A stretch of 56,985 nucleotides of DNA from Fidelibacterota bacterium. GTDB taxonomy: Bacteria; Fidelibacterota; UBA8477; JABMPR01. Positions 1 to 56,985 of the stretch are shown here, in pieces. The position numbers and the translations under genes were made by a program. Every line of letters starts with the position of its first letter. Within the stretch, counting starts at the first letter, position 1. The DNA is taken from positions 1 to 56,985 of the forward strand of contig JAIPGJ010000004.1 in the NCBI GenBank assembly GCA_021736185.1. The letters run 5' to 3'. The notes under the pieces are model-generated. The model was not told the DNA's origin, searched no databases, and saw only the letters and a program-made list of their open reading frames with translations.

Positions 1-1
1 A

Positions 2-133
2 AAAGGGTCTTTGGGATACCGGATTTCGGATATTATGCCCTGGGTGATGGAATCTCAGCCATTTTTAAAAGAAATCCGGGCCAAATCAACCCGGTTTATA
101 AGAGAAAACATCGATATCGACAGTTGGACCTGA
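2..133 (+). CDS. Possible 3' end of an upstream gene (partial, unknown product)
   Basis: Frame 2 is open from the window edge to TGA at 131-133 (...KEIRAKSTRFIRENIDIDSWT); no recognisable motif. Confidence 0.3.
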   Translation, partial: KGSLGYRISDIMPWVMESQPFLKEIRAKSTRFIRENIDIDSWT

Positions 134-282
134 TTTTTATCTGATATATCGGGGGAAGTCCTGGACAAGCGCATCATTCAGAATAAATGGCTGAATCCAG
201 ATTTATCGACTTGAGAGAAGAAATCCCCTGCAATATTCATCTATCCCCTTAAATGGTCAGAATTTTTCGATTAAGTTGAGGG

Positions 283-1551
283 ATGAATATCTTCTGGTTC
301 AGACGAGATTTAAGATTGAATGACAATACGGCCTTGCATGCTGCTTTAAAATCGGGAAGCGTTCAACCGATATTCATTTTTGACAGATCAATACTTGATA
401 GACTAGTTCCCGATGATGCTCGATTGTCCTTCATTCATGATTCACTGCAAGCAATAAATGATGAGTTAGCCCACTATCGCTCAGCAATTAAAACCTATTA
501 TGGTGATCCCGAAGCAATTTGGTCGCATATTATAAGTACCACTGAAGTGGACAGCGTGTTTTACAACAAGGATTATGAGCCCTATGCTTTAAACAGGGAT
601 AAAAAAATACATAAGTTGCTTCAGGGCCATCAAATCCCTTTCAAGGGCTTCAAGGATCAGGTTGTTTTTGAAGAGAACGAGGTGATGAAGGGAGATGGAA
701 ATCCATATACGATTTTTACCTCCTATAAAAACAAGTGGCTCAGTCAATATTCTGGTGTCGATATCGCGGAATATTCGAAGCTATATAAAAATTTTCTTCC
801 TTGCTCTGATTCCTTGATTCCCTTGGACGAACTCGGTTTTACAAGATCGAATGTGCGAGTAAAACCATACCGATTCTCAGGTCTGAATGATTATCATCTT
901 GTCAGAGATTACCCGGCCAGGAACCAGACTTCATTTCTAAGTCCCCATTTACGATTTGGTACCATTTCGGTGAGGGAAAGTGTGAATAATGCCTCTCTTA
1001 TCAATGATACCTTCCTGTCGGAATTAATCTGGAGAGAATTTTTTATGCAAATTCTCTTTCACTTTCCCCATGTTGTGGATCGATGTTTTAAACCAAAATA
1101 TGAGACCATAGCATGGCGCAACGATAAGCAGGAATTTGAAGCCTGGTGTCGTGGAGAAACAGGCTACCCACTGGTGGATGCCGGGATGCGGCAACTCAAT
1201 GAAACGGGCACCATGCATAATCGAGTCCGTATGGTCACCGCGAGTTTTCTAGTGAAACATCTGCTCATTGATTGGCGGTGGGGTGAATCCTACTTTGCAA
1301 AAAAATTGTTAGACTATGACCTTGCAGCCAATAACGGGAATTGGCAATGGGCGGCAGGCACTGGATGTGATTCGGCACCCTATTTTAGAATTTTCAACCC
1401 CATTGAGCAGCTCAAAAAATTTGACGGGTCCCTGACTTATACCAAAACCTGGGTGAAAGATCTTGATAAATCGACCTATCCGCAGGCTATGGTGGATCAC
1501 AAATACGCCAGGCTGAGATGTTTGAGTGTGTATAAGTCAGCTCTACAGTGA
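283..1551 (+). CDS. phrB: Deoxyribodipyrimidine photolyase (photolyase/cryptochrome family)
   Basis: WFRRDLRLNDN start; SPHLRFG, LIWREFF, GETGYPLVDAGMRQL, MHNRVRM, NNGNWQW FAD-binding motifs. Confidence 0.95.
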   Translation: MNIFWFRRDLRLNDNTALHAALKSGSVQPIFIFDRSILDRLVPDDARLSFIHDSLQAINDELAHYRSAIKTYYGDPEAIWSHIISTTEVDSVFYNKDYEPYALNRDKKIHKLLQGHQIPFKGFKDQVVFEENEVMKGDGNPYTIFTSYKNKWLSQYSGVDIAEYSKLYKNFLPCSDSLIPLDELGFTRSNVRVKPYRFSGLNDYHLVRDYPARNQTSFLSPHLRFGTISVRESVNNASLINDTFLSELIWREFFMQILFHFPHVVDRCFKPKYETIAWRNDKQEFEAWCRGETGYPLVDAGMRQLNETGTMHNRVRMVTASFLVKHLLIDWRWGESYFAKKLLDYDLAANNGNWQWAAGTGCDSAPYFRIFNPIEQLKKFDGSLTYTKTWVKDLDKSTYPQAMVDHKYARLRCLSVYKSALQ

Positions 1552-1765
1552 CCAGGTGAGCGAAAACTCGTGAGGATAGCTTCCCCAGCTTGCTCTGGAG
1601 CTTTTTAGGGGATTGAACCTCGTTCCGCTAAGCGGAACTCTGCCCCAATGAGCCGCCTGCAACTGTGGCTAGAGTAAATATTATTATCTTTTCGTGCTCT
1701 GTGATCTCTGTGGTTAACAAAGCTTCGTGAATTTCGTCTTATTCGTTGTGAGAATGGTATAAAAC

Positions 1766-1793
1766 AAAAAAGCCCCTGATTACTCAGGAGCTT
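1766..1793 (-). terminator. Intrinsic terminator downstream of tRNA-Asp
   Basis: Minus strand AGCTCCTGA-GTAA-TCAGGGGCT followed by a T run. Confidence 0.8.
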
Positions 1794-1797
1794 CTTG

Positions 1798-1872
1798 CGG
1801 GACCGACCGGGATCGAACCGGCGACCTCCGGCTTGACAGGCCGGCGTTCTAACCAAGCTGAACTACGATCCC
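1798..1872 (-). tRNA. tRNA-Asp (GTC), CCA not encoded
   Basis: Reverse complement GGGATCGTAGTTCAGCTTGGTTAGAACGCCGGCCTGTCAAGCCGGAGGTCGCCGGTTCGATCCCGGTCGGTCCCG folds as a cloverleaf with GTC anticodon and GTTCGA T-loop. Confidence 0.97.
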
Positions 1873-1879
1873 AAATATT

Positions 1880-2119
1880 TCAAGCGGCTTTGTCTTTTTT
1901 CCTGTATAAGATAGCTAACGGAATAATTACCAGATAGCCTATGAGCAAGACAACGGGAGAAACGGACAGTGCTTGTACACTGTTTAACTCGCCTGTGCCC
2001 ATCAACACATAACCAAGAATAATGACAAGAAGCCCTGCTAGGAATAGAATATAATTTATACTCGTAAAAGGTAACTCAGAGAGCCAGTGTTTGGGGTCGT
2101 TGTTGCCTTCCTTCATCAT
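1880..2119 (-). CDS. Small two-TM membrane protein (DUF3098-like)
   Basis: NYILFLAGLLVIILGYVLM...SVSPVVLLIGYLVIIPLAIL pattern. Confidence 0.75.
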   Translation of the reverse strand: MMKEGNNDPKHWLSELPFTSINYILFLAGLLVIILGYVLMGTGELNSVQALSVSPVVLLIGYLVIIPLAILYRKKDKAA

Positions 2120-2193
2120 AGCGCGGCGAATATAGATGGTGACAAATAGGTGCGCAAATAAAAATCATTTATTTACATAATTATTTACACTCG

Positions 2194-2222
2194 TTGACAT
2201 GCCAAATGACCCCTTCTATATT
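2194..2222 (+). promoter_or_regulatory. Sigma70-type promoter for mltG-pcrA
   Basis: TTGACA-17 nt-TATATT, about 20 nt upstream of the start. Confidence 0.65.
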
Positions 2223-2242
2223 GACAGACTTTAGAAAGGAAT

Positions 2243-3271
2243 TTGTGTTTGAAAAGGATTCTGCGTACCGCTTTAACCGCACTCATTGTTCTATGTCTGG
2301 TATGTATAACCAGCTTGTATATTGTTTTTGACTCCAGACCAGTGAAGACTGATGATGGAATAGTCCAAATTATTATTCACGAGGGGAGCTCCCTGGCTTC
2401 CATCGCCCAACAGCTTTATGAAGCAAATATCATTTCTTCGCCTGAATCATTCAAAATAGCGGCCCGTTTGCTGAGGCGAACCCGTGCTATTTATCCTGGC
2501 TCATATATGATTCAAAAAGGTCTGAGCAATAGCGAAACCATTGAAGCGCTTGCCCATGCCAAGGCCATAGAAATTACAGTAACCATTCCAGAAGGCTTAC
2601 GCTCTGATGAAATTATAGGTCTTCTCAGTCGGAAATTGAATCTGGACTCGCTGAAAATGGTGGATTTACTTACTGATTCCACGCTATTACACATGGCCGA
2701 TCCTGGATTTACTCACCTCGAGGGGACCCTCTTTCCTGAGACCTATCGTTTTCTGGAAAATAGTGATGAATTTATGGTTTTGGCAAAATTGGTTGAACAT
2801 TTTAGAAAAAACATTACATCGGAAATTCTTGAGCAAGCGGCCACAATGGACTTTAATCTCAAGCGTCTCATTACCTTTGCTTCACTGGTCGAAAAAGAAA
2901 CAGCTCGCGAAGATGAACGCCGCCTGGTTTCATCTGTTTATCATAATCGGCTAAAAAAAAACATGCTCCTTAACTGCGATCCGACCGTCATTTATATGCT
3001 GGTGCGCAGGGGAGAGTGGAATGGCAATCTCCAGCGTAAACATTTTTTAATCCGAGACCCTTATAATAGTTATCTGCGGAGAGGGCTACCACCTGGCCCC
3101 ATAGCAAATCCCGGATTGGCCAGTATCCTAGCTGCACTGAATCCTGAAAAAACCGAGTTTTTGTATTTTGTTGGAAAGAATGATGGGACTGGTGCTCACG
3201 ATTTTTCTAAAACCCTTCGCGAGCACAATAATAAGGTGAATCGCTATCAACGCCGGAGTCCCTCTCAATGA
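2243..3271 (+). CDS. mltG: Endolytic transglycosylase MltG
   Basis: N-terminal TM; TIPEG, LEGTLFPETY, ASLVEKE, YNSY..GLPPGPIANPG, HDFSKTLREH. Confidence 0.93.
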   Translation: MCLKRILRTALTALIVLCLVCITSLYIVFDSRPVKTDDGIVQIIIHEGSSLASIAQQLYEANIISSPESFKIAARLLRRTRAIYPGSYMIQKGLSNSETIEALAHAKAIEITVTIPEGLRSDEIIGLLSRKLNLDSLKMVDLLTDSTLLHMADPGFTHLEGTLFPETYRFLENSDEFMVLAKLVEHFRKNITSEILEQAATMDFNLKRLITFASLVEKETAREDERRLVSSVYHNRLKKNMLLNCDPTVIYMLVRRGEWNGNLQRKHFLIRDPYNSYLRRGLPPGPIANPGLASILAALNPEKTEFLYFVGKNDGTGAHDFSKTLREHNNKVNRYQRRSPSQ

Positions 3272-5496
3272 ATAATGTCCTTGCTGGACTCAATCCTCAA
3301 CAACAAGCTGCAGTTGAAGCCCTTGAGGGACCGGTTCTCATTTTTGCCGGTGCCGGTAGTGGGAAAACACGGGTTCTGACCCATCGCATCGCAAATATAA
3401 TTTATAGTGGGACTGCCCAGCCCCATGAAATTCTGTCTGTTACCTTTACCAATAAGGCGGCCGGTGAAATGCGCGAGCGTATTAAGCGCATGCTGGGTGA
3501 AGATAGATCACATGTCAACATGGGTACTTTTCATTCGATTTGTGCCAGAATACTCAGACGTGAGGCTCTCTACATAGGATATGAGCAGAGCTTTAGCATT
3601 TATGATGATGAAGATGGTCAGAAGGTGGTCAAAAAGATTCTGAAAGATTTGCAAATCTCCACTGATGTAATCAAACCAAATTCAGTATTCTACAATATCA
3701 AACAATTCAAATCTCAGATGATATTTCCAGCTGAAGCGGCCGATCTTTCCATGTCCACCTTTGATGATACTGTGGCAAAAATATATGCCATTTATCAGAC
3801 TGAGCTGAAGAATAGCAGCGCCATGGATTTTGATGATCTTCTACTAAAACCACTGGAACTGTTTGAAAAGAACCCTCATATCCTGAAAAAATATCAGGAT
3901 CAGTATAGATATATCATGGTGGATGAATACCAGGATACCAACAAGGCTCAATTTCTGTTTGTAGAAGCCCTGAGCCACGAGCATAAAAATCTATGTGTGG
4001 TTGGTGACGATGATCAATCCATTTATGGCTGGCGGGGTGCTGATATTGGCAATATCCTTGATTTTCAACAACATTTTCCAGGGGCCAGGATATTTAAGCT
4101 TGAGCAGAACTACCGATCCACAAGAACTATCTTGGCGGCAGCCTCAGCGGTGGTGTCTCTCAATGAGAAAAGGGCGGCTAAGGAGCTCTTTACTGAAAGT
4201 GGTGACGGTGATATCATCAAGGTTCTGGAAGGCCGGAATGAGTTGGATGAAGGCCGCCTGATTGTTGATGAGATCCAATCTGTCTGTCGACGAAACAAAC
4301 ACGGTTTCCAGGATGTGGCCCTGCTCTATCGCACCAATGCCCAATCCCGTCCGCTTGAAGATGTATTGCGCAGAAATGGTGTGCCTTACCAAATCATTGG
4401 CGGTACCAAATTTTATGATCGTTTGGAAGTGAAAGACATCCTGGGATATTTTAGACTTATTGTGAATCCATTGGATAATATCAGTTTCATGCGGATTATT
4501 AATAAACCAACAAGGGGAATCGGGAAGACGAGCCAGGATGCCATCAATGCTTTTGCTATAGATCAGGGGATTTCTTTATTCAGTGCTGCTACGAGGGCCC
4601 AGGAATATGGATTGCCATCCAGAGCCTTCAACAAGGTGATTGAATTTGTCCAACTGATTGGCAAATATTCCAGCTTGCTCAATGAGTTGAATCTGGAGGA
4701 GTGGGCTCGCGTCTTTGTGGATGAGCTTGGATTTGTGAAGCAATATAAGGATGAGGGTACTGCTGAGAGTGAGGTCCGGGTTGACAATATCTATGAGTTA
4801 CTGTCTGCCATCTCTGAATATGCTCAACGGGTAGAAGACCCGAATTTGATAGGCTACATGGAAGAAGTCTCATTGCTCACTGATATTGATAAGTTCAATC
4901 AGGATAAACAACAAGTCACTTTAATGACCTTTCATAGCGCCAAAGGTCTGGAATTTCCCGTCGTTTTTTTAACTGGAATGGAGGATGGGCTCTTCCCCTT
5001 GCAGCGTTCAATCGACGATAATGAAGCGTTGGAAGAAGAACGAAGACTTTTTTATGTAGGCTTGACAAGGGCCATGGAGCGTGCATATTTAAGTGGTGCT
5101 CAAATGAGGCAACGATATGGAGAGACGATGTATAGTCGTCCATCACGTTTTCTGGAAGAGATACCTGCTCATTTATTAGACTATTCAACAAGAAGTATCA
5201 GTGGTTTTTCCCATGAGGAAATTCGCAAAAAACCTGGAGTAAAAGTGACTCGAACAAAACCCACCAAGTCAGCGCCCAAGCAGACAGCTGGAATGCGACG
5301 CGCGCTTGGCACCCTCAATGAGCATGAGCCGGGGGTATATGAGGCTGGGATGGAAGTCGGTCATAAAATCTTCGGCAAGGGCAAAATTCTCGTTGTAGAG
5401 GGGGCTGGTCCGGAAGCGAAAGTCACCGTGATGTTTCAGGGAAATGTGAAGAAAAAGTTGATTGCCAAGTTTGCCAATCTTGATGTTACAGATTAA
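3268..5496 (+). CDS. pcrA: ATP-dependent DNA helicase PcrA/UvrD
   Basis: LNPQQ, AGAGSGKT, VDEYQD, VVGDDDQSIYGWRGA, LEQNYRS, TFHSAKGLEF, EERRLFYVGLTRA; C-terminal Tudor-like domain. Confidence 0.96.
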   Translation: MNNVLAGLNPQQQAAVEALEGPVLIFAGAGSGKTRVLTHRIANIIYSGTAQPHEILSVTFTNKAAGEMRERIKRMLGEDRSHVNMGTFHSICARILRREALYIGYEQSFSIYDDEDGQKVVKKILKDLQISTDVIKPNSVFYNIKQFKSQMIFPAEAADLSMSTFDDTVAKIYAIYQTELKNSSAMDFDDLLLKPLELFEKNPHILKKYQDQYRYIMVDEYQDTNKAQFLFVEALSHEHKNLCVVGDDDQSIYGWRGADIGNILDFQQHFPGARIFKLEQNYRSTRTILAAASAVVSLNEKRAAKELFTESGDGDIIKVLEGRNELDEGRLIVDEIQSVCRRNKHGFQDVALLYRTNAQSRPLEDVLRRNGVPYQIIGGTKFYDRLEVKDILGYFRLIVNPLDNISFMRIINKPTRGIGKTSQDAINAFAIDQGISLFSAATRAQEYGLPSRAFNKVIEFVQLIGKYSSLLNELNLEEWARVFVDELGFVKQYKDEGTAESEVRVDNIYELLSAISEYAQRVEDPNLIGYMEEVSLLTDIDKFNQDKQQVTLMTFHSAKGLEFPVVFLTGMEDGLFPLQRSIDDNEALEEERRLFYVGLTRAMERAYLSGAQMRQRYGETMYSRPSRFLEEIPAHLLDYSTRSISGFSHEEIRKKPGVKVTRTKPTKSAPKQTAGMRRALGTLNEHEPGVYEAGMEVGHKIFGKGKILVVEGAGPEAKVTVMFQGNVKKKLIAKFANLDVTD

Positions 5497-5583
5497 CCTT
5501 ACTACCTAATCACTCAAAACAAACAAGCATATCACAGATCAGGGGATGTTCTGTTTAAAATTTCTGGGTTTAATCTAAATCTA

Positions 5584-5627
5584 AATGAGACTTATTTGCA
5601 CTTGTGTAGATGAGAATGAATCTTATC
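5584..5627 (+). promoter_or_regulatory. Two Fur-box-like sites upstream of fur-feoAB
   Basis: AATGAGACTTATTTGCACT (5584-5602) and imperfect 9-1-9 inverted repeat GATGAGAAT-G-AATCTTATC (5609-5627). Confidence 0.6.
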
Positions 5628-5650
5628 TTTGTCTGAGAGGAGAATAGATC

Positions 5651-6091
5651 ATGTCAGCTGCAGAAAACCAAGCCCTAAAAAAAGTGCTCCGAGAGCATGA
5701 GTTAAAAGCTACGAATCAGCGAGTGGCCCTACTGAAATTGCTGGATGCCACCAATGAACATTTTGATGCGGACGAGATTTATCTGGCATTACGGCAGAAA
5801 CAAAAAAATGTGAGCCGAGCGACAGTCTATCGGTCCCTGGAAGCTCTCGTCGAGCAGCATCTGGTGAGCCGTGTAGATTTTGGGGATGGACGGATGCGTT
5901 TTGAAAGGTGCCAGGACGAAGACGAGCACCATGATCATCTTATTTGTGAGAAATGTGGCCAGGTCATCGAGTTCTTCAACCTTGAAATGGAAGCTCAACA
6001 GCTATCTGTGTGTGAGGAGCATGATTTCACACCCTCAACCCACACAATGCACATCTTCGGAACCTGTGCTGAATGTAGAAAAAAGAATTAA
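5651..6091 (+). CDS. fur: Ferric uptake regulator
   Basis: SRATVYRSL helix-turn-helix, HHDHLICEKC, CAEC; leads the feo operon. Confidence 0.9.
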   Translation: MSAAENQALKKVLREHELKATNQRVALLKLLDATNEHFDADEIYLALRQKQKNVSRATVYRSLEALVEQHLVSRVDFGDGRMRFERCQDEDEHHDHLICEKCGQVIEFFNLEMEAQQLSVCEEHDFTPSTHTMHIFGTCAECRKKN

Positions 6092-6142
6092 GGTTCTGAT
6101 CAAGCCCATGCGGGACACTTTGTAGATATCTGGGAAACCTCT

Positions 6143-6424
6143 ATGTTTAATTTTAAAAGGCCACGGCATAAACTGAACATTATCAATGAAAATGATTTAC
6201 GTCTCAGCGATTTAAAACCGGGTGAGATAGGGCGCATTATTGAAATAGGGGGGAGTGAAAATTTTCGTTATCGCCTCATGGAAATGGGCATTACTCGCGA
6301 TGTTGAAATATGTGTGGACAAATATGCCCCGCTTCGAGATCCAATGGAACTCATCGTGAAGGGCTATCACCTGTCCTTACGTGGAATGGATGCTCAGAAA
6401 ATTGCTGTGAAGCGGATAGCCTGA
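6143..6424 (+). CDS. feoA: Ferrous iron transport protein A
   Basis: RLMEMGI, APLRDPM, LSLR motifs; directly precedes feoB. Confidence 0.92.
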   Translation: MFNFKRPRHKLNIINENDLRLSDLKPGEIGRIIEIGGSENFRYRLMEMGITRDVEICVDKYAPLRDPMELIVKGYHLSLRGMDAQKIAVKRIA

Positions 6425-6425
6425 C

Positions 6426-8699
6426 ATGAATTTCAATATTGCCGTCGCCGGAAATCCAAACTGTGGCAAAACCACCATATTTAATGCACTGACTGGCGCG
6501 AGACAGCGGGTTGGCAATTGGCCCGGCGTTACCGTAGAGAAAAAGACAGGACACTACAGTTTCTCAGAAATAAAATTTGATGTCGTTGATTTGCCTGGGA
6601 CTTACTCGTTATCTGCTTTTTCTGCTGAAGAGACAGTGGTTCGACAATATCTGGAAGACAAGCAAGCCGACGTCGTTGTCAATATTATTGACGCTTCCAA
6701 CCTGGAACGAAATCTCTTTTTAACCACTCAATTGATCGAATTGGGGAAACCCCTGGTCATTGTTCTGAACATGATGGACATGGCCCATGAAAAAGGTTTG
6801 CAAATTGATACGGATACACTGGCAACCTTATTAGGGGCTCCAGTCGTGCCAGTGGTAGGGCGTACTGGTGAAGGTATCGATCTTCTCAAAGAGAAAATAT
6901 TACGTGTCAGCACTGAAATATCGATGAAGGCTCGTTTTATTGACATCAGCTATCCAAGAGATATTGAACAAGAAATTGAGAAGCTCAGTCAGCTCATCCG
7001 AGCCAATGATGTCGATGCCAAATATAGCCGATGGACCAGTGTAAAACTTTTGGAAGCCGATAAACAAACCCGTGACCTCGTCCGCGAGTACAGCAATGGG
7101 ACTGGCATTCTTGAACAAGCAAAAATCTCCATCTCCAGGATAGAAGGTCTATTTCAAGACACTGGCCGGGCAGCCATCTCACATGCGCGATATGGGTTTA
7201 TCCAAGGAGCTCTGAGAGAGTGTGTCGTTGAAAGTCTGGTGGCTTCCGCAGATTACAGTCGCAAAATTGACCGTGTTCTAACAAATCGCTGGGCGGGCTT
7301 ACCTATATTTGGTCTTTTCATGTGGCTTATGTTCAAACTCACCTATGATATCGGTTCTATTCCTATGGACTGGATTGATGCTGGTCTTGTCGCCCTTATG
7401 AATTTCATGTCTGGTATGCTTCCGGACAGCATGTTTGCCAGTTTATTGATTGATGGGGTCATCGGGGGAGTTGGCGCCATTGCCGTATTTTTGCCTAATA
7501 TCTTCATACTATTCTTTATCATCGCGGTTCTGGAAGATTCTGGCTATATGGCCAGAGTGGCCTTCATCATGGATAGAGTCATGCACAATATTGGACTCCA
7601 TGGGAAAGCTTTTATACCTATGATCATGGGATTCGGTTGCAATGTACCGGCCATCATGGGAACCCGTATTTTAGAATCACGACGAGATCGCATTCTCACT
7701 GTGCTGATCAACCCCTTCATGAGTTGTTCAGCGCGACTCCCTGTTTATGTCCTTGTTGCAGGAGCCTTTTTCCCTGAAAATGCGGCAACTGTCATATTCT
7801 CAATGTATATCCTGGGCATCGTGGCTGCCATCGCCAGTGGAAAGCTTTTCAGTCGCACTATTTTAAAGGGGATGTCCAAACCATTTGTCCTGGAGTTACC
7901 ACCGTATCAACGTCCGACACTGCGTTCACTTACTCTGCATACCTGGGAGCGGGGATATCTTTTTATTCAGAAGATGGGAACGGTTATTCTGGTTGGCTCT
8001 GTCATTGTCTGGGTGCTGGGGTATTTCCCAAGAGAAGTTGAGTTGGAAAGAGATTATCAACAGGAAAGAATAACACTGACGGAAAACTATGATTCCCAAA
8101 TGATTGAGCTGGGGTCAAAATTCAAAAAATCGGTTTTTAAAGATCAACGAGCATACCACTCTGAGATGGTGGACTATGCAGCCAGCGCCAGTTACCAGGA
8201 ACTTTTTCATCAATTTCAGCTTTTGCAGGAAAACTTAGCCAGTGAAGAGCGCAAGGAACTGAACCAGCTTCGCCAACAAGAGATTGGGGATATTACGGAG
8301 CAAAAGTGGATCGGACGCGTGGGGAAATTATTTGAACCCATCGTAAGACCTCTGGGCTTCACCTGGCGCGAAAGTGTGGCCTTGATTACAGGATTTGTCG
8401 CCAAGGAAATCGTGGTTTCTACCTACGGAGTTCTGTTTGGTGTTGGAGAAGATGTTGATGAAGGGAGTCAGGGCGTTATCAGTGGATTAAGATCTTCTGG
8501 TATGACACCATTGGTTGCCTTAAGCTTTCTTGTCTTTACCTTACTTTATACCCCGTGCCTGGCCACAGTGGCTGCCATCAAGAGGGAAACGGGAACCTGG
8601 GCTTATACCCTGTTTTCCATTGGATATTCTCTGGTTCTTGCCTATTCGCTGGCTTTCGGTGTAGCATACTTTGGAGGGATGTTTAATTGGCTCACTTAA
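6426..8699 (+). CDS. feoB: Ferrous iron transport protein B
   Basis: GNPNCGKT, VGNWPGVTVE, DLPGTYSL, NMMD G-domain motifs; GFGCNVPA, PFMSCSARLP, LYTPC membrane motifs. Confidence 0.97.
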   Translation: MNFNIAVAGNPNCGKTTIFNALTGARQRVGNWPGVTVEKKTGHYSFSEIKFDVVDLPGTYSLSAFSAEETVVRQYLEDKQADVVVNIIDASNLERNLFLTTQLIELGKPLVIVLNMMDMAHEKGLQIDTDTLATLLGAPVVPVVGRTGEGIDLLKEKILRVSTEISMKARFIDISYPRDIEQEIEKLSQLIRANDVDAKYSRWTSVKLLEADKQTRDLVREYSNGTGILEQAKISISRIEGLFQDTGRAAISHARYGFIQGALRECVVESLVASADYSRKIDRVLTNRWAGLPIFGLFMWLMFKLTYDIGSIPMDWIDAGLVALMNFMSGMLPDSMFASLLIDGVIGGVGAIAVFLPNIFILFFIIAVLEDSGYMARVAFIMDRVMHNIGLHGKAFIPMIMGFGCNVPAIMGTRILESRRDRILTVLINPFMSCSARLPVYVLVAGAFFPENAATVIFSMYILGIVAAIASGKLFSRTILKGMSKPFVLELPPYQRPTLRSLTLHTWERGYLFIQKMGTVILVGSVIVWVLGYFPREVELERDYQQERITLTENYDSQMIELGSKFKKSVFKDQRAYHSEMVDYAASASYQELFHQFQLLQENLASEERKELNQLRQQEIGDITEQKWIGRVGKLFEPIVRPLGFTWRESVALITGFVAKEIVVSTYGVLFGVGEDVDEGSQGVISGLRSSGMTPLVALSFLVFTLLYTPCLATVAAIKRETGTWAYTLFSIGYSLVLAYSLAFGVAYFGGMFNWLT

Positions 8700-8878
8700 T
8701 TGATATCTTACTGGTGACTATTGCCGTGGTCACAGCCATCTATTTTACTATCAAGTACTTTTATAAGCTAGGAAAGGTCCCTGAGGGCTCATCCATCAGC
8801 TGTGCCGGCTGCAATTCTTCCTGCCACCCTGATATACCAGAAAATCCAACATTGGGGCTATTAAGAAAAACTAAATAA
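8687..8878 (+). CDS. FeoB-associated Cys-rich membrane protein
   Basis: One TM helix then CAGCNSSC; overlaps the feoB end. Confidence 0.7.
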   Translation: MAHLIDILLVTIAVVTAIYFTIKYFYKLGKVPEGSSISCAGCNSSCHPDIPENPTLGLLRKTK

Positions 8879-8882
8879 AGCC

Positions 8883-9218
8883 TTAACAGGGTCGAATGAC
8901 CCGGTCAGCCTGTGTCATGATTTCAACGGTCTGTTGCATTGAGCCGACCCCCCCGATCAAAAGCATATCGCGCACTTCGTAAAAGTCCAGGCAGGTCCCA
9001 CAGCTGGCAATTTGCGTCCCTCTGCCCTCCATGGTTTTTAAAGCGTCCAAGGCTTCGCCAGCTTGGGTTGTAAGGGCCACAGCTCCATTCACAACACCAA
9101 TAAAATCAATCCTGGCCTCAGAAGCAGCAAGTGTCTTAAGAAATGAGATCAGCAGCTTTTCACCGAGAATATCATCTCCTGTCCCCATCATTTTTGAATT
9201 CAGATATAAAAAATTCAT
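8883..9218 (-). CDS. DsrE-family protein resembling the YedF C-terminal domain
   Basis: MGTGDDILGEKL, SCGTCLDFY, VGSM motifs; no N-terminal TusA/SirA domain. Confidence 0.8.
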   Translation of the reverse strand: MNFLYLNSKMMGTGDDILGEKLLISFLKTLAASEARIDFIGVVNGAVALTTQAGEALDALKTMEGRGTQIASCGTCLDFYEVRDMLLIGGVGSMQQTVEIMTQADRVIRPC

Positions 9219-9226
9219 TGCTACTC

Positions 9227-10282
9227 CTAATATTTATGCGATCCCACACCCAGATAATCATCGATCTGATGGGCAACTTCCTTGATCAATTTTGTACGTT
9301 CCCGGTGTTGCAGAAAAGCACTTTTAAAACCACTTATGATGAAATCCTTAAAATCAAGCATGTTGAAATTAAAGGTTTTGTGAGCCAGCATATATTCATC
9401 AACCAGTGTGACACCGCTGATAAGTCTATTATCCGTATTCAAGCTTAATCTTAATCCATAATCATGGTAAAACTTAAGGGGATGGTTTTCCACCTTGTCA
9501 ATGGTTCCTGTCTGAATGTTGGATGTGAGACAGATTTCAAGACAGATCCGATGATCGTTGATATAATTCATCAGATCACCATCTTCTCTCAGGCGCGTTC
9601 CATGCCCAATCCGATTGGCACCACAGTAGTGGATGGCTTGATGAATGGATTGGGGTCCGTAGGCTTCTCCGGCATGGAGCGTCACGTTGACATTATTGTT
9701 GCGAATCAGATAGAAGGCCTCAAGATGATGCTTGGCGGGAAAGTTTTCTTCAATCCCCGCCAGATCATATCCAATGACCCCCCTGTATTTATAGGCGATG
9801 GCCAGTTCTGCGAGTTCAATGGATGATTCAATGGAGAAATTTCTGATGCCACATACGATGACCCCGGTACTGATGTTAAATTCATGCTGTGCTTCTCGAA
9901 GGCCACTAATCACCGCATCAAGGGATTCCATGGCGGTCATGCCTTTGTCATTGTGCAAAATAGGGGAGTACCTGACTTCAAGATGGCGAACATTTTCAGC
10001 AGCTGCATCCTGAGCCAACTCAAAAGCAACCCTTTGTAAAGCTTCAGGGGTTTGCAGTACAGCAAGGGTATACTTAAATTTATCAATATATTCCTCAAGG
10101 TTTTTGACTCGACCTTGAACAACGACGGCCTTTCTGAGGCCATCAACATCTTTAGCAGGTAATTCTACTTTATCTTTTTGAGCCAGATCCAGCATGGTCT
10201 CCAAGCGCAGGCTGCCATCAAGATGACAGTGGAGCTCTGGCTTGGGTAGTTCTAATAAAAAATCTCTACGAACCGGTTTCAT
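9227..10282 (-). CDS. add: Adenosine deaminase
   Basis: PKPELHCHLDGS, EVRYSP, HAGE, RIGHG, LEICLTSN, NTDN. Confidence 0.92.
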   Translation of the reverse strand: MKPVRRDFLLELPKPELHCHLDGSLRLETMLDLAQKDKVELPAKDVDGLRKAVVVQGRVKNLEEYIDKFKYTLAVLQTPEALQRVAFELAQDAAAENVRHLEVRYSPILHNDKGMTAMESLDAVISGLREAQHEFNISTGVIVCGIRNFSIESSIELAELAIAYKYRGVIGYDLAGIEENFPAKHHLEAFYLIRNNNVNVTLHAGEAYGPQSIHQAIHYCGANRIGHGTRLREDGDLMNYINDHRICLEICLTSNIQTGTIDKVENHPLKFYHDYGLRLSLNTDNRLISGVTLVDEYMLAHKTFNFNMLDFKDFIISGFKSAFLQHRERTKLIKEVAHQIDDYLGVGSHKY

Positions 10283-12165
10283 TAATTTTCTCCGAGTTGA
10301 GTTTTATCCCCTTTTAAGGTGGTCAGGAACCAGACAGCAATGGCAACGATCAGAATGGGTCCTAGCCAACCAAAACCGCCATAATTTGGCCACCAGTACT
10401 TGTCGGCAGTGATGAATATAGGTACGGCGACCAGAATACCCATGATGGCCTCTCCAGTGATCATTCCTGCAGCCAGGAGTAACCCCTTCTTTCTTGTGGC
10501 ATCCGTGGCACCCATTTTATTGCCAATATGCGCCAGCATTCCACCAATAAAAATGGGCGTTGTCAACGAAATTGGCAGATAGATTCCCACTGCAACAGCC
10601 AGGATGGGAATTCTAAAATCTGAACCAATTCTCTCTTGTCGAATATCCAGAGCAATAATAATAACACCAATAATGGCACCCATGATCACCATATTCCAGG
10701 GCAAATTCCCTTGAAATACGCCTTCTGCCACTGCTTTCATTAATGTCGCTTGAGGTGCAGAGAGGGTGGGCGAACCAATGGTGTAGGCCGTGTGGAGAAT
10801 GTCAAGCACCAGACCAAGAACGATAGCTGCACTCAAAACCCCAATAATCTGCATGACTTGCTGCTTCCAGGGGGTCGCTCCAACCAGGTGTCCCGTTTTC
10901 AGATCCTGAAGATTATCACCACCAATGGCCGCGGCATTACAGACCACGGCACCTACCATGATAGCCGCAGCGGCACCTTGTAGTGATCCCGATCCCAAAA
11001 TGGCCAGAAGCAGGAGCGAGGCAAATAATACCGTAGCAACAGTCACCCCTGAAATGGGGTTATTGGAGGAACCCACAACCCCAGCCATATAGGCAGCAAC
11101 AGCTGAGAAGAAGAACCCAAAAATCATCATAATAATGGTAATTAAAAATGCCAGTTCAGGCGTGGGCAGGATGTCATTATATATCATGAAGACGGGGATC
11201 ATCAACACCAGCAGAGCTATGCCCACATATTTAATGGGAATATCATTCTCTTCCCGCTTCATCACTTCGCCGTCCTGCATGGTACTATAAGCCCTTAAGC
11301 TGGCCTGAATACCCAGCATGAGAGGCTTGAAAAGTTTGATCAATGACCAGATTCCACCAATTACCATGGCACCCACTCCCAGATACCTGATTTCCGTATC
11401 CCAGATAGCATTGGCAGCATCCATGGGGTTCCCTTGAAATCCATGGATGGCAGTATAGATGGGAATAGCCACGAGCCAGGAGATGAGTCCACCAGCAAAC
11501 ACCAGAATACTGATATTTCTCCCAACGATATAACCTACGGAGATCAAGGCCGGTGACAAATCCATTCCAAAACCAAAGACGGAACGACTCAAATGAGTTG
11601 CACCCTCAATGGCAGAGTGCCAAAGAGAAAAGCCCTGCTGTCCCAATTTCATCAAGGCAGCAGCTATGCTGGCCAGAGAAAGTAGACGCAATCCACCTTG
11701 CACCTCGTCTTCGGCTGCGCCACTCTTTGCATGACCAGCCTTCAGAACTGCTGCAGTCGCTATGCCCTCGGGATAGGTCAATTTGGCTTCGATAATCAGA
11801 GCACGCCGCAGGGGTATGGTGAACAACACCCCTATCAAACCACCCACACCAGCAATTTTGGCAATTTCCAGATAGTTGAAGGTCTCCCAGTATCCCATGA
11901 GGAGTAAGGCTGGAATGGTGAAAATGACGCCAGCTGCAAGTGATTCTCCAGCCGATGCAGCCGTTTGAACAATATTGTCTTCCAGTATGTTATGTTTTTT
12001 AAATAGGCTTAATACACCCATGCTTATCACGGCAGCCGGGATAGAGGCGGAGGCTGTCATGCCGGCAAAGAGACCCAGATAGGCATTGGCACCTGCCAGG
12101 ATCATAGATAATAATACGCCAAGCACGACTGCTTTAATGGTGATTTCAGGTAGTGGCTTACTCAC
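10282..12165 (-). CDS. OPT-family oligopeptide transporter
   Basis: NAYLGL..G.T.SASIPAAVIS, YPEG.ATA, VGSSNNPISG, LQDLKTG.LVGATPWKQ, APQA. Confidence 0.93.
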   Translation of the reverse strand: MSKPLPEITIKAVVLGVLLSMILAGANAYLGLFAGMTASASIPAAVISMGVLSLFKKHNILEDNIVQTAASAGESLAAGVIFTIPALLLMGYWETFNYLEIAKIAGVGGLIGVLFTIPLRRALIIEAKLTYPEGIATAAVLKAGHAKSGAAEDEVQGGLRLLSLASIAAALMKLGQQGFSLWHSAIEGATHLSRSVFGFGMDLSPALISVGYIVGRNISILVFAGGLISWLVAIPIYTAIHGFQGNPMDAANAIWDTEIRYLGVGAMVIGGIWSLIKLFKPLMLGIQASLRAYSTMQDGEVMKREENDIPIKYVGIALLVLMIPVFMIYNDILPTPELAFLITIIMMIFGFFFSAVAAYMAGVVGSSNNPISGVTVATVLFASLLLLAILGSGSLQGAAAAIMVGAVVCNAAAIGGDNLQDLKTGHLVGATPWKQQVMQIIGVLSAAIVLGLVLDILHTAYTIGSPTLSAPQATLMKAVAEGVFQGNLPWNMVIMGAIIGVIIIALDIRQERIGSDFRIPILAVAVGIYLPISLTTPIFIGGMLAHIGNKMGATDATRKKGLLLAAGMITGEAIMGILVAVPIFITADKYWWPNYGGFGWLGPILIVAIAVWFLTTLKGDKTQLGEN

Positions 12166-12255
12166 GAGTTCCCTTCCTTGTCTTGATGTGACCGCAAAGA
12201 TAAGGGAGATTAAAATGGGGGAAAGTGCTAAATATCCTGAATATTGACTGAATTC

Positions 12256-13932
12256 TCAATCAGAGATGGAACTTGATTTTTCAAAAATTGACTTAAGTGT
12301 GTCAAAATAGGTCTGCCATTTTAAGGTGATTTCACTTTCGGGCAGTTTGAAGCTATGCCTTACTCCGCCCACGCCGATGGAGACAGCATTAAAATAATCC
12401 ATGGTGAAAATGGTGATGCTAGCGAGAGACCATGACTGAACCAGCGCTTGCCCCTGCAGGAGTATGACACGCTGATTTGAGAGGATCAAGCTTAAATCGC
12501 TGGTCTCAGTTATTTCTTCCTCAATAAGATATTTTAAGACGGGAGATTGCAGATGAAACTGTTCATGCGAATCCAGGGCCATCGGAAGATCAAGTTTAAG
12601 CGGATGTTCCAAGATATCAGATTTGATCAGTTCAATCCATTGAATACTTGTAAGTGCTTTTGATTCACCTTGGGTAGTAAAATGATAGTCATTGGATACC
12701 AGCCATTCTGTCGCGCAATGCTGGCATCTAATGGTGTTTCCTGAAACCACCTTAATAGAATTCCGAGTATGACATTTATAGCAGGCCCAAAGTAAATGGT
12801 TCATTCCCTTGGCAATTGAATGGCTGCTTACGGCACGGAAGGTTTTCGGCTCAGCAAAGATATTTGCTGCAATTTGGGTCTCCAGTTCCCCTAAGTCATG
12901 TTGAGCCTCCAACGCTATGATAGGCTTAAATGAAGCCGTGACACTCCCACGTCTACGGTTGGGAGCCCAGCGTGGCCATATCTCATAAGCTCCTTCAATA
13001 TGGACAGGTAAAATCGGGACTTTGCAGTGTTGAATTAATTTTAAAGTTTCTTTAAGAATCGGCAGAGGGGAGCCATCAGTGGATCGACCACCCTCAGGAA
13101 AGATGCAAACAACTTGTCCCTTGCCTATCATTCGAATCATCGTGCGAATTGATTTCAAATCCTGACGATGCCTTCGCATGGGAAAGCCACCGGTTCCTTT
13201 GAGTAAAAATCTCATGAGTGGCGTGTTAAAAACATCAGCCGTTGTCACAAATTTTATTTCAAAAGGGACAAATATTCCAAACAGGAAAGGATCAATATAG
13301 GATTCATGATTGGCAACGATGAGAAAGGGCCGGTCATGGGGTATATTTTTAGACCCTTCAACCCTAATTCTATACCAGAAGCGAATAACCAGCATACCGA
13401 TAAGCCAGACAAGTTGGGGGCGAAATCCAACCCGGAGATTTTCTGCCAGTTTGATTTTCCAGTGCCAGAAAGGTGTATTGTTTTTGTATTGGAGATATCG
13501 TTCACCAAGTGATCGGGTCAACAAGGATTCCTGCACCAGCAGAAGCCAGAGGAGGTAGAATAAGGAAGCGCTGACAGATAGGATGAGTATCAACCAGCTA
13601 AACCCAAAAAATATGAGGAGGACGCCATATTGATAAATGGAGAAAAACCAAAAAAATGGATGCCGTGTTCGTGCATAAAAACCAACATCCACTAATCGTG
13701 TACTTTTTGTTGAGAAGTGAAGGTTTCCATCACCAAATCTCAAAATTAAGAGGTCTGATACCACCATGCCATATAGTCCCATGAGAATGAGCAAAGTACC
13801 GAAGAAAGTGCTCAGGGACTCAGGCGTATGATTAAGGAACAATTCGGGTGATATATAGAGCACATAGGGGATGAAGGAGAGCTTAAGCGCCAAGCCAAAA
13901 AAATTTCGCAATATCCTCAGTCTATTTTTCAT
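12256..13932 (-). CDS. Fusion: ICMT/PEMT-type membrane methyltransferase + PlsC-type acyltransferase + Zn-ribbon C-terminal region
   Basis: GFYARTRHP and GERYLQYKNNTP (ICMT/PEMT); NHESYID and FPEGGRS (PlsC); CYKC...CQHC. Start uncertain (13932 or 13941 preferred over 14079). Confidence 0.8.
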   Translation of the reverse strand: MKNRLRILRNFFGLALKLSFIPYVLYISPELFLNHTPESLSTFFGTLLILMGLYGMVVSDLLILRFGDGNLHFSTKSTRLVDVGFYARTRHPFFWFFSIYQYGVLLIFFGFSWLILILSVSASLFYLLWLLLVQESLLTRSLGERYLQYKNNTPFWHWKIKLAENLRVGFRPQLVWLIGMLVIRFWYRIRVEGSKNIPHDRPFLIVANHESYIDPFLFGIFVPFEIKFVTTADVFNTPLMRFLLKGTGGFPMRRHRQDLKSIRTMIRMIGKGQVVCIFPEGGRSTDGSPLPILKETLKLIQHCKVPILPVHIEGAYEIWPRWAPNRRRGSVTASFKPIIALEAQHDLGELETQIAANIFAEPKTFRAVSSHSIAKGMNHLLWACYKCHTRNSIKVVSGNTIRCQHCATEWLVSNDYHFTTQGESKALTSIQWIELIKSDILEHPLKLDLPMALDSHEQFHLQSPVLKYLIEEEITETSDLSLILSNQRVILLQGQALVQSWSLASITIFTMDYFNAVSIGVGGVRHSFKLPESEITLKWQTYFDTLKSIFEKSSSISD

Positions 13933-14144
13933 AGCTAGCATTTTAACAGAAATTCCAGACCGTTGATATAGAATAAAAATTAGAAAATAATTTCGAATTT
14001 GCAGGCTTATGGCCTTGCCCTCAGCAATTACGTCGGATATATTCCCGCTTACGATAATTGAACTCGGAATGGTCTCCATGGTATTGAGACAACTAATAGA
14101 GTAAAAAGCACTATTTATTATTGTGCAATTGGGAATCCCAAATA

Positions 14145-14480
14145 ATGAAATTTGAGACAGAATTTAAAAATAATACGCTCATCGTGAGAGTTCAGAATAC
14201 TACATTCGACATTCGCGGTGTTAAGGCCTTCAAACGTGACATATTTATGGCGATAGCAGAATCAGACTTTAAAGATATCATCATCAATATGGAGAATGTC
14301 AGAATGGTTGACAGTACTGGTCTGGGAGGATTGCTTTTTGCAAAACGCCAGGCAACCATCAAAGGGGGAGAATGCTATCTGGTTAAACCCCAACAAAAGA
14401 TTGCTTCAATTATCAAAATATCGAAACTTGATGATGTCTTCATTATTGTTGATGATGAAGAGACTGCTCTAAAAAAATAG
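14145..14480 (+). CDS. STAS-domain anti-sigma-factor antagonist
   Basis: INMENVRMVDSTGLG with the phosphoacceptor Ser; ISKLDDVF. Confidence 0.88.
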   Translation: MKFETEFKNNTLIVRVQNTTFDIRGVKAFKRDIFMAIAESDFKDIIINMENVRMVDSTGLGGLLFAKRQATIKGGECYLVKPQQKIASIIKISKLDDVFIIVDDEETALKK

Positions 14481-14494
14481 CGTAAGATTTATCT

Positions 14495-14528
14495 AAAAAA
14501 AAAAGCGACCGTGGTCGCTTTTTTTTTT
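14495..14528. terminator. Bidirectional intrinsic terminator
   Basis: A10-GCGACC-GT-GGTCGC-T10. Confidence 0.88.
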
Positions 14529-14609
14529 GTTTCTTTCAGGAAAAAGAAACAGGGACAACTAAAATCCGGAAGCGGGGGAATACGACCAGACCGATGTCCC
14601 TGTAAAATC
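14495..14609 (-). ncRNA. Candidate small RNA (about 115 nt)
   Basis: TTGACA-17-TATTTT promoter at 14644-14616; 9-bp stem ACAGGGACA/TGTCCCTGT around a C-rich loop; ends at the terminator. Confidence 0.4.
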
Positions 14610-14751
14610 ATGATAAAAATAGTAGTCAATAGGACACATGTCAATGATTTTAATTGAAATATTTACTAAATATTTCCCGGAAAGAGTCAAGCTTGTTTTA
14701 GCTGATTACCTGAAGTGTTATTTGCGGTTAAATATCAGGGCGACAAAGCTC

Positions 14752-16185
14752 TCAAGATTCATCTGGTTTGAGGATTGAAAAAAGATACACCGCAATCAAG
14801 GCAATGATAAATGCCGAGAATCGAGTGCTGACCCATTGACCAAATAGATCAATGACGGTGAAAAGCGTGCCTGTTACCATCCCTGCGATAACTCCTGCCT
14901 TGCTGACTCGTCTCCACCAGAGTGTTAGGAGCAATGCCGGTCCAAAGGATGCCCCCAGACCTCCCCAGGCATAACTAACCATTTCAAAAACAAGTTCGGT
15001 TGATCGCCAGGCCAGAAAAAATGCCAATAAGCCAATCAAGATGGTAAGTATCCGTCCAATAGTGAGTAAGTCCAGGTGACCTTTAATATTTTGGAGGTAA
15101 TTTCCGATTAGATCCTCTGTAAGAACCGTGGTGGAGACCAGCAACTGACTATCAGCCGTTGACATCATGGCAGCAATCGCTCCAGAAATAAATATTCCTG
15201 CGATCCAGGGATGAAGTAGATTTTGTGCCATGATGGGCATGAGTTTCTCCGGGTCGCTCAGGGACGCGACAGTGGTCAATACCTGACCATCATAGCTCAT
15301 ACTACCCGCACGAAGGAGAAAATATCCGGTAAGACCAATAAACAAACTGCCAAAAAAGGCAGGCACCGCCCAGGCAATGGCGATACGGCGGCTGATTCTG
15401 ATATTCTCAATTTTATCAATGGCCATATAGCGTGTGAGAAGATGTGGCTGTCCCATATATCCCAATCCCCAGCTCAGTCCACCGATGGCAGCTGCCAGCG
15501 CCGCCATGCCGGCCTTCCCCGCCAACAGACTCGATCCATCAAAATGAAAATCAACAGTTGGCAGAGCACTGATCTCAACCAGGGCTACCAGAGGTAAAAC
15601 CACCAACGTGCCTATCATGATTATACCCTGTACCAGATCTGTCCAGGCTACGGCAAGGAAACCACCCATCAAGGTGTAAAAAACAATAATCACTGCTCCC
15701 AACAGCATACCCTGCATGTGTGTTATTCCAAAAGTGACATTTAATACTTTACCGGCACCAGAAAATTGGGCTGCTACATAAAAGGTGAAAAAGAAGGTGA
15801 TGATGAGTGAGGCGAGCATTCTGAGTGTACCACGATCATCCCGAAATCTTTTGGCAAACAATTCAGGTAAGGTTAAGGCATTATATGTTTCTGTGGCTTC
15901 CCTCAATCGCTTCGCTATAAAAAACCAGGAAAACATGATTCCTGAAATACACCCAACAACAGTCCACAATTCCAATAATCCAGCAACCAGTGCTGCTCCA
16001 GGCAAACCCAAAATGAGCCAGGCAGATTCACCAGATGCTCTTTCAGAAAATGCAATGACCCAGGGTCCCAGTTTCTGCCCACCCAGGGCAAAATCCTTCA
16101 GGGAATTGGTGAGATGCGCGGTATATACACCCACACCTAAGATGAGTAATAGATAGAGTATAAAACCAAGAGTGACAGGGTCCAT
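14752..16185 (-). CDS. putP: Sodium:proline symporter
   Basis: SERASGESAWLILGLPG, YTLMGGFLAVAWTD, WGLGYMGQPH, AAMMSTADSQLL, WGGLGASFGP. Confidence 0.9.
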   Translation of the reverse strand: MDPVTLGFILYLLLILGVGVYTAHLTNSLKDFALGGQKLGPWVIAFSERASGESAWLILGLPGAALVAGLLELWTVVGCISGIMFSWFFIAKRLREATETYNALTLPELFAKRFRDDRGTLRMLASLIITFFFTFYVAAQFSGAGKVLNVTFGITHMQGMLLGAVIIVFYTLMGGFLAVAWTDLVQGIIMIGTLVVLPLVALVEISALPTVDFHFDGSSLLAGKAGMAALAAAIGGLSWGLGYMGQPHLLTRYMAIDKIENIRISRRIAIAWAVPAFFGSLFIGLTGYFLLRAGSMSYDGQVLTTVASLSDPEKLMPIMAQNLLHPWIAGIFISGAIAAMMSTADSQLLVSTTVLTEDLIGNYLQNIKGHLDLLTIGRILTILIGLLAFFLAWRSTELVFEMVSYAWGGLGASFGPALLLTLWWRRVSKAGVIAGMVTGTLFTVIDLFGQWVSTRFSAFIIALIAVYLFSILKPDES

Positions 16186-16356
16186 ATCAGCTTCCCTTCA
16201 AATGATCTTTGAAAATATATAACGTTTCGTGGGGCAAGGTAAAATAATCGGTGAGGTGAGGAACACCTTTTCTACCTGGAGGGGAGTGGAGAGTGAGACA
16301 CAACTGAAGGATAAAAGCATTATTAGGCCATTAAAAATTGACTAAATTCTCGCGAA

Positions 16357-16959
16357 GTGAACTTAATAAATATCAATAAAATAGTTTTGCGCAGTCTGAT
16401 CACTTGCTTGTTTTTGCATGTCGCAGGATTTGGCCAGACCGATAGCATGCAGGTTTACCCTGGCTTTGATAGCCAACTTTTAAAACTAAAAGTACCGGAG
16501 GCGTTTCAACGGAGTAGTCTGAAGCTTGAGGTCTTTGCCGACTCGTCCTGGCAGCTTTATCGTGGTAGTGAGGCTTTGAACTTTTCACAGTCCATGCACC
16601 TGCTGGGTCAGGACAAGGTTGTTGAAGAATATGACGTGCACCTGAGCAAAGAGACGAAATATTTAAAGGACTTCAGATCGCGACGGGTTTTCTCAATTAT
16701 CAGCGGTGTCGCCGGAGTGTCCTATCTCTCGCTGATCTGGAATAAGGGATGGGTCTATCAGATACCTGGCTATGCAGCCATTGCCGTCGGAGTTGTGAGG
16801 TATTTAGAGAGTCGGCATATAGAAGTACAGGCATTAAGAGAACAATATTATTTACAAACATTGATCAGTCCATCCAAAGTTCAATTACTAGTAGATGACT
16901 ATAACTTCCAACTATACCAATATTTATCCACAGCAGGAATCCAATTCAGTGGTCAATAA
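16357..16959 (+). CDS. Hypothetical exported/membrane protein
   Basis: Signal-peptide-like N-terminus and two hydrophobic segments; 200 aa. Confidence 0.65.
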   Translation: MNLININKIVLRSLITCLFLHVAGFGQTDSMQVYPGFDSQLLKLKVPEAFQRSSLKLEVFADSSWQLYRGSEALNFSQSMHLLGQDKVVEEYDVHLSKETKYLKDFRSRRVFSIISGVAGVSYLSLIWNKGWVYQIPGYAAIAVGVVRYLESRHIEVQALREQYYLQTLISPSKVQLLVDDYNFQLYQYLSTAGIQFSGQ

Positions 16960-17674
16960 AAAATTATCGCTTGTCATTTTAATTCTATGTTCTATCACCA
17001 CAGGCTTTTCGTTTGAAATTTTCCATAAACAACCCCAGCATTTTCTGGAAGGTGTGCCGGGACAGCTTGAGGTGATACTGCCCTACTATCTTGATGAACC
17101 AGATTTTGTCAGACTCTATATCAAGGAGCAAAATAAAAATGTTTATCAGGAACTCACATTTTATGACATTAGTGGGACCTGGTACTGCGACATCCCTGCA
17201 GCCTATATGAATGGGGATACTTTATGCTACTATATCGGTGCCTCATTCGGTCCTGCGGGTTTGGCAGCATTTCCCCCTGATAATCCAGAGAAAAATCCTA
17301 TAAAAGTGCCGCTCTTGAAGTTCATAACCAAAAACCGTAAATTTGAACCTGAATTCGTTAAAGATGTCATTGTCTCACATACGGTAACACCCTGGATTCC
17401 CAAACCTGCGAGGCGTTCAAATAATTTCCCCGTACTATATATCCCTCAAGCGAATAAGGCATTTGTTGAGAGCGGTTACATCAGAATCGTTGGCAATGAC
17501 AAGGCTACGACTGAAGATCTGCTCCGATCCATGCTGTATCTTTGTCTTCAGGAAAATGCAGATGCCATCACCAGTTTGAGCTATTCCTTGCTGACTGCCA
17601 CGGAGGGCATGAGTAAGCTTGAAGGGCACATCGAATTGGAGGGAGTCTACCTGAGAAGAAGTCCCACGAAATGA
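16949..17674 (+). CDS. Hypothetical exported protein
   Basis: GTG at 16949 after AGGAA; signal peptide; beta-rich N-domain; C-terminal ENADAI resembles YbjQ-like folds. Confidence 0.65.
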   Translation: MVNKKLSLVILILCSITTGFSFEIFHKQPQHFLEGVPGQLEVILPYYLDEPDFVRLYIKEQNKNVYQELTFYDISGTWYCDIPAAYMNGDTLCYYIGASFGPAGLAAFPPDNPEKNPIKVPLLKFITKNRKFEPEFVKDVIVSHTVTPWIPKPARRSNNFPVLYIPQANKAFVESGYIRIVGNDKATTEDLLRSMLYLCLQENADAITSLSYSLLTATEGMSKLEGHIELEGVYLRRSPTK

Positions 17675-17792
17675 ATGATTCAGGACATGTAATAATTGCC
17701 TGAGCAAGGGATTCATTCTAGTTTAATAGCCTTCGTCAATAAGTGAACAATGACGAGAATTTTAATCAATAAAATTGTCACAGGAGTGCAGA

Positions 17793-18191
17793 ATGCCTGA
17801 AAAAGATGAAAAACCAGAAGAATCTACAACCGTCGAAGAACCTGTTGATTTTGATAATTCAGAAAGTCGGATGAACTTTTTGAAAGGCCAGTTAAATGAT
17901 ATGCTGGATAGTATCAATAATGTTTATGGCCAGGATCTCATGGATGAGCTTCTGAAACGTCTGGAAAAAACTGTGGAAGATTTCAATGGTGAAGTCAGTG
18001 GTCTGATTGGAAAGCTAAAGTTGGGGAAAATTTTTGAAGAAGACGACCCGGTAGAAAGCGCTGCAAATTCAACATCCAGCGCAGAGGATGCCCTGGACAG
18101 TGACCACGAAGAAGAAAAGAGCTTTGAGGAACAAGAGGAAGAAGATTCCGATATCGTTGCTCGCATGCGCAAACGTATTACGCACGACTAA
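17793..18191 (+). CDS. Hypothetical acidic protein with a helical core
   Basis: AGGAG RBS before ATG 17793; D/E-rich termini. Confidence 0.7.
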   Translation: MPEKDEKPEESTTVEEPVDFDNSESRMNFLKGQLNDMLDSINNVYGQDLMDELLKRLEKTVEDFNGEVSGLIGKLKLGKIFEEDDPVESAANSTSSAEDALDSDHEEEKSFEEQEEEDSDIVARMRKRITHD

Positions 18192-18210
18192 AATATTTTA
18201 TTAGGGTTCA

Positions 18211-18444
18211 GTGTCAACTAAGTATTCAACACCCCCATCTCCCCATGAGCTAGGGGATAGAATTTTGCGAAATATTGATCAGGTTCGTGAATACCTCAAT
18301 GTGCTCCTGGAAGAAATTGATACTCCTGCAAAATCCGGAAAAGGTGGGCACAAAGAAGATTGGCAAAGCCATACTCAAAAGCTGGATGCCAGCCTTTCTG
18401 AATTGAGGGATATTGTAGATCGGAGTAGGGGAGAGTATAACTAA
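18211..18444 (+). CDS. Hypothetical small helical protein
   Basis: 77-aa ORF; stop overlaps the next start (TAATG). Confidence 0.6.
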   Translation: MSTKYSTPPSPHELGDRILRNIDQVREYLNVLLEEIDTPAKSGKGGHKEDWQSHTQKLDASLSELRDIVDRSRGEYN

Positions 18445-18674
18445 TGAGCGAATCCATGAGGGATGTGGCCAGACTGATCAAGACCTTTGATGGGGAGCTT
18501 CGCAAAGCCTTGCTAACTTCAAGATCAGGTCTTTTTAGAAATGGCAGAGATGAGCTATATATCCGATCGAATGTTCCCCTGGGGCAGACTTATACAGACG
18601 AGGTTATTGGCATTTTCGCTGATCCCTCAGATTTAGATTTTTATTATAAAATATACCTTACTGAGGAAGACTGA
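18444..18674 (+). CDS. Hypothetical small protein
   Basis: 76-aa ORF, translationally coupled, GGGGAG RBS. Confidence 0.6.
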   Translation: MSESMRDVARLIKTFDGELRKALLTSRSGLFRNGRDELYIRSNVPLGQTYTDEVIGIFADPSDLDFYYKIYLTEED

Positions 18675-18783
18675 TATCCTTCCAACACCGATTGGATTAG
18701 AATTTGCATCAAGGATATCAAAACAAGATATGACTTCATATTTTGCCAACAAATAAACGATTCATGGATTGAGGAGTTCAATT

Positions 18784-20415
18784 ATGGCAGATAAAATTGT
18801 CCGCGTCCCCCAGGCATCAAACGAGCCAATATTAGACTACGCGCCGGGATCTCAGGAAAAAGCAGATCTATTAAATATTCTAAACAAAATGAAGTCAGAG
18901 ATCGTTGACATTCCCCTCATTATTGGCGGAAAAGAGATTTTTACAGGTGAGACTGGCAGGAATGTCATGCCCCATGATCACCAACATGTTCTGGCAACCT
19001 ACCATATGGCCGGAACAAAGGAAATTAAGCAGGCTATTGAGGCTTCTCAGAATGCCTGGAAAACCTGGTCGGTGATGCCCTGGGAATCACGGGTAGCTAT
19101 ATTCAAGAAAATGGCTGTATTACTGGCTGGTCCCTACCGAAACATTATCAATGCTGCCACTATGCTGGGTCAGAGTAAAAACGCATACCAGGCTGAAATC
19201 GATTCGGCCTGCGAATTGATCGACTTTTTCAATTTTAATGCGGGATATCTCCAGGAGATTTACGCTCAGCAACCCGCTTATTCTCCGAATGGGACGTGGA
19301 ATCAAGTAGAACACCGACCCCTGGAAGGGTTCGTATTTGCCGTTACTCCATTCAACTTCACTTCCATCGCTGGAAATTTACCCACTGCACCCGCCCTCAT
19401 GGGGAATGTAGCGCTCTGGAAACCAGCATCGTCTGCTGTATATTCCGGCTATTTTCTCATGAAAATGTTTGAAGAAGCGGGACTGCCTGATGGCGTCATC
19501 AACTTCATCCCTGGCAAAGGTTCGATTGTAGGACCCAAGGTCATGGAAAGTGAACATCTTGCGGGCATTCATTTTACAGGGTCCACAGCAGTTTTCCAGA
19601 ATATGTGGAAGACCGTTGGAAATAATATTGCCAGCTATAAAACCTATCCCCGTATCGTGGGGGAAACCGGTGGCAAAGATTTCATCGTTGCCCATGAATC
19701 TACTGATATTGAAGTATTGCGAACTGCGGTCATCCGTGGAGCCTTCGAATATCAGGGACAAAAGTGCTCCGCAGCTTCACGTGTGTATGTCCCACGATCT
19801 ATGTGGTCTGAATTTAAGGAAAGCTACATTTCTGAAGTCGCCAAAATAAAAGTCGGTGATGTGGAAGATTTTGGGAATTTTATGAATGCCGTGATTGATA
19901 AAGGCGCTTTCAGTGATATCACCGCGTTCATTGACTATGCCAGTAGCCACAAGGATGCTGAAATAATTACTGGTGGCAAGTATGATGATTCCGTGGGTTA
20001 CTTCATTGAGCCAACGACCATCGTGACAAGTGATCCTCATTTTAAAACCATGGAAGAGGAGATATTTGGTCCAGTTGTTACCATTTACGTCTATGATGAA
20101 ACGTGGAGTGATATTCTGGATATCGTTGATGCGACGAGTCCTTATGCTCTGACAGGCGCTATTCTGGCCAAAGATAGACATGCCATCCAGCTGGCCCTGG
20201 AAAAACTGCGCCATAGTGCTGGAAATTTTTACATCAATGACAAACCCACAGGAGCAGTTGTTGGACAGCAGCCATTCGGCGGCAGTCGCGCATCTGGAAC
20301 CAATGATAAGGCGGGCTCAATATTCAATTTAATTCGCTGGATATCGCAGCGGACCATCAAAGAGAATTTTTTGCCACCTACTGAATTTCCCTACCCCTTT
20401 ATGGATAAAGAGTAG
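18784..20415 (+). CDS. pruA: 1-pyrroline-5-carboxylate (glutamate-semialdehyde) dehydrogenase
   Basis: NEPILDYAPGS, QAEIDSACELIDF, PFNFTSI, GETGGKDF, FEYQGQKCSA, QQPFGGSRASGTNDKAG. Confidence 0.95.
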   Translation: MADKIVRVPQASNEPILDYAPGSQEKADLLNILNKMKSEIVDIPLIIGGKEIFTGETGRNVMPHDHQHVLATYHMAGTKEIKQAIEASQNAWKTWSVMPWESRVAIFKKMAVLLAGPYRNIINAATMLGQSKNAYQAEIDSACELIDFFNFNAGYLQEIYAQQPAYSPNGTWNQVEHRPLEGFVFAVTPFNFTSIAGNLPTAPALMGNVALWKPASSAVYSGYFLMKMFEEAGLPDGVINFIPGKGSIVGPKVMESEHLAGIHFTGSTAVFQNMWKTVGNNIASYKTYPRIVGETGGKDFIVAHESTDIEVLRTAVIRGAFEYQGQKCSAASRVYVPRSMWSEFKESYISEVAKIKVGDVEDFGNFMNAVIDKGAFSDITAFIDYASSHKDAEIITGGKYDDSVGYFIEPTTIVTSDPHFKTMEEEIFGPVVTIYVYDETWSDILDIVDATSPYALTGAILAKDRHAIQLALEKLRHSAGNFYINDKPTGAVVGQQPFGGSRASGTNDKAGSIFNLIRWISQRTIKENFLPPTEFPYPFMDKE

Positions 20416-20489
20416 GGGATAATAATCCCAGCTCGGTTGGAAAATTTGCTTGATTTGAACCAAGATATCACTGAAAGTGTCATCCAAAA

Positions 20490-21167
20490 ATGAGCGATTT
20501 TGAGCAACTCCATATCAATGGCAGAAGTGTCTTACATCGGCCAGCTATTCATTCGGAACAGGTAAAAGCCAGTCTCATTTTATTACATGGATATGGTGCC
20601 GACGAATATGACCTCATGGGTCTGTCGAGCTATTTCGATGAAAATATTCAAGTGTTAAGTATCAGGGGCAGCAGTGTCACTCCGTACGGTGGTGCCTCGT
20701 GGTTTGATATTGACATGCTGGCAGATGGGAGTCTCAGGTTTCATATCGATCAGGCCAAAAATAGCGCGGAGGGAGTGATTGAAGTCATCACTGAGCTCAA
20801 ACGGGAAGGAGTCATTCAGTCAAATCGACTGATTATGGCAGGTTTTAGTCAGGGAGCTACCATTGCAAATCTGATCGCCTTCCAAAAACCTGAGCTTATT
20901 CAAGCATTGCTCATCATGAGCGGACGACTGCCTGAAGATGTGGTAGAACTCTCTGGCGATGTCTCAAGATATCAGGGTTTGCCTGTTTTTGCAGGACATG
21001 GATTAAATGATAATGTCATTCCCATAGAATATGGTCGCCAGATTGTGGGCTTTTGGGATTCAATATCTGACCTGGAACATTTTGAATATCCTATGGGCCA
21101 CGAAATATCTCAGAATGAACTCATGGATATCCAGAAGTGGATGGAAAAGGTATTAGCCAGGTCCTGA
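20490..21167 (+). CDS. Phospholipase/carboxylesterase (alpha/beta hydrolase)
   Basis: LLHGYGA, GFSQGA nucleophile, HGLNDNVI, MGHEI. Confidence 0.9.
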   Translation: MSDFEQLHINGRSVLHRPAIHSEQVKASLILLHGYGADEYDLMGLSSYFDENIQVLSIRGSSVTPYGGASWFDIDMLADGSLRFHIDQAKNSAEGVIEVITELKREGVIQSNRLIMAGFSQGATIANLIAFQKPELIQALLIMSGRLPEDVVELSGDVSRYQGLPVFAGHGLNDNVIPIEYGRQIVGFWDSISDLEHFEYPMGHEISQNELMDIQKWMEKVLARS

Positions 21168-21245
21168 CATAAAATCAATCCGAAATGATTATTTATATTG
21201 TCACTTTTGTAGATGCGAGGCATCTATTATAAAAGAGGAGTGAAT

Positions 21246-21950
21246 ATGAAATTTAAAAGATTGAGTATTTTATTGATAGTGGGTGTCATATTATTTTCGT
21301 GTAACGACAAATCTGGTGATACCAGCAGTGATATACCCATAAATGTATCAGGGGAAATTCGTGATGGTTATCGCCATCTGCCTATAGATTTTAGAAGTGA
21401 TTCGATTCAGTTGGTCGTGTATCGGGGTGACTATGTAAAGTTTGATCTAAATGATCAAGGGGATCCTCAGGTAGAATACTCCTTGAATATTCCTGAACTG
21501 GGCGTGGATGCCCTTCTCAAGGATAACACCTCAGAGCAGCCCTATTTCAAAATGAAGACGACGGGCCAGTACCCGTTCATGATTGGACAGAAGCTGGGGG
21601 AACTTGAGGTAATGGAGCTTCGTCAATCGAACTATCGTGAACTGTCAGCGGAGGAAGCCTGGCAACTTCTCATGGACAATCCGCCACTGCTGCTGGATGT
21701 TCGGACAAAAGAAGAATATAATCGAGGATATATCAAGGGGGCCATACTCATCCCTTTGCAAGAACTCCAGGCACGTGCAGGCGAGCTTGAGAAATACCAG
21801 AATAACCCCATTCTCATTTATTGTGCTACAGGTAATCGCAGCACCACCGCTTCCAAAATTCTATTGGATCGGGGATACAAGGATGTTATGAACTTACGTA
21901 TGGGCATTATGGGCTGGGCTAGTAAAGGCTACAATATCCAGTTTCAGTAA
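21246..21950 (+). CDS. Lipoprotein with C-terminal rhodanese domain
   Basis: LFSC lipobox; LLDVRT.EEY, YCATGNRS active site. Confidence 0.85.
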   Translation: MKFKRLSILLIVGVILFSCNDKSGDTSSDIPINVSGEIRDGYRHLPIDFRSDSIQLVVYRGDYVKFDLNDQGDPQVEYSLNIPELGVDALLKDNTSEQPYFKMKTTGQYPFMIGQKLGELEVMELRQSNYRELSAEEAWQLLMDNPPLLLDVRTKEEYNRGYIKGAILIPLQELQARAGELEKYQNNPILIYCATGNRSTTASKILLDRGYKDVMNLRMGIMGWASKGYNIQFQ

Positions 21951-21965
21951 AATCACCTCTAAAAC

Positions 21966-22009
21966 AAAAAGAGAGGCTTTCTCAGAACATGAGATGGCCT
22001 CTTTTTTTT
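21966..22009. terminator. Intrinsic terminator-like hairpin
   Basis: AGAGGC..TCTCA-GAACA-TGAGA..GCCTCT flanked by A and T runs. Confidence 0.7.
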
Positions 22010-22216
22010 AGCCACGGATGTACACGTATTTTCACTGATAGGAACAGGCAATGGTTGCCCAAACCAAGGCAGATGCGTTTTGGAAGGTGTTCTGGTGAAG
22101 TGTCTGCATCTCAACCTAAACCCAGTTTACTCTATACCTTTATACCCTCGACATTTTTTAAAAAAAAGGTCACCCTTTTGGGACAGCCTCTTTTTTAATA
22201 TCAATTATTTTCAGGA

Positions 22217-22603
22217 CTAAGAATTAAGACAACTTTTACAGGTCCCTTCGAGCTCGAGATGAAAAGACTCAACCTGAAAATCATGCTTTTCTGCAAAGGA
22301 TTTGATGATTGCTTGATCAATCATTTCAACATCATACCATTTACCGCAAACTGCGCAGCGAAAATGATCGTGGTGCCCAATATTTCCATCGTAACGAACC
22401 ATGGACTCATCTTTGAGTTTGATAATTCGCCCGGTCTCAACCAGCTGATTCAAATTACGATATACCGTTCCGAGGCTAATATTAGGAATTCGCTTTCTGG
22501 TTTCTTTATATATCCAATCTGCATTGGGGTGGACCAGGGTACTCTGAACTACTTCAAGAATAGTTTCTCTTTGTTTGCTGTATCTTTGTTTAATTGCTTC
22601 CAT
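22217..22603 (-). CDS. perR: Fur-family regulator, PerR-like
   Basis: HPNADWIY, PNISLGTVYRNL, RYDG..HHDHFRCAVC, CKSC. Confidence 0.75.
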   Translation of the reverse strand: MEAIKQRYSKQRETILEVVQSTLVHPNADWIYKETRKRIPNISLGTVYRNLNQLVETGRIIKLKDESMVRYDGNIGHHDHFRCAVCGKWYDVEMIDQAIIKSFAEKHDFQVESFHLELEGTCKSCLNS

Positions 22604-22642
22604 ATTGTGGTAAAGCTAAACATAACCTGAGAGATTTCAAGC

Positions 22643-22663
22643 TAATAGTAATAGTTACTATTA
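22643..22663. promoter_or_regulatory. Perfect inverted-repeat operator upstream of the PerR-like gene
   Basis: TAATAGTAA-TAG-TTACTATTA, 40 bp upstream of the start codon. Confidence 0.75.
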
Positions 22664-22669
22664 ACTCTG

Positions 22670-24043
22670 CTATTTCGCATGGCGTTGGAGAATTCGCCAC
22701 GCAGCTGGATATTTGTTGCGAATTTGACCTGTAGCCAGAACATGCATCCAACCCAATCCGTATCCTTGATGAACCATCAGGTTGTAGCCGATTGGATAGT
22801 CATGGCCGTGGCTGGCATTCATATGGGCCAGGTAGTCCAGAGCGGCTTCTGAGTCGAGCTCGATGGTCTGAATATGCCGCGAGATAGATTGACTCAAGGC
22901 CAATTCCGGGGAGGGCTTCAGATCACCATGATATACTTTTCCCATGTATAAACCGGAACTGGTAATCCGTAGAGCCTTGCTGATGGTTAAATAGTCTTCA
23001 TAGATAGATCTGGGAATAGCGAAGCGGTGCTCTGCTCGATTGATAAATGTATATCTGTCCGGTAAATGCAACCATTTATGGTCTTCCTCAGTCGCCGGTT
23101 CAGAATATTTGCTATGTGATGATCTATGACTTTTGGAACTTAGGTTTGGAGGCTCATTTTTTTTAAATGCTGCAATAAAAAATCCTTCACCCTGGGTTCG
23201 GTGCGGGTAAAAGCGATATCCTGTGCTTTTGGGACCTGTTCGAACCACCCCCCAGAATGAAGGAATCTCCAGAGCCAGAGGAATCAATCCAGATTCTTGC
23301 TCCAACCATTGCATATTTTCTTCATTTTCCTCCTGAGAAAAGGTACAGGTGCTGTAAATCAAGATCCCATTATTGGCAAGGGATGGGTAAATTTCTGCCA
23401 AAATGCGTTTTTGACGGCTGGAACAATGAGCCACATTTTGCGCTGACCATTCTTGGATGGCCCCATAATCCTTTCTCATCAAACCCTCTCCCGAACAAGG
23501 GGCATCAACCAGGATAAGGTCAAAGAAGTTGGGAAGTGTTTTAAAATATTTGGGATCACTTTGCGTGACAATATGATTGTCCCCACCCCAGCGTGTTAAG
23601 TTTTGACGTAAAACTTTATTCCTGGAAGGGAGAATCTCATTGGCAACGAGAAGTGAGTCTTTGGTGAGAAGCGATTGTAAATGGGTTGCCTTGCCCCCTG
23701 GAGCAGCACTGAGATCCAACACACGCAGGTCGTTATCGAGAGCCGCTACACTCCTCACGACGTGGGCCAGGAACATGGAAGAAGCTTCCTGAACATAATA
23801 TGTGCCGGCATGAAACAGTGGATCGTCGGTGAATCTCGGTCGTGATTCCAGATATTTACCATGATCAGCCCAGGGTATATCAGTGGCATCGGCGTAGCGG
23901 TCCGTTGGTTTGCCGGGATTTAGGCGTATAGAAATGGGGGGAGGGGCATCCAGCGCTGTCTGGAATTGATCAAACTCATCGCCAAGTTGACCCCTGAGAC
24001 GAATTTCCAGAGCAATGGGTAGTTTGATATGTGGACCGATCAT
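22670..24043 (-). CDS. RsmB/NOP-family (RsmF-like) rRNA m5C methyltransferase
   Basis: YYVQEASSM, LDLSAAPGGK, LVDAPCSGEG, YSTCT, EGFF; C-terminal NKYP..WR. Confidence 0.9.
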   Translation of the reverse strand: MIGPHIKLPIALEIRLRGQLGDEFDQFQTALDAPPPISIRLNPGKPTDRYADATDIPWADHGKYLESRPRFTDDPLFHAGTYYVQEASSMFLAHVVRSVAALDNDLRVLDLSAAPGGKATHLQSLLTKDSLLVANEILPSRNKVLRQNLTRWGGDNHIVTQSDPKYFKTLPNFFDLILVDAPCSGEGLMRKDYGAIQEWSAQNVAHCSSRQKRILAEIYPSLANNGILIYSTCTFSQEENEENMQWLEQESGLIPLALEIPSFWGVVRTGPKSTGYRFYPHRTQGEGFFIAAFKKNEPPNLSSKSHRSSHSKYSEPATEEDHKWLHLPDRYTFINRAEHRFAIPRSIYEDYLTISKALRITSSGLYMGKVYHGDLKPSPELALSQSISRHIQTIELDSEAALDYLAHMNASHGHDYPIGYNLMVHQGYGLGWMHVLATGQIRNKYPAAWRILQRHAK

Positions 24044-24272
24044 TGTGGAAACTAAGAGGGGAAGCGCAAAAAGAAATCAATAAGAGCGGAGGGAAATCTC
24101 CTTTTGTAGCTTCGCTTTAGCAATAAAAACTTTGCGCAATTGATAATTACAGGCACTATATTTGCATTAGTATTATCTTGGAGTAATAATTGCCAAAAAG
24201 CACCAATATTCTAAAGAATCTATCATCGAAGACATTCTTTCTGAATAGTAAATAATTTGAAGGAGTTTGAGT

Positions 24273-25571
24273 ATGTCATTATTGAAAAAAAAGTTAGAAC
24301 AAATCATCCCTCCATTTCGTGACGAGGTTGCAGAAATACGCAAGAATCATGGCGACAAAAAGTTATGTGATGTGACAGTTGCCCAGGCATACGGCGGTAT
24401 GCGAGGTGTAAAAGTTATGATCACTGAAACTTCTGCTCTGGATCCTGAGGAAGGGATTCGCTTTCGTGGGTATACGATTCCTGAGCTTCAGGAAAAATTA
24501 CCCCATGCTGCAGAAGGTGAGGAGCCCTTGCCGGAAGGTTTGTTTTACCTCCTGATGACCGGTGAACTACCCACAGAAGAAAATATTGCTGAAATCACCA
24601 AAGAATGGCAGGAAAGGGGAACTCTCCCTGCCCATGTCTATAAAGCCATCGATGCACTTCCCAAAACTACCCATCCTATGACTCAGTTCTCTGTTGGAAT
24701 TGTTGCTCAGCAGACTGAATCGATTTTTGCTGCGGAATACCGGGAAGGGATCAATAAACTTGATTATTGGAAACCAGTCTATGAAGACACCATGAATCTG
24801 CTTGCTCGTCTTCCAGCTCTGGCAGCATACATTTATCGTCGTTCATACAAGGATGGAAAAATTATTCCTGCTGATCCAACACTTGACTGGGGTGGTAACT
24901 TCGCTCACATGATGGGTTTTGACACGAAGATGTTCAGAGAACTCATGAGAATATACCTGACCATTCATGCCGATCATGAGGGTGGGAATGTATCCGCACA
25001 CACGACACATCTTGTCGGATCAACCTTGTCTGATGTCTATTATGCCTTATCAGCTGGCATGAATGGACTGGCTGGTCCCCTTCACGGTCTGGCAAATCAG
25101 GAAGTCTTACGCTGGATTATGGATGTAAAAGAGCAGCTCGGGGGTGGTGTGCCCACGATGGAAGATTTGAAGAAATTCGTTTGGGATACACTGGCTTCGG
25201 GCAATGTGGTTCCTGGGTATGGACATGCAGTGCTGCGTAAAACGGACCCTCGCTATTCAGCACAGCGGGAATTTGCCCTCAAGCATATGCCGGATGACGA
25301 ACTCTTCCAGGTCGTAAGTATGCTTTATGAAGTGGTTCCACCTATTTTACTGGAACAGGGAAAAGCCAAGAATCCATGGCCAAACGTGGATGCACATTCA
25401 GGTGTACTATTGGTTCACAATGGGATGCATGAGTACGATTTTTATACTGTACTTTTTGGTGTCTCGCGTGCCATGGGCGTGTTGGCATCTACCGTCTGGG
25501 ACCGGGCTATTGGCTTGCCTCTGGAGCGACCAAAATCCCTCACAACCCAATACATTAAATCCATTTTGTAA
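24273..25571 (+). CDS. gltA: Citrate synthase, eukaryotic type
   Basis: YGGMRG, EGIRFRG, IHADHEGGNVSAH, GLAGPLHGLANQEV, PGYGHAVLRKTDPR, PWPNVDAHSG. Confidence 0.95.
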   Translation: MSLLKKKLEQIIPPFRDEVAEIRKNHGDKKLCDVTVAQAYGGMRGVKVMITETSALDPEEGIRFRGYTIPELQEKLPHAAEGEEPLPEGLFYLLMTGELPTEENIAEITKEWQERGTLPAHVYKAIDALPKTTHPMTQFSVGIVAQQTESIFAAEYREGINKLDYWKPVYEDTMNLLARLPALAAYIYRRSYKDGKIIPADPTLDWGGNFAHMMGFDTKMFRELMRIYLTIHADHEGGNVSAHTTHLVGSTLSDVYYALSAGMNGLAGPLHGLANQEVLRWIMDVKEQLGGGVPTMEDLKKFVWDTLASGNVVPGYGHAVLRKTDPRYSAQREFALKHMPDDELFQVVSMLYEVVPPILLEQGKAKNPWPNVDAHSGVLLVHNGMHEYDFYTVLFGVSRAMGVLASTVWDRAIGLPLERPKSLTTQYIKSIL

Positions 25572-25592
25572 AAGCGGGGATCAGACCAATAC

Positions 25593-25627
25593 AAAGCCCT
25601 GGGTAATGCCGGGGCTTTTATTTTTTT
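25593..25627 (+). terminator. Intrinsic terminator after gltA
   Basis: AAAGCCCTGG-GTAATG-CCGGGGCTTT followed by a T run. Confidence 0.8.
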
Positions 25628-25762
25628 AGGCTGATTTCTTCCTCGAGCAAATAATCATATTTTATTAGGTTGACTACTGGGGATAAATAAATTTCACGAC
25701 CACCAGTTAGATATTTTGTTTAATCGGTTTTCGTCTGGAGTTTTTTTGGGGAAATATTTTTC

Positions 25763-26200
25763 ATGCAATTAAAAGATACTCGTGTGCTCATCGTTGAAGA
25801 TGAGATTGTAGTTGCCAGTGAAATTAAACTACGCCTTGAGGCTATGGGATATGGCGTAATGGGGATTGTTAATAATGGTAGAGATGCTATTACTCGGGCC
25901 AATGAGCATTATCCTGACGTGATCCTTATGGACATCACTCTAAAAGGCAAGATGAACGGCCTGGAAGCAGCTCGGGAAATCAGTAGAGAGACCGATATTC
26001 CCGTAATATTTATTACTGCCCACACTGATAAGCCAACACTTGACTCTGCCCGCGAAGCGAGCTCGCATGGTATTTTCACGAAGCCATTTAGTGATGATGA
26101 ATTAATGGCAGCCATTCAACAAGCCACTATTTCCAAGCTGATGACGAATTATCTTAAGGACAAAGATGAAGCAGATGGCGATTTGGAGGACCCGGAGTAA
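25763..26200 (+). CDS. Single-domain response regulator (receiver)
   Basis: LIVEDE, ILMDITL..KMNG, FITA, TKPF; acidic tail, no output domain. Confidence 0.9.
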   Translation: MQLKDTRVLIVEDEIVVASEIKLRLEAMGYGVMGIVNNGRDAITRANEHYPDVILMDITLKGKMNGLEAAREISRETDIPVIFITAHTDKPTLDSAREASSHGIFTKPFSDDELMAAIQQATISKLMTNYLKDKDEADGDLEDPE

Positions 26201-26208
26201 GTCCTCAG

Positions 26209-29200
26209 TTATAAATATTTAACCAGCCCCCCCTGATCTTTTTCAATAATAAAACCAAATTTATAAAAATACCCCGGATGTAAAAATCCAGTTGTGATCA
26301 TCTTCTTCTGGGAATTTCTCATCCGATTGACAAATTCGTTTAACAGGCCCCTGCTGACCCCGCTGCCTCGATGATTCTCTGAGACGACGACTTTATCCAT
26401 ATAGACCACATCATCCCCCTGGTCGAGGTAAAAGAGTCCACCTATAACGCTACCCTTCTTATTTATTGCTACCAGGAATTTATGCTCGTGGGTAAAATTA
26501 ACATCCATTCGAGCTTTTATAAAATGCTGCTGAAGCTGAATTATTTCCTTGGGGTGCATCGCTCTGCGAATACGAAAGGTGGTGCCCTTGCTATCATGCC
26601 TGGAAATCATAATTTCAATTTCATCCAAAGCAGTGGATCGGGTGGCGATAAGTTCAATATCTTCACTGGGTGGCAGCTCTGGGAATGCCAGCCGCTTAAG
26701 AAAAAATGAGCTATATTCCTCCATTTCATTTGATCCAATATATTGACTGATTTCACTTTGGAGTGTGCCCCCATCGATGGCGTGTTGCCGCTGATTTCTT
26801 CCCAGATGGGTCAAATATGCTTTTAATTGTGCATCAGCTTCAGAAAATACTGTATTCATAAATAGTTGAACACGGGCATCAGGGTATTCGGGCTCACTGT
26901 CCTGGATATTGTAATCTCGGTATAAATCCTTCAAAAAGTGAGCTTTTGCATTGAGAGTAGCCCCCTGGTTGATGGAGAGCCAACGATGATAACGGCGCGT
27001 TGCGAAATAAACAGATTTTGGCTGAAAACCTTTCTGCTCAACCCAATCCAAAAACTGGAGCAGATCTTTACGCCGTGGTGTGCTGGTATGCTCATTTTCC
27101 AGAATCTCATTGAAAAAATCTGGACAATGCTTTTGCCCCAAAGCCTCCCTCATGGCGTGATAAAGTATTTCTGTCCCCACCTTGAGATTGAATTTGGGGA
27201 ACTCCTGCTCGGTGGCTCTAATAAATAATCTTTCCAGATTCTCAATAAACTCAAGGCCGGATGTTACTTCTGTGATACCTGCAATTGAAACCAGGCGACC
27301 GCCCACGTGATAATCGTGTATGGGGACGATTATTTTTCCTGGACTGGGAATAGAAATCATTTTCTTAAAACGGGTCCGCTTCCAGAAACTTGTGTAGGTC
27401 AATACTGCAGTCCAGACAAAATGGGGCCATATATGTTCGGGGGAGGGCATTTCATCTGAGGAACCGGCCCAGATAGCCTGTTTCAAATATTCACGAACTG
27501 TTAGCCCCGAAATAAATTCTTCTGACCACAGGTCTTGTTCTGGTTTATAGCATCCCAGGGTCTCGACCAACTGGTTAAATTGATTGTCACGGGAACAGGC
27601 CATGAGCCAGAATAATTCAGTGTTGACCTGTTCTGAAGTCAATTCATCATTCAAATTAAGAGCGAATTTATAGCTCCCATCACTACTCTGAACTGTTACC
27701 CGGTAAACAGTTTTCCCATGCGCACTGGCCAATAGATTGATCCAAATACCTTGAGGTGGAATTTTCCTCAAACTGAGTTGCTTCCCTTCAAAAAGCAGGT
27801 ACATCGACTCATTCAGTAAAGATGTATTGATAAAAGCTGAAGTAATTCGTTTACGATGTGGTGAGGTGACAGGTTTGTCGAAAAGCAAAACATCCTCCCA
27901 GTCCAGAGTTTGCTCGTGCTGAATGTTTCCAGTATCAGGATCCATGGCTTGCATTGATTGAGAAAAGTTTTCATTCAAGGCTGCATAGGTGCCAAGGATT
28001 TTTTGGGTAATATTACTTTTTGCAGGGAGATTGACAATTGAGCTGATCATGGCAGCTCTGATAGTGGCATAGTATCTGGGGAATTGCTTGGACCATGAAA
28101 AAAGAATCCCCAGAACATTTTCAAAAAGAATGGAAGACTTCTCCGCCTGAGACTCTTGACTGGATAACCATTTCAGGTAGTTGGAGGCGAGTCCAACTTT
28201 TTGAATATTGATGTTTGACCAGGAGGAAATATCGGAATTGATATTAAACAGCACTTTTCTTCCCAGAGCGTAGGTGACAATTCTTTCCAGATCATTAGCA
28301 GGAAAGAGTGCCACCACCTGTTCTACAGCAAATTGAGATTGAAGCAGATCATCAGATCGGATGAGACGTAGAAAAGCATATCGGACAATATTTCTGATGC
28401 TATCGTTGGAATTTGAGTAGATTCGATTCAAAAGACGAAAGGCGGGTTGAGAGGGGCGCAGGGTTTGAGAATAAACCATTAAAATGACTGGATACAAGGT
28501 TTCGAGGGAATATTCCGAATGACTCAATGCTTTTTCTATATCAGATTCCGCCTGCTGTTTGTCCTCCCTGGAAAATTCCAGATCAGTCCAGGTTCCAGGA
28601 AGTAAGTCTGGACTCAGATTGACTGGTTTTATTCTCAAATGAGAATAATCCAGAAATTCTTCTAATTCAAGGTTCCCAAGGCAATAGGCAGGTTGTCTAA
28701 TAAATTCCTCAAATTGAAGGATATTTCCCTGAAACTGGTAGAAAAATGATCCAATCCGAATCTCGTCAATCCCTCGTTCAATTCTCAGAGAATATCGCTT
28801 ATTCCTATGCTTGAGAATTTTATCCTCAATGAGCAGGTCATTTTGAGTCCAACCTCGCTGTAGAAATACCCAATTAGGTATTTGAACCTCCAGGTCTTCC
28901 ATGAAAAACGATTTGTAGGGCCTTTCATACAGGGAATCAACCGTCGTTTTGAAGTGTTCCAGAATGATTGATCGTTTAAAGGTTCCCTTTTCTGTCAACT
29001 CACCTAAATCCTTCTTGAAATCCCGGTCTACCTGACGGAAATCGACAATTCTTTCAAAGGGAGCTAAAAATGAATTCACGGAGTGAATCACATTGGCTAA
29101 ATAGTCTCGTACTTTTTGCTCATCGGCCCAGATGGTCTTCACATCTTTATGCTTCTTATTCAATCTCACCAAGGCTGTATTATAGGGCATATGATCACCC

Positions 29201-30846
29201 ACAATAAAGAGCTGGTGGATGCTGTCAAAATCCCTGAACATATTTTCTATTTTTTGGGGAGCGATGGTCTGACCCTTGGCATTTTTATAGATTTCTTTTT
29301 TGCGATCAATGATTTCAATTTGGCCATCTTCAAGAGATTGAAAAATATCACCTGTCGTAAACCATCCATCAGGGCGTTCATCAGGATCGGTTGGATTCCA
29401 GTAACTACCTGATACATAGGCACCACGAATCCACAACTCGCCATCCTCAGCCAGTTTTATTTCCATGCCTGGCAGAGGAATACCAACTGAGTTTTCGATA
29501 TAGCCATCAGTCGGTGTCATGGTGATTCCACCGGTAGCTTCAGTCATACCATATCCGCTATGCAGATGTAAATCATAGGCCTGAAAAAACCGAAATATTT
29601 CAGGTGGTAAATAGCCTGCAGCTGAAAGTCCCCAGCGTAAAGCCCCCCCCGTGACCTCTTTGACCCTGGGAGCTATATTGACAGGGTCCTCATTTTGGAG
29701 ATCAATCTTTGAAGCAATGGTATCATAGATATCCTGCCACCTTTTGGGTATACTGATAAGGACAGTCGACTGATTGTCTTTGAGATCGCTCAGCAGAGAT
29801 TGTATGCCTTTGCCACTGGAAAATGTATACTCAGCTCCCCAGAAGATTGAACCCCACATTTCAAGAAACCTCCCAAAGGTGTGAAACAGAGGCAGAAAGC
29901 AGAGGAAGCGATCTTCACTCCCCAGGTTTAAAGCCAGACTTCTGGCAAATCTTTTAGAAATGATATTCTCATAAGTGAAAACAATACCCTTCGGATATCC
30001 GGTAGTACCAGAAGTATACATAATACTGGCGATATGTGAGAGAGTGACTGACAGCCGGATTCCTTCCAGCCAATTCAAGGTTTCTCCTGAACCACCTTCA
30101 TCCACTAGAGTCTTATAGGATTTAACCAGGGGATTGTTTGTAGTGAAGCGATCGTATGTAATAATATGCTTGATAAATGGTAACTTGGGTAGCATGCTTT
30201 CGAGGCTGCGTAAATGTTGGGAGTCGGAAATGAATACCCCTTCTATTTCAGCATGGGCAAGAATGTACTCTATCTGAGCTGGGGGTGCAGCAGGTTGGAT
30301 TGGAACATTGACAAATCCATAGCTCAGGCAGGCTATATCAGTGATAGCTACCTCCAAACGATTTTCAGATATGATGGCAATTCTAGGGCTGGTGCTGCCC
30401 ATCAATTCAATGAGGGCGGCAGCGAGATGATCCACTGAATTTTTCACAGCTGACCATGATTGTTGTTGCCACTCGCGGCCCTGTTTAAAATTAAAGAGGG
30501 TTTTATTCCCCAGTGTTGTAGCCCGGCGTTGGAAGAGATGACCTGGCGTATAATTCAGTTTGCGCATCATCTCCAGCTCTCGATTGAACCATTCATTTTG
30601 AATGTTCGATGACTTTATCAGTGAGGTAAAAGAAGGGTTCCATCCCTGTTCTAAAAGGAAAGTCAGACTATCCCGACTCCCTGTTGCCAGGATGTGGTCG
30701 GCATATTTGAGAAATTCATCTGACCAAGCGTTCAAATCCTCAGGTGGTTGAGCTTCCAAAGCGGTGAAATATTGCACAAGAGCAGTTTCTTGCTCAACTA
30801 AATCTGAATCCACATTATCCAAGAGATCGTGAGGGGAATATTTCAC
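26209..30846 (-). CDS. Long-chain acyl-CoA ligase-like domain + helical region + kinase-like region + GNAT domain
   Basis: YTSGTTGYPKG, GYGMTEA, GWFTTGD, IDRKKEI; C-terminal VVSENHRGSGVS acetyl-CoA motif A. Start set at GTG 30846 after AGGAAA (ORF track gives 30900). Confidence 0.85.
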   Translation of the reverse strand: MKYSPHDLLDNVDSDLVEQETALVQYFTALEAQPPEDLNAWSDEFLKYADHILATGSRDSLTFLLEQGWNPSFTSLIKSSNIQNEWFNRELEMMRKLNYTPGHLFQRRATTLGNKTLFNFKQGREWQQQSWSAVKNSVDHLAAALIELMGSTSPRIAIISENRLEVAITDIACLSYGFVNVPIQPAAPPAQIEYILAHAEIEGVFISDSQHLRSLESMLPKLPFIKHIITYDRFTTNNPLVKSYKTLVDEGGSGETLNWLEGIRLSVTLSHIASIMYTSGTTGYPKGIVFTYENIISKRFARSLALNLGSEDRFLCFLPLFHTFGRFLEMWGSIFWGAEYTFSSGKGIQSLLSDLKDNQSTVLISIPKRWQDIYDTIASKIDLQNEDPVNIAPRVKEVTGGALRWGLSAAGYLPPEIFRFFQAYDLHLHSGYGMTEATGGITMTPTDGYIENSVGIPLPGMEIKLAEDGELWIRGAYVSGSYWNPTDPDERPDGWFTTGDIFQSLEDGQIEIIDRKKEIYKNAKGQTIAPQKIENMFRDFDSIHQLFIVGDHMPYNTALVRLNKKHKDVKTIWADEQKVRDYLANVIHSVNSFLAPFERIVDFRQVDRDFKKDLGELTEKGTFKRSIILEHFKTTVDSLYERPYKSFFMEDLEVQIPNWVFLQRGWTQNDLLIEDKILKHRNKRYSLRIERGIDEIRIGSFFYQFQGNILQFEEFIRQPAYCLGNLELEEFLDYSHLRIKPVNLSPDLLPGTWTDLEFSREDKQQAESDIEKALSHSEYSLETLYPVILMVYSQTLRPSQPAFRLLNRIYSNSNDSIRNIVRYAFLRLIRSDDLLQSQFAVEQVVALFPANDLERIVTYALGRKVLFNINSDISSWSNINIQKVGLASNYLKWLSSQESQAEKSSILFENVLGILFSWSKQFPRYYATIRAAMISSIVNLPAKSNITQKILGTYAALNENFSQSMQAMDPDTGNIQHEQTLDWEDVLLFDKPVTSPHRKRITSAFINTSLLNESMYLLFEGKQLSLRKIPPQGIWINLLASAHGKTVYRVTVQSSDGSYKFALNLNDELTSEQVNTELFWLMACSRDNQFNQLVETLGCYKPEQDLWSEEFISGLTVREYLKQAIWAGSSDEMPSPEHIWPHFVWTAVLTYTSFWKRTRFKKMISIPSPGKIIVPIHDYHVGGRLVSIAGITEVTSGLEFIENLERLFIRATEQEFPKFNLKVGTEILYHAMREALGQKHCPDFFNEILENEHTSTPRRKDLLQFLDWVEQKGFQPKSVYFATRRYHRWLSINQGATLNAKAHFLKDLYRDYNIQDSEPEYPDARVQLFMNTVFSEADAQLKAYLTHLGRNQRQHAIDGGTLQSEISQYIGSNEMEEYSSFFLKRLAFPELPPSEDIELIATRSTALDEIEIMISRHDSKGTTFRIRRAMHPKEIIQLQQHFIKARMDVNFTHEHKFLVAINKKGSVIGGLFYLDQGDDVVYMDKVVVSENHRGSGVSRGLLNEFVNRMRNSQKKMITTGFLHPGYFYKFGFIIEKDQGGLVKYL

Positions 30847-31056
30847 CGCTTTTCCTTTTTCTTTAGCCTGTAACATAGGAAGGATAATCTTGACATCCAA
30901 ATTAATTGCTAAGTGCCACCTGCTGAATAGAGCAACGGTTTAATCGTGTTGATATTTACTTATGATTACAGCGCGTTATTTTAATAAATGTGATGAAATT
31001 CGTCCGAAAGAGATTATAATCCTTTACCCATCAATTTTCATGAATTGACGCGTATA

Positions 31057-31074
31057 TGGCACAAGATTTGTCTC
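31057..31074 (+). promoter_or_regulatory. Sigma54-like -24/-12 element upstream of gdhA
   Basis: TGGCAC-AAGAT-TTGTCTC; the same motif precedes the ald-like gene. Confidence 0.5.
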
Positions 31075-31093
31075 ACATAAAGGACAATGTTAA

Positions 31094-32545
<1,452 letters not shown>

Positions 32546-32570
32546 GCATCCCTCTCCAAAATAGGTTCAA

Positions 32571-32833
32571 AAAAAACGCGGTGCTTCCCCGCGCTTTTTT
32601 ATTTCAAGAAATGATAAGATCCCGCTTCTAGGTTAGAAATACGAGGGAAAAGTTAAGTGAAATAAAAAACGCGGTGCTTCCCCGCGCTTTTTTTATTTCA
32701 AGAAATGATAAGATCCCGCTTCTAGGTTAGAAATACGAGGGAAAAGTTAAGTGAAATAAAAAACGCGGTGCTTCCCCGCGCTTTTTTTATTTTAAGAAAT
32801 GATAAGAACCCGGCTATAACTTAGAATAACGAG
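32571..32833. repeat. Tandem repeat, 93-94 bp unit, about 2.8 copies, each with a terminator hairpin
   Basis: AAAAAACGCGGTGCTTCCCCGCGCTTTTTT recurs with its first C at 32577, 32670 and 32764; the first two units differ only by one T. Confidence 0.92.
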
Positions 32834-32834
32834 A

Positions 32835-34652
32835 TTAAGCTGTTACCTCAGCATTGATCTTGGATCGAAACGTTTGATAAAGCTCTTCCAGACGTTGGCC
32901 CTGTTTCTCAATCGCCTCACTCAATGAGGGAAGATTTTCACCAGGGTAGGAGTGACCTTTGGCGATGGTTTTGCAATACTCAAATCCTTTGACCATGTTG
33001 TCATAGAATGCGTGAAGAGAGGGATACTCTTTGGGACTCATTGCATCATGAATAAGGGTCCGGAAATGGTCAACATAGAGCTGAATCTCCTTGGCAAACA
33101 TATGGGGCCGATCTGAGGACAGCAATTCTTTACCGCGACCATAAATCTGATCAATCATCTCTTCCAGAGAATAATTCCTATTAAACCAGGAAAGATTAGG
33201 TCCGGGACAAATTGCTTGCGGTGATCTCTCGGCAGGTGAAATTCCCAGGCTGATGAGAACCCCATTTCCCAGATGCTCACAAAGACAGGTTTTTGCCAGG
33301 ACTCTATTGATTGCCGCATCTTTTTCAATCCCAGGTGCCATCTCATTTTCAATCTGAGCCAGTTTGTGGTTCATGTATTCTGAAGAGGCCGTGCAAATTG
33401 GCAATTCCGTGAATTCTGTATTTGAGACTAGGAATCCTTTGGGACAAGGTGAGCCAGGTTTTCCTTTGCGATAGCGATCCATTGACCATTTTTCAGATCC
33501 TGAATCTTTTAAATTATTAAAAGGAACACCCAGGGGAGAAGCGCCGCTCAGATAGAGGCTGTCATCTGTAGCATTCATCAATTGCATACGTGTTACGGTA
33601 TCAATGGGCGTTGCCTCCGGAACCAGGAGAAAAGGACTGGCCCAACCCGTACGATCCATGCCAAAATCTTTTTCTAAGCGCTGTACTTCACCATGATTGC
33701 CGATGCCACCCTGTACGGTTATTTCTGGGTGGTGTTCAATATCCTCAGGATAGTCCCATCCCATTTTTTCATAGAAACGTTTGATGATGGGCTGGAATTG
33801 AGTCCCTAGCTCAGCTCGCTTATCTTTGAAGTCCTGGAGGAGAATAGGGAGTAAATGACCGGGAGAGGCAAAGGCATGACCGCCACAATTCAATCCTGAC
33901 TCAATTCTGAATTCTGAGATTTCCAGACCTTTTTTAGCCATATAACGACCTTGAATCATGGCGGATCTGAAATCACTGACTTTGAGAATAATCTTCTTTT
34001 TTATTTCACCACTCTGATCGCGATAAAAATCCTGATACTTCGTCATGTAACCATACAGGCTTTGATTGATTCCAGCCGAAAAAACCATGGCGGATTCAAG
34101 TTTACTCTTGGCGAAACCCCGGAGGGCTGCTTTAGCATCAGAAAAACCTTCACCCAGTGGGGTACCATGTTTGTCCATATCGATACGATCCACTTTGACC
34201 ATAATATTTACATCTATCCCACCTGGTCTCATCCTACGGGTTAAATCGGCTGATATCTGGTCTCGTAATTCACCTGGCTGTGTGGCCAAAAGATCTTGAT
34301 AAGTCTTCTTGAGAGTACTTGTGTCTGGCAATAACTCGAAATACCGGGTTTTCTCATTTTTCTCGAAAAAGGGAAGTGAACGCACATGTTCCATTTTCAA
34401 TTGTACGATGTCATTGACCATGTCAAGGTAGGCTGTAATGCGCTTGGCACGACCATCCTCTTCACGATGGGGAATCCGTTCATAGGGTAAATTGTATTTT
34501 CCTGTATAAAATTTTCTAAGTCGTTCCAACAGGATATCATCAATAATGGAAATCACTGAAGTGATGCCTAAATGGGCCAATCGAATAGGCGTGTCGATTG
34601 AATGACCAGTTCCCATGACGGGTATATGAAAATTATGAGTTGTATCTGTCAC
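32835..34652 (-). CDS. Hypothetical protein, FMN TIM-barrel-like (NMO/FabK-like) with Cys motifs
   Basis: IPVMG, ESGLNCGGH, VQGGIG, GWASPFLLVPEA, SPLGVPF; CPKG, ICTAS, CLC, ICPGP. Confidence 0.7.
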   Translation of the reverse strand: MTDTTHNFHIPVMGTGHSIDTPIRLAHLGITSVISIIDDILLERLRKFYTGKYNLPYERIPHREEDGRAKRITAYLDMVNDIVQLKMEHVRSLPFFEKNEKTRYFELLPDTSTLKKTYQDLLATQPGELRDQISADLTRRMRPGGIDVNIMVKVDRIDMDKHGTPLGEGFSDAKAALRGFAKSKLESAMVFSAGINQSLYGYMTKYQDFYRDQSGEIKKKIILKVSDFRSAMIQGRYMAKKGLEISEFRIESGLNCGGHAFASPGHLLPILLQDFKDKRAELGTQFQPIIKRFYEKMGWDYPEDIEHHPEITVQGGIGNHGEVQRLEKDFGMDRTGWASPFLLVPEATPIDTVTRMQLMNATDDSLYLSGASPLGVPFNNLKDSGSEKWSMDRYRKGKPGSPCPKGFLVSNTEFTELPICTASSEYMNHKLAQIENEMAPGIEKDAAINRVLAKTCLCEHLGNGVLISLGISPAERSPQAICPGPNLSWFNRNYSLEEMIDQIYGRGKELLSSDRPHMFAKEIQLYVDHFRTLIHDAMSPKEYPSLHAFYDNMVKGFEYCKTIAKGHSYPGENLPSLSEAIEKQGQRLEELYQTFRSKINAEVTA

Positions 34653-34830
34653 TAAGGGACCTCACAAATAAGTTAAGCTAACTGTCTCAATGCCAAACCT
34701 TTAGGTGGAAAACCTTCGCAGGCATTGCTATGCGCAATAGTAACCACGATAATCAGGAATTCAATAAAAGAATCTGTGGTAAATGTTAACATTCTGACAA
34801 CCTAAGATTTCATTCTGAAAAGGATAAAAC

Positions 34831-34864
34831 AAAAAGGGGCCGCCCTTTTGGGACAGCCCCTTTA
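34831..34864 (-). terminator. Terminator after the small outer-membrane protein gene
   Basis: Minus strand AAAGGGGC-TGTCCCAAAAGGGCG-GCCCCTTTTT. Confidence 0.7.
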
Positions 34865-34883
34865 AAAACTAATCATTTGCAGC

Positions 34884-35336
34884 TTAGAAAAAGTACCTGA
34901 CTCCAAGATTTCCCCCGAAACCAAAACCGCCGCCCCCTGAAATTTTCAAGGTCGGTGTACTTTCAATGAAAATATCTAAATTATAGTCTGAAAGATAGTA
35001 ACCCAATCCAATGACACCACGAACACCCAGATCCAGCTCGGTAGTCTCTTCCAGATCGTCGTTTAAGCCTTTATGTGTCCCCAGTGCAATACCCCCTCCA
35101 TAATAGACAGGTGTTGTATTGTCTGTAATTTTGAGCAATTCAGGCATATCAAATAAATAGTCTGCAGACAGATTGCTTCCAAGATTCCAATTGACAGCAA
35201 CGGCGTTGGTCTCACTCATCCAATATTTTCCGCTAATACCGTCAACGGACAATCCAATTCCGATACCTGAATTTTGTCCGAAAGCACTCAGTGCAATCAT
35301 CAAAAAGGTAAACAACGAAATAAAACTTTTAAACAT
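34884..35336 (-). CDS. Small outer-membrane beta-barrel protein
   Basis: Signal peptide, Gly/aromatic alternating strands, C-terminal GVRYFF. Confidence 0.75.
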   Translation of the reverse strand: MFKSFISLFTFLMIALSAFGQNSGIGIGLSVDGISGKYWMSETNAVAVNWNLGSNLSADYLFDMPELLKITDNTTPVYYGGGIALGTHKGLNDDLEETTELDLGVRGVIGLGYYLSDYNLDIFIESTPTLKISGGGGFGFGGNLGVRYFF

Positions 35337-35402
35337 ATTTACTGCTCCTCTAAAATTACAGTGAATGTAAAATATTTCTATTCATGCTCAATCAAAAATA
35401 TT

Positions 35403-38378
35403 TCAGATGTCTCTTTCCAGGGCTATGCTACCAGGGCGCCAGACATGTCCTTCTCCCTTCATACCATCAACTTGAATGACAAATGGATCTTCAAAATGAA
35501 AGTGTTTGAGATATTTAGTCTGGCTTGTGGGCTTTTGGCTTTTAAACCACTCCAGATTCATGTTTTCAGTTAAAAGTCGTGGTGGAATCGTGAAATAGCT
35601 GATTCCCAGAGAAGTGATGTTCTGAAAAAAGTGACTTCCAAAGGAGGGGTCAACATATAAATTGGGTAAACCCACTTCTACAATAGATCTGGCATTGGAA
35701 ATAAAATTCCAGCTGACAGGAATCCCAAGCATGGGATCTGCTGTTCCCCAGCGTCCCGGCCCTACCAGGAGATATGATTTTTCTGGACTAAATTCTCGAT
35801 TTATCACTCGTATTTCCTGAGCAATCTGCTGGCTTTTTAAAATTTCGAAATGATCAATATCGATATACACTAAATCATGAATTTCGATATTATCACCATT
35901 CCCCAGACAGATATCACTCTTAAAGATTTCATCTGTTTTTGCTGCCTGGGTTAGGTCAACCAGGTGCGGTCGTTCAAAAGTGACCATAGGTCTGATTTGT
36001 AAAATGGATAATTCAGCAGGTTCGCCTGATTTATCTGGAAGATTTACAGCGAATTCCATTTCCACCTCACAGCCCATACCGATCTTGCCAAATCCCATCA
36101 AATCGCTAAGCATATTAGCCAGGGGGAGGGATTTCCATTTCAAAATATTCGCGAAGGTAATGATGCGGGGTCCCGCTTCGAAGAGGGAATCACGAAAGCG
36201 TCCATCTTGAAACGAATAGACACTGGCTATCTGGTCAAGGCTGCCATGCTCCTCGGCAATTTTTAAATCGAGTTGCACTAGATTGGAACTTTCACCACTT
36301 TCCAGAGGCAATTCACAGCGGGCGGTATCCAAAGCATAAAATTTATTCTGGCTATTTTTAAGAATGGAGTGTTCATCGTAGTATTGGGGGAGTACGTTGG
36401 GTCGTTTCGGACTGAATTTGAGTGCCTTTTCACCATTCACGACGGTGCGACCCAAACCAAGGGCAATAGTGGCCAAACCCTCTTCTCGCTGCATGGAACC
36501 TTGAGGATAGTAGTTGAGGGTCTGCAACACACCGGAAAAGCTGGGGTAATAATAATCACCATGATGGCGACCGCATAGGTGCTGGATAACCACAGCCATC
36601 TTTTCATCCTCAGGGCGATTCCCAGTGGATTTGAGATAAGCAACTGCTTCTCTATGAAATCCTGAGGCATACACCAGCTTGATCGCTTCCAGGAGTTGAA
36701 ATAAGCGCGTATCAAGTGCTGGAGAGCAGTTGGGGAGCATGTAGGTGCTATAAATTCCGGCAAAAGGTTGAAATAGAGAATCTTCCAGTAAACTGGATGA
36801 TCTGACAGCCAGAGGACCAGAATGGTGCCCAAGATATGAGTGAAGTTGGGCTGTAAAATTGCCGGGGAAGACAGCTTTACGAAAAAGTTCATCAATCTCT
36901 TCATTGGTCTCGGCCTCAGCTGCCTTGACATTTAATTTATTGATATCAAGAAAACTTTCATAGATATCCGTACCCACCACCGCGAACTGGGGAACCCCTA
37001 TCTGGATGCCAGGATATTTCTGAGAAAAGTCAAAACGTCGCTTATGGGCGATGAGGAAAGCTAAGCCACGTGCTTTGCCCCCTATGGATCCACCACCAAT
37101 CCGGACGGCAGTAATTGTCGGATCATAGGTATCAATATCAAAATAGCCAATATTGTCAAAATGCTGCAAGACCCGTTGACGTTCAATTGCATCCAGGAGA
37201 ATCTTGCGAAATTCTTCGGGGTCTTCAAATTCATCATAACTGATGGGTTTGAGAAAGTCTGCCAGGTCAAAGTAACCGCGGACTGCCAGCCAGTTTGAGA
37301 AATGATCCCGGCGGGAATGATATTCGATACTCTGTATGGGCACGGATTCCAGCGCGGCACTAAGGGCATTTAGGTGGCGGATTTTGGTGATGGTCTTTCC
37401 CTCTCTGGTACTGAATATCAGATCCCCGAAACCGCAATGTTTGATCACAAAACTTTGCAATCTCTTGAGCAGTTGTGGTGAATATTTCGCTATGAAATAG
37501 GCGCCCAATTCCTTGGCCATCTTTTCGTTGCTACCCTCCATGGATTGCATCAGGATGGGCATGGTGGCATTCTTTTTCAGTATAATTTTGATAAAATCAG
37601 CACCCGCCTTGGGGTCCAGTTTACCATTTCGGGGATATCTCACATCCGAAATCACCGCCAGAAGATTATTTTTATACAACTTGTAGAGTTCTGTAGCTTC
37701 CTCAAAGGTAGAGGCCAGCAGAATCTTTGGACGCGAGCGCATCCTGAACAGACGTAATTCATCGGTGTACTCGTGTTTCATCAATTTCTGAGTCGTATTG
37801 ATAATCACGCTATAAAGCATGGGTAAAAAGATGGAGTAATATTTTGGAGAGTCTTCCACCACAATAATGGCTCTGGCGCCCCCTTTGAGAATATCTCTGG
37901 GAGCATTCATGCGATCTTCAATGTACTTCACAATCGTCGTGAAAATGTTTGAGTCGCCATGCCAGATAAAGGTTTTATCAATACCTTCTATATTGTCAAC
38001 CCGCTTGACGGCCCATTGATAATCACGTCGATTTGAAGCCAGCATGATGACAGGAATCGATTCGTATTTCTTTTTTATTTTGCGTCCCAACTCAAAGGGG
38101 TCCATATCAGAGATTCTGGTCATGGTTATGACTAGATCATAATGTCGTGCTCTTAATTTTCTCAGGGCATGATCGCCAGTGGAGACCCTGCTAATTCGAG
38201 GGGCACTACTCAGGTTCATATCCTGATATTCGGTGAAAATCATTTCACCTATTCGTCCATCTTCTTCAAGTTTAAAGGCATCGTACAGACTGGAGATTAA
38301 TAGGATTTCATGAACTCGATGCTGCATCATGTCCCTAAAACCTGGTCTTTGCTTGAGTGTGAGTACTTGATTAAACAT
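35403..38378 (-). CDS. Receiver-domain + PEP/pyruvate-binding (PPDK N-terminal, ATP-grasp) protein
   Basis: Two receiver-like domains; IGGKARGLAF, LAVRSSSLLED, FAGIY.T, EKMAVVIQ, LGLGRTVV, EMEFA, LQIRP; C-terminal GPGRWG and SFGSHFFQN. Confidence 0.88.
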   Translation of the reverse strand: MFNQVLTLKQRPGFRDMMQHRVHEILLISSLYDAFKLEEDGRIGEMIFTEYQDMNLSSAPRISRVSTGDHALRKLRARHYDLVITMTRISDMDPFELGRKIKKKYESIPVIMLASNRRDYQWAVKRVDNIEGIDKTFIWHGDSNIFTTIVKYIEDRMNAPRDILKGGARAIIVVEDSPKYYSIFLPMLYSVIINTTQKLMKHEYTDELRLFRMRSRPKILLASTFEEATELYKLYKNNLLAVISDVRYPRNGKLDPKAGADFIKIILKKNATMPILMQSMEGSNEKMAKELGAYFIAKYSPQLLKRLQSFVIKHCGFGDLIFSTREGKTITKIRHLNALSAALESVPIQSIEYHSRRDHFSNWLAVRGYFDLADFLKPISYDEFEDPEEFRKILLDAIERQRVLQHFDNIGYFDIDTYDPTITAVRIGGGSIGGKARGLAFLIAHKRRFDFSQKYPGIQIGVPQFAVVGTDIYESFLDINKLNVKAAEAETNEEIDELFRKAVFPGNFTAQLHSYLGHHSGPLAVRSSSLLEDSLFQPFAGIYSTYMLPNCSPALDTRLFQLLEAIKLVYASGFHREAVAYLKSTGNRPEDEKMAVVIQHLCGRHHGDYYYPSFSGVLQTLNYYPQGSMQREEGLATIALGLGRTVVNGEKALKFSPKRPNVLPQYYDEHSILKNSQNKFYALDTARCELPLESGESSNLVQLDLKIAEEHGSLDQIASVYSFQDGRFRDSLFEAGPRIITFANILKWKSLPLANMLSDLMGFGKIGMGCEVEMEFAVNLPDKSGEPAELSILQIRPMVTFERPHLVDLTQAAKTDEIFKSDICLGNGDNIEIHDLVYIDIDHFEILKSQQIAQEIRVINREFSPEKSYLLVGPGRWGTADPMLGIPVSWNFISNARSIVEVGLPNLYVDPSFGSHFFQNITSLGISYFTIPPRLLTENMNLEWFKSQKPTSQTKYLKHFHFEDPFVIQVDGMKGEGHVWRPGSIALERDI

Positions 38379-38600
38379 GGCTTAAAATAATTGAGATATT
38401 CTTATTAAAAATGTTCATTTCCATAATCCGGCCTCACAAAAACATTTTGTGGCTGAGTTTGGGAATGCAAAAACAAGGCTTCCCATAGGAATCTGCACCT
38501 AAATGTCTTATTCTAGCCGCATTATACAATCATTGTTACATGTTGGTAGCCAGGAAACCTAAGGGTAATGGCAATTTCATATTGGGGAGCTCGTGAGACT

Positions 38601-38618
38601 TGGCACGCTGTTTGTCTC
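38601..38618 (+). promoter_or_regulatory. Sigma54-like -24/-12 element upstream of the ald-like operon
   Basis: TGGCAC-GCTGT-TTGTCTC, about 47 nt before the ATG. Confidence 0.55.
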
Positions 38619-38664
38619 TATTTTAATATCAATAATATCGGGGGATGAAGAGTGGGAGTTTGCA

Positions 38665-39759
38665 ATGAATTTTGGGATTTTGCATGAAAGTCGCTTGAAC
38701 GAAAAGCGAGTCTGTCTAACACCCAATGGAGCAAAATCTCTGCTTAAGAGAGGGCATACTGTCTTTCTTGAAACGGGAGCGGGTCTGGCCAGTGGATTTA
38801 ACGACCAGGATTATGTGAGCAAGGGTGCACAGATTGTTTTTAGTCAGGAAGAAATTTATGGTCGTTCTGATATATTATTGAAAATATTACCGGTCAATGA
38901 AGAGTCGCTGGGGTATATGCGCGAAAGTCAAACTGTTTTCACATTTCAGCATCTCTCTGTGAGTTCCCCGGATGTATTTAGTGGTCTTAGGGATAAAAAA
39001 ATCACACTGATAGGTATGGAAATCATGGAAGAGGCCGATGGCTCCCGACCTATTTTAAATATCATGAGTGAGCTGGCTGGTCAAATGGCACCTATTATAG
39101 CGGGTAACTATCTTGGTCGTGATCCCATGGGTCGAGGTGTGTTGTTGGGCAGTGTCCCTGGAGTAGCGCCGGCATCTGTGGTTATCATTGGTGCTGGAAC
39201 GGTGGGGACCAGTGCGGCAAAAGCCTTTATCGGGCTTGGTGCTCAAGTTCACGTTCTGGATAAAAGTATTAATCAATTGAGAAAAGTAAAAGATAAGTTA
39301 GGCGATCGTATCACGACCATTTATGCCAATCAAACAGCCATTGAGAAAACCTTAACCTTTGCTGATGTTGTGGTGACAGCCATTCTCGAAAGAGGAGCTG
39401 TGACGCCTCGAATCATTACTCGAGAGATGGTCAGAGATATGAAACATCTGGCAGTATTGATTGACTATTCAGTTGATGAGGGTGGGGCCAGTGAAACTAC
39501 CAGACCTACACTGCTCTCAGATCCTGTATATGTCGATGAAGATGTGATTCACTATTGTGTCCCCAATATTACCTCGGGAATTAGCCGAACCACCTCCATT
39601 GCACTGACGAATGTATTGTCAAAATATCTGAATCAAATTGCAGAGCTTGGATTGGCAAAGGGTTTGAAGGATTCACATGCCCTGAGCAAAGGTTTGTACA
39701 CGCTTGGGGGTCGCAATATGCAACCCGTTCTAAATCGAAGGTTCGGAATAAAAATATAA
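38665..39759 (+). CDS. ald: Alanine dehydrogenase-family protein (divergent)
   Basis: EKRVCLTP, ETGAG..SGF.D..Y, MSELAG, GVLLGSVPGV, IIGAGTVG, ETTRPT, HYCVPN. Confidence 0.8.
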   Translation: MNFGILHESRLNEKRVCLTPNGAKSLLKRGHTVFLETGAGLASGFNDQDYVSKGAQIVFSQEEIYGRSDILLKILPVNEESLGYMRESQTVFTFQHLSVSSPDVFSGLRDKKITLIGMEIMEEADGSRPILNIMSELAGQMAPIIAGNYLGRDPMGRGVLLGSVPGVAPASVVIIGAGTVGTSAAKAFIGLGAQVHVLDKSINQLRKVKDKLGDRITTIYANQTAIEKTLTFADVVVTAILERGAVTPRIITREMVRDMKHLAVLIDYSVDEGGASETTRPTLLSDPVYVDEDVIHYCVPNITSGISRTTSIALTNVLSKYLNQIAELGLAKGLKDSHALSKGLYTLGGRNMQPVLNRRFGIKI

Positions 39760-41057
39760 TGACCTGGACTGAGAAATACCGTTCACGAATAGGTTCTGCT
39801 GAGGAGGCCATGAGCCTCATCAAATCGCGGGATTCAATCTATCTGCATGCTGGGGCTGCAACCCCGCAGTTATTGGTTGATGCTTTCAGTAAACGAGCGA
39901 TGGAGCTTGAAGGACTTACCATTAGTCACATTCTCACACTGGGTGAGGCAAAATATGTCGCTCCAGAGATGGCAGGACATGTCCGTCTTAATTCCTTATT
40001 TACAGGTACCAATGTTCGAGAATCTGTGAACACAGGCAGGGCTGACTGGACGCCCATTTTTCTTTCTGAGATTCCAGGTTTATTCAAGAACGGTCATATT
40101 CCGGTTGATGTTGCCCTGATTCATATAAGCCCTCCTGATTCTCATGGTTTTTGTAGCTTTGGAGTCAGCACGGACACAACCATTGCCGCCTGTAAAGCCG
40201 CAAAAATTATTGTTGCCATGGTAAACAGGCAGATGCCCCGGGTCCATGGGGACAATTTCATACATGCTTCAAAATTGGATTTTATCGTTGAGGCAAATGA
40301 ACCCCTTTTTCAGACACCCAAGGCTGATTTGTCCGAACGTCACATGCAAATCGGAAAATATATTGCCAGTCTTATCGAAGATGGCTCAACGCTTCAAATG
40401 GGGATTGGCGCTATTCCTGATGCGACGCTGTTTTATCTCAAAGAGAAACGAAATTTAGGTATCCATACTGAGATGTTCAGTGATGGTGTCGTGGAATTAG
40501 TGGAATCAGGCGTCATTAATGGTGAAGAAAAAACGCTGCATCCCGGCAAGGTGGTTTCCAGTATTGTCATGGGCTCTCAACATGTCTACGATTTTATTGA
40601 TGAAAACCCCTTTATGGAGTTTCATCCCACAGATTATGTGAATGATCCCTATATTATTGCCCAAAACAATAAAATGGTGGCCATTAATTCATCAATAGAA
40701 ATTGATTTGACAGGACAGGTATGTTCCGACTCCATGGGAAGAAGTAATTTTTCGGGTATTGGTGGGCAGGTTGATTTTATGAGGGGCGCTTCCCGGAGCC
40801 CAGGTGGCAAGCCCATCATAGCCATGCCTTCTACTGCTAGAGATGGAACCCAATCGCGTATCGTGTTGGATTTGAAACCGGGCGCGGCTGTGACCACAAG
40901 CAGGGGAGATGTCCACTATATTGTGACTGAGTTTGGCGTTGCCCATCTCCATGGAAAGACATTAAAAGAAAGGGCCAAGGCTCTGATAGCAATTGCTCAT
41001 CCGGATTTCCGAGAGGAATTGGAACGACAATCATTTGAAAGTAAACTGTTACATTAA
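39759..41057 (+). CDS. Acetyl-CoA hydrolase/CoA-transferase (4-hydroxybutyrate CoA-transferase-like)
   Basis: FLSEIP, LQMGIGAIP, LGIHTEMFSDG, SGIGGQVDF.RGA, VTEFG.A.L.GK, IAHPDFRE. Confidence 0.92.
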   Translation: MTWTEKYRSRIGSAEEAMSLIKSRDSIYLHAGAATPQLLVDAFSKRAMELEGLTISHILTLGEAKYVAPEMAGHVRLNSLFTGTNVRESVNTGRADWTPIFLSEIPGLFKNGHIPVDVALIHISPPDSHGFCSFGVSTDTTIAACKAAKIIVAMVNRQMPRVHGDNFIHASKLDFIVEANEPLFQTPKADLSERHMQIGKYIASLIEDGSTLQMGIGAIPDATLFYLKEKRNLGIHTEMFSDGVVELVESGVINGEEKTLHPGKVVSSIVMGSQHVYDFIDENPFMEFHPTDYVNDPYIIAQNNKMVAINSSIEIDLTGQVCSDSMGRSNFSGIGGQVDFMRGASRSPGGKPIIAMPSTARDGTQSRIVLDLKPGAAVTTSRGDVHYIVTEFGVAHLHGKTLKERAKALIAIAHPDFREELERQSFESKLLH

Positions 41058-41092
41058 GATAGTGACACTATGAATCTTAGGAGGTTCTAAAT

Positions 41093-41461
41093 ATGGCTAA
41101 TGCTCGAGGACTTGTTGCAGTCAATGTCGAGGAATGCAAAGGATGCAATTTATGCATCGTAGCATGTCCTGTTGACGTTCTGCACTTAGCAGATAGTTTT
41201 AATACGCATGGTTATAGTCCAGCCGAATATGACGGGGAAGGCTGCACAGGCTGCGGGATCTGCTATTATGCATGTCCCGAACCAGGGGCCATCACTGTGT
41301 ATAAAAATTGGGCAGAAGCTCAAGAAGCTTATATATGCCAAACCAAAAAGGTCCCGAGTCGGTTGACGATTACGGATGCTGTGAAGGGCTTGGCAACATG
41401 TGAAGCTTGTGGGCAGGAAGTCATCCTTAGTAATTTTTCACATCTTAGTTTCGCGGAGTAG
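41093..41461 (+). CDS. 2x[4Fe-4S] ferredoxin (oxidoreductase delta subunit) with C-terminal extension
   Basis: [12 protein letters not shown] and [13 protein letters not shown]. Confidence 0.9.
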
Positions 41462-41464
41462 AGT

Positions 41465-42523
41465 ATGGCCAAACAATTTGTAAAAGGAAATGAAGCGATT
41501 GTCAAGGGAGCCATCCTGGCCGGCTGTCGCGCGTATTACGGTTATCCGATTACACCAGCCAGTGAAATCGCCCATGCGGCTGCTCTCTATATGCCTTTAG
41601 TGGGAGGGACGTTTCTCCAGGCCGAAAGTGAAATAGCAGCCATTAACATGGTCTATGGCGCTGCCGGCACAGGTATCCGTGCCATGACTGCCAGCTCCAG
41701 TCCTGGATTCAGCTTGAAGCAGGAGGGCATGTCCTATCTGGCGGGTGCCGAACTGCCCTGTGTTGTGGTGGATATTATGCGAGGGGGTCCTGGTCTGGGA
41801 AATATTGCACCAGAGCAAAGCGATTATAATCAGGTGGTGAAGGGTGGTGGTCATGGTAACTATAAAAATATCGTCGTGGCTCCCAATTCTGCTCAGGAGA
41901 TGTGTGATCTGACCATGCTGGCCTTTGATCTGGCAGACAAATATCGCAATCCAGCCGTAGTGCTGGCAGATGGATTTATCGGGCAAATGATGGAACCGGT
42001 AGATTTTCCTGATCCAGTGACCGAGTTTGCCGAGAAAAAATGGGCCGTTCGGGGAGTGGATGGAGATCGCATGAATTTGATCAGCTCCATTGAGCTTGAT
42101 CCCGATGATCTGGAGCGTCATAACAAAAAACTGCAGCGCAAATACGAGATCATCCTCAATAACGAGACCCGTTTTGAGGAATATCGTCTGGATGATGCAG
42201 ATTTCATCGTGATGGGTTATGGTATTGTTTCTCGCATGGTCCATACAGCCGTTGATCAGTTACGCATTGAAGGGGTGAAAGTGGGCATGCTGAGACCCAT
42301 CACGCTCATGCCCTTTCCATCAAAACGGATCGCTGAACTGGCCACCCTGGATCACGTGAAGGCCTTTAGCGTCATCGAGCTGAGTAATGGGCAGATGGTA
42401 GATGATGTTCGATTGGCAGTGAATGGTGCAAAACCTGTGGAATTTTATGGTCGCATGGGGGGTAATGTTCCATCTATCCAAGAATTGGTACACGAGATTA
42501 AACGCATGATGAGGGTACTATGA
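41465..42523 (+). CDS. vorB: 2-oxoacid (2-ketoisovalerate-type):ferredoxin oxidoreductase alpha subunit
   Basis: [50 protein letters not shown]. Confidence 0.9.
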
Positions 42524-43953
42524 GCGTCAAAATATTAGGAAAATCAAAGGGCTTCTATGACACCTATGAGCGTCGACCCGGAAGCAATAAAGAGCAGACT
42601 CACTATTGTCCGGGTTGCGGGCATGGTATCCTCCACAAACTGATTGCAGAGGCACTGACGGAGTATGGGGTTGCTGAAAATTGTATTTTTGTAAGTCCGG
42701 TGGGTTGCAGTGTATTTGCTTATTACTACTTCAATGCAGGGAATATCCAAGCCGCGCATGGGCGTGCTCCTGCAGTTGCCACTGGTGTGAAGCGGGCGTT
42801 ACCAGAATCAATCGTTATCTCATATCAGGGTGATGGAGATTTAGCTGCTATCGGTGGCAATGAGATTCTCCATGCCGCCAACCGGGGTGAATCGATTACG
42901 GTTTTCTTCGTCAATAACGCGATTTATGGAATGACCGGGGGCCAGATGGCACCCACCACACTTATCGGTCAAAAAACCACAACCACACCCTATGGTCGGA
43001 CCCTCCAGAACGAGGGCTACCCTATTCGCATGGCTGAAATTATAGCAAGTTTAGAGTCACCTGTATATGTAGAACGGGTGATGCTGGCCGATACCCGCTC
43101 CAAAAATGCTGCGCGCAAAGCGGTGAGGCGGGGCATTAAAAATCAGATCGAAAAGAAGGGCTTTTCGTTTATTGAGGTGCTCTCAACCTGTCCCACGGGT
43201 TGGAAAATGTCAGCCCCCCAGGCTGAGGACTGGATAAAATCAACCCTCGTAAAGAATTTCCCTCTGGGCGTACTCAAGGATATTGCCCTACAGGTTGAGC
43301 CGCTTGATTTAAGTAAGCATCTTGCTGCGCCGGGAAGAGTTTCAAAACTTATTGGCCTGGACGAAGAGAAGGTAAAATTTGACACTTCAGCAATGAAGCT
43401 CAACCCTCAGATTGATCAGGAAATTAAAATTGCAGGATTCGGTGGACAAGGAGTGCTGTCCCTGGGTGTCTGGCTGAGTGAAATTGGTATGAGGGAGGAC
43501 CTCCAAGTCAGTTGGATTCCTTCCTATGGTCCTGAGATGAGAGGGGGGACGGCAAATTGCCATGTTAAATTATCCCGTGACCCAATTGGGTCGCCCCTGG
43601 TTACTCATCCCACTGTACTGATTGCCATGAATCGCCCATCGCTGGAAAAATTTGAAGATGATGTTATTGAGGGGGGCGCTATATTATGGGATGCGTCCCT
43701 GATAGATATCGAGCCCAAAAGAAATGATATTGTAAAAATTCCAATACCAGCTACTGATATCGCAAATGAATTGGGGAATACCAGAATCTCAAATGTGGTG
43801 ATTCTTGGTGTTCTGGCAGGTTTCTCCGATTTTCTTGATCCTTTGGTGGTTCAGAGAGTTCTGCCAATTATCTTTAAGAAGAGACATCTTATAGAGATCA
43901 ATCTGAAAGCCTTTCAGAGAGGTTTGGAACTGGGGAGAGAGCTTTCTCAATAA
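42520..43953 (+). CDS. vorA: 2-oxoacid:ferredoxin oxidoreductase fused beta-gamma subunit
   Basis: [20 protein letters not shown] motif, [14 protein letters not shown]; then AGFGGQG and [12 protein letters not shown]. Confidence 0.88.
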
Positions 43954-43984
43954 ATATTATCGTCAAACTATTGGAGGTGTTATC

Positions 43985-44446
43985 ATGACGTATTCCAAAA
44001 TCTTAGTGCCGACTGATTTTTCTGAATCCGCAAAATATGCCCTGCCCTTTGCAGTCGATCTGGCTCAAAAGTATCAGGCAAGCCTCCATGTTTTGCATGT
44101 TGTGGAGCCCATTGTGGCCCCGGTGGATTTTGCCTGGGGGACCTATAGTTACCCTGATATCGAGAAACAGCTCAGTGGGTATGTGGATGAGTCTCTGGCC
44201 AAGATTATTAAAGAGCAAATTCCGGCTGATATCAAAAGTGATTCGACCAATCTTCATGGCAAGCCCTGGCGTGAGATTGTCAGTTTTGCCAAAGAGCAGG
44301 AGATGGACCTCATCGTGATGGCGACTCATGGATTGAGTGGATTCAGTCATGCGATCTATGGATCTACTGCTGAAAAAGTTATCAGGAAAGCTCATTGCCC
44401 GGTGCTTATCATCCGTCACCCCGATGTTAAATTTGAGATGCCTTAG
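43985..44446 (+). CDS. Universal stress protein
   Basis: ILVPTDFS, DLIVMATHG, GSTAEKVIRKAHCPVL. Confidence 0.93.
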   Translation: MTYSKILVPTDFSESAKYALPFAVDLAQKYQASLHVLHVVEPIVAPVDFAWGTYSYPDIEKQLSGYVDESLAKIIKEQIPADIKSDSTNLHGKPWREIVSFAKEQEMDLIVMATHGLSGFSHAIYGSTAEKVIRKAHCPVLIIRHPDVKFEMP

Positions 44447-44709
44447 TCCACAATAATCTCATGCTCCTGACGAAGCTATAACCAGATGACTTCAACGATC
44501 ACTTCAAGCGTGAAACATGAATAGCTTTTCGTAACTGCACTTGATGAGATGCATGTAACTGTCTGACACACAGTATATTATGTCAGTATGCTCATGATGA
44601 ATAAACCCTCGATTGTGAAATTCAAACTCCATTTATTTAGCTGAATTCTATATGGATCTAGAGCAATTCGTTTTAGCATTCAGCCCCCTTTATTCTATCT
44701 TCTTAGATT

Positions 44710-45303
44710 ATGAATGATGTGACAGGAAATGATCAAACGCTCAATCTGATTTCAAGCCTTGCGAATATCTACAGATTAAAAGAGATTCCAAGATCAGGGT
44801 GGCTCCAATCTGGAATCAGCAAAGATGGTGTAGAATCTATTGCTGCCCATAGTTATGGGATGGCCATGCTCATACTCTACCTTCGCCCGGTTTTGCTGTC
44901 CCGGGGAGTGAATGTGGAAAGAGCTCTGAACATGGCTTTGATTCATGATATTGCAGAGTCAATTGTGGGAGATTTGACCCCTGAGGACAAGGTCTCAGAA
45001 GGGGAAAAATATCGGGCTGAGGCGGCGGCATTTAGACAAATTGTGAGCGGCGTTCAAACAGGCGAATATTTTCGAGATCTCTGGGAAGACTTTGAGGATA
45101 ATCAATCCCCTGAAGCTCAAGTAGTAAAGCGCATTGACAAATTAGATATGCTCATTCAAGCATATCTCTATGAAAAGAAATATGGAATTAGACTCGATTC
45201 CTTCTGGGAAAATATGGACGACTTGTTTAAGGAGTCTGAATCTGAGTCAATTTACACCTACATTCAATTGAACAGATTTCAAGTAAAAGGAAATAAAGTA
45301 TGA
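44710..45303 (+). CDS. HD-domain hydrolase (HDDC2/YfbR-like)
   Basis: LKEIPRSGW, ESIAAHS, LIHDIAESIVGDLTP, DKLDM. Confidence 0.88.
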   Translation: MNDVTGNDQTLNLISSLANIYRLKEIPRSGWLQSGISKDGVESIAAHSYGMAMLILYLRPVLLSRGVNVERALNMALIHDIAESIVGDLTPEDKVSEGEKYRAEAAAFRQIVSGVQTGEYFRDLWEDFEDNQSPEAQVVKRIDKLDMLIQAYLYEKKYGIRLDSFWENMDDLFKESESESIYTYIQLNRFQVKGNKV

Positions 45304-46790
45304 GGATGGCTGCACTGGGTAAATTGATACTATTGGCTCTGTTATTAATCAGTCCGGTTCTGGCAGATGAGCATGGAAGCAGTAGCGAACAGCCTGCCAA
45401 TCAGGAAATGCCAAGTAACACAGGGGAAATGCATCAGGCTGCCCAGGCTGAGCATGGCAGCAGTTTGCCGCCGATCTGGCTGGTAGCTCCGTTTATCATT
45501 TTGTTAGCGATGATTGCAACAGGACCTCTTTTCTATCCGCATTTATGGGAGCATCACTACCCCAAAATCGCCATGTCACTGGGTGCTTTCGTGGCTGTCT
45601 ATTACGCATTCCTCATGGATCATGGAGTGCTCAGTCTCCTGCACACTCTGGAGGAGTACATATCCTTTATTGCCTTGCTTACAGCCCTTTTTGTCGCTTC
45701 AGGTGGGATACTTCTCAAATTCAACTCCAGAGGCAAACCATGGGTGAATGGACTCATTCTCTTTGGGGGTGCCATCCTGTCCAATTTTATTGGTACCACA
45801 GGAGCGTCCATGTTGTTGATAAGACCTTTCATGCGCTTGAATGAGGGTCGCTTGAAAGCTTTCCACATCGTCTTCTTTATTTTTATCGTGAGTAACATAG
45901 GAGGGGGTCTTACACCCATTGGTGACCCACCCTTATTTCTGGGTTTCCTGAAGGGGGTTCCTTTTTTCTGGGTGATTGGGCATGTCTGGCATATCTGGCT
46001 GGTTACGGTTTTGGCCGTGATAGGCGTTTTTATGCTTTTCGACAGGCGTATTCCTAGCGGTAACGTTGAACCCAAAGCAGGTAAAACCCTTGAGATCCAC
46101 GGTGGGAAAAACTTTATCTATCTCGGAATTGTGATCATATCAGTTTTTATGGATCCTGCAGTTATTTCTGGATTCCCCAGTTTGCAGGAAATATTCCATG
46201 TCCCCTTTGGGATCAGGGAGGTTATCATGTTTTCTGTGGCTTTCCTTGCTTACAAAACAGGCGACAAGGAAGCCTTGAGGGGGAATGAGTTTAATTTTGA
46301 ACCCATCAAGGAAGTAGCCTATCTGTTCGTGGGGATATTTGCTACCATGATCCCAGCACTCCAGCTCATTGGTGCCTATGCCAGAGAACATGCCGCCGAA
46401 TTTACCGTCACTCGCTTTTACTGGTTCACTGGAGCCCTTTCAGGTGTGCTGGACAATGCACCGACTTATCTGAATTTCCTGGCGGGATCCATGGGCAAAT
46501 TCGGTCTGGATATTGGCTCAATCAGTGATGTTCATGAGTTTGAAATAGGCCTGGCTTCGCCGGTGGCTGGAGATTCAGGTTCAATTATTTACCTCATGGC
46601 GATTTCCGTGGCAGCTGTGTTTTTTGGTGCCATGACCTATATCGGGAATGCTCCAAACTTTATGGTGAAAAATATTGCTGAACAGGCTGGGGTTGATGTG
46701 CCCAGCTTCCTGGGATATGTTTTTAAATATTCCATACCTATCTTGCTACCCATCTTTTTTATCGTGTGGTGGGTATTCTTTAACCTTTAA
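45300..46790 (+). CDS. Ion-transporter superfamily putative Na+/H+ antiporter
   Basis: GTTGASMLLIRP, SNIGGGLTPIGDPPLFLG, LDNAPTY, TYIGNAPNFMV. Confidence 0.85.
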   Translation: MRMAALGKLILLALLLISPVLADEHGSSSEQPANQEMPSNTGEMHQAAQAEHGSSLPPIWLVAPFIILLAMIATGPLFYPHLWEHHYPKIAMSLGAFVAVYYAFLMDHGVLSLLHTLEEYISFIALLTALFVASGGILLKFNSRGKPWVNGLILFGGAILSNFIGTTGASMLLIRPFMRLNEGRLKAFHIVFFIFIVSNIGGGLTPIGDPPLFLGFLKGVPFFWVIGHVWHIWLVTVLAVIGVFMLFDRRIPSGNVEPKAGKTLEIHGGKNFIYLGIVIISVFMDPAVISGFPSLQEIFHVPFGIREVIMFSVAFLAYKTGDKEALRGNEFNFEPIKEVAYLFVGIFATMIPALQLIGAYAREHAAEFTVTRFYWFTGALSGVLDNAPTYLNFLAGSMGKFGLDIGSISDVHEFEIGLASPVAGDSGSIIYLMAISVAAVFFGAMTYIGNAPNFMVKNIAEQAGVDVPSFLGYVFKYSIPILLPIFFIVWWVFFNL

Positions 46791-46813
46791 TATTTTATCT
46801 CAGGAGAATGATC

Positions 46814-47206
46814 ATGAGCAAAACAATCAAGCAGGCTATGGAAGCAAAGGAAGTCGGCTTCCTGATAAAGAACTCGATTTTTCTACCTTTCCAATTTGAA
46901 CTCTTAAGTATTTGGATTGGAAAGGATATGTCCATGATTTCCAAGCCGGATCTCCTCACAGATTTCAGTGGATCGAACCGGGATGTCCATATTCGCGAAG
47001 GGGAGGGTTACACAAATTTAATCTTTCTTGATCACAAAGATTTAAACCATGAGTATGGCAATTACAAAGGGCATATCATCTTATTTTGTACTGAAAAAGG
47101 TGCTGATATTTTTGATAGTCATCAGAGACACTACGTTAAATTATCCTTTCATGATGACACCAATACAGTTTATCTGGAATTAATTGATAATCCTTTCGAG
47201 CTGTAA
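46814..47206 (+). CDS. Hypothetical protein
   Basis: AGGAG RBS; co-oriented in the operon. Confidence 0.7.
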   Translation: MSKTIKQAMEAKEVGFLIKNSIFLPFQFELLSIWIGKDMSMISKPDLLTDFSGSNRDVHIREGEGYTNLIFLDHKDLNHEYGNYKGHIILFCTEKGADIFDSHQRHYVKLSFHDDTNTVYLELIDNPFEL

Positions 47207-47226
47207 CTAACGCTTAAGTTTTGGGC

Positions 47227-48471
47227 ATGGAGCAAACTGAATTCATCGGTGCTGCCGTAACTGGCTACCTGCTTTTTTCTGGCATTCTCCTGGAAATATC
47301 CGGGAAATTTATATCTGCCAGTAGACAACACCAGTTGGCCTTTATCGCCATTATATTGCTGGTCATTGGGATTTTTCCCCAACTCAGATTGCCTCTGGTT
47401 GCACCAGGTATCATTTTCCATCTGGGCATGATGCTCTTTGCACTCCATCTCAGTGCCTATTACTCAGGGACCTCAAAAAATTCAGCCCACATGTATTCCC
47501 TGATACTATATCTGGCTGCCGTGGTGCTGGCTCCCCTTTCGCATACCCTATTTATCGATTGGAGCATCAGCAGATTTTTTATCATGGGTGGTAGCTGGCT
47601 GTTATTACTTGAGATGGAAAAAACGGTTTCTGGAGCTTCCTATTCACTTAAAACCGTCGAGAAAAATTTACTCTGGGTTTGGTTCGTATCGGCCATTATG
47701 GGTGTGTGGGAGGCTCAGGTTCAACTGCTTCCAGATCTATTCTTCCTGCTCATTCTGGTGGTTCACCTGGAAAAACGTTGGCCCAAGATAAGTGTACCTG
47801 CACCCCTTATAGCTCTTTATGGGATGCTGATCGTCTGGTATGTGCATTATATTTTATCGGGAATCCCAGGTCACTTTCTAGCTAAATCTGAGGCCTATCC
47901 ACCCTCAACGACTCAATTAATTATTATTGGTTTGGTCATGGTTGGTCTCTTGATATTTGGACTTCGCCGCAAAAGTATAAGTAAACAATTTTTGTATCTA
48001 TTTCTGGCACAGGAGACGCTGGTTCTGGGGACTGGGCTGGACAATTTCTTTGTGCCCTCTGAGGAGCTGATAGGATTGCAGCGAATCCTGTTATTTGTGT
48101 CTCTGGTAGGTCTTTTTGTGATGATTGAATCGACCGAAAATGAAGGCCTTGATAAATCACATTTAAGTGGTTTGGTATTAGAACGACCCCGGTTTACCAC
48201 GAGCGTCATTCTTGTCTCAGTATTTTTTTCAATATATCCTCTGGTCTATATTGCTGGTGATTCCATTAAAGTAACCTTGATGCTCATTGCCATTGTAGCT
48301 GTTAGTGGGGGATGGACAATCAATCTCATTCGTATTCTATTTACGAGAGTCGATCGTAAATATCGGATTCTCAGACCGTCCCTCTCCATTTGGTCCACGG
48401 TAGTGTTTACTATTTTATGGGCAGCGGTTGTTCTACTGGAAATTGCCAGCAGAAATATTTTAAACGCTTGA
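47227..48471 (+). CDS. Polytopic membrane protein, possibly a degenerate NuoN/MrpD-like subunit
   Basis: Many TM segments; late LSGLVLERPRF resembles the LxGLxxxxP motif of antiporter-like subunits. Confidence 0.6.
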   Translation: MEQTEFIGAAVTGYLLFSGILLEISGKFISASRQHQLAFIAIILLVIGIFPQLRLPLVAPGIIFHLGMMLFALHLSAYYSGTSKNSAHMYSLILYLAAVVLAPLSHTLFIDWSISRFFIMGGSWLLLLEMEKTVSGASYSLKTVEKNLLWVWFVSAIMGVWEAQVQLLPDLFFLLILVVHLEKRWPKISVPAPLIALYGMLIVWYVHYILSGIPGHFLAKSEAYPPSTTQLIIIGLVMVGLLIFGLRRKSISKQFLYLFLAQETLVLGTGLDNFFVPSEELIGLQRILLFVSLVGLFVMIESTENEGLDKSHLSGLVLERPRFTTSVILVSVFFSIYPLVYIAGDSIKVTLMLIAIVAVSGGWTINLIRILFTRVDRKYRILRPSLSIWSTVVFTILWAAVVLLEIASRNILNA

Positions 48472-48496
48472 GGAGAAAATATAGAGGTATGGAACA

Positions 48497-49048
48497 ATGA
48501 GACTCACCAAGATATATACCCGTTCAGGTGACAAAGGCACAACCCGTCTCGCTAATGGAGACGAAGTTCCCAAGGATTCACTGCGCGTCACCGCCTACGG
48601 TGAGGTGGATGAATTGAACAGTATTATCGGTATGGTGTTAACCCAGAATCCTGAAGGAGGTCTGGGAAATATACTTTCCGAGGTCCAACATACTTTATTT
48701 GATCTTGGCGGTGAACTGGCCTCTGCAGGTATGATTGAAGGTCTGGTGAGTGAGCAGCAGGTTTTGGGTTTGGAAAAACATATCGATCAGATGAATAGCT
48801 CGCTTCCCTTTCTGGAAGAATTTATCCTGCCTGGTGGAACGACCCCTGCGGCGACCCTCCACCTAGCCCGGACGGTTTGTCGTAGAGCCGAGCGCAGTAT
48901 CATCACTTTGGCCCACACGGAAACGGTCAGCCCTGAAATCATACAGTATGTGAATCGTCTCTCGGATTTATTGTTCGTCATGGCTCGCTTTGAGAACCAC
49001 CGCAGTGGCAATCAGGAAGTATACTGGAAAAATCCGCGTAAAAAGTAG
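48497..49048 (+). CDS. pduO: ATP:cob(I)alamin adenosyltransferase, PduO type
   Basis: KIYTRSGDKGTT, YGEVDELNS, FILPGG, ARTVCRRAER, YVNRLSDLLF. Confidence 0.93.
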   Translation: MRLTKIYTRSGDKGTTRLANGDEVPKDSLRVTAYGEVDELNSIIGMVLTQNPEGGLGNILSEVQHTLFDLGGELASAGMIEGLVSEQQVLGLEKHIDQMNSSLPFLEEFILPGGTTPAATLHLARTVCRRAERSIITLAHTETVSPEIIQYVNRLSDLLFVMARFENHRSGNQEVYWKNPRKK

Positions 49049-49171
49049 GTAAAGTGATTCAACATCGGGCAGGTATACACCCTCCCTGGGCCTCGCTTTT
49101 CGAATTGCTAAAATATTTGGGAGGGGTTTGGAAGAGATGTTTGAGTATGGCGGTGGAGCGGATCCAATGCC

Positions 49172-49972
49172 TTAGAGGCGATGCTTAAAAAGATTGATCT
49201 CTTCGATTAAACGGGGATGTATCTGGGGATTAGCGGCAATGATATGGCCAACCGTTAAATCCAGCTCCTCACCTTTTGGTCCCGATACGCGACCTCCAGC
49301 CTCGGTAATCAGTAAGGCACCCGCTGCAATATCCCATGGTTTTAAACTGAATTCCCAGACCCCATCCAATCGCCCACAGGCCAACCAGGCCAAATCGATG
49401 GCAGCCGCACCAGCCCGTCTCAATCCCTGGGTTTTACCATAGATGGAAGCCCACAGCTCCATATTGAGTTTGAAATAATCATCATTAAAATATGAGAATC
49501 CTGTGGCTAGCAGTGATTTTCCCAATTCCTTAGTATTGCTCACTGAAATGGGTTCATCATTAAGAAAGGCACCGCAATTTCTGCCGGCCGTGAAGAGTTC
49601 TTTTCGATTTGGATCATAAACTGCAGCTGCAAACAGTTTATTTTCAAACACCACCCCAATGGAGACTGCAAATATTGGGAATCCATGAACAAAGTTGGTG
49701 GTCCCATCCAGAGGATCAATAATCCATTTATAAGGAGAAGCGTTTGACGTTGATTCGCCACCTTCTTCGGCCAATATATCATGCGCGGGATACAGTCGGT
49801 TGATTTCTGATACGATATACTTTTCTGAGGCTTGATCCACCTCCGTTACCATATCACGAGCGCTCTTGTAAGAGATTTGTCTTTCTCTGGCACTCAATGT
49901 GAGAATGAGTTCACCGGCAGACCGGGCCATAGAGCCGGCATCCCTGATCAGCTGCTTATGAAAATCAGTCAT
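49172..49972 (-). CDS. suhB: Inositol monophosphatase
   Basis: VTEVD, AEE, WIIDPLDGTTNF, RRAGAAA.DL, PWDIAAG. Confidence 0.92.
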   Translation of the reverse strand: MTDFHKQLIRDAGSMARSAGELILTLSARERQISYKSARDMVTEVDQASEKYIVSEINRLYPAHDILAEEGGESTSNASPYKWIIDPLDGTTNFVHGFPIFAVSIGVVFENKLFAAAVYDPNRKELFTAGRNCGAFLNDEPISVSNTKELGKSLLATGFSYFNDDYFKLNMELWASIYGKTQGLRRAGAAAIDLAWLACGRLDGVWEFSLKPWDIAAGALLITEAGGRVSGPKGEELDLTVGHIIAANPQIHPRLIEEINLFKHRL

Positions 49973-49977
49973 ATGAA

Positions 49978-51552
49978 TTACTTATATGGAACATGTTCTT
50001 GACTAAAATATTCCTTGGTCATTGTCTTCAGTTTTCCAGATAGCAGAATAATGGCCAATAGGTTAGGCAGGGTCATGAAACCCAGTGCTGCATCTCCAAA
50101 TTTCCAGACTGCATCAAGACTGGCGATGCCTCCCAAAAATACAAAGAAAACATAGACTGATCGGTAGGGTAGAATGGCTTTGGGTCCAAATAAGTACTCA
50201 GTGGCTCGATCGCCATAGAAGGACCAACTGATTGCTGTTGAAAGTGCAAAAAGGAGAATAGACAAGGTGATGATTTTATCACCCCAGCCAATCATCCAGG
50301 CCAAACCTTCCTTGAAGGCAAAAGAGGTCAGCAGGCTGCTATTTAAAAGCTCACGTCCATTGAACATGCCTGAAGCCACAATGGAATCTGCCAGTTTTGC
50401 ATCCTGGACACTAATGCGTACAAAAAACTCCGTATGCTCCCAGGCGCCTGTAGAGATGATGACCAGTCCAGTTAAGCTACAGATAAGGATGGTATCAATG
50501 AATGGCCCCAGCATGGCTACAGAGCCCTCACGAACCGGTTGATCGGTCTTGGCAGTGGAATGGGCAATGGCAGCGCTTCCCTGACCTGCCTCGTTGGAAT
50601 ACAATCCTCTTTTAATGCCGTGGAGCATGACCAGCAGAACGCCACCTCCCACGCCACCAGCCATGGCAGGTGGGTTGATAGCCATTTTGAAAATCAAACC
50701 AAAGGCTGTCCCCAGTTGATCAAAATGTGAAAGGAGAATCAGCAGAGAGGCGAACATATAAATTGCAGCCATGAAAGGGGCGAGATATCCCGTTACGTGT
50801 CCGATACGCTTGATCCCACCCAGGATCACCATACCGACAAGGGTAGCCATGAGCAGGCCATTGATGATCTGTTGAATAGAAACCTCAAAACCTTCAAAAA
50901 CGAAATGTTTTAAAGTTAACCAATGCGTGGACCCAACCACTTGAGCCACTTCAGAGTAGATCTGATCTGAGACAGTAAATGACTGGATGGCATTGCCAGT
51001 AGCCATGGAACATATGATGGTAAAGGCAGCAAAGGCCACGGCCAACCAGCGCCAATTGCGACCCAGACCATTTTCAATAGTGTACATGGGTCCGCCAGCC
51101 GTGTTGCCATTAATATCCATTTCTCTATATTTTAGAGAAAGCGTGCTTTCAGCAAACTTCAAGGTGGTACCGAAAAAAGCAGTAATCCACATCCAGAGTA
51201 AGGCTCCGGGACCCCCGTAGTAAATCGCAATCCCCACTCCCGCTATATTTCCAATACCGACAGTGGCTGAAAGGGCAGTGGTCAATGCCCGGAAATGATT
51301 GAGATCGCCGGCATCTTTAGGATTATCAAATTTCCCGGTAGTGACCTGGACACCGTGCCAGAAGCGTTTAATCTGTGGAAATCCAAGATAAATGCTTACA
51401 AAAATACCTGACCCAACCAGGGCCAATACCATAAATGGAACCGGTCTCTGGGATGGAAAGGACCAAATAGCATCAAAGAAATCAACTCCGAATGCATATA
51501 GAAATAATGTGATAGTTGCAAAGGCAAGAATACCGGCCGTCGATCGTTTCAT
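49978..51552 (-). CDS. Alanine/glycine:cation symporter (AGCS)
   Basis: ATVGIGNIAGV, GGPGALLWMW, GGPMY, RGLYSNEAGQGS, PFIDT, PNL. Confidence 0.93.
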   Translation of the reverse strand: MKRSTAGILAFATITLFLYAFGVDFFDAIWSFPSQRPVPFMVLALVGSGIFVSIYLGFPQIKRFWHGVQVTTGKFDNPKDAGDLNHFRALTTALSATVGIGNIAGVGIAIYYGGPGALLWMWITAFFGTTLKFAESTLSLKYREMDINGNTAGGPMYTIENGLGRNWRWLAVAFAAFTIICSMATGNAIQSFTVSDQIYSEVAQVVGSTHWLTLKHFVFEGFEVSIQQIINGLLMATLVGMVILGGIKRIGHVTGYLAPFMAAIYMFASLLILLSHFDQLGTAFGLIFKMAINPPAMAGGVGGGVLLVMLHGIKRGLYSNEAGQGSAAIAHSTAKTDQPVREGSVAMLGPFIDTILICSLTGLVIISTGAWEHTEFFVRISVQDAKLADSIVASGMFNGRELLNSSLLTSFAFKEGLAWMIGWGDKIITLSILLFALSTAISWSFYGDRATEYLFGPKAILPYRSVYVFFVFLGGIASLDAVWKFGDAALGFMTLPNLLAIILLSGKLKTMTKEYFSQEHVPYK

Positions 51553-51713
51553 GGAAAACCCTTCTGTGAATAACAAGTGGTAGTTATTGGTAGCCTTATT
51601 TTAAAGCTGACAGGATGGAGAGAAAGGAAAAAGTTAAGCTAATAATCGATACAATTTTCTTGAAACAATTTGCCAGGGCTACTTTCCATAGAAACTATTC
51701 GTGCAGAGGGAAA

Positions 51714-53042
51714 TCATTTTAACAAGGTGATCTTGATTGCCGTGGTTTGCGAATGCGCGCTCAGCACGGCGTGATAAATGCCGCTACTCACCTCAAATCC
51801 TTGACTATTGGACCCATCCCATACTGAAACATATTCACCAGCATTGAGGTGACCGCTGATCATCCTCGCTACGAGACTGCCCCTGATATCGAAAATATTC
51901 AGACTTACATCAGCTGATTGGTCCAATCTAAAAGGGATAGAAGTAGAAGGATTGAATGGATTAGGATAATTACTGCCCAGAGAAAATCCCGCTGGAACCG
52001 TGCTAAGCGGCTCAGTATCAACAATATCCGGGGAATAGTAAACGACTTGGCTGGGCAGAGCGCCTACATTAAAACTGGCTAATTCCTGTCCTCCAAGTGA
52101 TAGAACAGTGACCAGATCAGGAGCTACAAAATCGCTGGAACCGACAACGATATGGTTGTTCTCTGCAGCATGAGTATAGATGCCAGATACACTACCCAAA
52201 GCCCCAGCGTGATTGAGCGTCAAATCTGCATTGAGAGGAACCAGGGAAGACCCGTAGGTGCGATAAGGTGTTCCATCAATAACATTTAGATCAGCTGTGA
52301 AATTCGTATACAATCCATGATCCAGGCTCACCACCGTGTGATCAGTCAAATTGATCCTGGAGGTGCCGCTAAACGTTTCCCAGGCATCGTTATAATAAAG
52401 TGAAGTCACAAAAAGTTGATCCCCAATTAAGACCACGGCTCCCGGACCATCGATGACATCATAAGCGTGAGTCACCGTGGGCTCGTTGCCCGATAAGTCC
52501 ATACGGAGCACTTTATTCCACGCGGTCCAGTCACTTCTCATGGGAACAGACACAAACATTTCATCATCCCTGATCAGGATTTGTTCGGGCAAGCCTCCCA
52601 TAATAATGGTATCAACAATGGCATAACTATCCATTTCTACAACCAGGAGAGCACCTAAATTCCAGCTACTCACATATCCCAAGCCGGATTCACGATGAAC
52701 TGCCATAAATCGGGGACTTGCATCATGAAGATCAATATCTGCTATATGATTTTCGCGAGACTGCAGATCAACAACTCGTATTTTATGGGAACCATTCATG
52801 ACAATATACAGGGTATGGTCAAACAGGGTTAAAGATTGGGCCACGTCACCCAGGGCATTGCTGGAAGCATTCCATATGAGCGGGCCTTCCAGGGTTTGGA
52901 GCGATTCATCAATTGACCAGAGCGAAGCATTGGCCTGGCCAAAATTACCCTCGCACAAGACATAATATTTTCCAGCATCAAGGGGTGATAGCGTAAGAAT
53001 CAGCAGGTGGGACAAGAATATGAGAGCTTTTGAACGGTTCAC
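51714..53042 (-). CDS. BtuG/YncE-like beta-propeller with C-terminal FlgD-Ig/T9SS-type sorting domain
   Basis: CEGNFGQANASL, LGDVAQS, LYIVMNGS, SPRF; NYPNPFNPST...WDG...VSSGIY; downstream of the btuB-like gene. Confidence 0.8.
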   Translation of the reverse strand: MNRSKALIFLSHLLILTLSPLDAGKYYVLCEGNFGQANASLWSIDESLQTLEGPLIWNASSNALGDVAQSLTLFDHTLYIVMNGSHKIRVVDLQSRENHIADIDLHDASPRFMAVHRESGLGYVSSWNLGALLVVEMDSYAIVDTIIMGGLPEQILIRDDEMFVSVPMRSDWTAWNKVLRMDLSGNEPTVTHAYDVIDGPGAVVLIGDQLFVTSLYYNDAWETFSGTSRINLTDHTVVSLDHGLYTNFTADLNVIDGTPYRTYGSSLVPLNADLTLNHAGALGSVSGIYTHAAENNHIVVGSSDFVAPDLVTVLSLGGQELASFNVGALPSQVVYYSPDIVDTEPLSTVPAGFSLGSNYPNPFNPSTSIPFRLDQSADVSLNIFDIRGSLVARMISGHLNAGEYVSVWDGSNSQGFEVSSGIYHAVLSAHSQTTAIKITLLK

Positions 53043-53066
53043 AAGGAGAGTACCTTTCTAATATGC

Positions 53067-55175
53067 TTAGAGAGAAAGCTTTGTTGAAATTCGATACGCA
53101 CGGCCCGGTTCCGGGTAGCCTTTAATCGTTTCATAAGAGGTGTCATAAAGGTTCTCAGCCGAAAGAATGAGGGTAAGGTGTCCCCGATGTCCAGTCCAGG
53201 TATGAGCGACACTGCCAGACCACAGGCCGGTGCCTTTGATAATAACATCCTCTGGATACCCGTACATGCTGATGCGATCTGATACATAATTATACTGCAT
53301 ATTGATCTCAAATTGTGCAGGTGTCCAGGTAAACCCAAGGGCTGACGTGTGTTGTGGGGCGTACCTTAGAGGCAGGTTCCGGTCGTGATCCCTGGTATGG
53401 ATGAGCGAATAATGAGCAAAAGTGGACAATCCAGTATGGGGCAGCTCCATTTGCCATAGCACTTTGCTGCTTTCCCTGGTAGCAGAATGAACATTGCCCG
53501 GTTGCCAGTATGAAAGCACGGGCATCCACTGGATGAGATTGCTGCTTTCCTTCTTCTGCCATTGGAGATGCAAGGATCCGAAGCTGTGTAGATCGAAGCT
53601 TGATTGTAAGGTCGTCACCGTTGTTTCTTCAGGTTTTAGATCGGGATTGCCACCCGGTTCCCAGTACTGATCATTAAAACTGGGGTACTTATATACCTCT
53701 CCCTGACTGAAAGCGATCCGGTCCAGCGGACCCCAGTGGAAGGGGACGTAAATCTGAAAATCGTTGAGCATTTCAGAGTAAAGATCAGGACTGTAGTGGA
53801 ATTTCAGGGTGGGGGTGATGCGAATGTTTCCCATTATGCGGAGGGTTGGAGCCAGATTGGCATGGAGACTATTTCTGGAATGATTGTCAGTACTGACACT
53901 ACGGATTTCATCCATACGATAGCCCAGGGCCGAACTCAACTCCAATCTCTGGCCTAGGTGACGTTTGTCTTCCAAATTGAGATGATAGCCCCATACGCGA
54001 TGATCGCTGTGAACATTCAAATAAGGATTGGTATACGCTTCCTGGGAATGCCGGAAGGCCATACTGATATGAGTACTGCCCTCCCGACGAATCCATCCCA
54101 GACTGGAACCCAGGAGGGTCAACTGATCATTTCGGTGAGATATGGTGTCTGGTGACCAGAGCAGTCCAGCAACACCGCGAGATTGTTGTGAACTCATGGC
54201 TGTGAGCTGCCAGAAAAGGCTGGGTCTGATTATTTTCCGGAGACTCAATGCAGCAAATTGTTGCTCAAGTTGATTATTTTTGCGATTACTCCGGTTCCCA
54301 TCCCAATGGACAGGATAATTCCCCTCTTCCACTCGTTGACCGGCTTGAAGGGAGAGCCAGAACCCTAAGATCTGAGTTTTTAGATATATATCGTAGGCCC
54401 GATGTCCGAAACTTCCCTGACTGAGGTTTAAGTGGGTTTGTTGATCACCGGTTTTCAGTTGAACCACTCCATCGATACCTCCATCTCCCGATTGGGTGAT
54501 GTCATAGGGGATGTAGCTCATGCTTTTAATGAGGGGGAGCGGTAATTGTGAAAGATCTGCCTCACCGTTCTGAGAAGAACTGATGTCAATACCATTCACC
54601 AGAACCATGGTGTGTGAACTGGGACCTCCATCCATACTCAAGGTGCTGATGCCAGCTGGACCGCCATAGCTCTTGATGGATATCCCTGGAATTCGAGTCA
54701 ATAAATTCCCATGATCATTGGCCGTTGAGCCCTGAGTTCGGGTGTGTTGGCCCATCACCAACAGGGTCCGCAGTGTGGGGGCTTCTGCCTCAACTTCTAC
54801 CGTTCCCATAGAGATAACGTCAGGTCTTAAGTGAATGATTCTCGAAGCATATAATTCGGGGACGGCCAAAACCATTGTTTCGTAACCGATGCGTTGAATG
54901 AGTACAGAATCACTTTCAGACAAAGGATAGTGAGTGCTGAAATAACCATTTTCATCGGAGAGTAGAAATACTTCTGAGTCTTGAAATATGAGAGAAACGT
55001 AGGGAATGATCTGTCCCTGGAGATCAAGGGTCTGCCCCTGCAGGTGGACGGTTTTAAATTCAGATTCTGTGGAATATAGATGTTTGGGAAATGCGGCAAG
55101 AACCAGCAGGGCAACAAAAAAGCCCCGTCTTAAGGTGGGGCTTGCTTTCGAATGTGTCCTGTAAATGAGGCGCAT
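53067..55175 (-). CDS. btuB: TonB-dependent receptor, cobalamin (BtuB-like)
   Basis: Carboxypeptidase-regulatory-like N-domain; plug KSYGG, HT.VLVNG; PSFNDQYW, GNPDLKPE, ENLYD..Y, YPEPGR; preceded by a B12 riboswitch. Confidence 0.85.
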   Translation of the reverse strand: MRLIYRTHSKASPTLRRGFFVALLVLAAFPKHLYSTESEFKTVHLQGQTLDLQGQIIPYVSLIFQDSEVFLLSDENGYFSTHYPLSESDSVLIQRIGYETMVLAVPELYASRIIHLRPDVISMGTVEVEAEAPTLRTLLVMGQHTRTQGSTANDHGNLLTRIPGISIKSYGGPAGISTLSMDGGPSSHTMVLVNGIDISSSQNGEADLSQLPLPLIKSMSYIPYDITQSGDGGIDGVVQLKTGDQQTHLNLSQGSFGHRAYDIYLKTQILGFWLSLQAGQRVEEGNYPVHWDGNRSNRKNNQLEQQFAALSLRKIIRPSLFWQLTAMSSQQSRGVAGLLWSPDTISHRNDQLTLLGSSLGWIRREGSTHISMAFRHSQEAYTNPYLNVHSDHRVWGYHLNLEDKRHLGQRLELSSALGYRMDEIRSVSTDNHSRNSLHANLAPTLRIMGNIRITPTLKFHYSPDLYSEMLNDFQIYVPFHWGPLDRIAFSQGEVYKYPSFNDQYWEPGGNPDLKPEETTVTTLQSSFDLHSFGSLHLQWQKKESSNLIQWMPVLSYWQPGNVHSATRESSKVLWQMELPHTGLSTFAHYSLIHTRDHDRNLPLRYAPQHTSALGFTWTPAQFEINMQYNYVSDRISMYGYPEDVIIKGTGLWSGSVAHTWTGHRGHLTLILSAENLYDTSYETIKGYPEPGRAYRISTKLSL
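55116..55143 (-). terminator. Terminator-like hairpin within the first codons of btuB
   Basis: Minus strand AAGCCCC-ACCTTAAGAC-GGGGCTTTTTT. Confidence 0.65.
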
Positions 55176-55213
55176 TAAACCGGTCCCTTTTCTCGCGAAG
55201 GTTCATGGAAATG

Positions 55214-55352
55214 CTCCCAGTCAAGTATCCTGACTTCCAGATCATCCGCCGCTGATGCCTTCCCTTGAAATCAAAGTGGCCGTTATCAGCATTGTCCCTG
55301 GTTACAGTAGCGCGACTGTGCCCGACTTTCACGGGCTTCCTTGTGCTAGGAG
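55214..55352 (-). ncRNA. Cobalamin riboswitch
   Basis: AAGGAAGCCCGTGAAAGTCGGGCACAGTCGCGCTACTGTAA...GCCACT...GGGAAGG...AAGTCAGGATACTTG; closing stem CTCCTAG/CTGGGAG. Confidence 0.92.
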
Positions 55353-55373
55353 ACGTTTACAAAAATCAGTCTT

Positions 55374-55402
55374 ATGTTATCCGGTGAGATAGGGTTTGTC
55401 AA
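55374..55402 (-). promoter_or_regulatory. Sigma70-type promoter for the riboswitch-btuB transcript
   Basis: TTGACA-17 nt-TAACAT just upstream of the riboswitch. Confidence 0.7.
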
Positions 55403-55453
55403 TTCAATAGTTTGGCAGTTTGGTAGTTTGGAGTGGGAGATTGATTAATATGA

Positions 55454-55481
55454 GTACGGACGTTTTGCAAAACGTCCGTAC
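55454..55481. repeat. Perfect 28-bp palindrome, REP-like
   Basis: GTACGGACGTTTTG/CAAAACGTCCGTAC. Confidence 0.7.
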
Positions 55482-55558
55482 ATCTAAAATCACCAGATCG
55501 ATGCAGCCAAAATATTAAAAAATGCCATCATTTTAATCAGAGCCCGATCAGCAGAGGA

Positions 55559-56701
55559 TCAATACATCACAAATTTAGCGAGGCGACCATCTAAGCCACC
55601 ATTTTTAAGCAGTCTTTTCCATTCAGGGCGCAGGCCAATATTTTTCAGATATTTGCGCTCTCCAAAGTAAATATAGGCTTCGGTTCCAGCGCATTTCTGT
55701 TTGAGCCAATCACCCATATCCTTATAGAATGAGGAAAGATCCTCACCGGCATGCAAACGAATCCCATAGGGAGGATTCATCACCAGAATGGCACCCTTGG
55801 GAATCTCGATTTCCCGATAATCTTTGCGATGAGTGTAAATTTCAGCACCACGTGGTAAGTGAGACAGGTTACGTTTGGCAACTCTCAGAGCACTTGGGTC
55901 CACATCAGAGGCCTGAATGGGTATCTCCTGGGGTGCTTCAAAGGCTCCGTCCATCTCCTTGCGAATTTTTGTCCACAATCCCTTATTAAAATCAGGCATT
56001 TTCATAAAACCGAATCGTTTTCTGAAATAACCTGAGGGGAGATTGGTGAGGGACATATAGGCTTCAGCCGGGAGGGTGCCGGATCCACACATGGGGTCGA
56101 TGAAGGTGGTCTGCCCGCTCCAATTAGTCATTTGAACAATGGCCGCAGCCAGTGTCTCCTGCATGGGTGCTTCCACGGTGTCCAGACGATAGCCCCGGCG
56201 ATGCAGCGAACCACCACTTGTATCCAGACTGATCACGGCCCGGTTGTTCTCAATATGCAGGTTGAACCAGATATCAGGATCTTTTGGTTCAACATTGGGT
56301 CGACGTCCCATTTTATCACGAAATCGATCTGCAATAGCATCTTTTAGCTTGAGTGATGCATATTGTGAATGGGTGATGGCACTATTACTGACCTGGGCAA
56401 AAATAGCAAAGGTTTGTTCAGGGCTAAAAAGGTCTTCCCAGGGAATCTCCATGGCTGTCTTGTACAGGTATTTTGTGGAGTGGCAATCGAATGAGATAAG
56501 CGGAGCCAAGATTCGGGTGAGCAGTCTTGATCCATAATTAATTCGATAGATGGCTTCGGCATCTGCGGTAAACTGCAAGCCTCTGAATCGAAGATTTACG
56601 TTGGTGGCACCCAGTTTTTCAATCTCTGCTGAAGCCATTTCCTCGAGACCATGAGCTACCTGAGCGAAGTAGCTATCCGTTTTCTGATATTGAAAAAGCA
56701 T
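55559..56701 (-). CDS. rlmL: THUMP-domain 23S rRNA methyltransferase (RlmL-type)
   Basis: LKDAIADRF, SLDTSGGSLHRRGYR, APMQETLAA, DPMCGSGT, NPPYG.R, NGGL. Confidence 0.9.
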   Translation of the reverse strand: MLFQYQKTDSYFAQVAHGLEEMASAEIEKLGATNVNLRFRGLQFTADAEAIYRINYGSRLLTRILAPLISFDCHSTKYLYKTAMEIPWEDLFSPEQTFAIFAQVSNSAITHSQYASLKLKDAIADRFRDKMGRRPNVEPKDPDIWFNLHIENNRAVISLDTSGGSLHRRGYRLDTVEAPMQETLAAAIVQMTNWSGQTTFIDPMCGSGTLPAEAYMSLTNLPSGYFRKRFGFMKMPDFNKGLWTKIRKEMDGAFEAPQEIPIQASDVDPSALRVAKRNLSHLPRGAEIYTHRKDYREIEIPKGAILVMNPPYGIRLHAGEDLSSFYKDMGDWLKQKCAGTEAYIYFGERKYLKNIGLRPEWKRLLKNGGLDGRLAKFVMY

Positions 56702-56985
56702 TATTGGTCAGTCCGCTTTTCTTTCCGCGACTGGGAAAGACGTTTGTTGGGATCTAGCTCCATCTTGCGGATACGAATATTTTCAGGCGTAATTTCAACC
56801 AGTTCATTCTCAGAGATAAATTCTATAGCCTCATCCAGAGTAAGCAAATGAGGTTTCCGCAGCGTGACAGTTTGATCCGCATTGGCGCTACGCATATTGG
56901 TCAGTTTCTTTTCACGCGTAATATTCACATCCAGATCGCCTGGACGATTGCGCTCGCCAATCACCATGCCGGCGTATACCTGGGT
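56701..56985 (-). CDS. typA: Translational GTPase TypA/BipA, 3' fragment
   Basis: VYAGMVIGE, DLDVNITREKKLTNMRS, LDEAIEFI..NELVEITP.NIRIRK. Confidence 0.95.
   Translation of the reverse strand, partial: TQVYAGMVIGERNRPGDLDVNITREKKLTNMRSANADQTVTLRKPHLLTLDEAIEFISENELVEITPENIRIRKMELDPNKRLSQSRKEKRTDQ

Follow-up and report, generated by a model that had tools for sequence, protein, structure and literature searches.

Bacterial GNAT acetyltransferases of types I and II pair the GNAT domain with a large acyl-CoA-synthetase-like regulatory domain, which in Pat has lost its catalytic histidine, as outlined in PMC8556138. Acetylation of the A10 lysine of AMP-forming ligases by GNAT enzymes is established in the accounts of PMC11255334 and PMC4053389, and a stable complex of AcuA with AcsA is described in PMC11255334. 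In the stretch of DNA analysed here (56,985 nucleotides; the window), the minus strand at 26209..30846 encodes a 1,545-residue protein in which ORF analysis, Pfam, AlphaFold and Foldseek delineated five parts on one chain: an ACSL/FadD-like adenylating (ANL) domain, a small beta domain, an armadillo-like helical repeat, a protein-kinase-like (PKL) domain and a Gcn5-type GNAT domain. The initial annotation had proposed an ANL domain, a helical stretch, a kinase-like N-lobe and hinge and a C-terminal GNAT, an anatomy borne out by Pfam, the models and Foldseek, and every motif quoted there is present in the translation (YTSGTTGYPKG, GYGMTE, TGD, GELTEKGTFKR, AHGKTVYRV / KFALNL / LWSEEFISGLTVREYL and HRGSGVS). 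Judged from its sequence, the protein may work where acetyl-CoA enters the TCA cycle, as a single-chain enzyme that both activates and transfers acyl groups (activate-and-transfer or carboxylate-coupled acyltransferase), a reading that we prefer while holding it to be somewhat short of probable.

The gene comprises 1,545 codons and a stop codon, with a GTG start at 30846. In-frame alternatives lie upstream (ATG at 30876, TTG at 30900), and the minus-strand ORF 26209..30900 encodes 1,563 residues when counted from the TTG; the GTG is the start matching the relatives, because these are 1,545 residues long in the databases. Pfam ranges below follow the 1,563-residue ORF and all other residue numbers the 1,545-residue form; residue conservation was counted over 217 full-length relatives and gene neighbourhoods over 70 related loci. 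The N-terminal extension (residues 1–104; 30535..30846, minus strand) has no Pfam match and only 2 of its 104 columns are at least 90% conserved, and a Pfam scan of the ORF returned no family for residues 661–1450. The chain is contiguous from ANL through GNAT in 59/70 related loci from several phyla, in a single frame in 55 of these 59. The middle region, searched by itself, matched 237 cluster representatives (E ≤ 1e-3) and 502 positions across species-representative genomes, and all 32 relatives of 850–1,399 residues are collinear truncations with scattered start points. As far as was seen, the ANL-to-GNAT fusion is obligate. The contiguity in 59/70 loci and the 237 and 502 matches rule out an assembly artefact or chance as its source, a concern raised with the initial annotation that this conserved fusion survived. 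The giant fusion is a real, widespread and unstudied bacterial protein; our literature search found no paper describing an ANL–helical repeat–pseudokinase–GNAT architecture.

The large N-domain of the ANL part (residues 105–483; 29398..30534, minus strand) matched AMP-binding (PF00501; ORF residues 123–501, 211.8 bits against a cut-off of 29.9), with motifs A3, A5 and A7 intact and 86 of 379 columns at least 90% conserved. The C-terminal subdomain (residues 484–642; 28921..29397, minus strand), which holds the A8 hinge, is of the ACSL/FadD11/carboxylic-acid-reductase type (AMP-binding_C_3, PF23562; ORF residues 542–660, 40.2 bits against 20.8). The PDB chains that aligned as one stretch through the full subdomain, reaching profile position ~641–645, were carboxylic acid reductase (CAR) A domains only (5mso, 6oz1, 5msc and 5msp). 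Residues of A3, A5, A7 and A8 are retained in 205–217 of the 217 relatives, and columns conserved at 90% or more number 124/538 in the ANL domain against 10/151 in the GNAT and 20/417 in the PKL domain. By column conservation, no other part of the protein is as constrained as the ANL domain, whose motifs make it look catalytically active. The top NCBIfam models were the long-chain-fatty-acid–CoA ligase PRK06187 and FadD11, with scores of 186.8 against an equivalog cut-off of 476 and 177.2 against 950; since the domain falls far under every NCBIfam equivalog cut-off, its chain-length preference is a guess.

The A10-like motif GELTEKGTFKR (residues 615–625; 28972..29004, minus strand) was placed by alignment to 6oz1 and by family counts. 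The lysine of this CAR A domain falls, in a gap-free alignment, on Thr622 of the window, and the position is Ser in 126, Thr in 89, Asp in one and Asn in one of the relatives (Ser/Thr in 215/217, Lys in none). The earlier claim that threonine replaces the A10 lysine thus stood at the canonical place, with the qualification that a lysine two residues upstream, Lys620, is retained in 216/217; R625 is present in all 217. The canonical lysine is required for adenylation in the ANL enzymes studied so far, and its canonical context, G-K, is the recognition motif of Pat. Because Lys620 is so widely retained, A10 function is not to be counted as lost; should Lys620 fail to substitute for the canonical residue, the ANL domain may merely bind its ligand.

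The same lysine would be the key to a self-regulated acyl-CoA synthetase, that is, a Rosetta-stone protein uniting an Acs-type enzyme with a Pat/AcuA-type inhibitor, in which the GNAT domain acylates Lys620, in cis or between subunits, and switches the ligase off. The conservation of Lys620 fits such a protein, as do the GNAT acetylation of A10 lysines (PMC11255334, PMC4053389), the stability of the AcuA–AcsA complex (PMC11255334) and a Foldseek match of the GNAT domain to 4u5y, the S. lividans Pat GNAT bound to the Acs C-terminal domain. We nevertheless consider self-regulation quite unlikely: the lysine is shifted and lies in a K-G rather than a G-K context, the ~750 conserved residues of the beta domain, helical repeat and PKL domain are given no role, and the linkage to citrate synthase described below is unexplained.

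The 903-residue part following the ANL domain was modelled with a pTM of 0.80 and is, in the AlphaFold prediction, a rigid multi-domain body (pLDDT of the models, 88 and, for the PKL domain, 94.5). It begins with the small beta-rich domain (residues 643–757; 28576..28920, minus strand), whose strands lie at model residues 2–69 with a pLDDT of about 90 and for which family searches gave no informative match. The armadillo/HEAT-like alpha-helical repeat follows (residues 760–967; 27946..28569, minus strand; helices 118–324 of the model); its family profile weakly matched designed armadillo repeat proteins in the PDB (E about 1e-3).

The PKL domain, with extra C-terminal helices (residues 978–1394; 26665..27915, minus strand), was assigned from AlphaFold (pLDDT 94.5, pTM 0.91), Foldseek and motif states. 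Foldseek returned at least 500 PDB matches at E ≤ 0.001, of which the best 50 were all kinase-fold proteins; those listed include Rio1 and PRPK/Bud32 (target-normalised TM 0.53 for Rio1 and 0.59 for PRPK), YabT (E 1e-6), the JAK1 pseudokinase and the APH-like phosphotransferase 8agy. The kinase-like central region suspected at the outset therefore does have a kinase fold. The motif states also agree with the initial description of an N-lobe and hinge lacking HRD and the canonical catalytic set, although a DFG-like aspartate, Asp1178, persists (206/217). In the window, the catalytic-loop-like stretch SIPSPGKIIVPIHDY (residues 1165–1179; 27310..27354, minus strand) substitutes Ile for the HRD Asp and Lys for the metal-binding Asn and keeps Asp1178; the beta2 arginine is also retained in this copy. 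Among the relatives, position 1166, the HRD-Asp place, is Asp in just 23/217 and position 1171 is Asn in 162 and Lys in 37, and the family alignment of all 217 yielded no conserved beta3 lysine. Trp1289 is invariant (217/217) and lies in a conserved 160-residue helical extension. On these motif states, the window PKL domain has the features of a pseudokinase.

Were the centre instead catalytically active, as an atypical kinase or some other transferase that depends on a nucleotide, the protein would be trifunctional, phosphorylating, for example, the acyl-CoA product or a protein target. Asn1171 and Asp1178 occur together in 152/217 relatives, of which 14 also have Asp at the HRD place and 138 do not. 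In WNK kinases a relocated lysine stands in for the beta3 lysine, and Arg1049 of beta2 (207/217) could similarly replace it here. Kinase-like domains that act on acyl-CoA are also known, those of ACAD10/11 being described in 10.1101/2024.01.09.574893. Against these points, the HRD-place Asp is rare and the complete D..N..D set is confined to 14/217, two of the three places are Ile and Lys in the window, and the 18 members scanned gave zero matches to kinase Pfam families; we regard an active kinase as very improbable.

The Gcn5-type GNAT domain (residues 1396–1545; 26212..26661, minus strand) was recognised by profile and Foldseek (Acetyltransf_1, PF00583; ORF residues 1468–1535, 27.9 bits against 20.7). 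The best PDB match of its family profile was Tetrahymena GCN5 (E 2.4e-10), and Foldseek matched tGCN5, PatZ 9it0, MsPat 4oll and 4u5y. The CoA-binding P-loop is kept (R/K/Q at position 1493, G1496 in 199/217, G/S/A at 1498) and position 1484 is acidic in 204/217. At the position aligned to the Gcn5 catalytic Glu the window has Tyr and the family consensus His; an acidic residue follows two positions on. The GNAT domain might serve small-molecule N-acylation: it would take a fatty acid, or another acid, activated by the ANL domain and pass it to the amine of an amino acid, a polyamine or a lipid head group, giving an N-acyl amino acid or lipid. Small amines are acceptors of many GNATs, the ANL domain is of the ACSL/FadD type, and its best E-value in the PDB was to the amide-forming ligase Cfl (7a9j). 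The Cfl match, however, is barely ahead of many other ANL enzymes, the GNAT is nearest to Gcn5 and Pat-type protein acetyltransferases, and no lipid or secondary-metabolite genes recur across the 70 neighbourhoods, so we think this chemistry fairly improbable.

Convergent with the giant gene is a eukaryote-type citrate (Si)-synthase gene (24267..25571, plus strand; PF00285; TIGR01793, 679.3 bits against 619.75). Citrate synthase lies downstream of the giant gene, on either strand, in 38/70 loci from several phyla; of 16 adjacent enzymes sampled, 15 belong to the eukaryote type and the other is type II and non-orthologous. A tree built from 58 giant proteins shows this adjacency in at least seven places, and citrate synthase is a conserved neighbour of the family. 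The flanks lack it in 32/70 loci, including 18/20 labelled Acidobacteriota, some flanks being short. Only 8 nt separate the end of a single-domain response-regulator receiver gene (25763..26200, plus strand) from the stop codon of the giant gene; as a neighbour the receiver is conserved in Marinimicrobia alone, its cluster, C2, comprising 15 Marinimicrobia-type loci and L068. The divergent NADP-specific glutamate dehydrogenase gene gdhA (31145..32545, plus strand; NF006929, 778 bits against 536) is positioned as first noted, but as best candidate partner it gives way to citrate synthase (38/70 loci), its pairing (cluster C5) being limited to the 11 Marinimicrobia-type loci having an upstream flank. 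Further neighbours are acetate kinase (L061, L069), aconitase (L067) and an ADP-forming acetyl-CoA-synthetase-like gene (four Gemmatimonadota loci). The context is of housekeeping type, and no plasmid match was found.

The initial annotation had offered an acyl-sensing regulator or an activate-and-transfer enzyme, both of which appear consistent with the data. In the Pat-like sensor version, the GNAT domain would be a protein acetyltransferase drawing on bulk acetyl-CoA, as the same pairing in type I and II enzymes (PMC8556138), the PatZ 9it0 match, the missing canonical A10 lysine and the central-metabolism neighbours would allow. We judge it unlikely in view of the near-invariant core motifs and strong constraint of the ANL domain, set against the lost catalytic histidine of Pat (PMC8556138), and of a synthetase that is AMP-forming, not NDP-forming. 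In the preferred activate-and-transfer reading, the ANL domain would convert a free carboxylate, ATP and CoA to acyl-CoA, a medium- or long-chain fatty acid being a likelier substrate than acetate, and the GNAT would N-acylate its target with this acyl-CoA or with acetyl-CoA. The likeliest target would be a lysine on enzymes of central metabolism, for instance the adjoining citrate synthase. The helical repeat and pseudokinase could form a rigid scaffold or gate the GNAT by binding a ligand, either a nucleotide or a molecule of CoA type, possibly as a nucleotide sensor. If the GNAT uses acyl-CoA made by the ANL domain, acylation would be tied to the supply of carboxylate, ATP and CoA, not to the bulk acyl-CoA pool. 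Several points would weigh against activate-and-transfer: Ser/Thr at the canonical A10 place, Tyr/His at that of the Gcn5 catalytic Glu, and the free diffusion of acyl-CoA, which makes a fusion unnecessary for supply. The 32/70 loci without citrate synthase in their flanks count against the metabolic link, and adjacency leaves its direction undefined (substrate, product user or co-regulation). The fusion and this adjacency suggest a new way to connect protein acylation with central metabolism.

Like Pat and PatZ, the giant protein has a large N-terminal acyl-CoA-synthetase-related module, a C-terminal Gcn5-type GNAT and a setting in central carbon metabolism, but the Pat module is NDP-forming and catalytically dead according to PMC8556138, whereas the giant protein's is AMP-forming with intact motifs, and Pat lacks the beta domain, armadillo-like repeat and kinase-fold domain. 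Acs with Pat or AcuA likewise joins an AMP-forming ligase and a GNAT, with a lysine of the A10 loop as the contact; those are separate proteins, whereas here one chain carries an ACSL/FadD-type rather than Acs-type ligase, with Ser/Thr at the canonical lysine and the conserved lysine two residues earlier. The ACSL, FadD11/FadD15-type and CAR A domains provide the best sequence models and share subdomain PF23562, yet the giant protein is well under equivalog cut-offs, has a shifted A10 lysine and continues for 900 residues beyond the ANL domain. With Rio1, Bud32/PRPK, YabT and JAK1 JH2 it shares a bilobal kinase fold and the order beta1–3, alphaC, beta4–5, hinge and alphaD/E, but not a sequence family match, a conserved beta3 lysine or the HRD Asp; unlike minimal atypical kinases and pseudokinases, it has a short Asn-to-Asp spacing and the helical extension with Trp1289. 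In ACSS2–KAT coupling a Gcn5-type acetyltransferase is fed by local acyl-CoA synthesis, and Tra1/TRRAP in SAGA is a HEAT and pseudokinase scaffold; the Gcn5-like catalytic domain, the helical repeat with a pseudokinase-fold module and the co-located synthetase make this a design analogy, although those are separate eukaryotic proteins of PIKK lineage and the likeness is of fold and design alone. AAC(6')-APH(2'') also carries a GNAT and a kinase-fold domain on one chain, but in reverse order, with two catalytic domains, no ANL domain and the role of a resistance gene, in contrast to the housekeeping context of the giant gene.

The longest open reading frame of the giant gene runs over 26209..30900 on the minus strand and would encode 1,563 aa if started at TTG. 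Relatives in the protein database are nearly all 1,545 aa, which corresponds to a GTG start at 30846, the coordinate chosen in the initial annotation, and every motif cited there is present in the translation of the 1,545-aa protein (P0002). Membership of the ANL superfamily follows from a Pfam AMP-binding domain at residues 105–483, which scores above its gathering threshold (211.8 versus 29.9 bits); this is followed by AMP-binding_C_3 at residues 524–642 (40.2 bits, cut-off 20.8) and by a GNAT domain, Acetyltransf_1 (PF00583), at residues 1450–1517 (27.9 bits, cut-off 20.7). The ~790 residues between the Pfam domains have no Pfam match in the window protein, the middle region likewise has none in any of the 18 family members scanned singly, and a sequence comparison of this region with the PDB returned GNAT matches only. 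A phmmer search with the 790-aa middle region against 1.84 billion cluster representatives (50% identity) matched 237 proteins at E ≤ 1e-3, 186 at E ≤ 1e-10 and 79 at E ≤ 1e-30.

The initial annotation had raised the possibility that the ligase–GNAT fusion was an assembly artefact. One genome per species was scanned, which yielded 502 places with a relative; the best 80 of these, corresponding to 70 loci, were inspected. By tblastn with the whole protein, the region from ANL through GNAT is contiguous in 59 of the 70 loci, in a single frame in 55, so the artefact can be set aside: the fusion is real and old. At least 7 of the other 11 loci are truncated by a contig end; in L037, L044 and L062 the matches begin near the contig start, and in L068 the last 48 residues are absent. 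Among the 150 phmmer matches listed, 66 are at least 1,400 aa long, 25 are 850–1,399 aa and 59 are shorter. All 32 relatives of 850–1,399 aa are collinear with P0002 and begin at scattered positions, from 1 to 687, and because of these scattered internal starts we regard them as fragments rather than a second architecture. Frame changes occur in four loci (L023, L031, L052 and L058); in L052 (4774–9749) a break within the helical repeat leaves two ORFs, of 787 and 871 aa, that overlap. Natural split forms were rejected in view of the scattered fragment starts and of frame changes lying off the domain boundaries. The short relatives and frame-changed loci look like fragments or sequencing errors, and the broken genes in the four loci are probably sequencing indels or pseudogenes.

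The carriers are labelled Marinimicrobia (Fidelibacterota at NCBI), Gemmatimonadota, Acidobacteriota, Calditrichota, KSB1, Methylomirabilota and others, and the window protein is 85% identical to that of a Marinimicrobia bin. One locus, L048, belongs to a cultured carrier, Acidobacteria bacterium Mor1 (record CP011806). A query with a divergent member retrieved 655 further clusters (90% identity) that form a second subfamily, in which the named clusters derive from bins of Zixibacteria, KSB1, Kapaibacterium, Bacteroidota, Gemmatimonadetes and Acidobacteria. Database names of the relatives are generic (GNAT family N-acetyltransferase, AMP-binding protein, long-chain acyl-CoA synthetase). Three loci titled Lentisphaeria (L002, L008 and L016) encode proteins 63–83% identical to the window protein over the best segment and fall within the Marinimicrobia clade on both trees; their labels are probably wrong.

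The AlphaFold2 model of residues 643–1545, built on a 45-sequence alignment, has a mean pLDDT of 88.3 and a pTM of 0.80. It contains a beta-rich domain (residues 643–757), a helical repeat (about 760–967), a mixed α/β domain followed by helices (978–1394) and the GNAT (1396–1545). Over the helical repeat, the family profile weakly matches designed armadillo repeat proteins (E about 1e-3), and the beta plus helical part had no match above 0.88 in the ESM Atlas. Compared with the PDB by Foldseek, the whole model gave 120 matches at E ≤ 0.001, which comprise kinases and GNATs.

Modelled separately, residues 978–1394 reached a pLDDT of 94.5 and a pTM of 0.91. Foldseek returned at least 500 matches at E ≤ 0.001 for this domain, and all 50 of those listed are kinase-fold proteins, headed by YabT (E 1e-6), Rio1, an aminoglycoside-phosphotransferase-like corramycin kinase, PRPK/Bud32, the JAK1 pseudokinase and Rv3197, with target-normalised TM scores of 0.53 for Rio1 and 0.59 for PRPK. 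The order of secondary structure elements, with three strands, a helix, two strands, a hinge, two helices and a loop, corresponds to β1–β3, αC, β4–β5, αD and αE. The kinase N-lobe and hinge originally read from the sequence are thus supported by the AlphaFold model and its Foldseek matches, and the central domain is, as modelled, a bilobal kinase fold. An ESM Atlas look-alike of the domain is DUF6206 (score 0.95), a lead for which there was no HMM match in support and of which the literature search found no mention.

Conservation was assessed on a local MAFFT alignment of 217 full-length relatives, an uneven sample in which about half of the sequences come from the second, 655-cluster subfamily. 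The β3 lysine of kinases is unconserved (position 1060 is Asp in 150 and Lys in 33 of the 217), and an arginine in the second strand, R1049 in β2, is kept in 207. After αE, most of the family reads x-P-S-P-x-N-V-I-V-P-x-x-D-[FY]; the same stretch in the window protein is SIPSPGKIIVPIHDY. Five residues upstream of the Asn, at the place of the HRD aspartate, Asp is found in 23 of 217 relatives and Ile in the window. At the Asn place itself (position 1171), 162 relatives have Asn and 37 have Lys, the residue also carried by the window and by most of its close Marinimicrobia relatives; the DFG-like aspartate D1178 is present in 206, the window included. Of the active-protein-kinase set, the window protein thus has only the DFG-like Asp, to which the β2 Arg may be added; catalytic base, Asn and β3 Lys are all missing, which makes the domain a pseudokinase or one whose nucleotide pocket is in non-kinase use. 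The complete Asp-Asn-Asp set is found in only 14 of the 217 relatives; in view of this and of the residues missing from the window protein, we consider an atypical kinase still active in part of the family highly improbable. The most conserved positions of the domain lie in its extra C-terminal helices (W1289 in 217/217, A1282 in 205, R1325 in 211, T1332 in 212 and F1334 in 206), which points to a conserved surface or pocket.

In the ANL domain, the A3, A5, A7 and A8 core motifs are present in the window and kept in 205–217 of the 217 relatives. The individual counts are T278 215, S279 216, G280 216, K286 216 and G287 214 for A3; G431, G433 and E436 217 each for A5; T498 216 and D500 217 for A7; and D514 212 with R515, K517, K521, G525 and P530 217 each for A8. 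The ANL domain is the most constrained region of the giant protein: it has 124 columns of 538 conserved in at least 90% of the sequences, compared with 20 of 417 for the kinase-like domain and 10 of 151 for the GNAT. This pattern of constraint fits a working enzyme rather than a decayed sensor, and we judge a Pat-like design in which the ANL domain only senses unlikely. The best NCBIfam models for the domain are the long-chain-fatty-acid-CoA ligase PRK06187 (186.8 bits, cut-off 476) and FadD11 (177.2 bits, cut-off 950), and the scores of all 25 models listed fall below their cut-offs. We take the ANL hinge region to resemble the fatty-acyl-CoA synthetase signature motif.

The one apparent departure from the catalytic set is at A10. 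The PDB chains that align unbroken across the whole ANL C-terminal subdomain (to approximately profile position 641–645) are the A domains of carboxylic acid reductases. In one reductase chain, 6oz1, which is the sole solved-structure alignment extending to the A10-like motif, Thr622 of GELTEKGTFKR aligns gap-free, with modest posterior confidence, with a Lys that we take to be the catalytic A10 residue. The Thr noted earlier at this place in the window protein proved to be a family-wide feature: position 622 is Ser in 126 and Thr in 89 of the 217 relatives, that is Ser/Thr in 215, with one Asp, one Asn and never Lys. Lys620, two residues before the canonical A10 position, is present in 216 of 217 and Arg625 in 217 of 217, while position 624 varies (Asn 87, Lys 76, Arg 50). 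With another fixed lysine so close by in the alignment, the A10 lysine appears not to be simply lost, and the family constitutes a natural experiment on this residue, with a two-residue shift in 216 of 217 members. The near-invariance of Lys620 would suit a self-inhibiting synthetase whose GNAT acylates Lys620, a scheme that we find rather improbable.

The GNAT assignment holds across the family, with PF00583 matched in 18 of 18 members scanned. The best PDB match of the profile built from the giant-protein family is Tetrahymena GCN5 (tGCN5; E 2.4e-10), and Foldseek matches include GCN5 (tGCN5), PatZ of E. coli, MsPat, and the GNAT of S. lividans Pat in complex with the C-terminal domain of Acs. 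The CoA pyrophosphate-binding loop, R/Q-x-x-G-x-G/A, reads RGSGVS in the window; among the 217 relatives position 1493 is Arg in 83, Lys in 61 and Gln in 32, G1496 is kept in 199, and position 1498 is Gly in 114, Ser in 59 and Ala in 29. Residues of the N-terminal strand are also conserved (D1418 in 211, R1427 in 206 and E1434 in 215). In the column aligned with the strand-β4 glutamate of tGCN5, presumably the catalytic general base, the window has Tyr and the consensus has His; an acidic residue two positions further on (D1484) is kept in 204 of 217. The GNAT domain looks competent. It could also belong to an enzyme that N-acylates small molecules; set beside the structural matches to GCN5 and to the Pat proteins, this alternative seems to us of low likelihood.

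The neighbourhood of the giant gene was compared by calling the ORFs of the 70 loci and clustering them. NADP-glutamate dehydrogenase (31145–32545) lies divergent from the giant gene in the window, and GdhA had initially been put forward as a possible target. The gdhA cluster is found in 11 loci, Marinimicrobia-type only, and GdhA was rejected as a conserved partner because the pairing is confined to this group. Palmitoyl-CoA is described as an inhibitor of mammalian GDH in the available portion of PMC3178282, which supports no such inhibition of citrate synthase. A single-domain response regulator (25763–26200, plus strand) is convergent with the giant gene at its 3′ end, and the receiver cluster extends to 15 Marinimicrobia-type loci and L068. 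The best model for this stand-alone receiver, which carries no output domain, is a PhyR-family receiver (99.4 bits, cut-off 240).

Citrate synthase, encoded in the window at 24267–25571 (plus strand) with its own terminator-like hairpin at 25593–25618, is more widely associated with the family. It was detected by ORF clustering in 30 loci and by tblastn in 38 of 70, the clustering having missed copies in GC-rich genomes because of a longer shadow ORF on the opposite strand. It is present in 15 of 16 Marinimicrobia-type loci, the sixteenth having a downstream flank of 129 nt, and in 23 of the 54 other loci, 42 of which have at least 2 kb downstream. Measured from the 3′ end of the giant gene, the 30 ORF-called copies start 92 to 4,483 nt further on and occur on either strand; the eight copies seen by tblastn only are likewise downstream. 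By label, citrate synthase is present in 18 Gemmatimonadota loci and missing from 4, present in 12 and missing from 0 for Fidelibacterota, present in 2 and missing from 18 for Acidobacteriota, and present in 0 and missing from 3 for Calditrichota; Deltaproteobacteria (L017), Cytophagia (L018) and L060 are single loci. On a FastTree phylogeny of 58 giant proteins, which left out 12 loci without a called ORF of 1,200 aa or more, the adjacency requires 8 changes and is found in at least seven places.

The window enzyme scores above the NCBIfam eukaryotic-type model TIGR01793 (679.3 bits, cut-off 619.75); it belongs to the eukaryotic/mitochondrial type rather than to the NADH-regulated type usual in bacteria. 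The same model matches 15 of 16 sampled adjacent citrate synthases (E ≤ 1e-50). The copy in L018 is a different type II/2-methylcitrate-synthase-like enzyme, and a non-orthologous citrate synthase at the equivalent site argues for function over inherited gene order. Other genes near the giant gene include acetate kinase in L061 and L069, an ADP-forming acetyl-CoA-synthetase-like gene in four Gemmatimonadota loci, aconitase between the giant gene and citrate synthase in L067, and multihaem cytochromes in Holophagae and Thermoanaerobaculia loci. The giant gene is thus linked to citrate synthase and to other genes of the acetyl-CoA node.

Further acetyl-CoA-node genes lie about 8 kb from the giant gene, in a run at 38593–43953 (plus strand) that encodes alanine dehydrogenase, an acetyl-CoA hydrolase/transferase, a ferredoxin and a two-subunit 2-oxoacid:ferredoxin oxidoreductase. 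A 991-aa protein (35403–38378, minus strand) combines a receiver with a PEP-utilising-enzyme (PPDK_N) ATP-binding domain and is followed by proteins of 150 and 605 aa that have no Pfam or NCBIfam match (span 32835–38378, minus strand); clusters matched in size and position upstream of gdhA (C7, C17 and C8) occur in 10, 5 and 10 Marinimicrobia-type loci. The window also carries two Fur-family regulators, at 5651–6091 (plus strand), adjoining a feoB iron transporter gene, and at 22217–22603 (minus strand). Immediately upstream of a gene for a TonB-dependent receptor (53067–55175, minus strand) lies a cobalamin riboswitch (55202–55365, minus strand; 75.7 bits against a gathering score of 31.5), which likely marks a B12-regulated uptake system. 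At the giant gene itself, a defence system was rejected with no PADLOC match, a mobile element with no plasmid match, a riboswitch or known RNA with no Rfam match nearby, and citrate-siderophore biosynthesis because the flanks contain neither an NIS synthetase nor genes related to one.

The established parts are five domains in fixed order and an ANL catalytic set that is intact and constrained, save that its Lys lies two residues before the canonical A10 position. They also include a kinase-fold domain short of most kinase catalytic residues and a Gcn5/Pat-like GNAT whose donor site is intact. From these we propose that the ANL domain would make an acyl-CoA, the type of ANL suggesting a fatty acid over acetate. 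The GNAT domain would use an acyl-CoA to acylate an amine, in the likeliest case that of protein lysines in TCA-entry enzymes, with citrate synthase as the first candidate target. The helical repeat and pseudokinase would keep the domains assembled, and they may bind a ligand, either a nucleotide or CoA. Taken jointly, these steps form a reading that we hold to be a serious possibility, if short of probable. The rival explanations are not all exclusive, and feeding of the GNAT could coexist with self-inhibition.

What is understood of reversible lysine acylation in bacterial metabolic enzymes comes mostly from enzymes of the Pat/AcuA type, which rely on bulk acetyl-CoA. A protein in which a seemingly active acyl-CoA synthetase is joined to a Gcn5-type transferase would make acylation directly dependent on how much free acid and ATP is supplied. 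The family has many members, is tied to the citrate synthase step and adds a new family of bacterial pseudokinases; the lineages that carry it (Marinimicrobia, Gemmatimonadota, Acidobacteriota, Zixibacteria, KSB1 and Calditrichota) are abundant, though little studied.

In the available text of a 2021 review (PMC8556138), bacterial GNAT protein acetyltransferases are divided by domain organisation into five types, with an NDP-forming synthetase-like domain at the N terminus, the same domain at the C terminus, small ligand-binding domains (cAMP, NADP, ACT), GNAT alone, or tandem GNAT. As described there, none of the five includes an AMP-forming ligase or a kinase-fold domain, unlike the giant protein, which has AMP-binding and therefore lies outside the type I definition of Pat/PatZ given in that text; Pfam finds no CoA_binding, Succ_CoA_lig or ATP-grasp_5 in it. 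Full-text searches outside subscription journals and supplements found no description of the architecture. It is conceivable, though doubtful, that the family represents a sixth architectural type of bacterial lysine acyltransferase, in which the acyl donor would be made on site from free fatty acid or carboxylate, ATP and CoA and passed, inside a single rigid particle, to a Gcn5-like domain that acylates eukaryote-type citrate synthase and other TCA-entry enzymes, with the pseudokinase reading nucleotide or energy state. If so, it would be a bacterial single-chain counterpart of the synthetase-fed, pseudokinase-scaffolded Gcn5 complexes of eukaryotes. Since known superfamilies account for every domain and Pat offers a precedent for the logic of the design, we regard the giant protein as a variant rather than a new kind of system.
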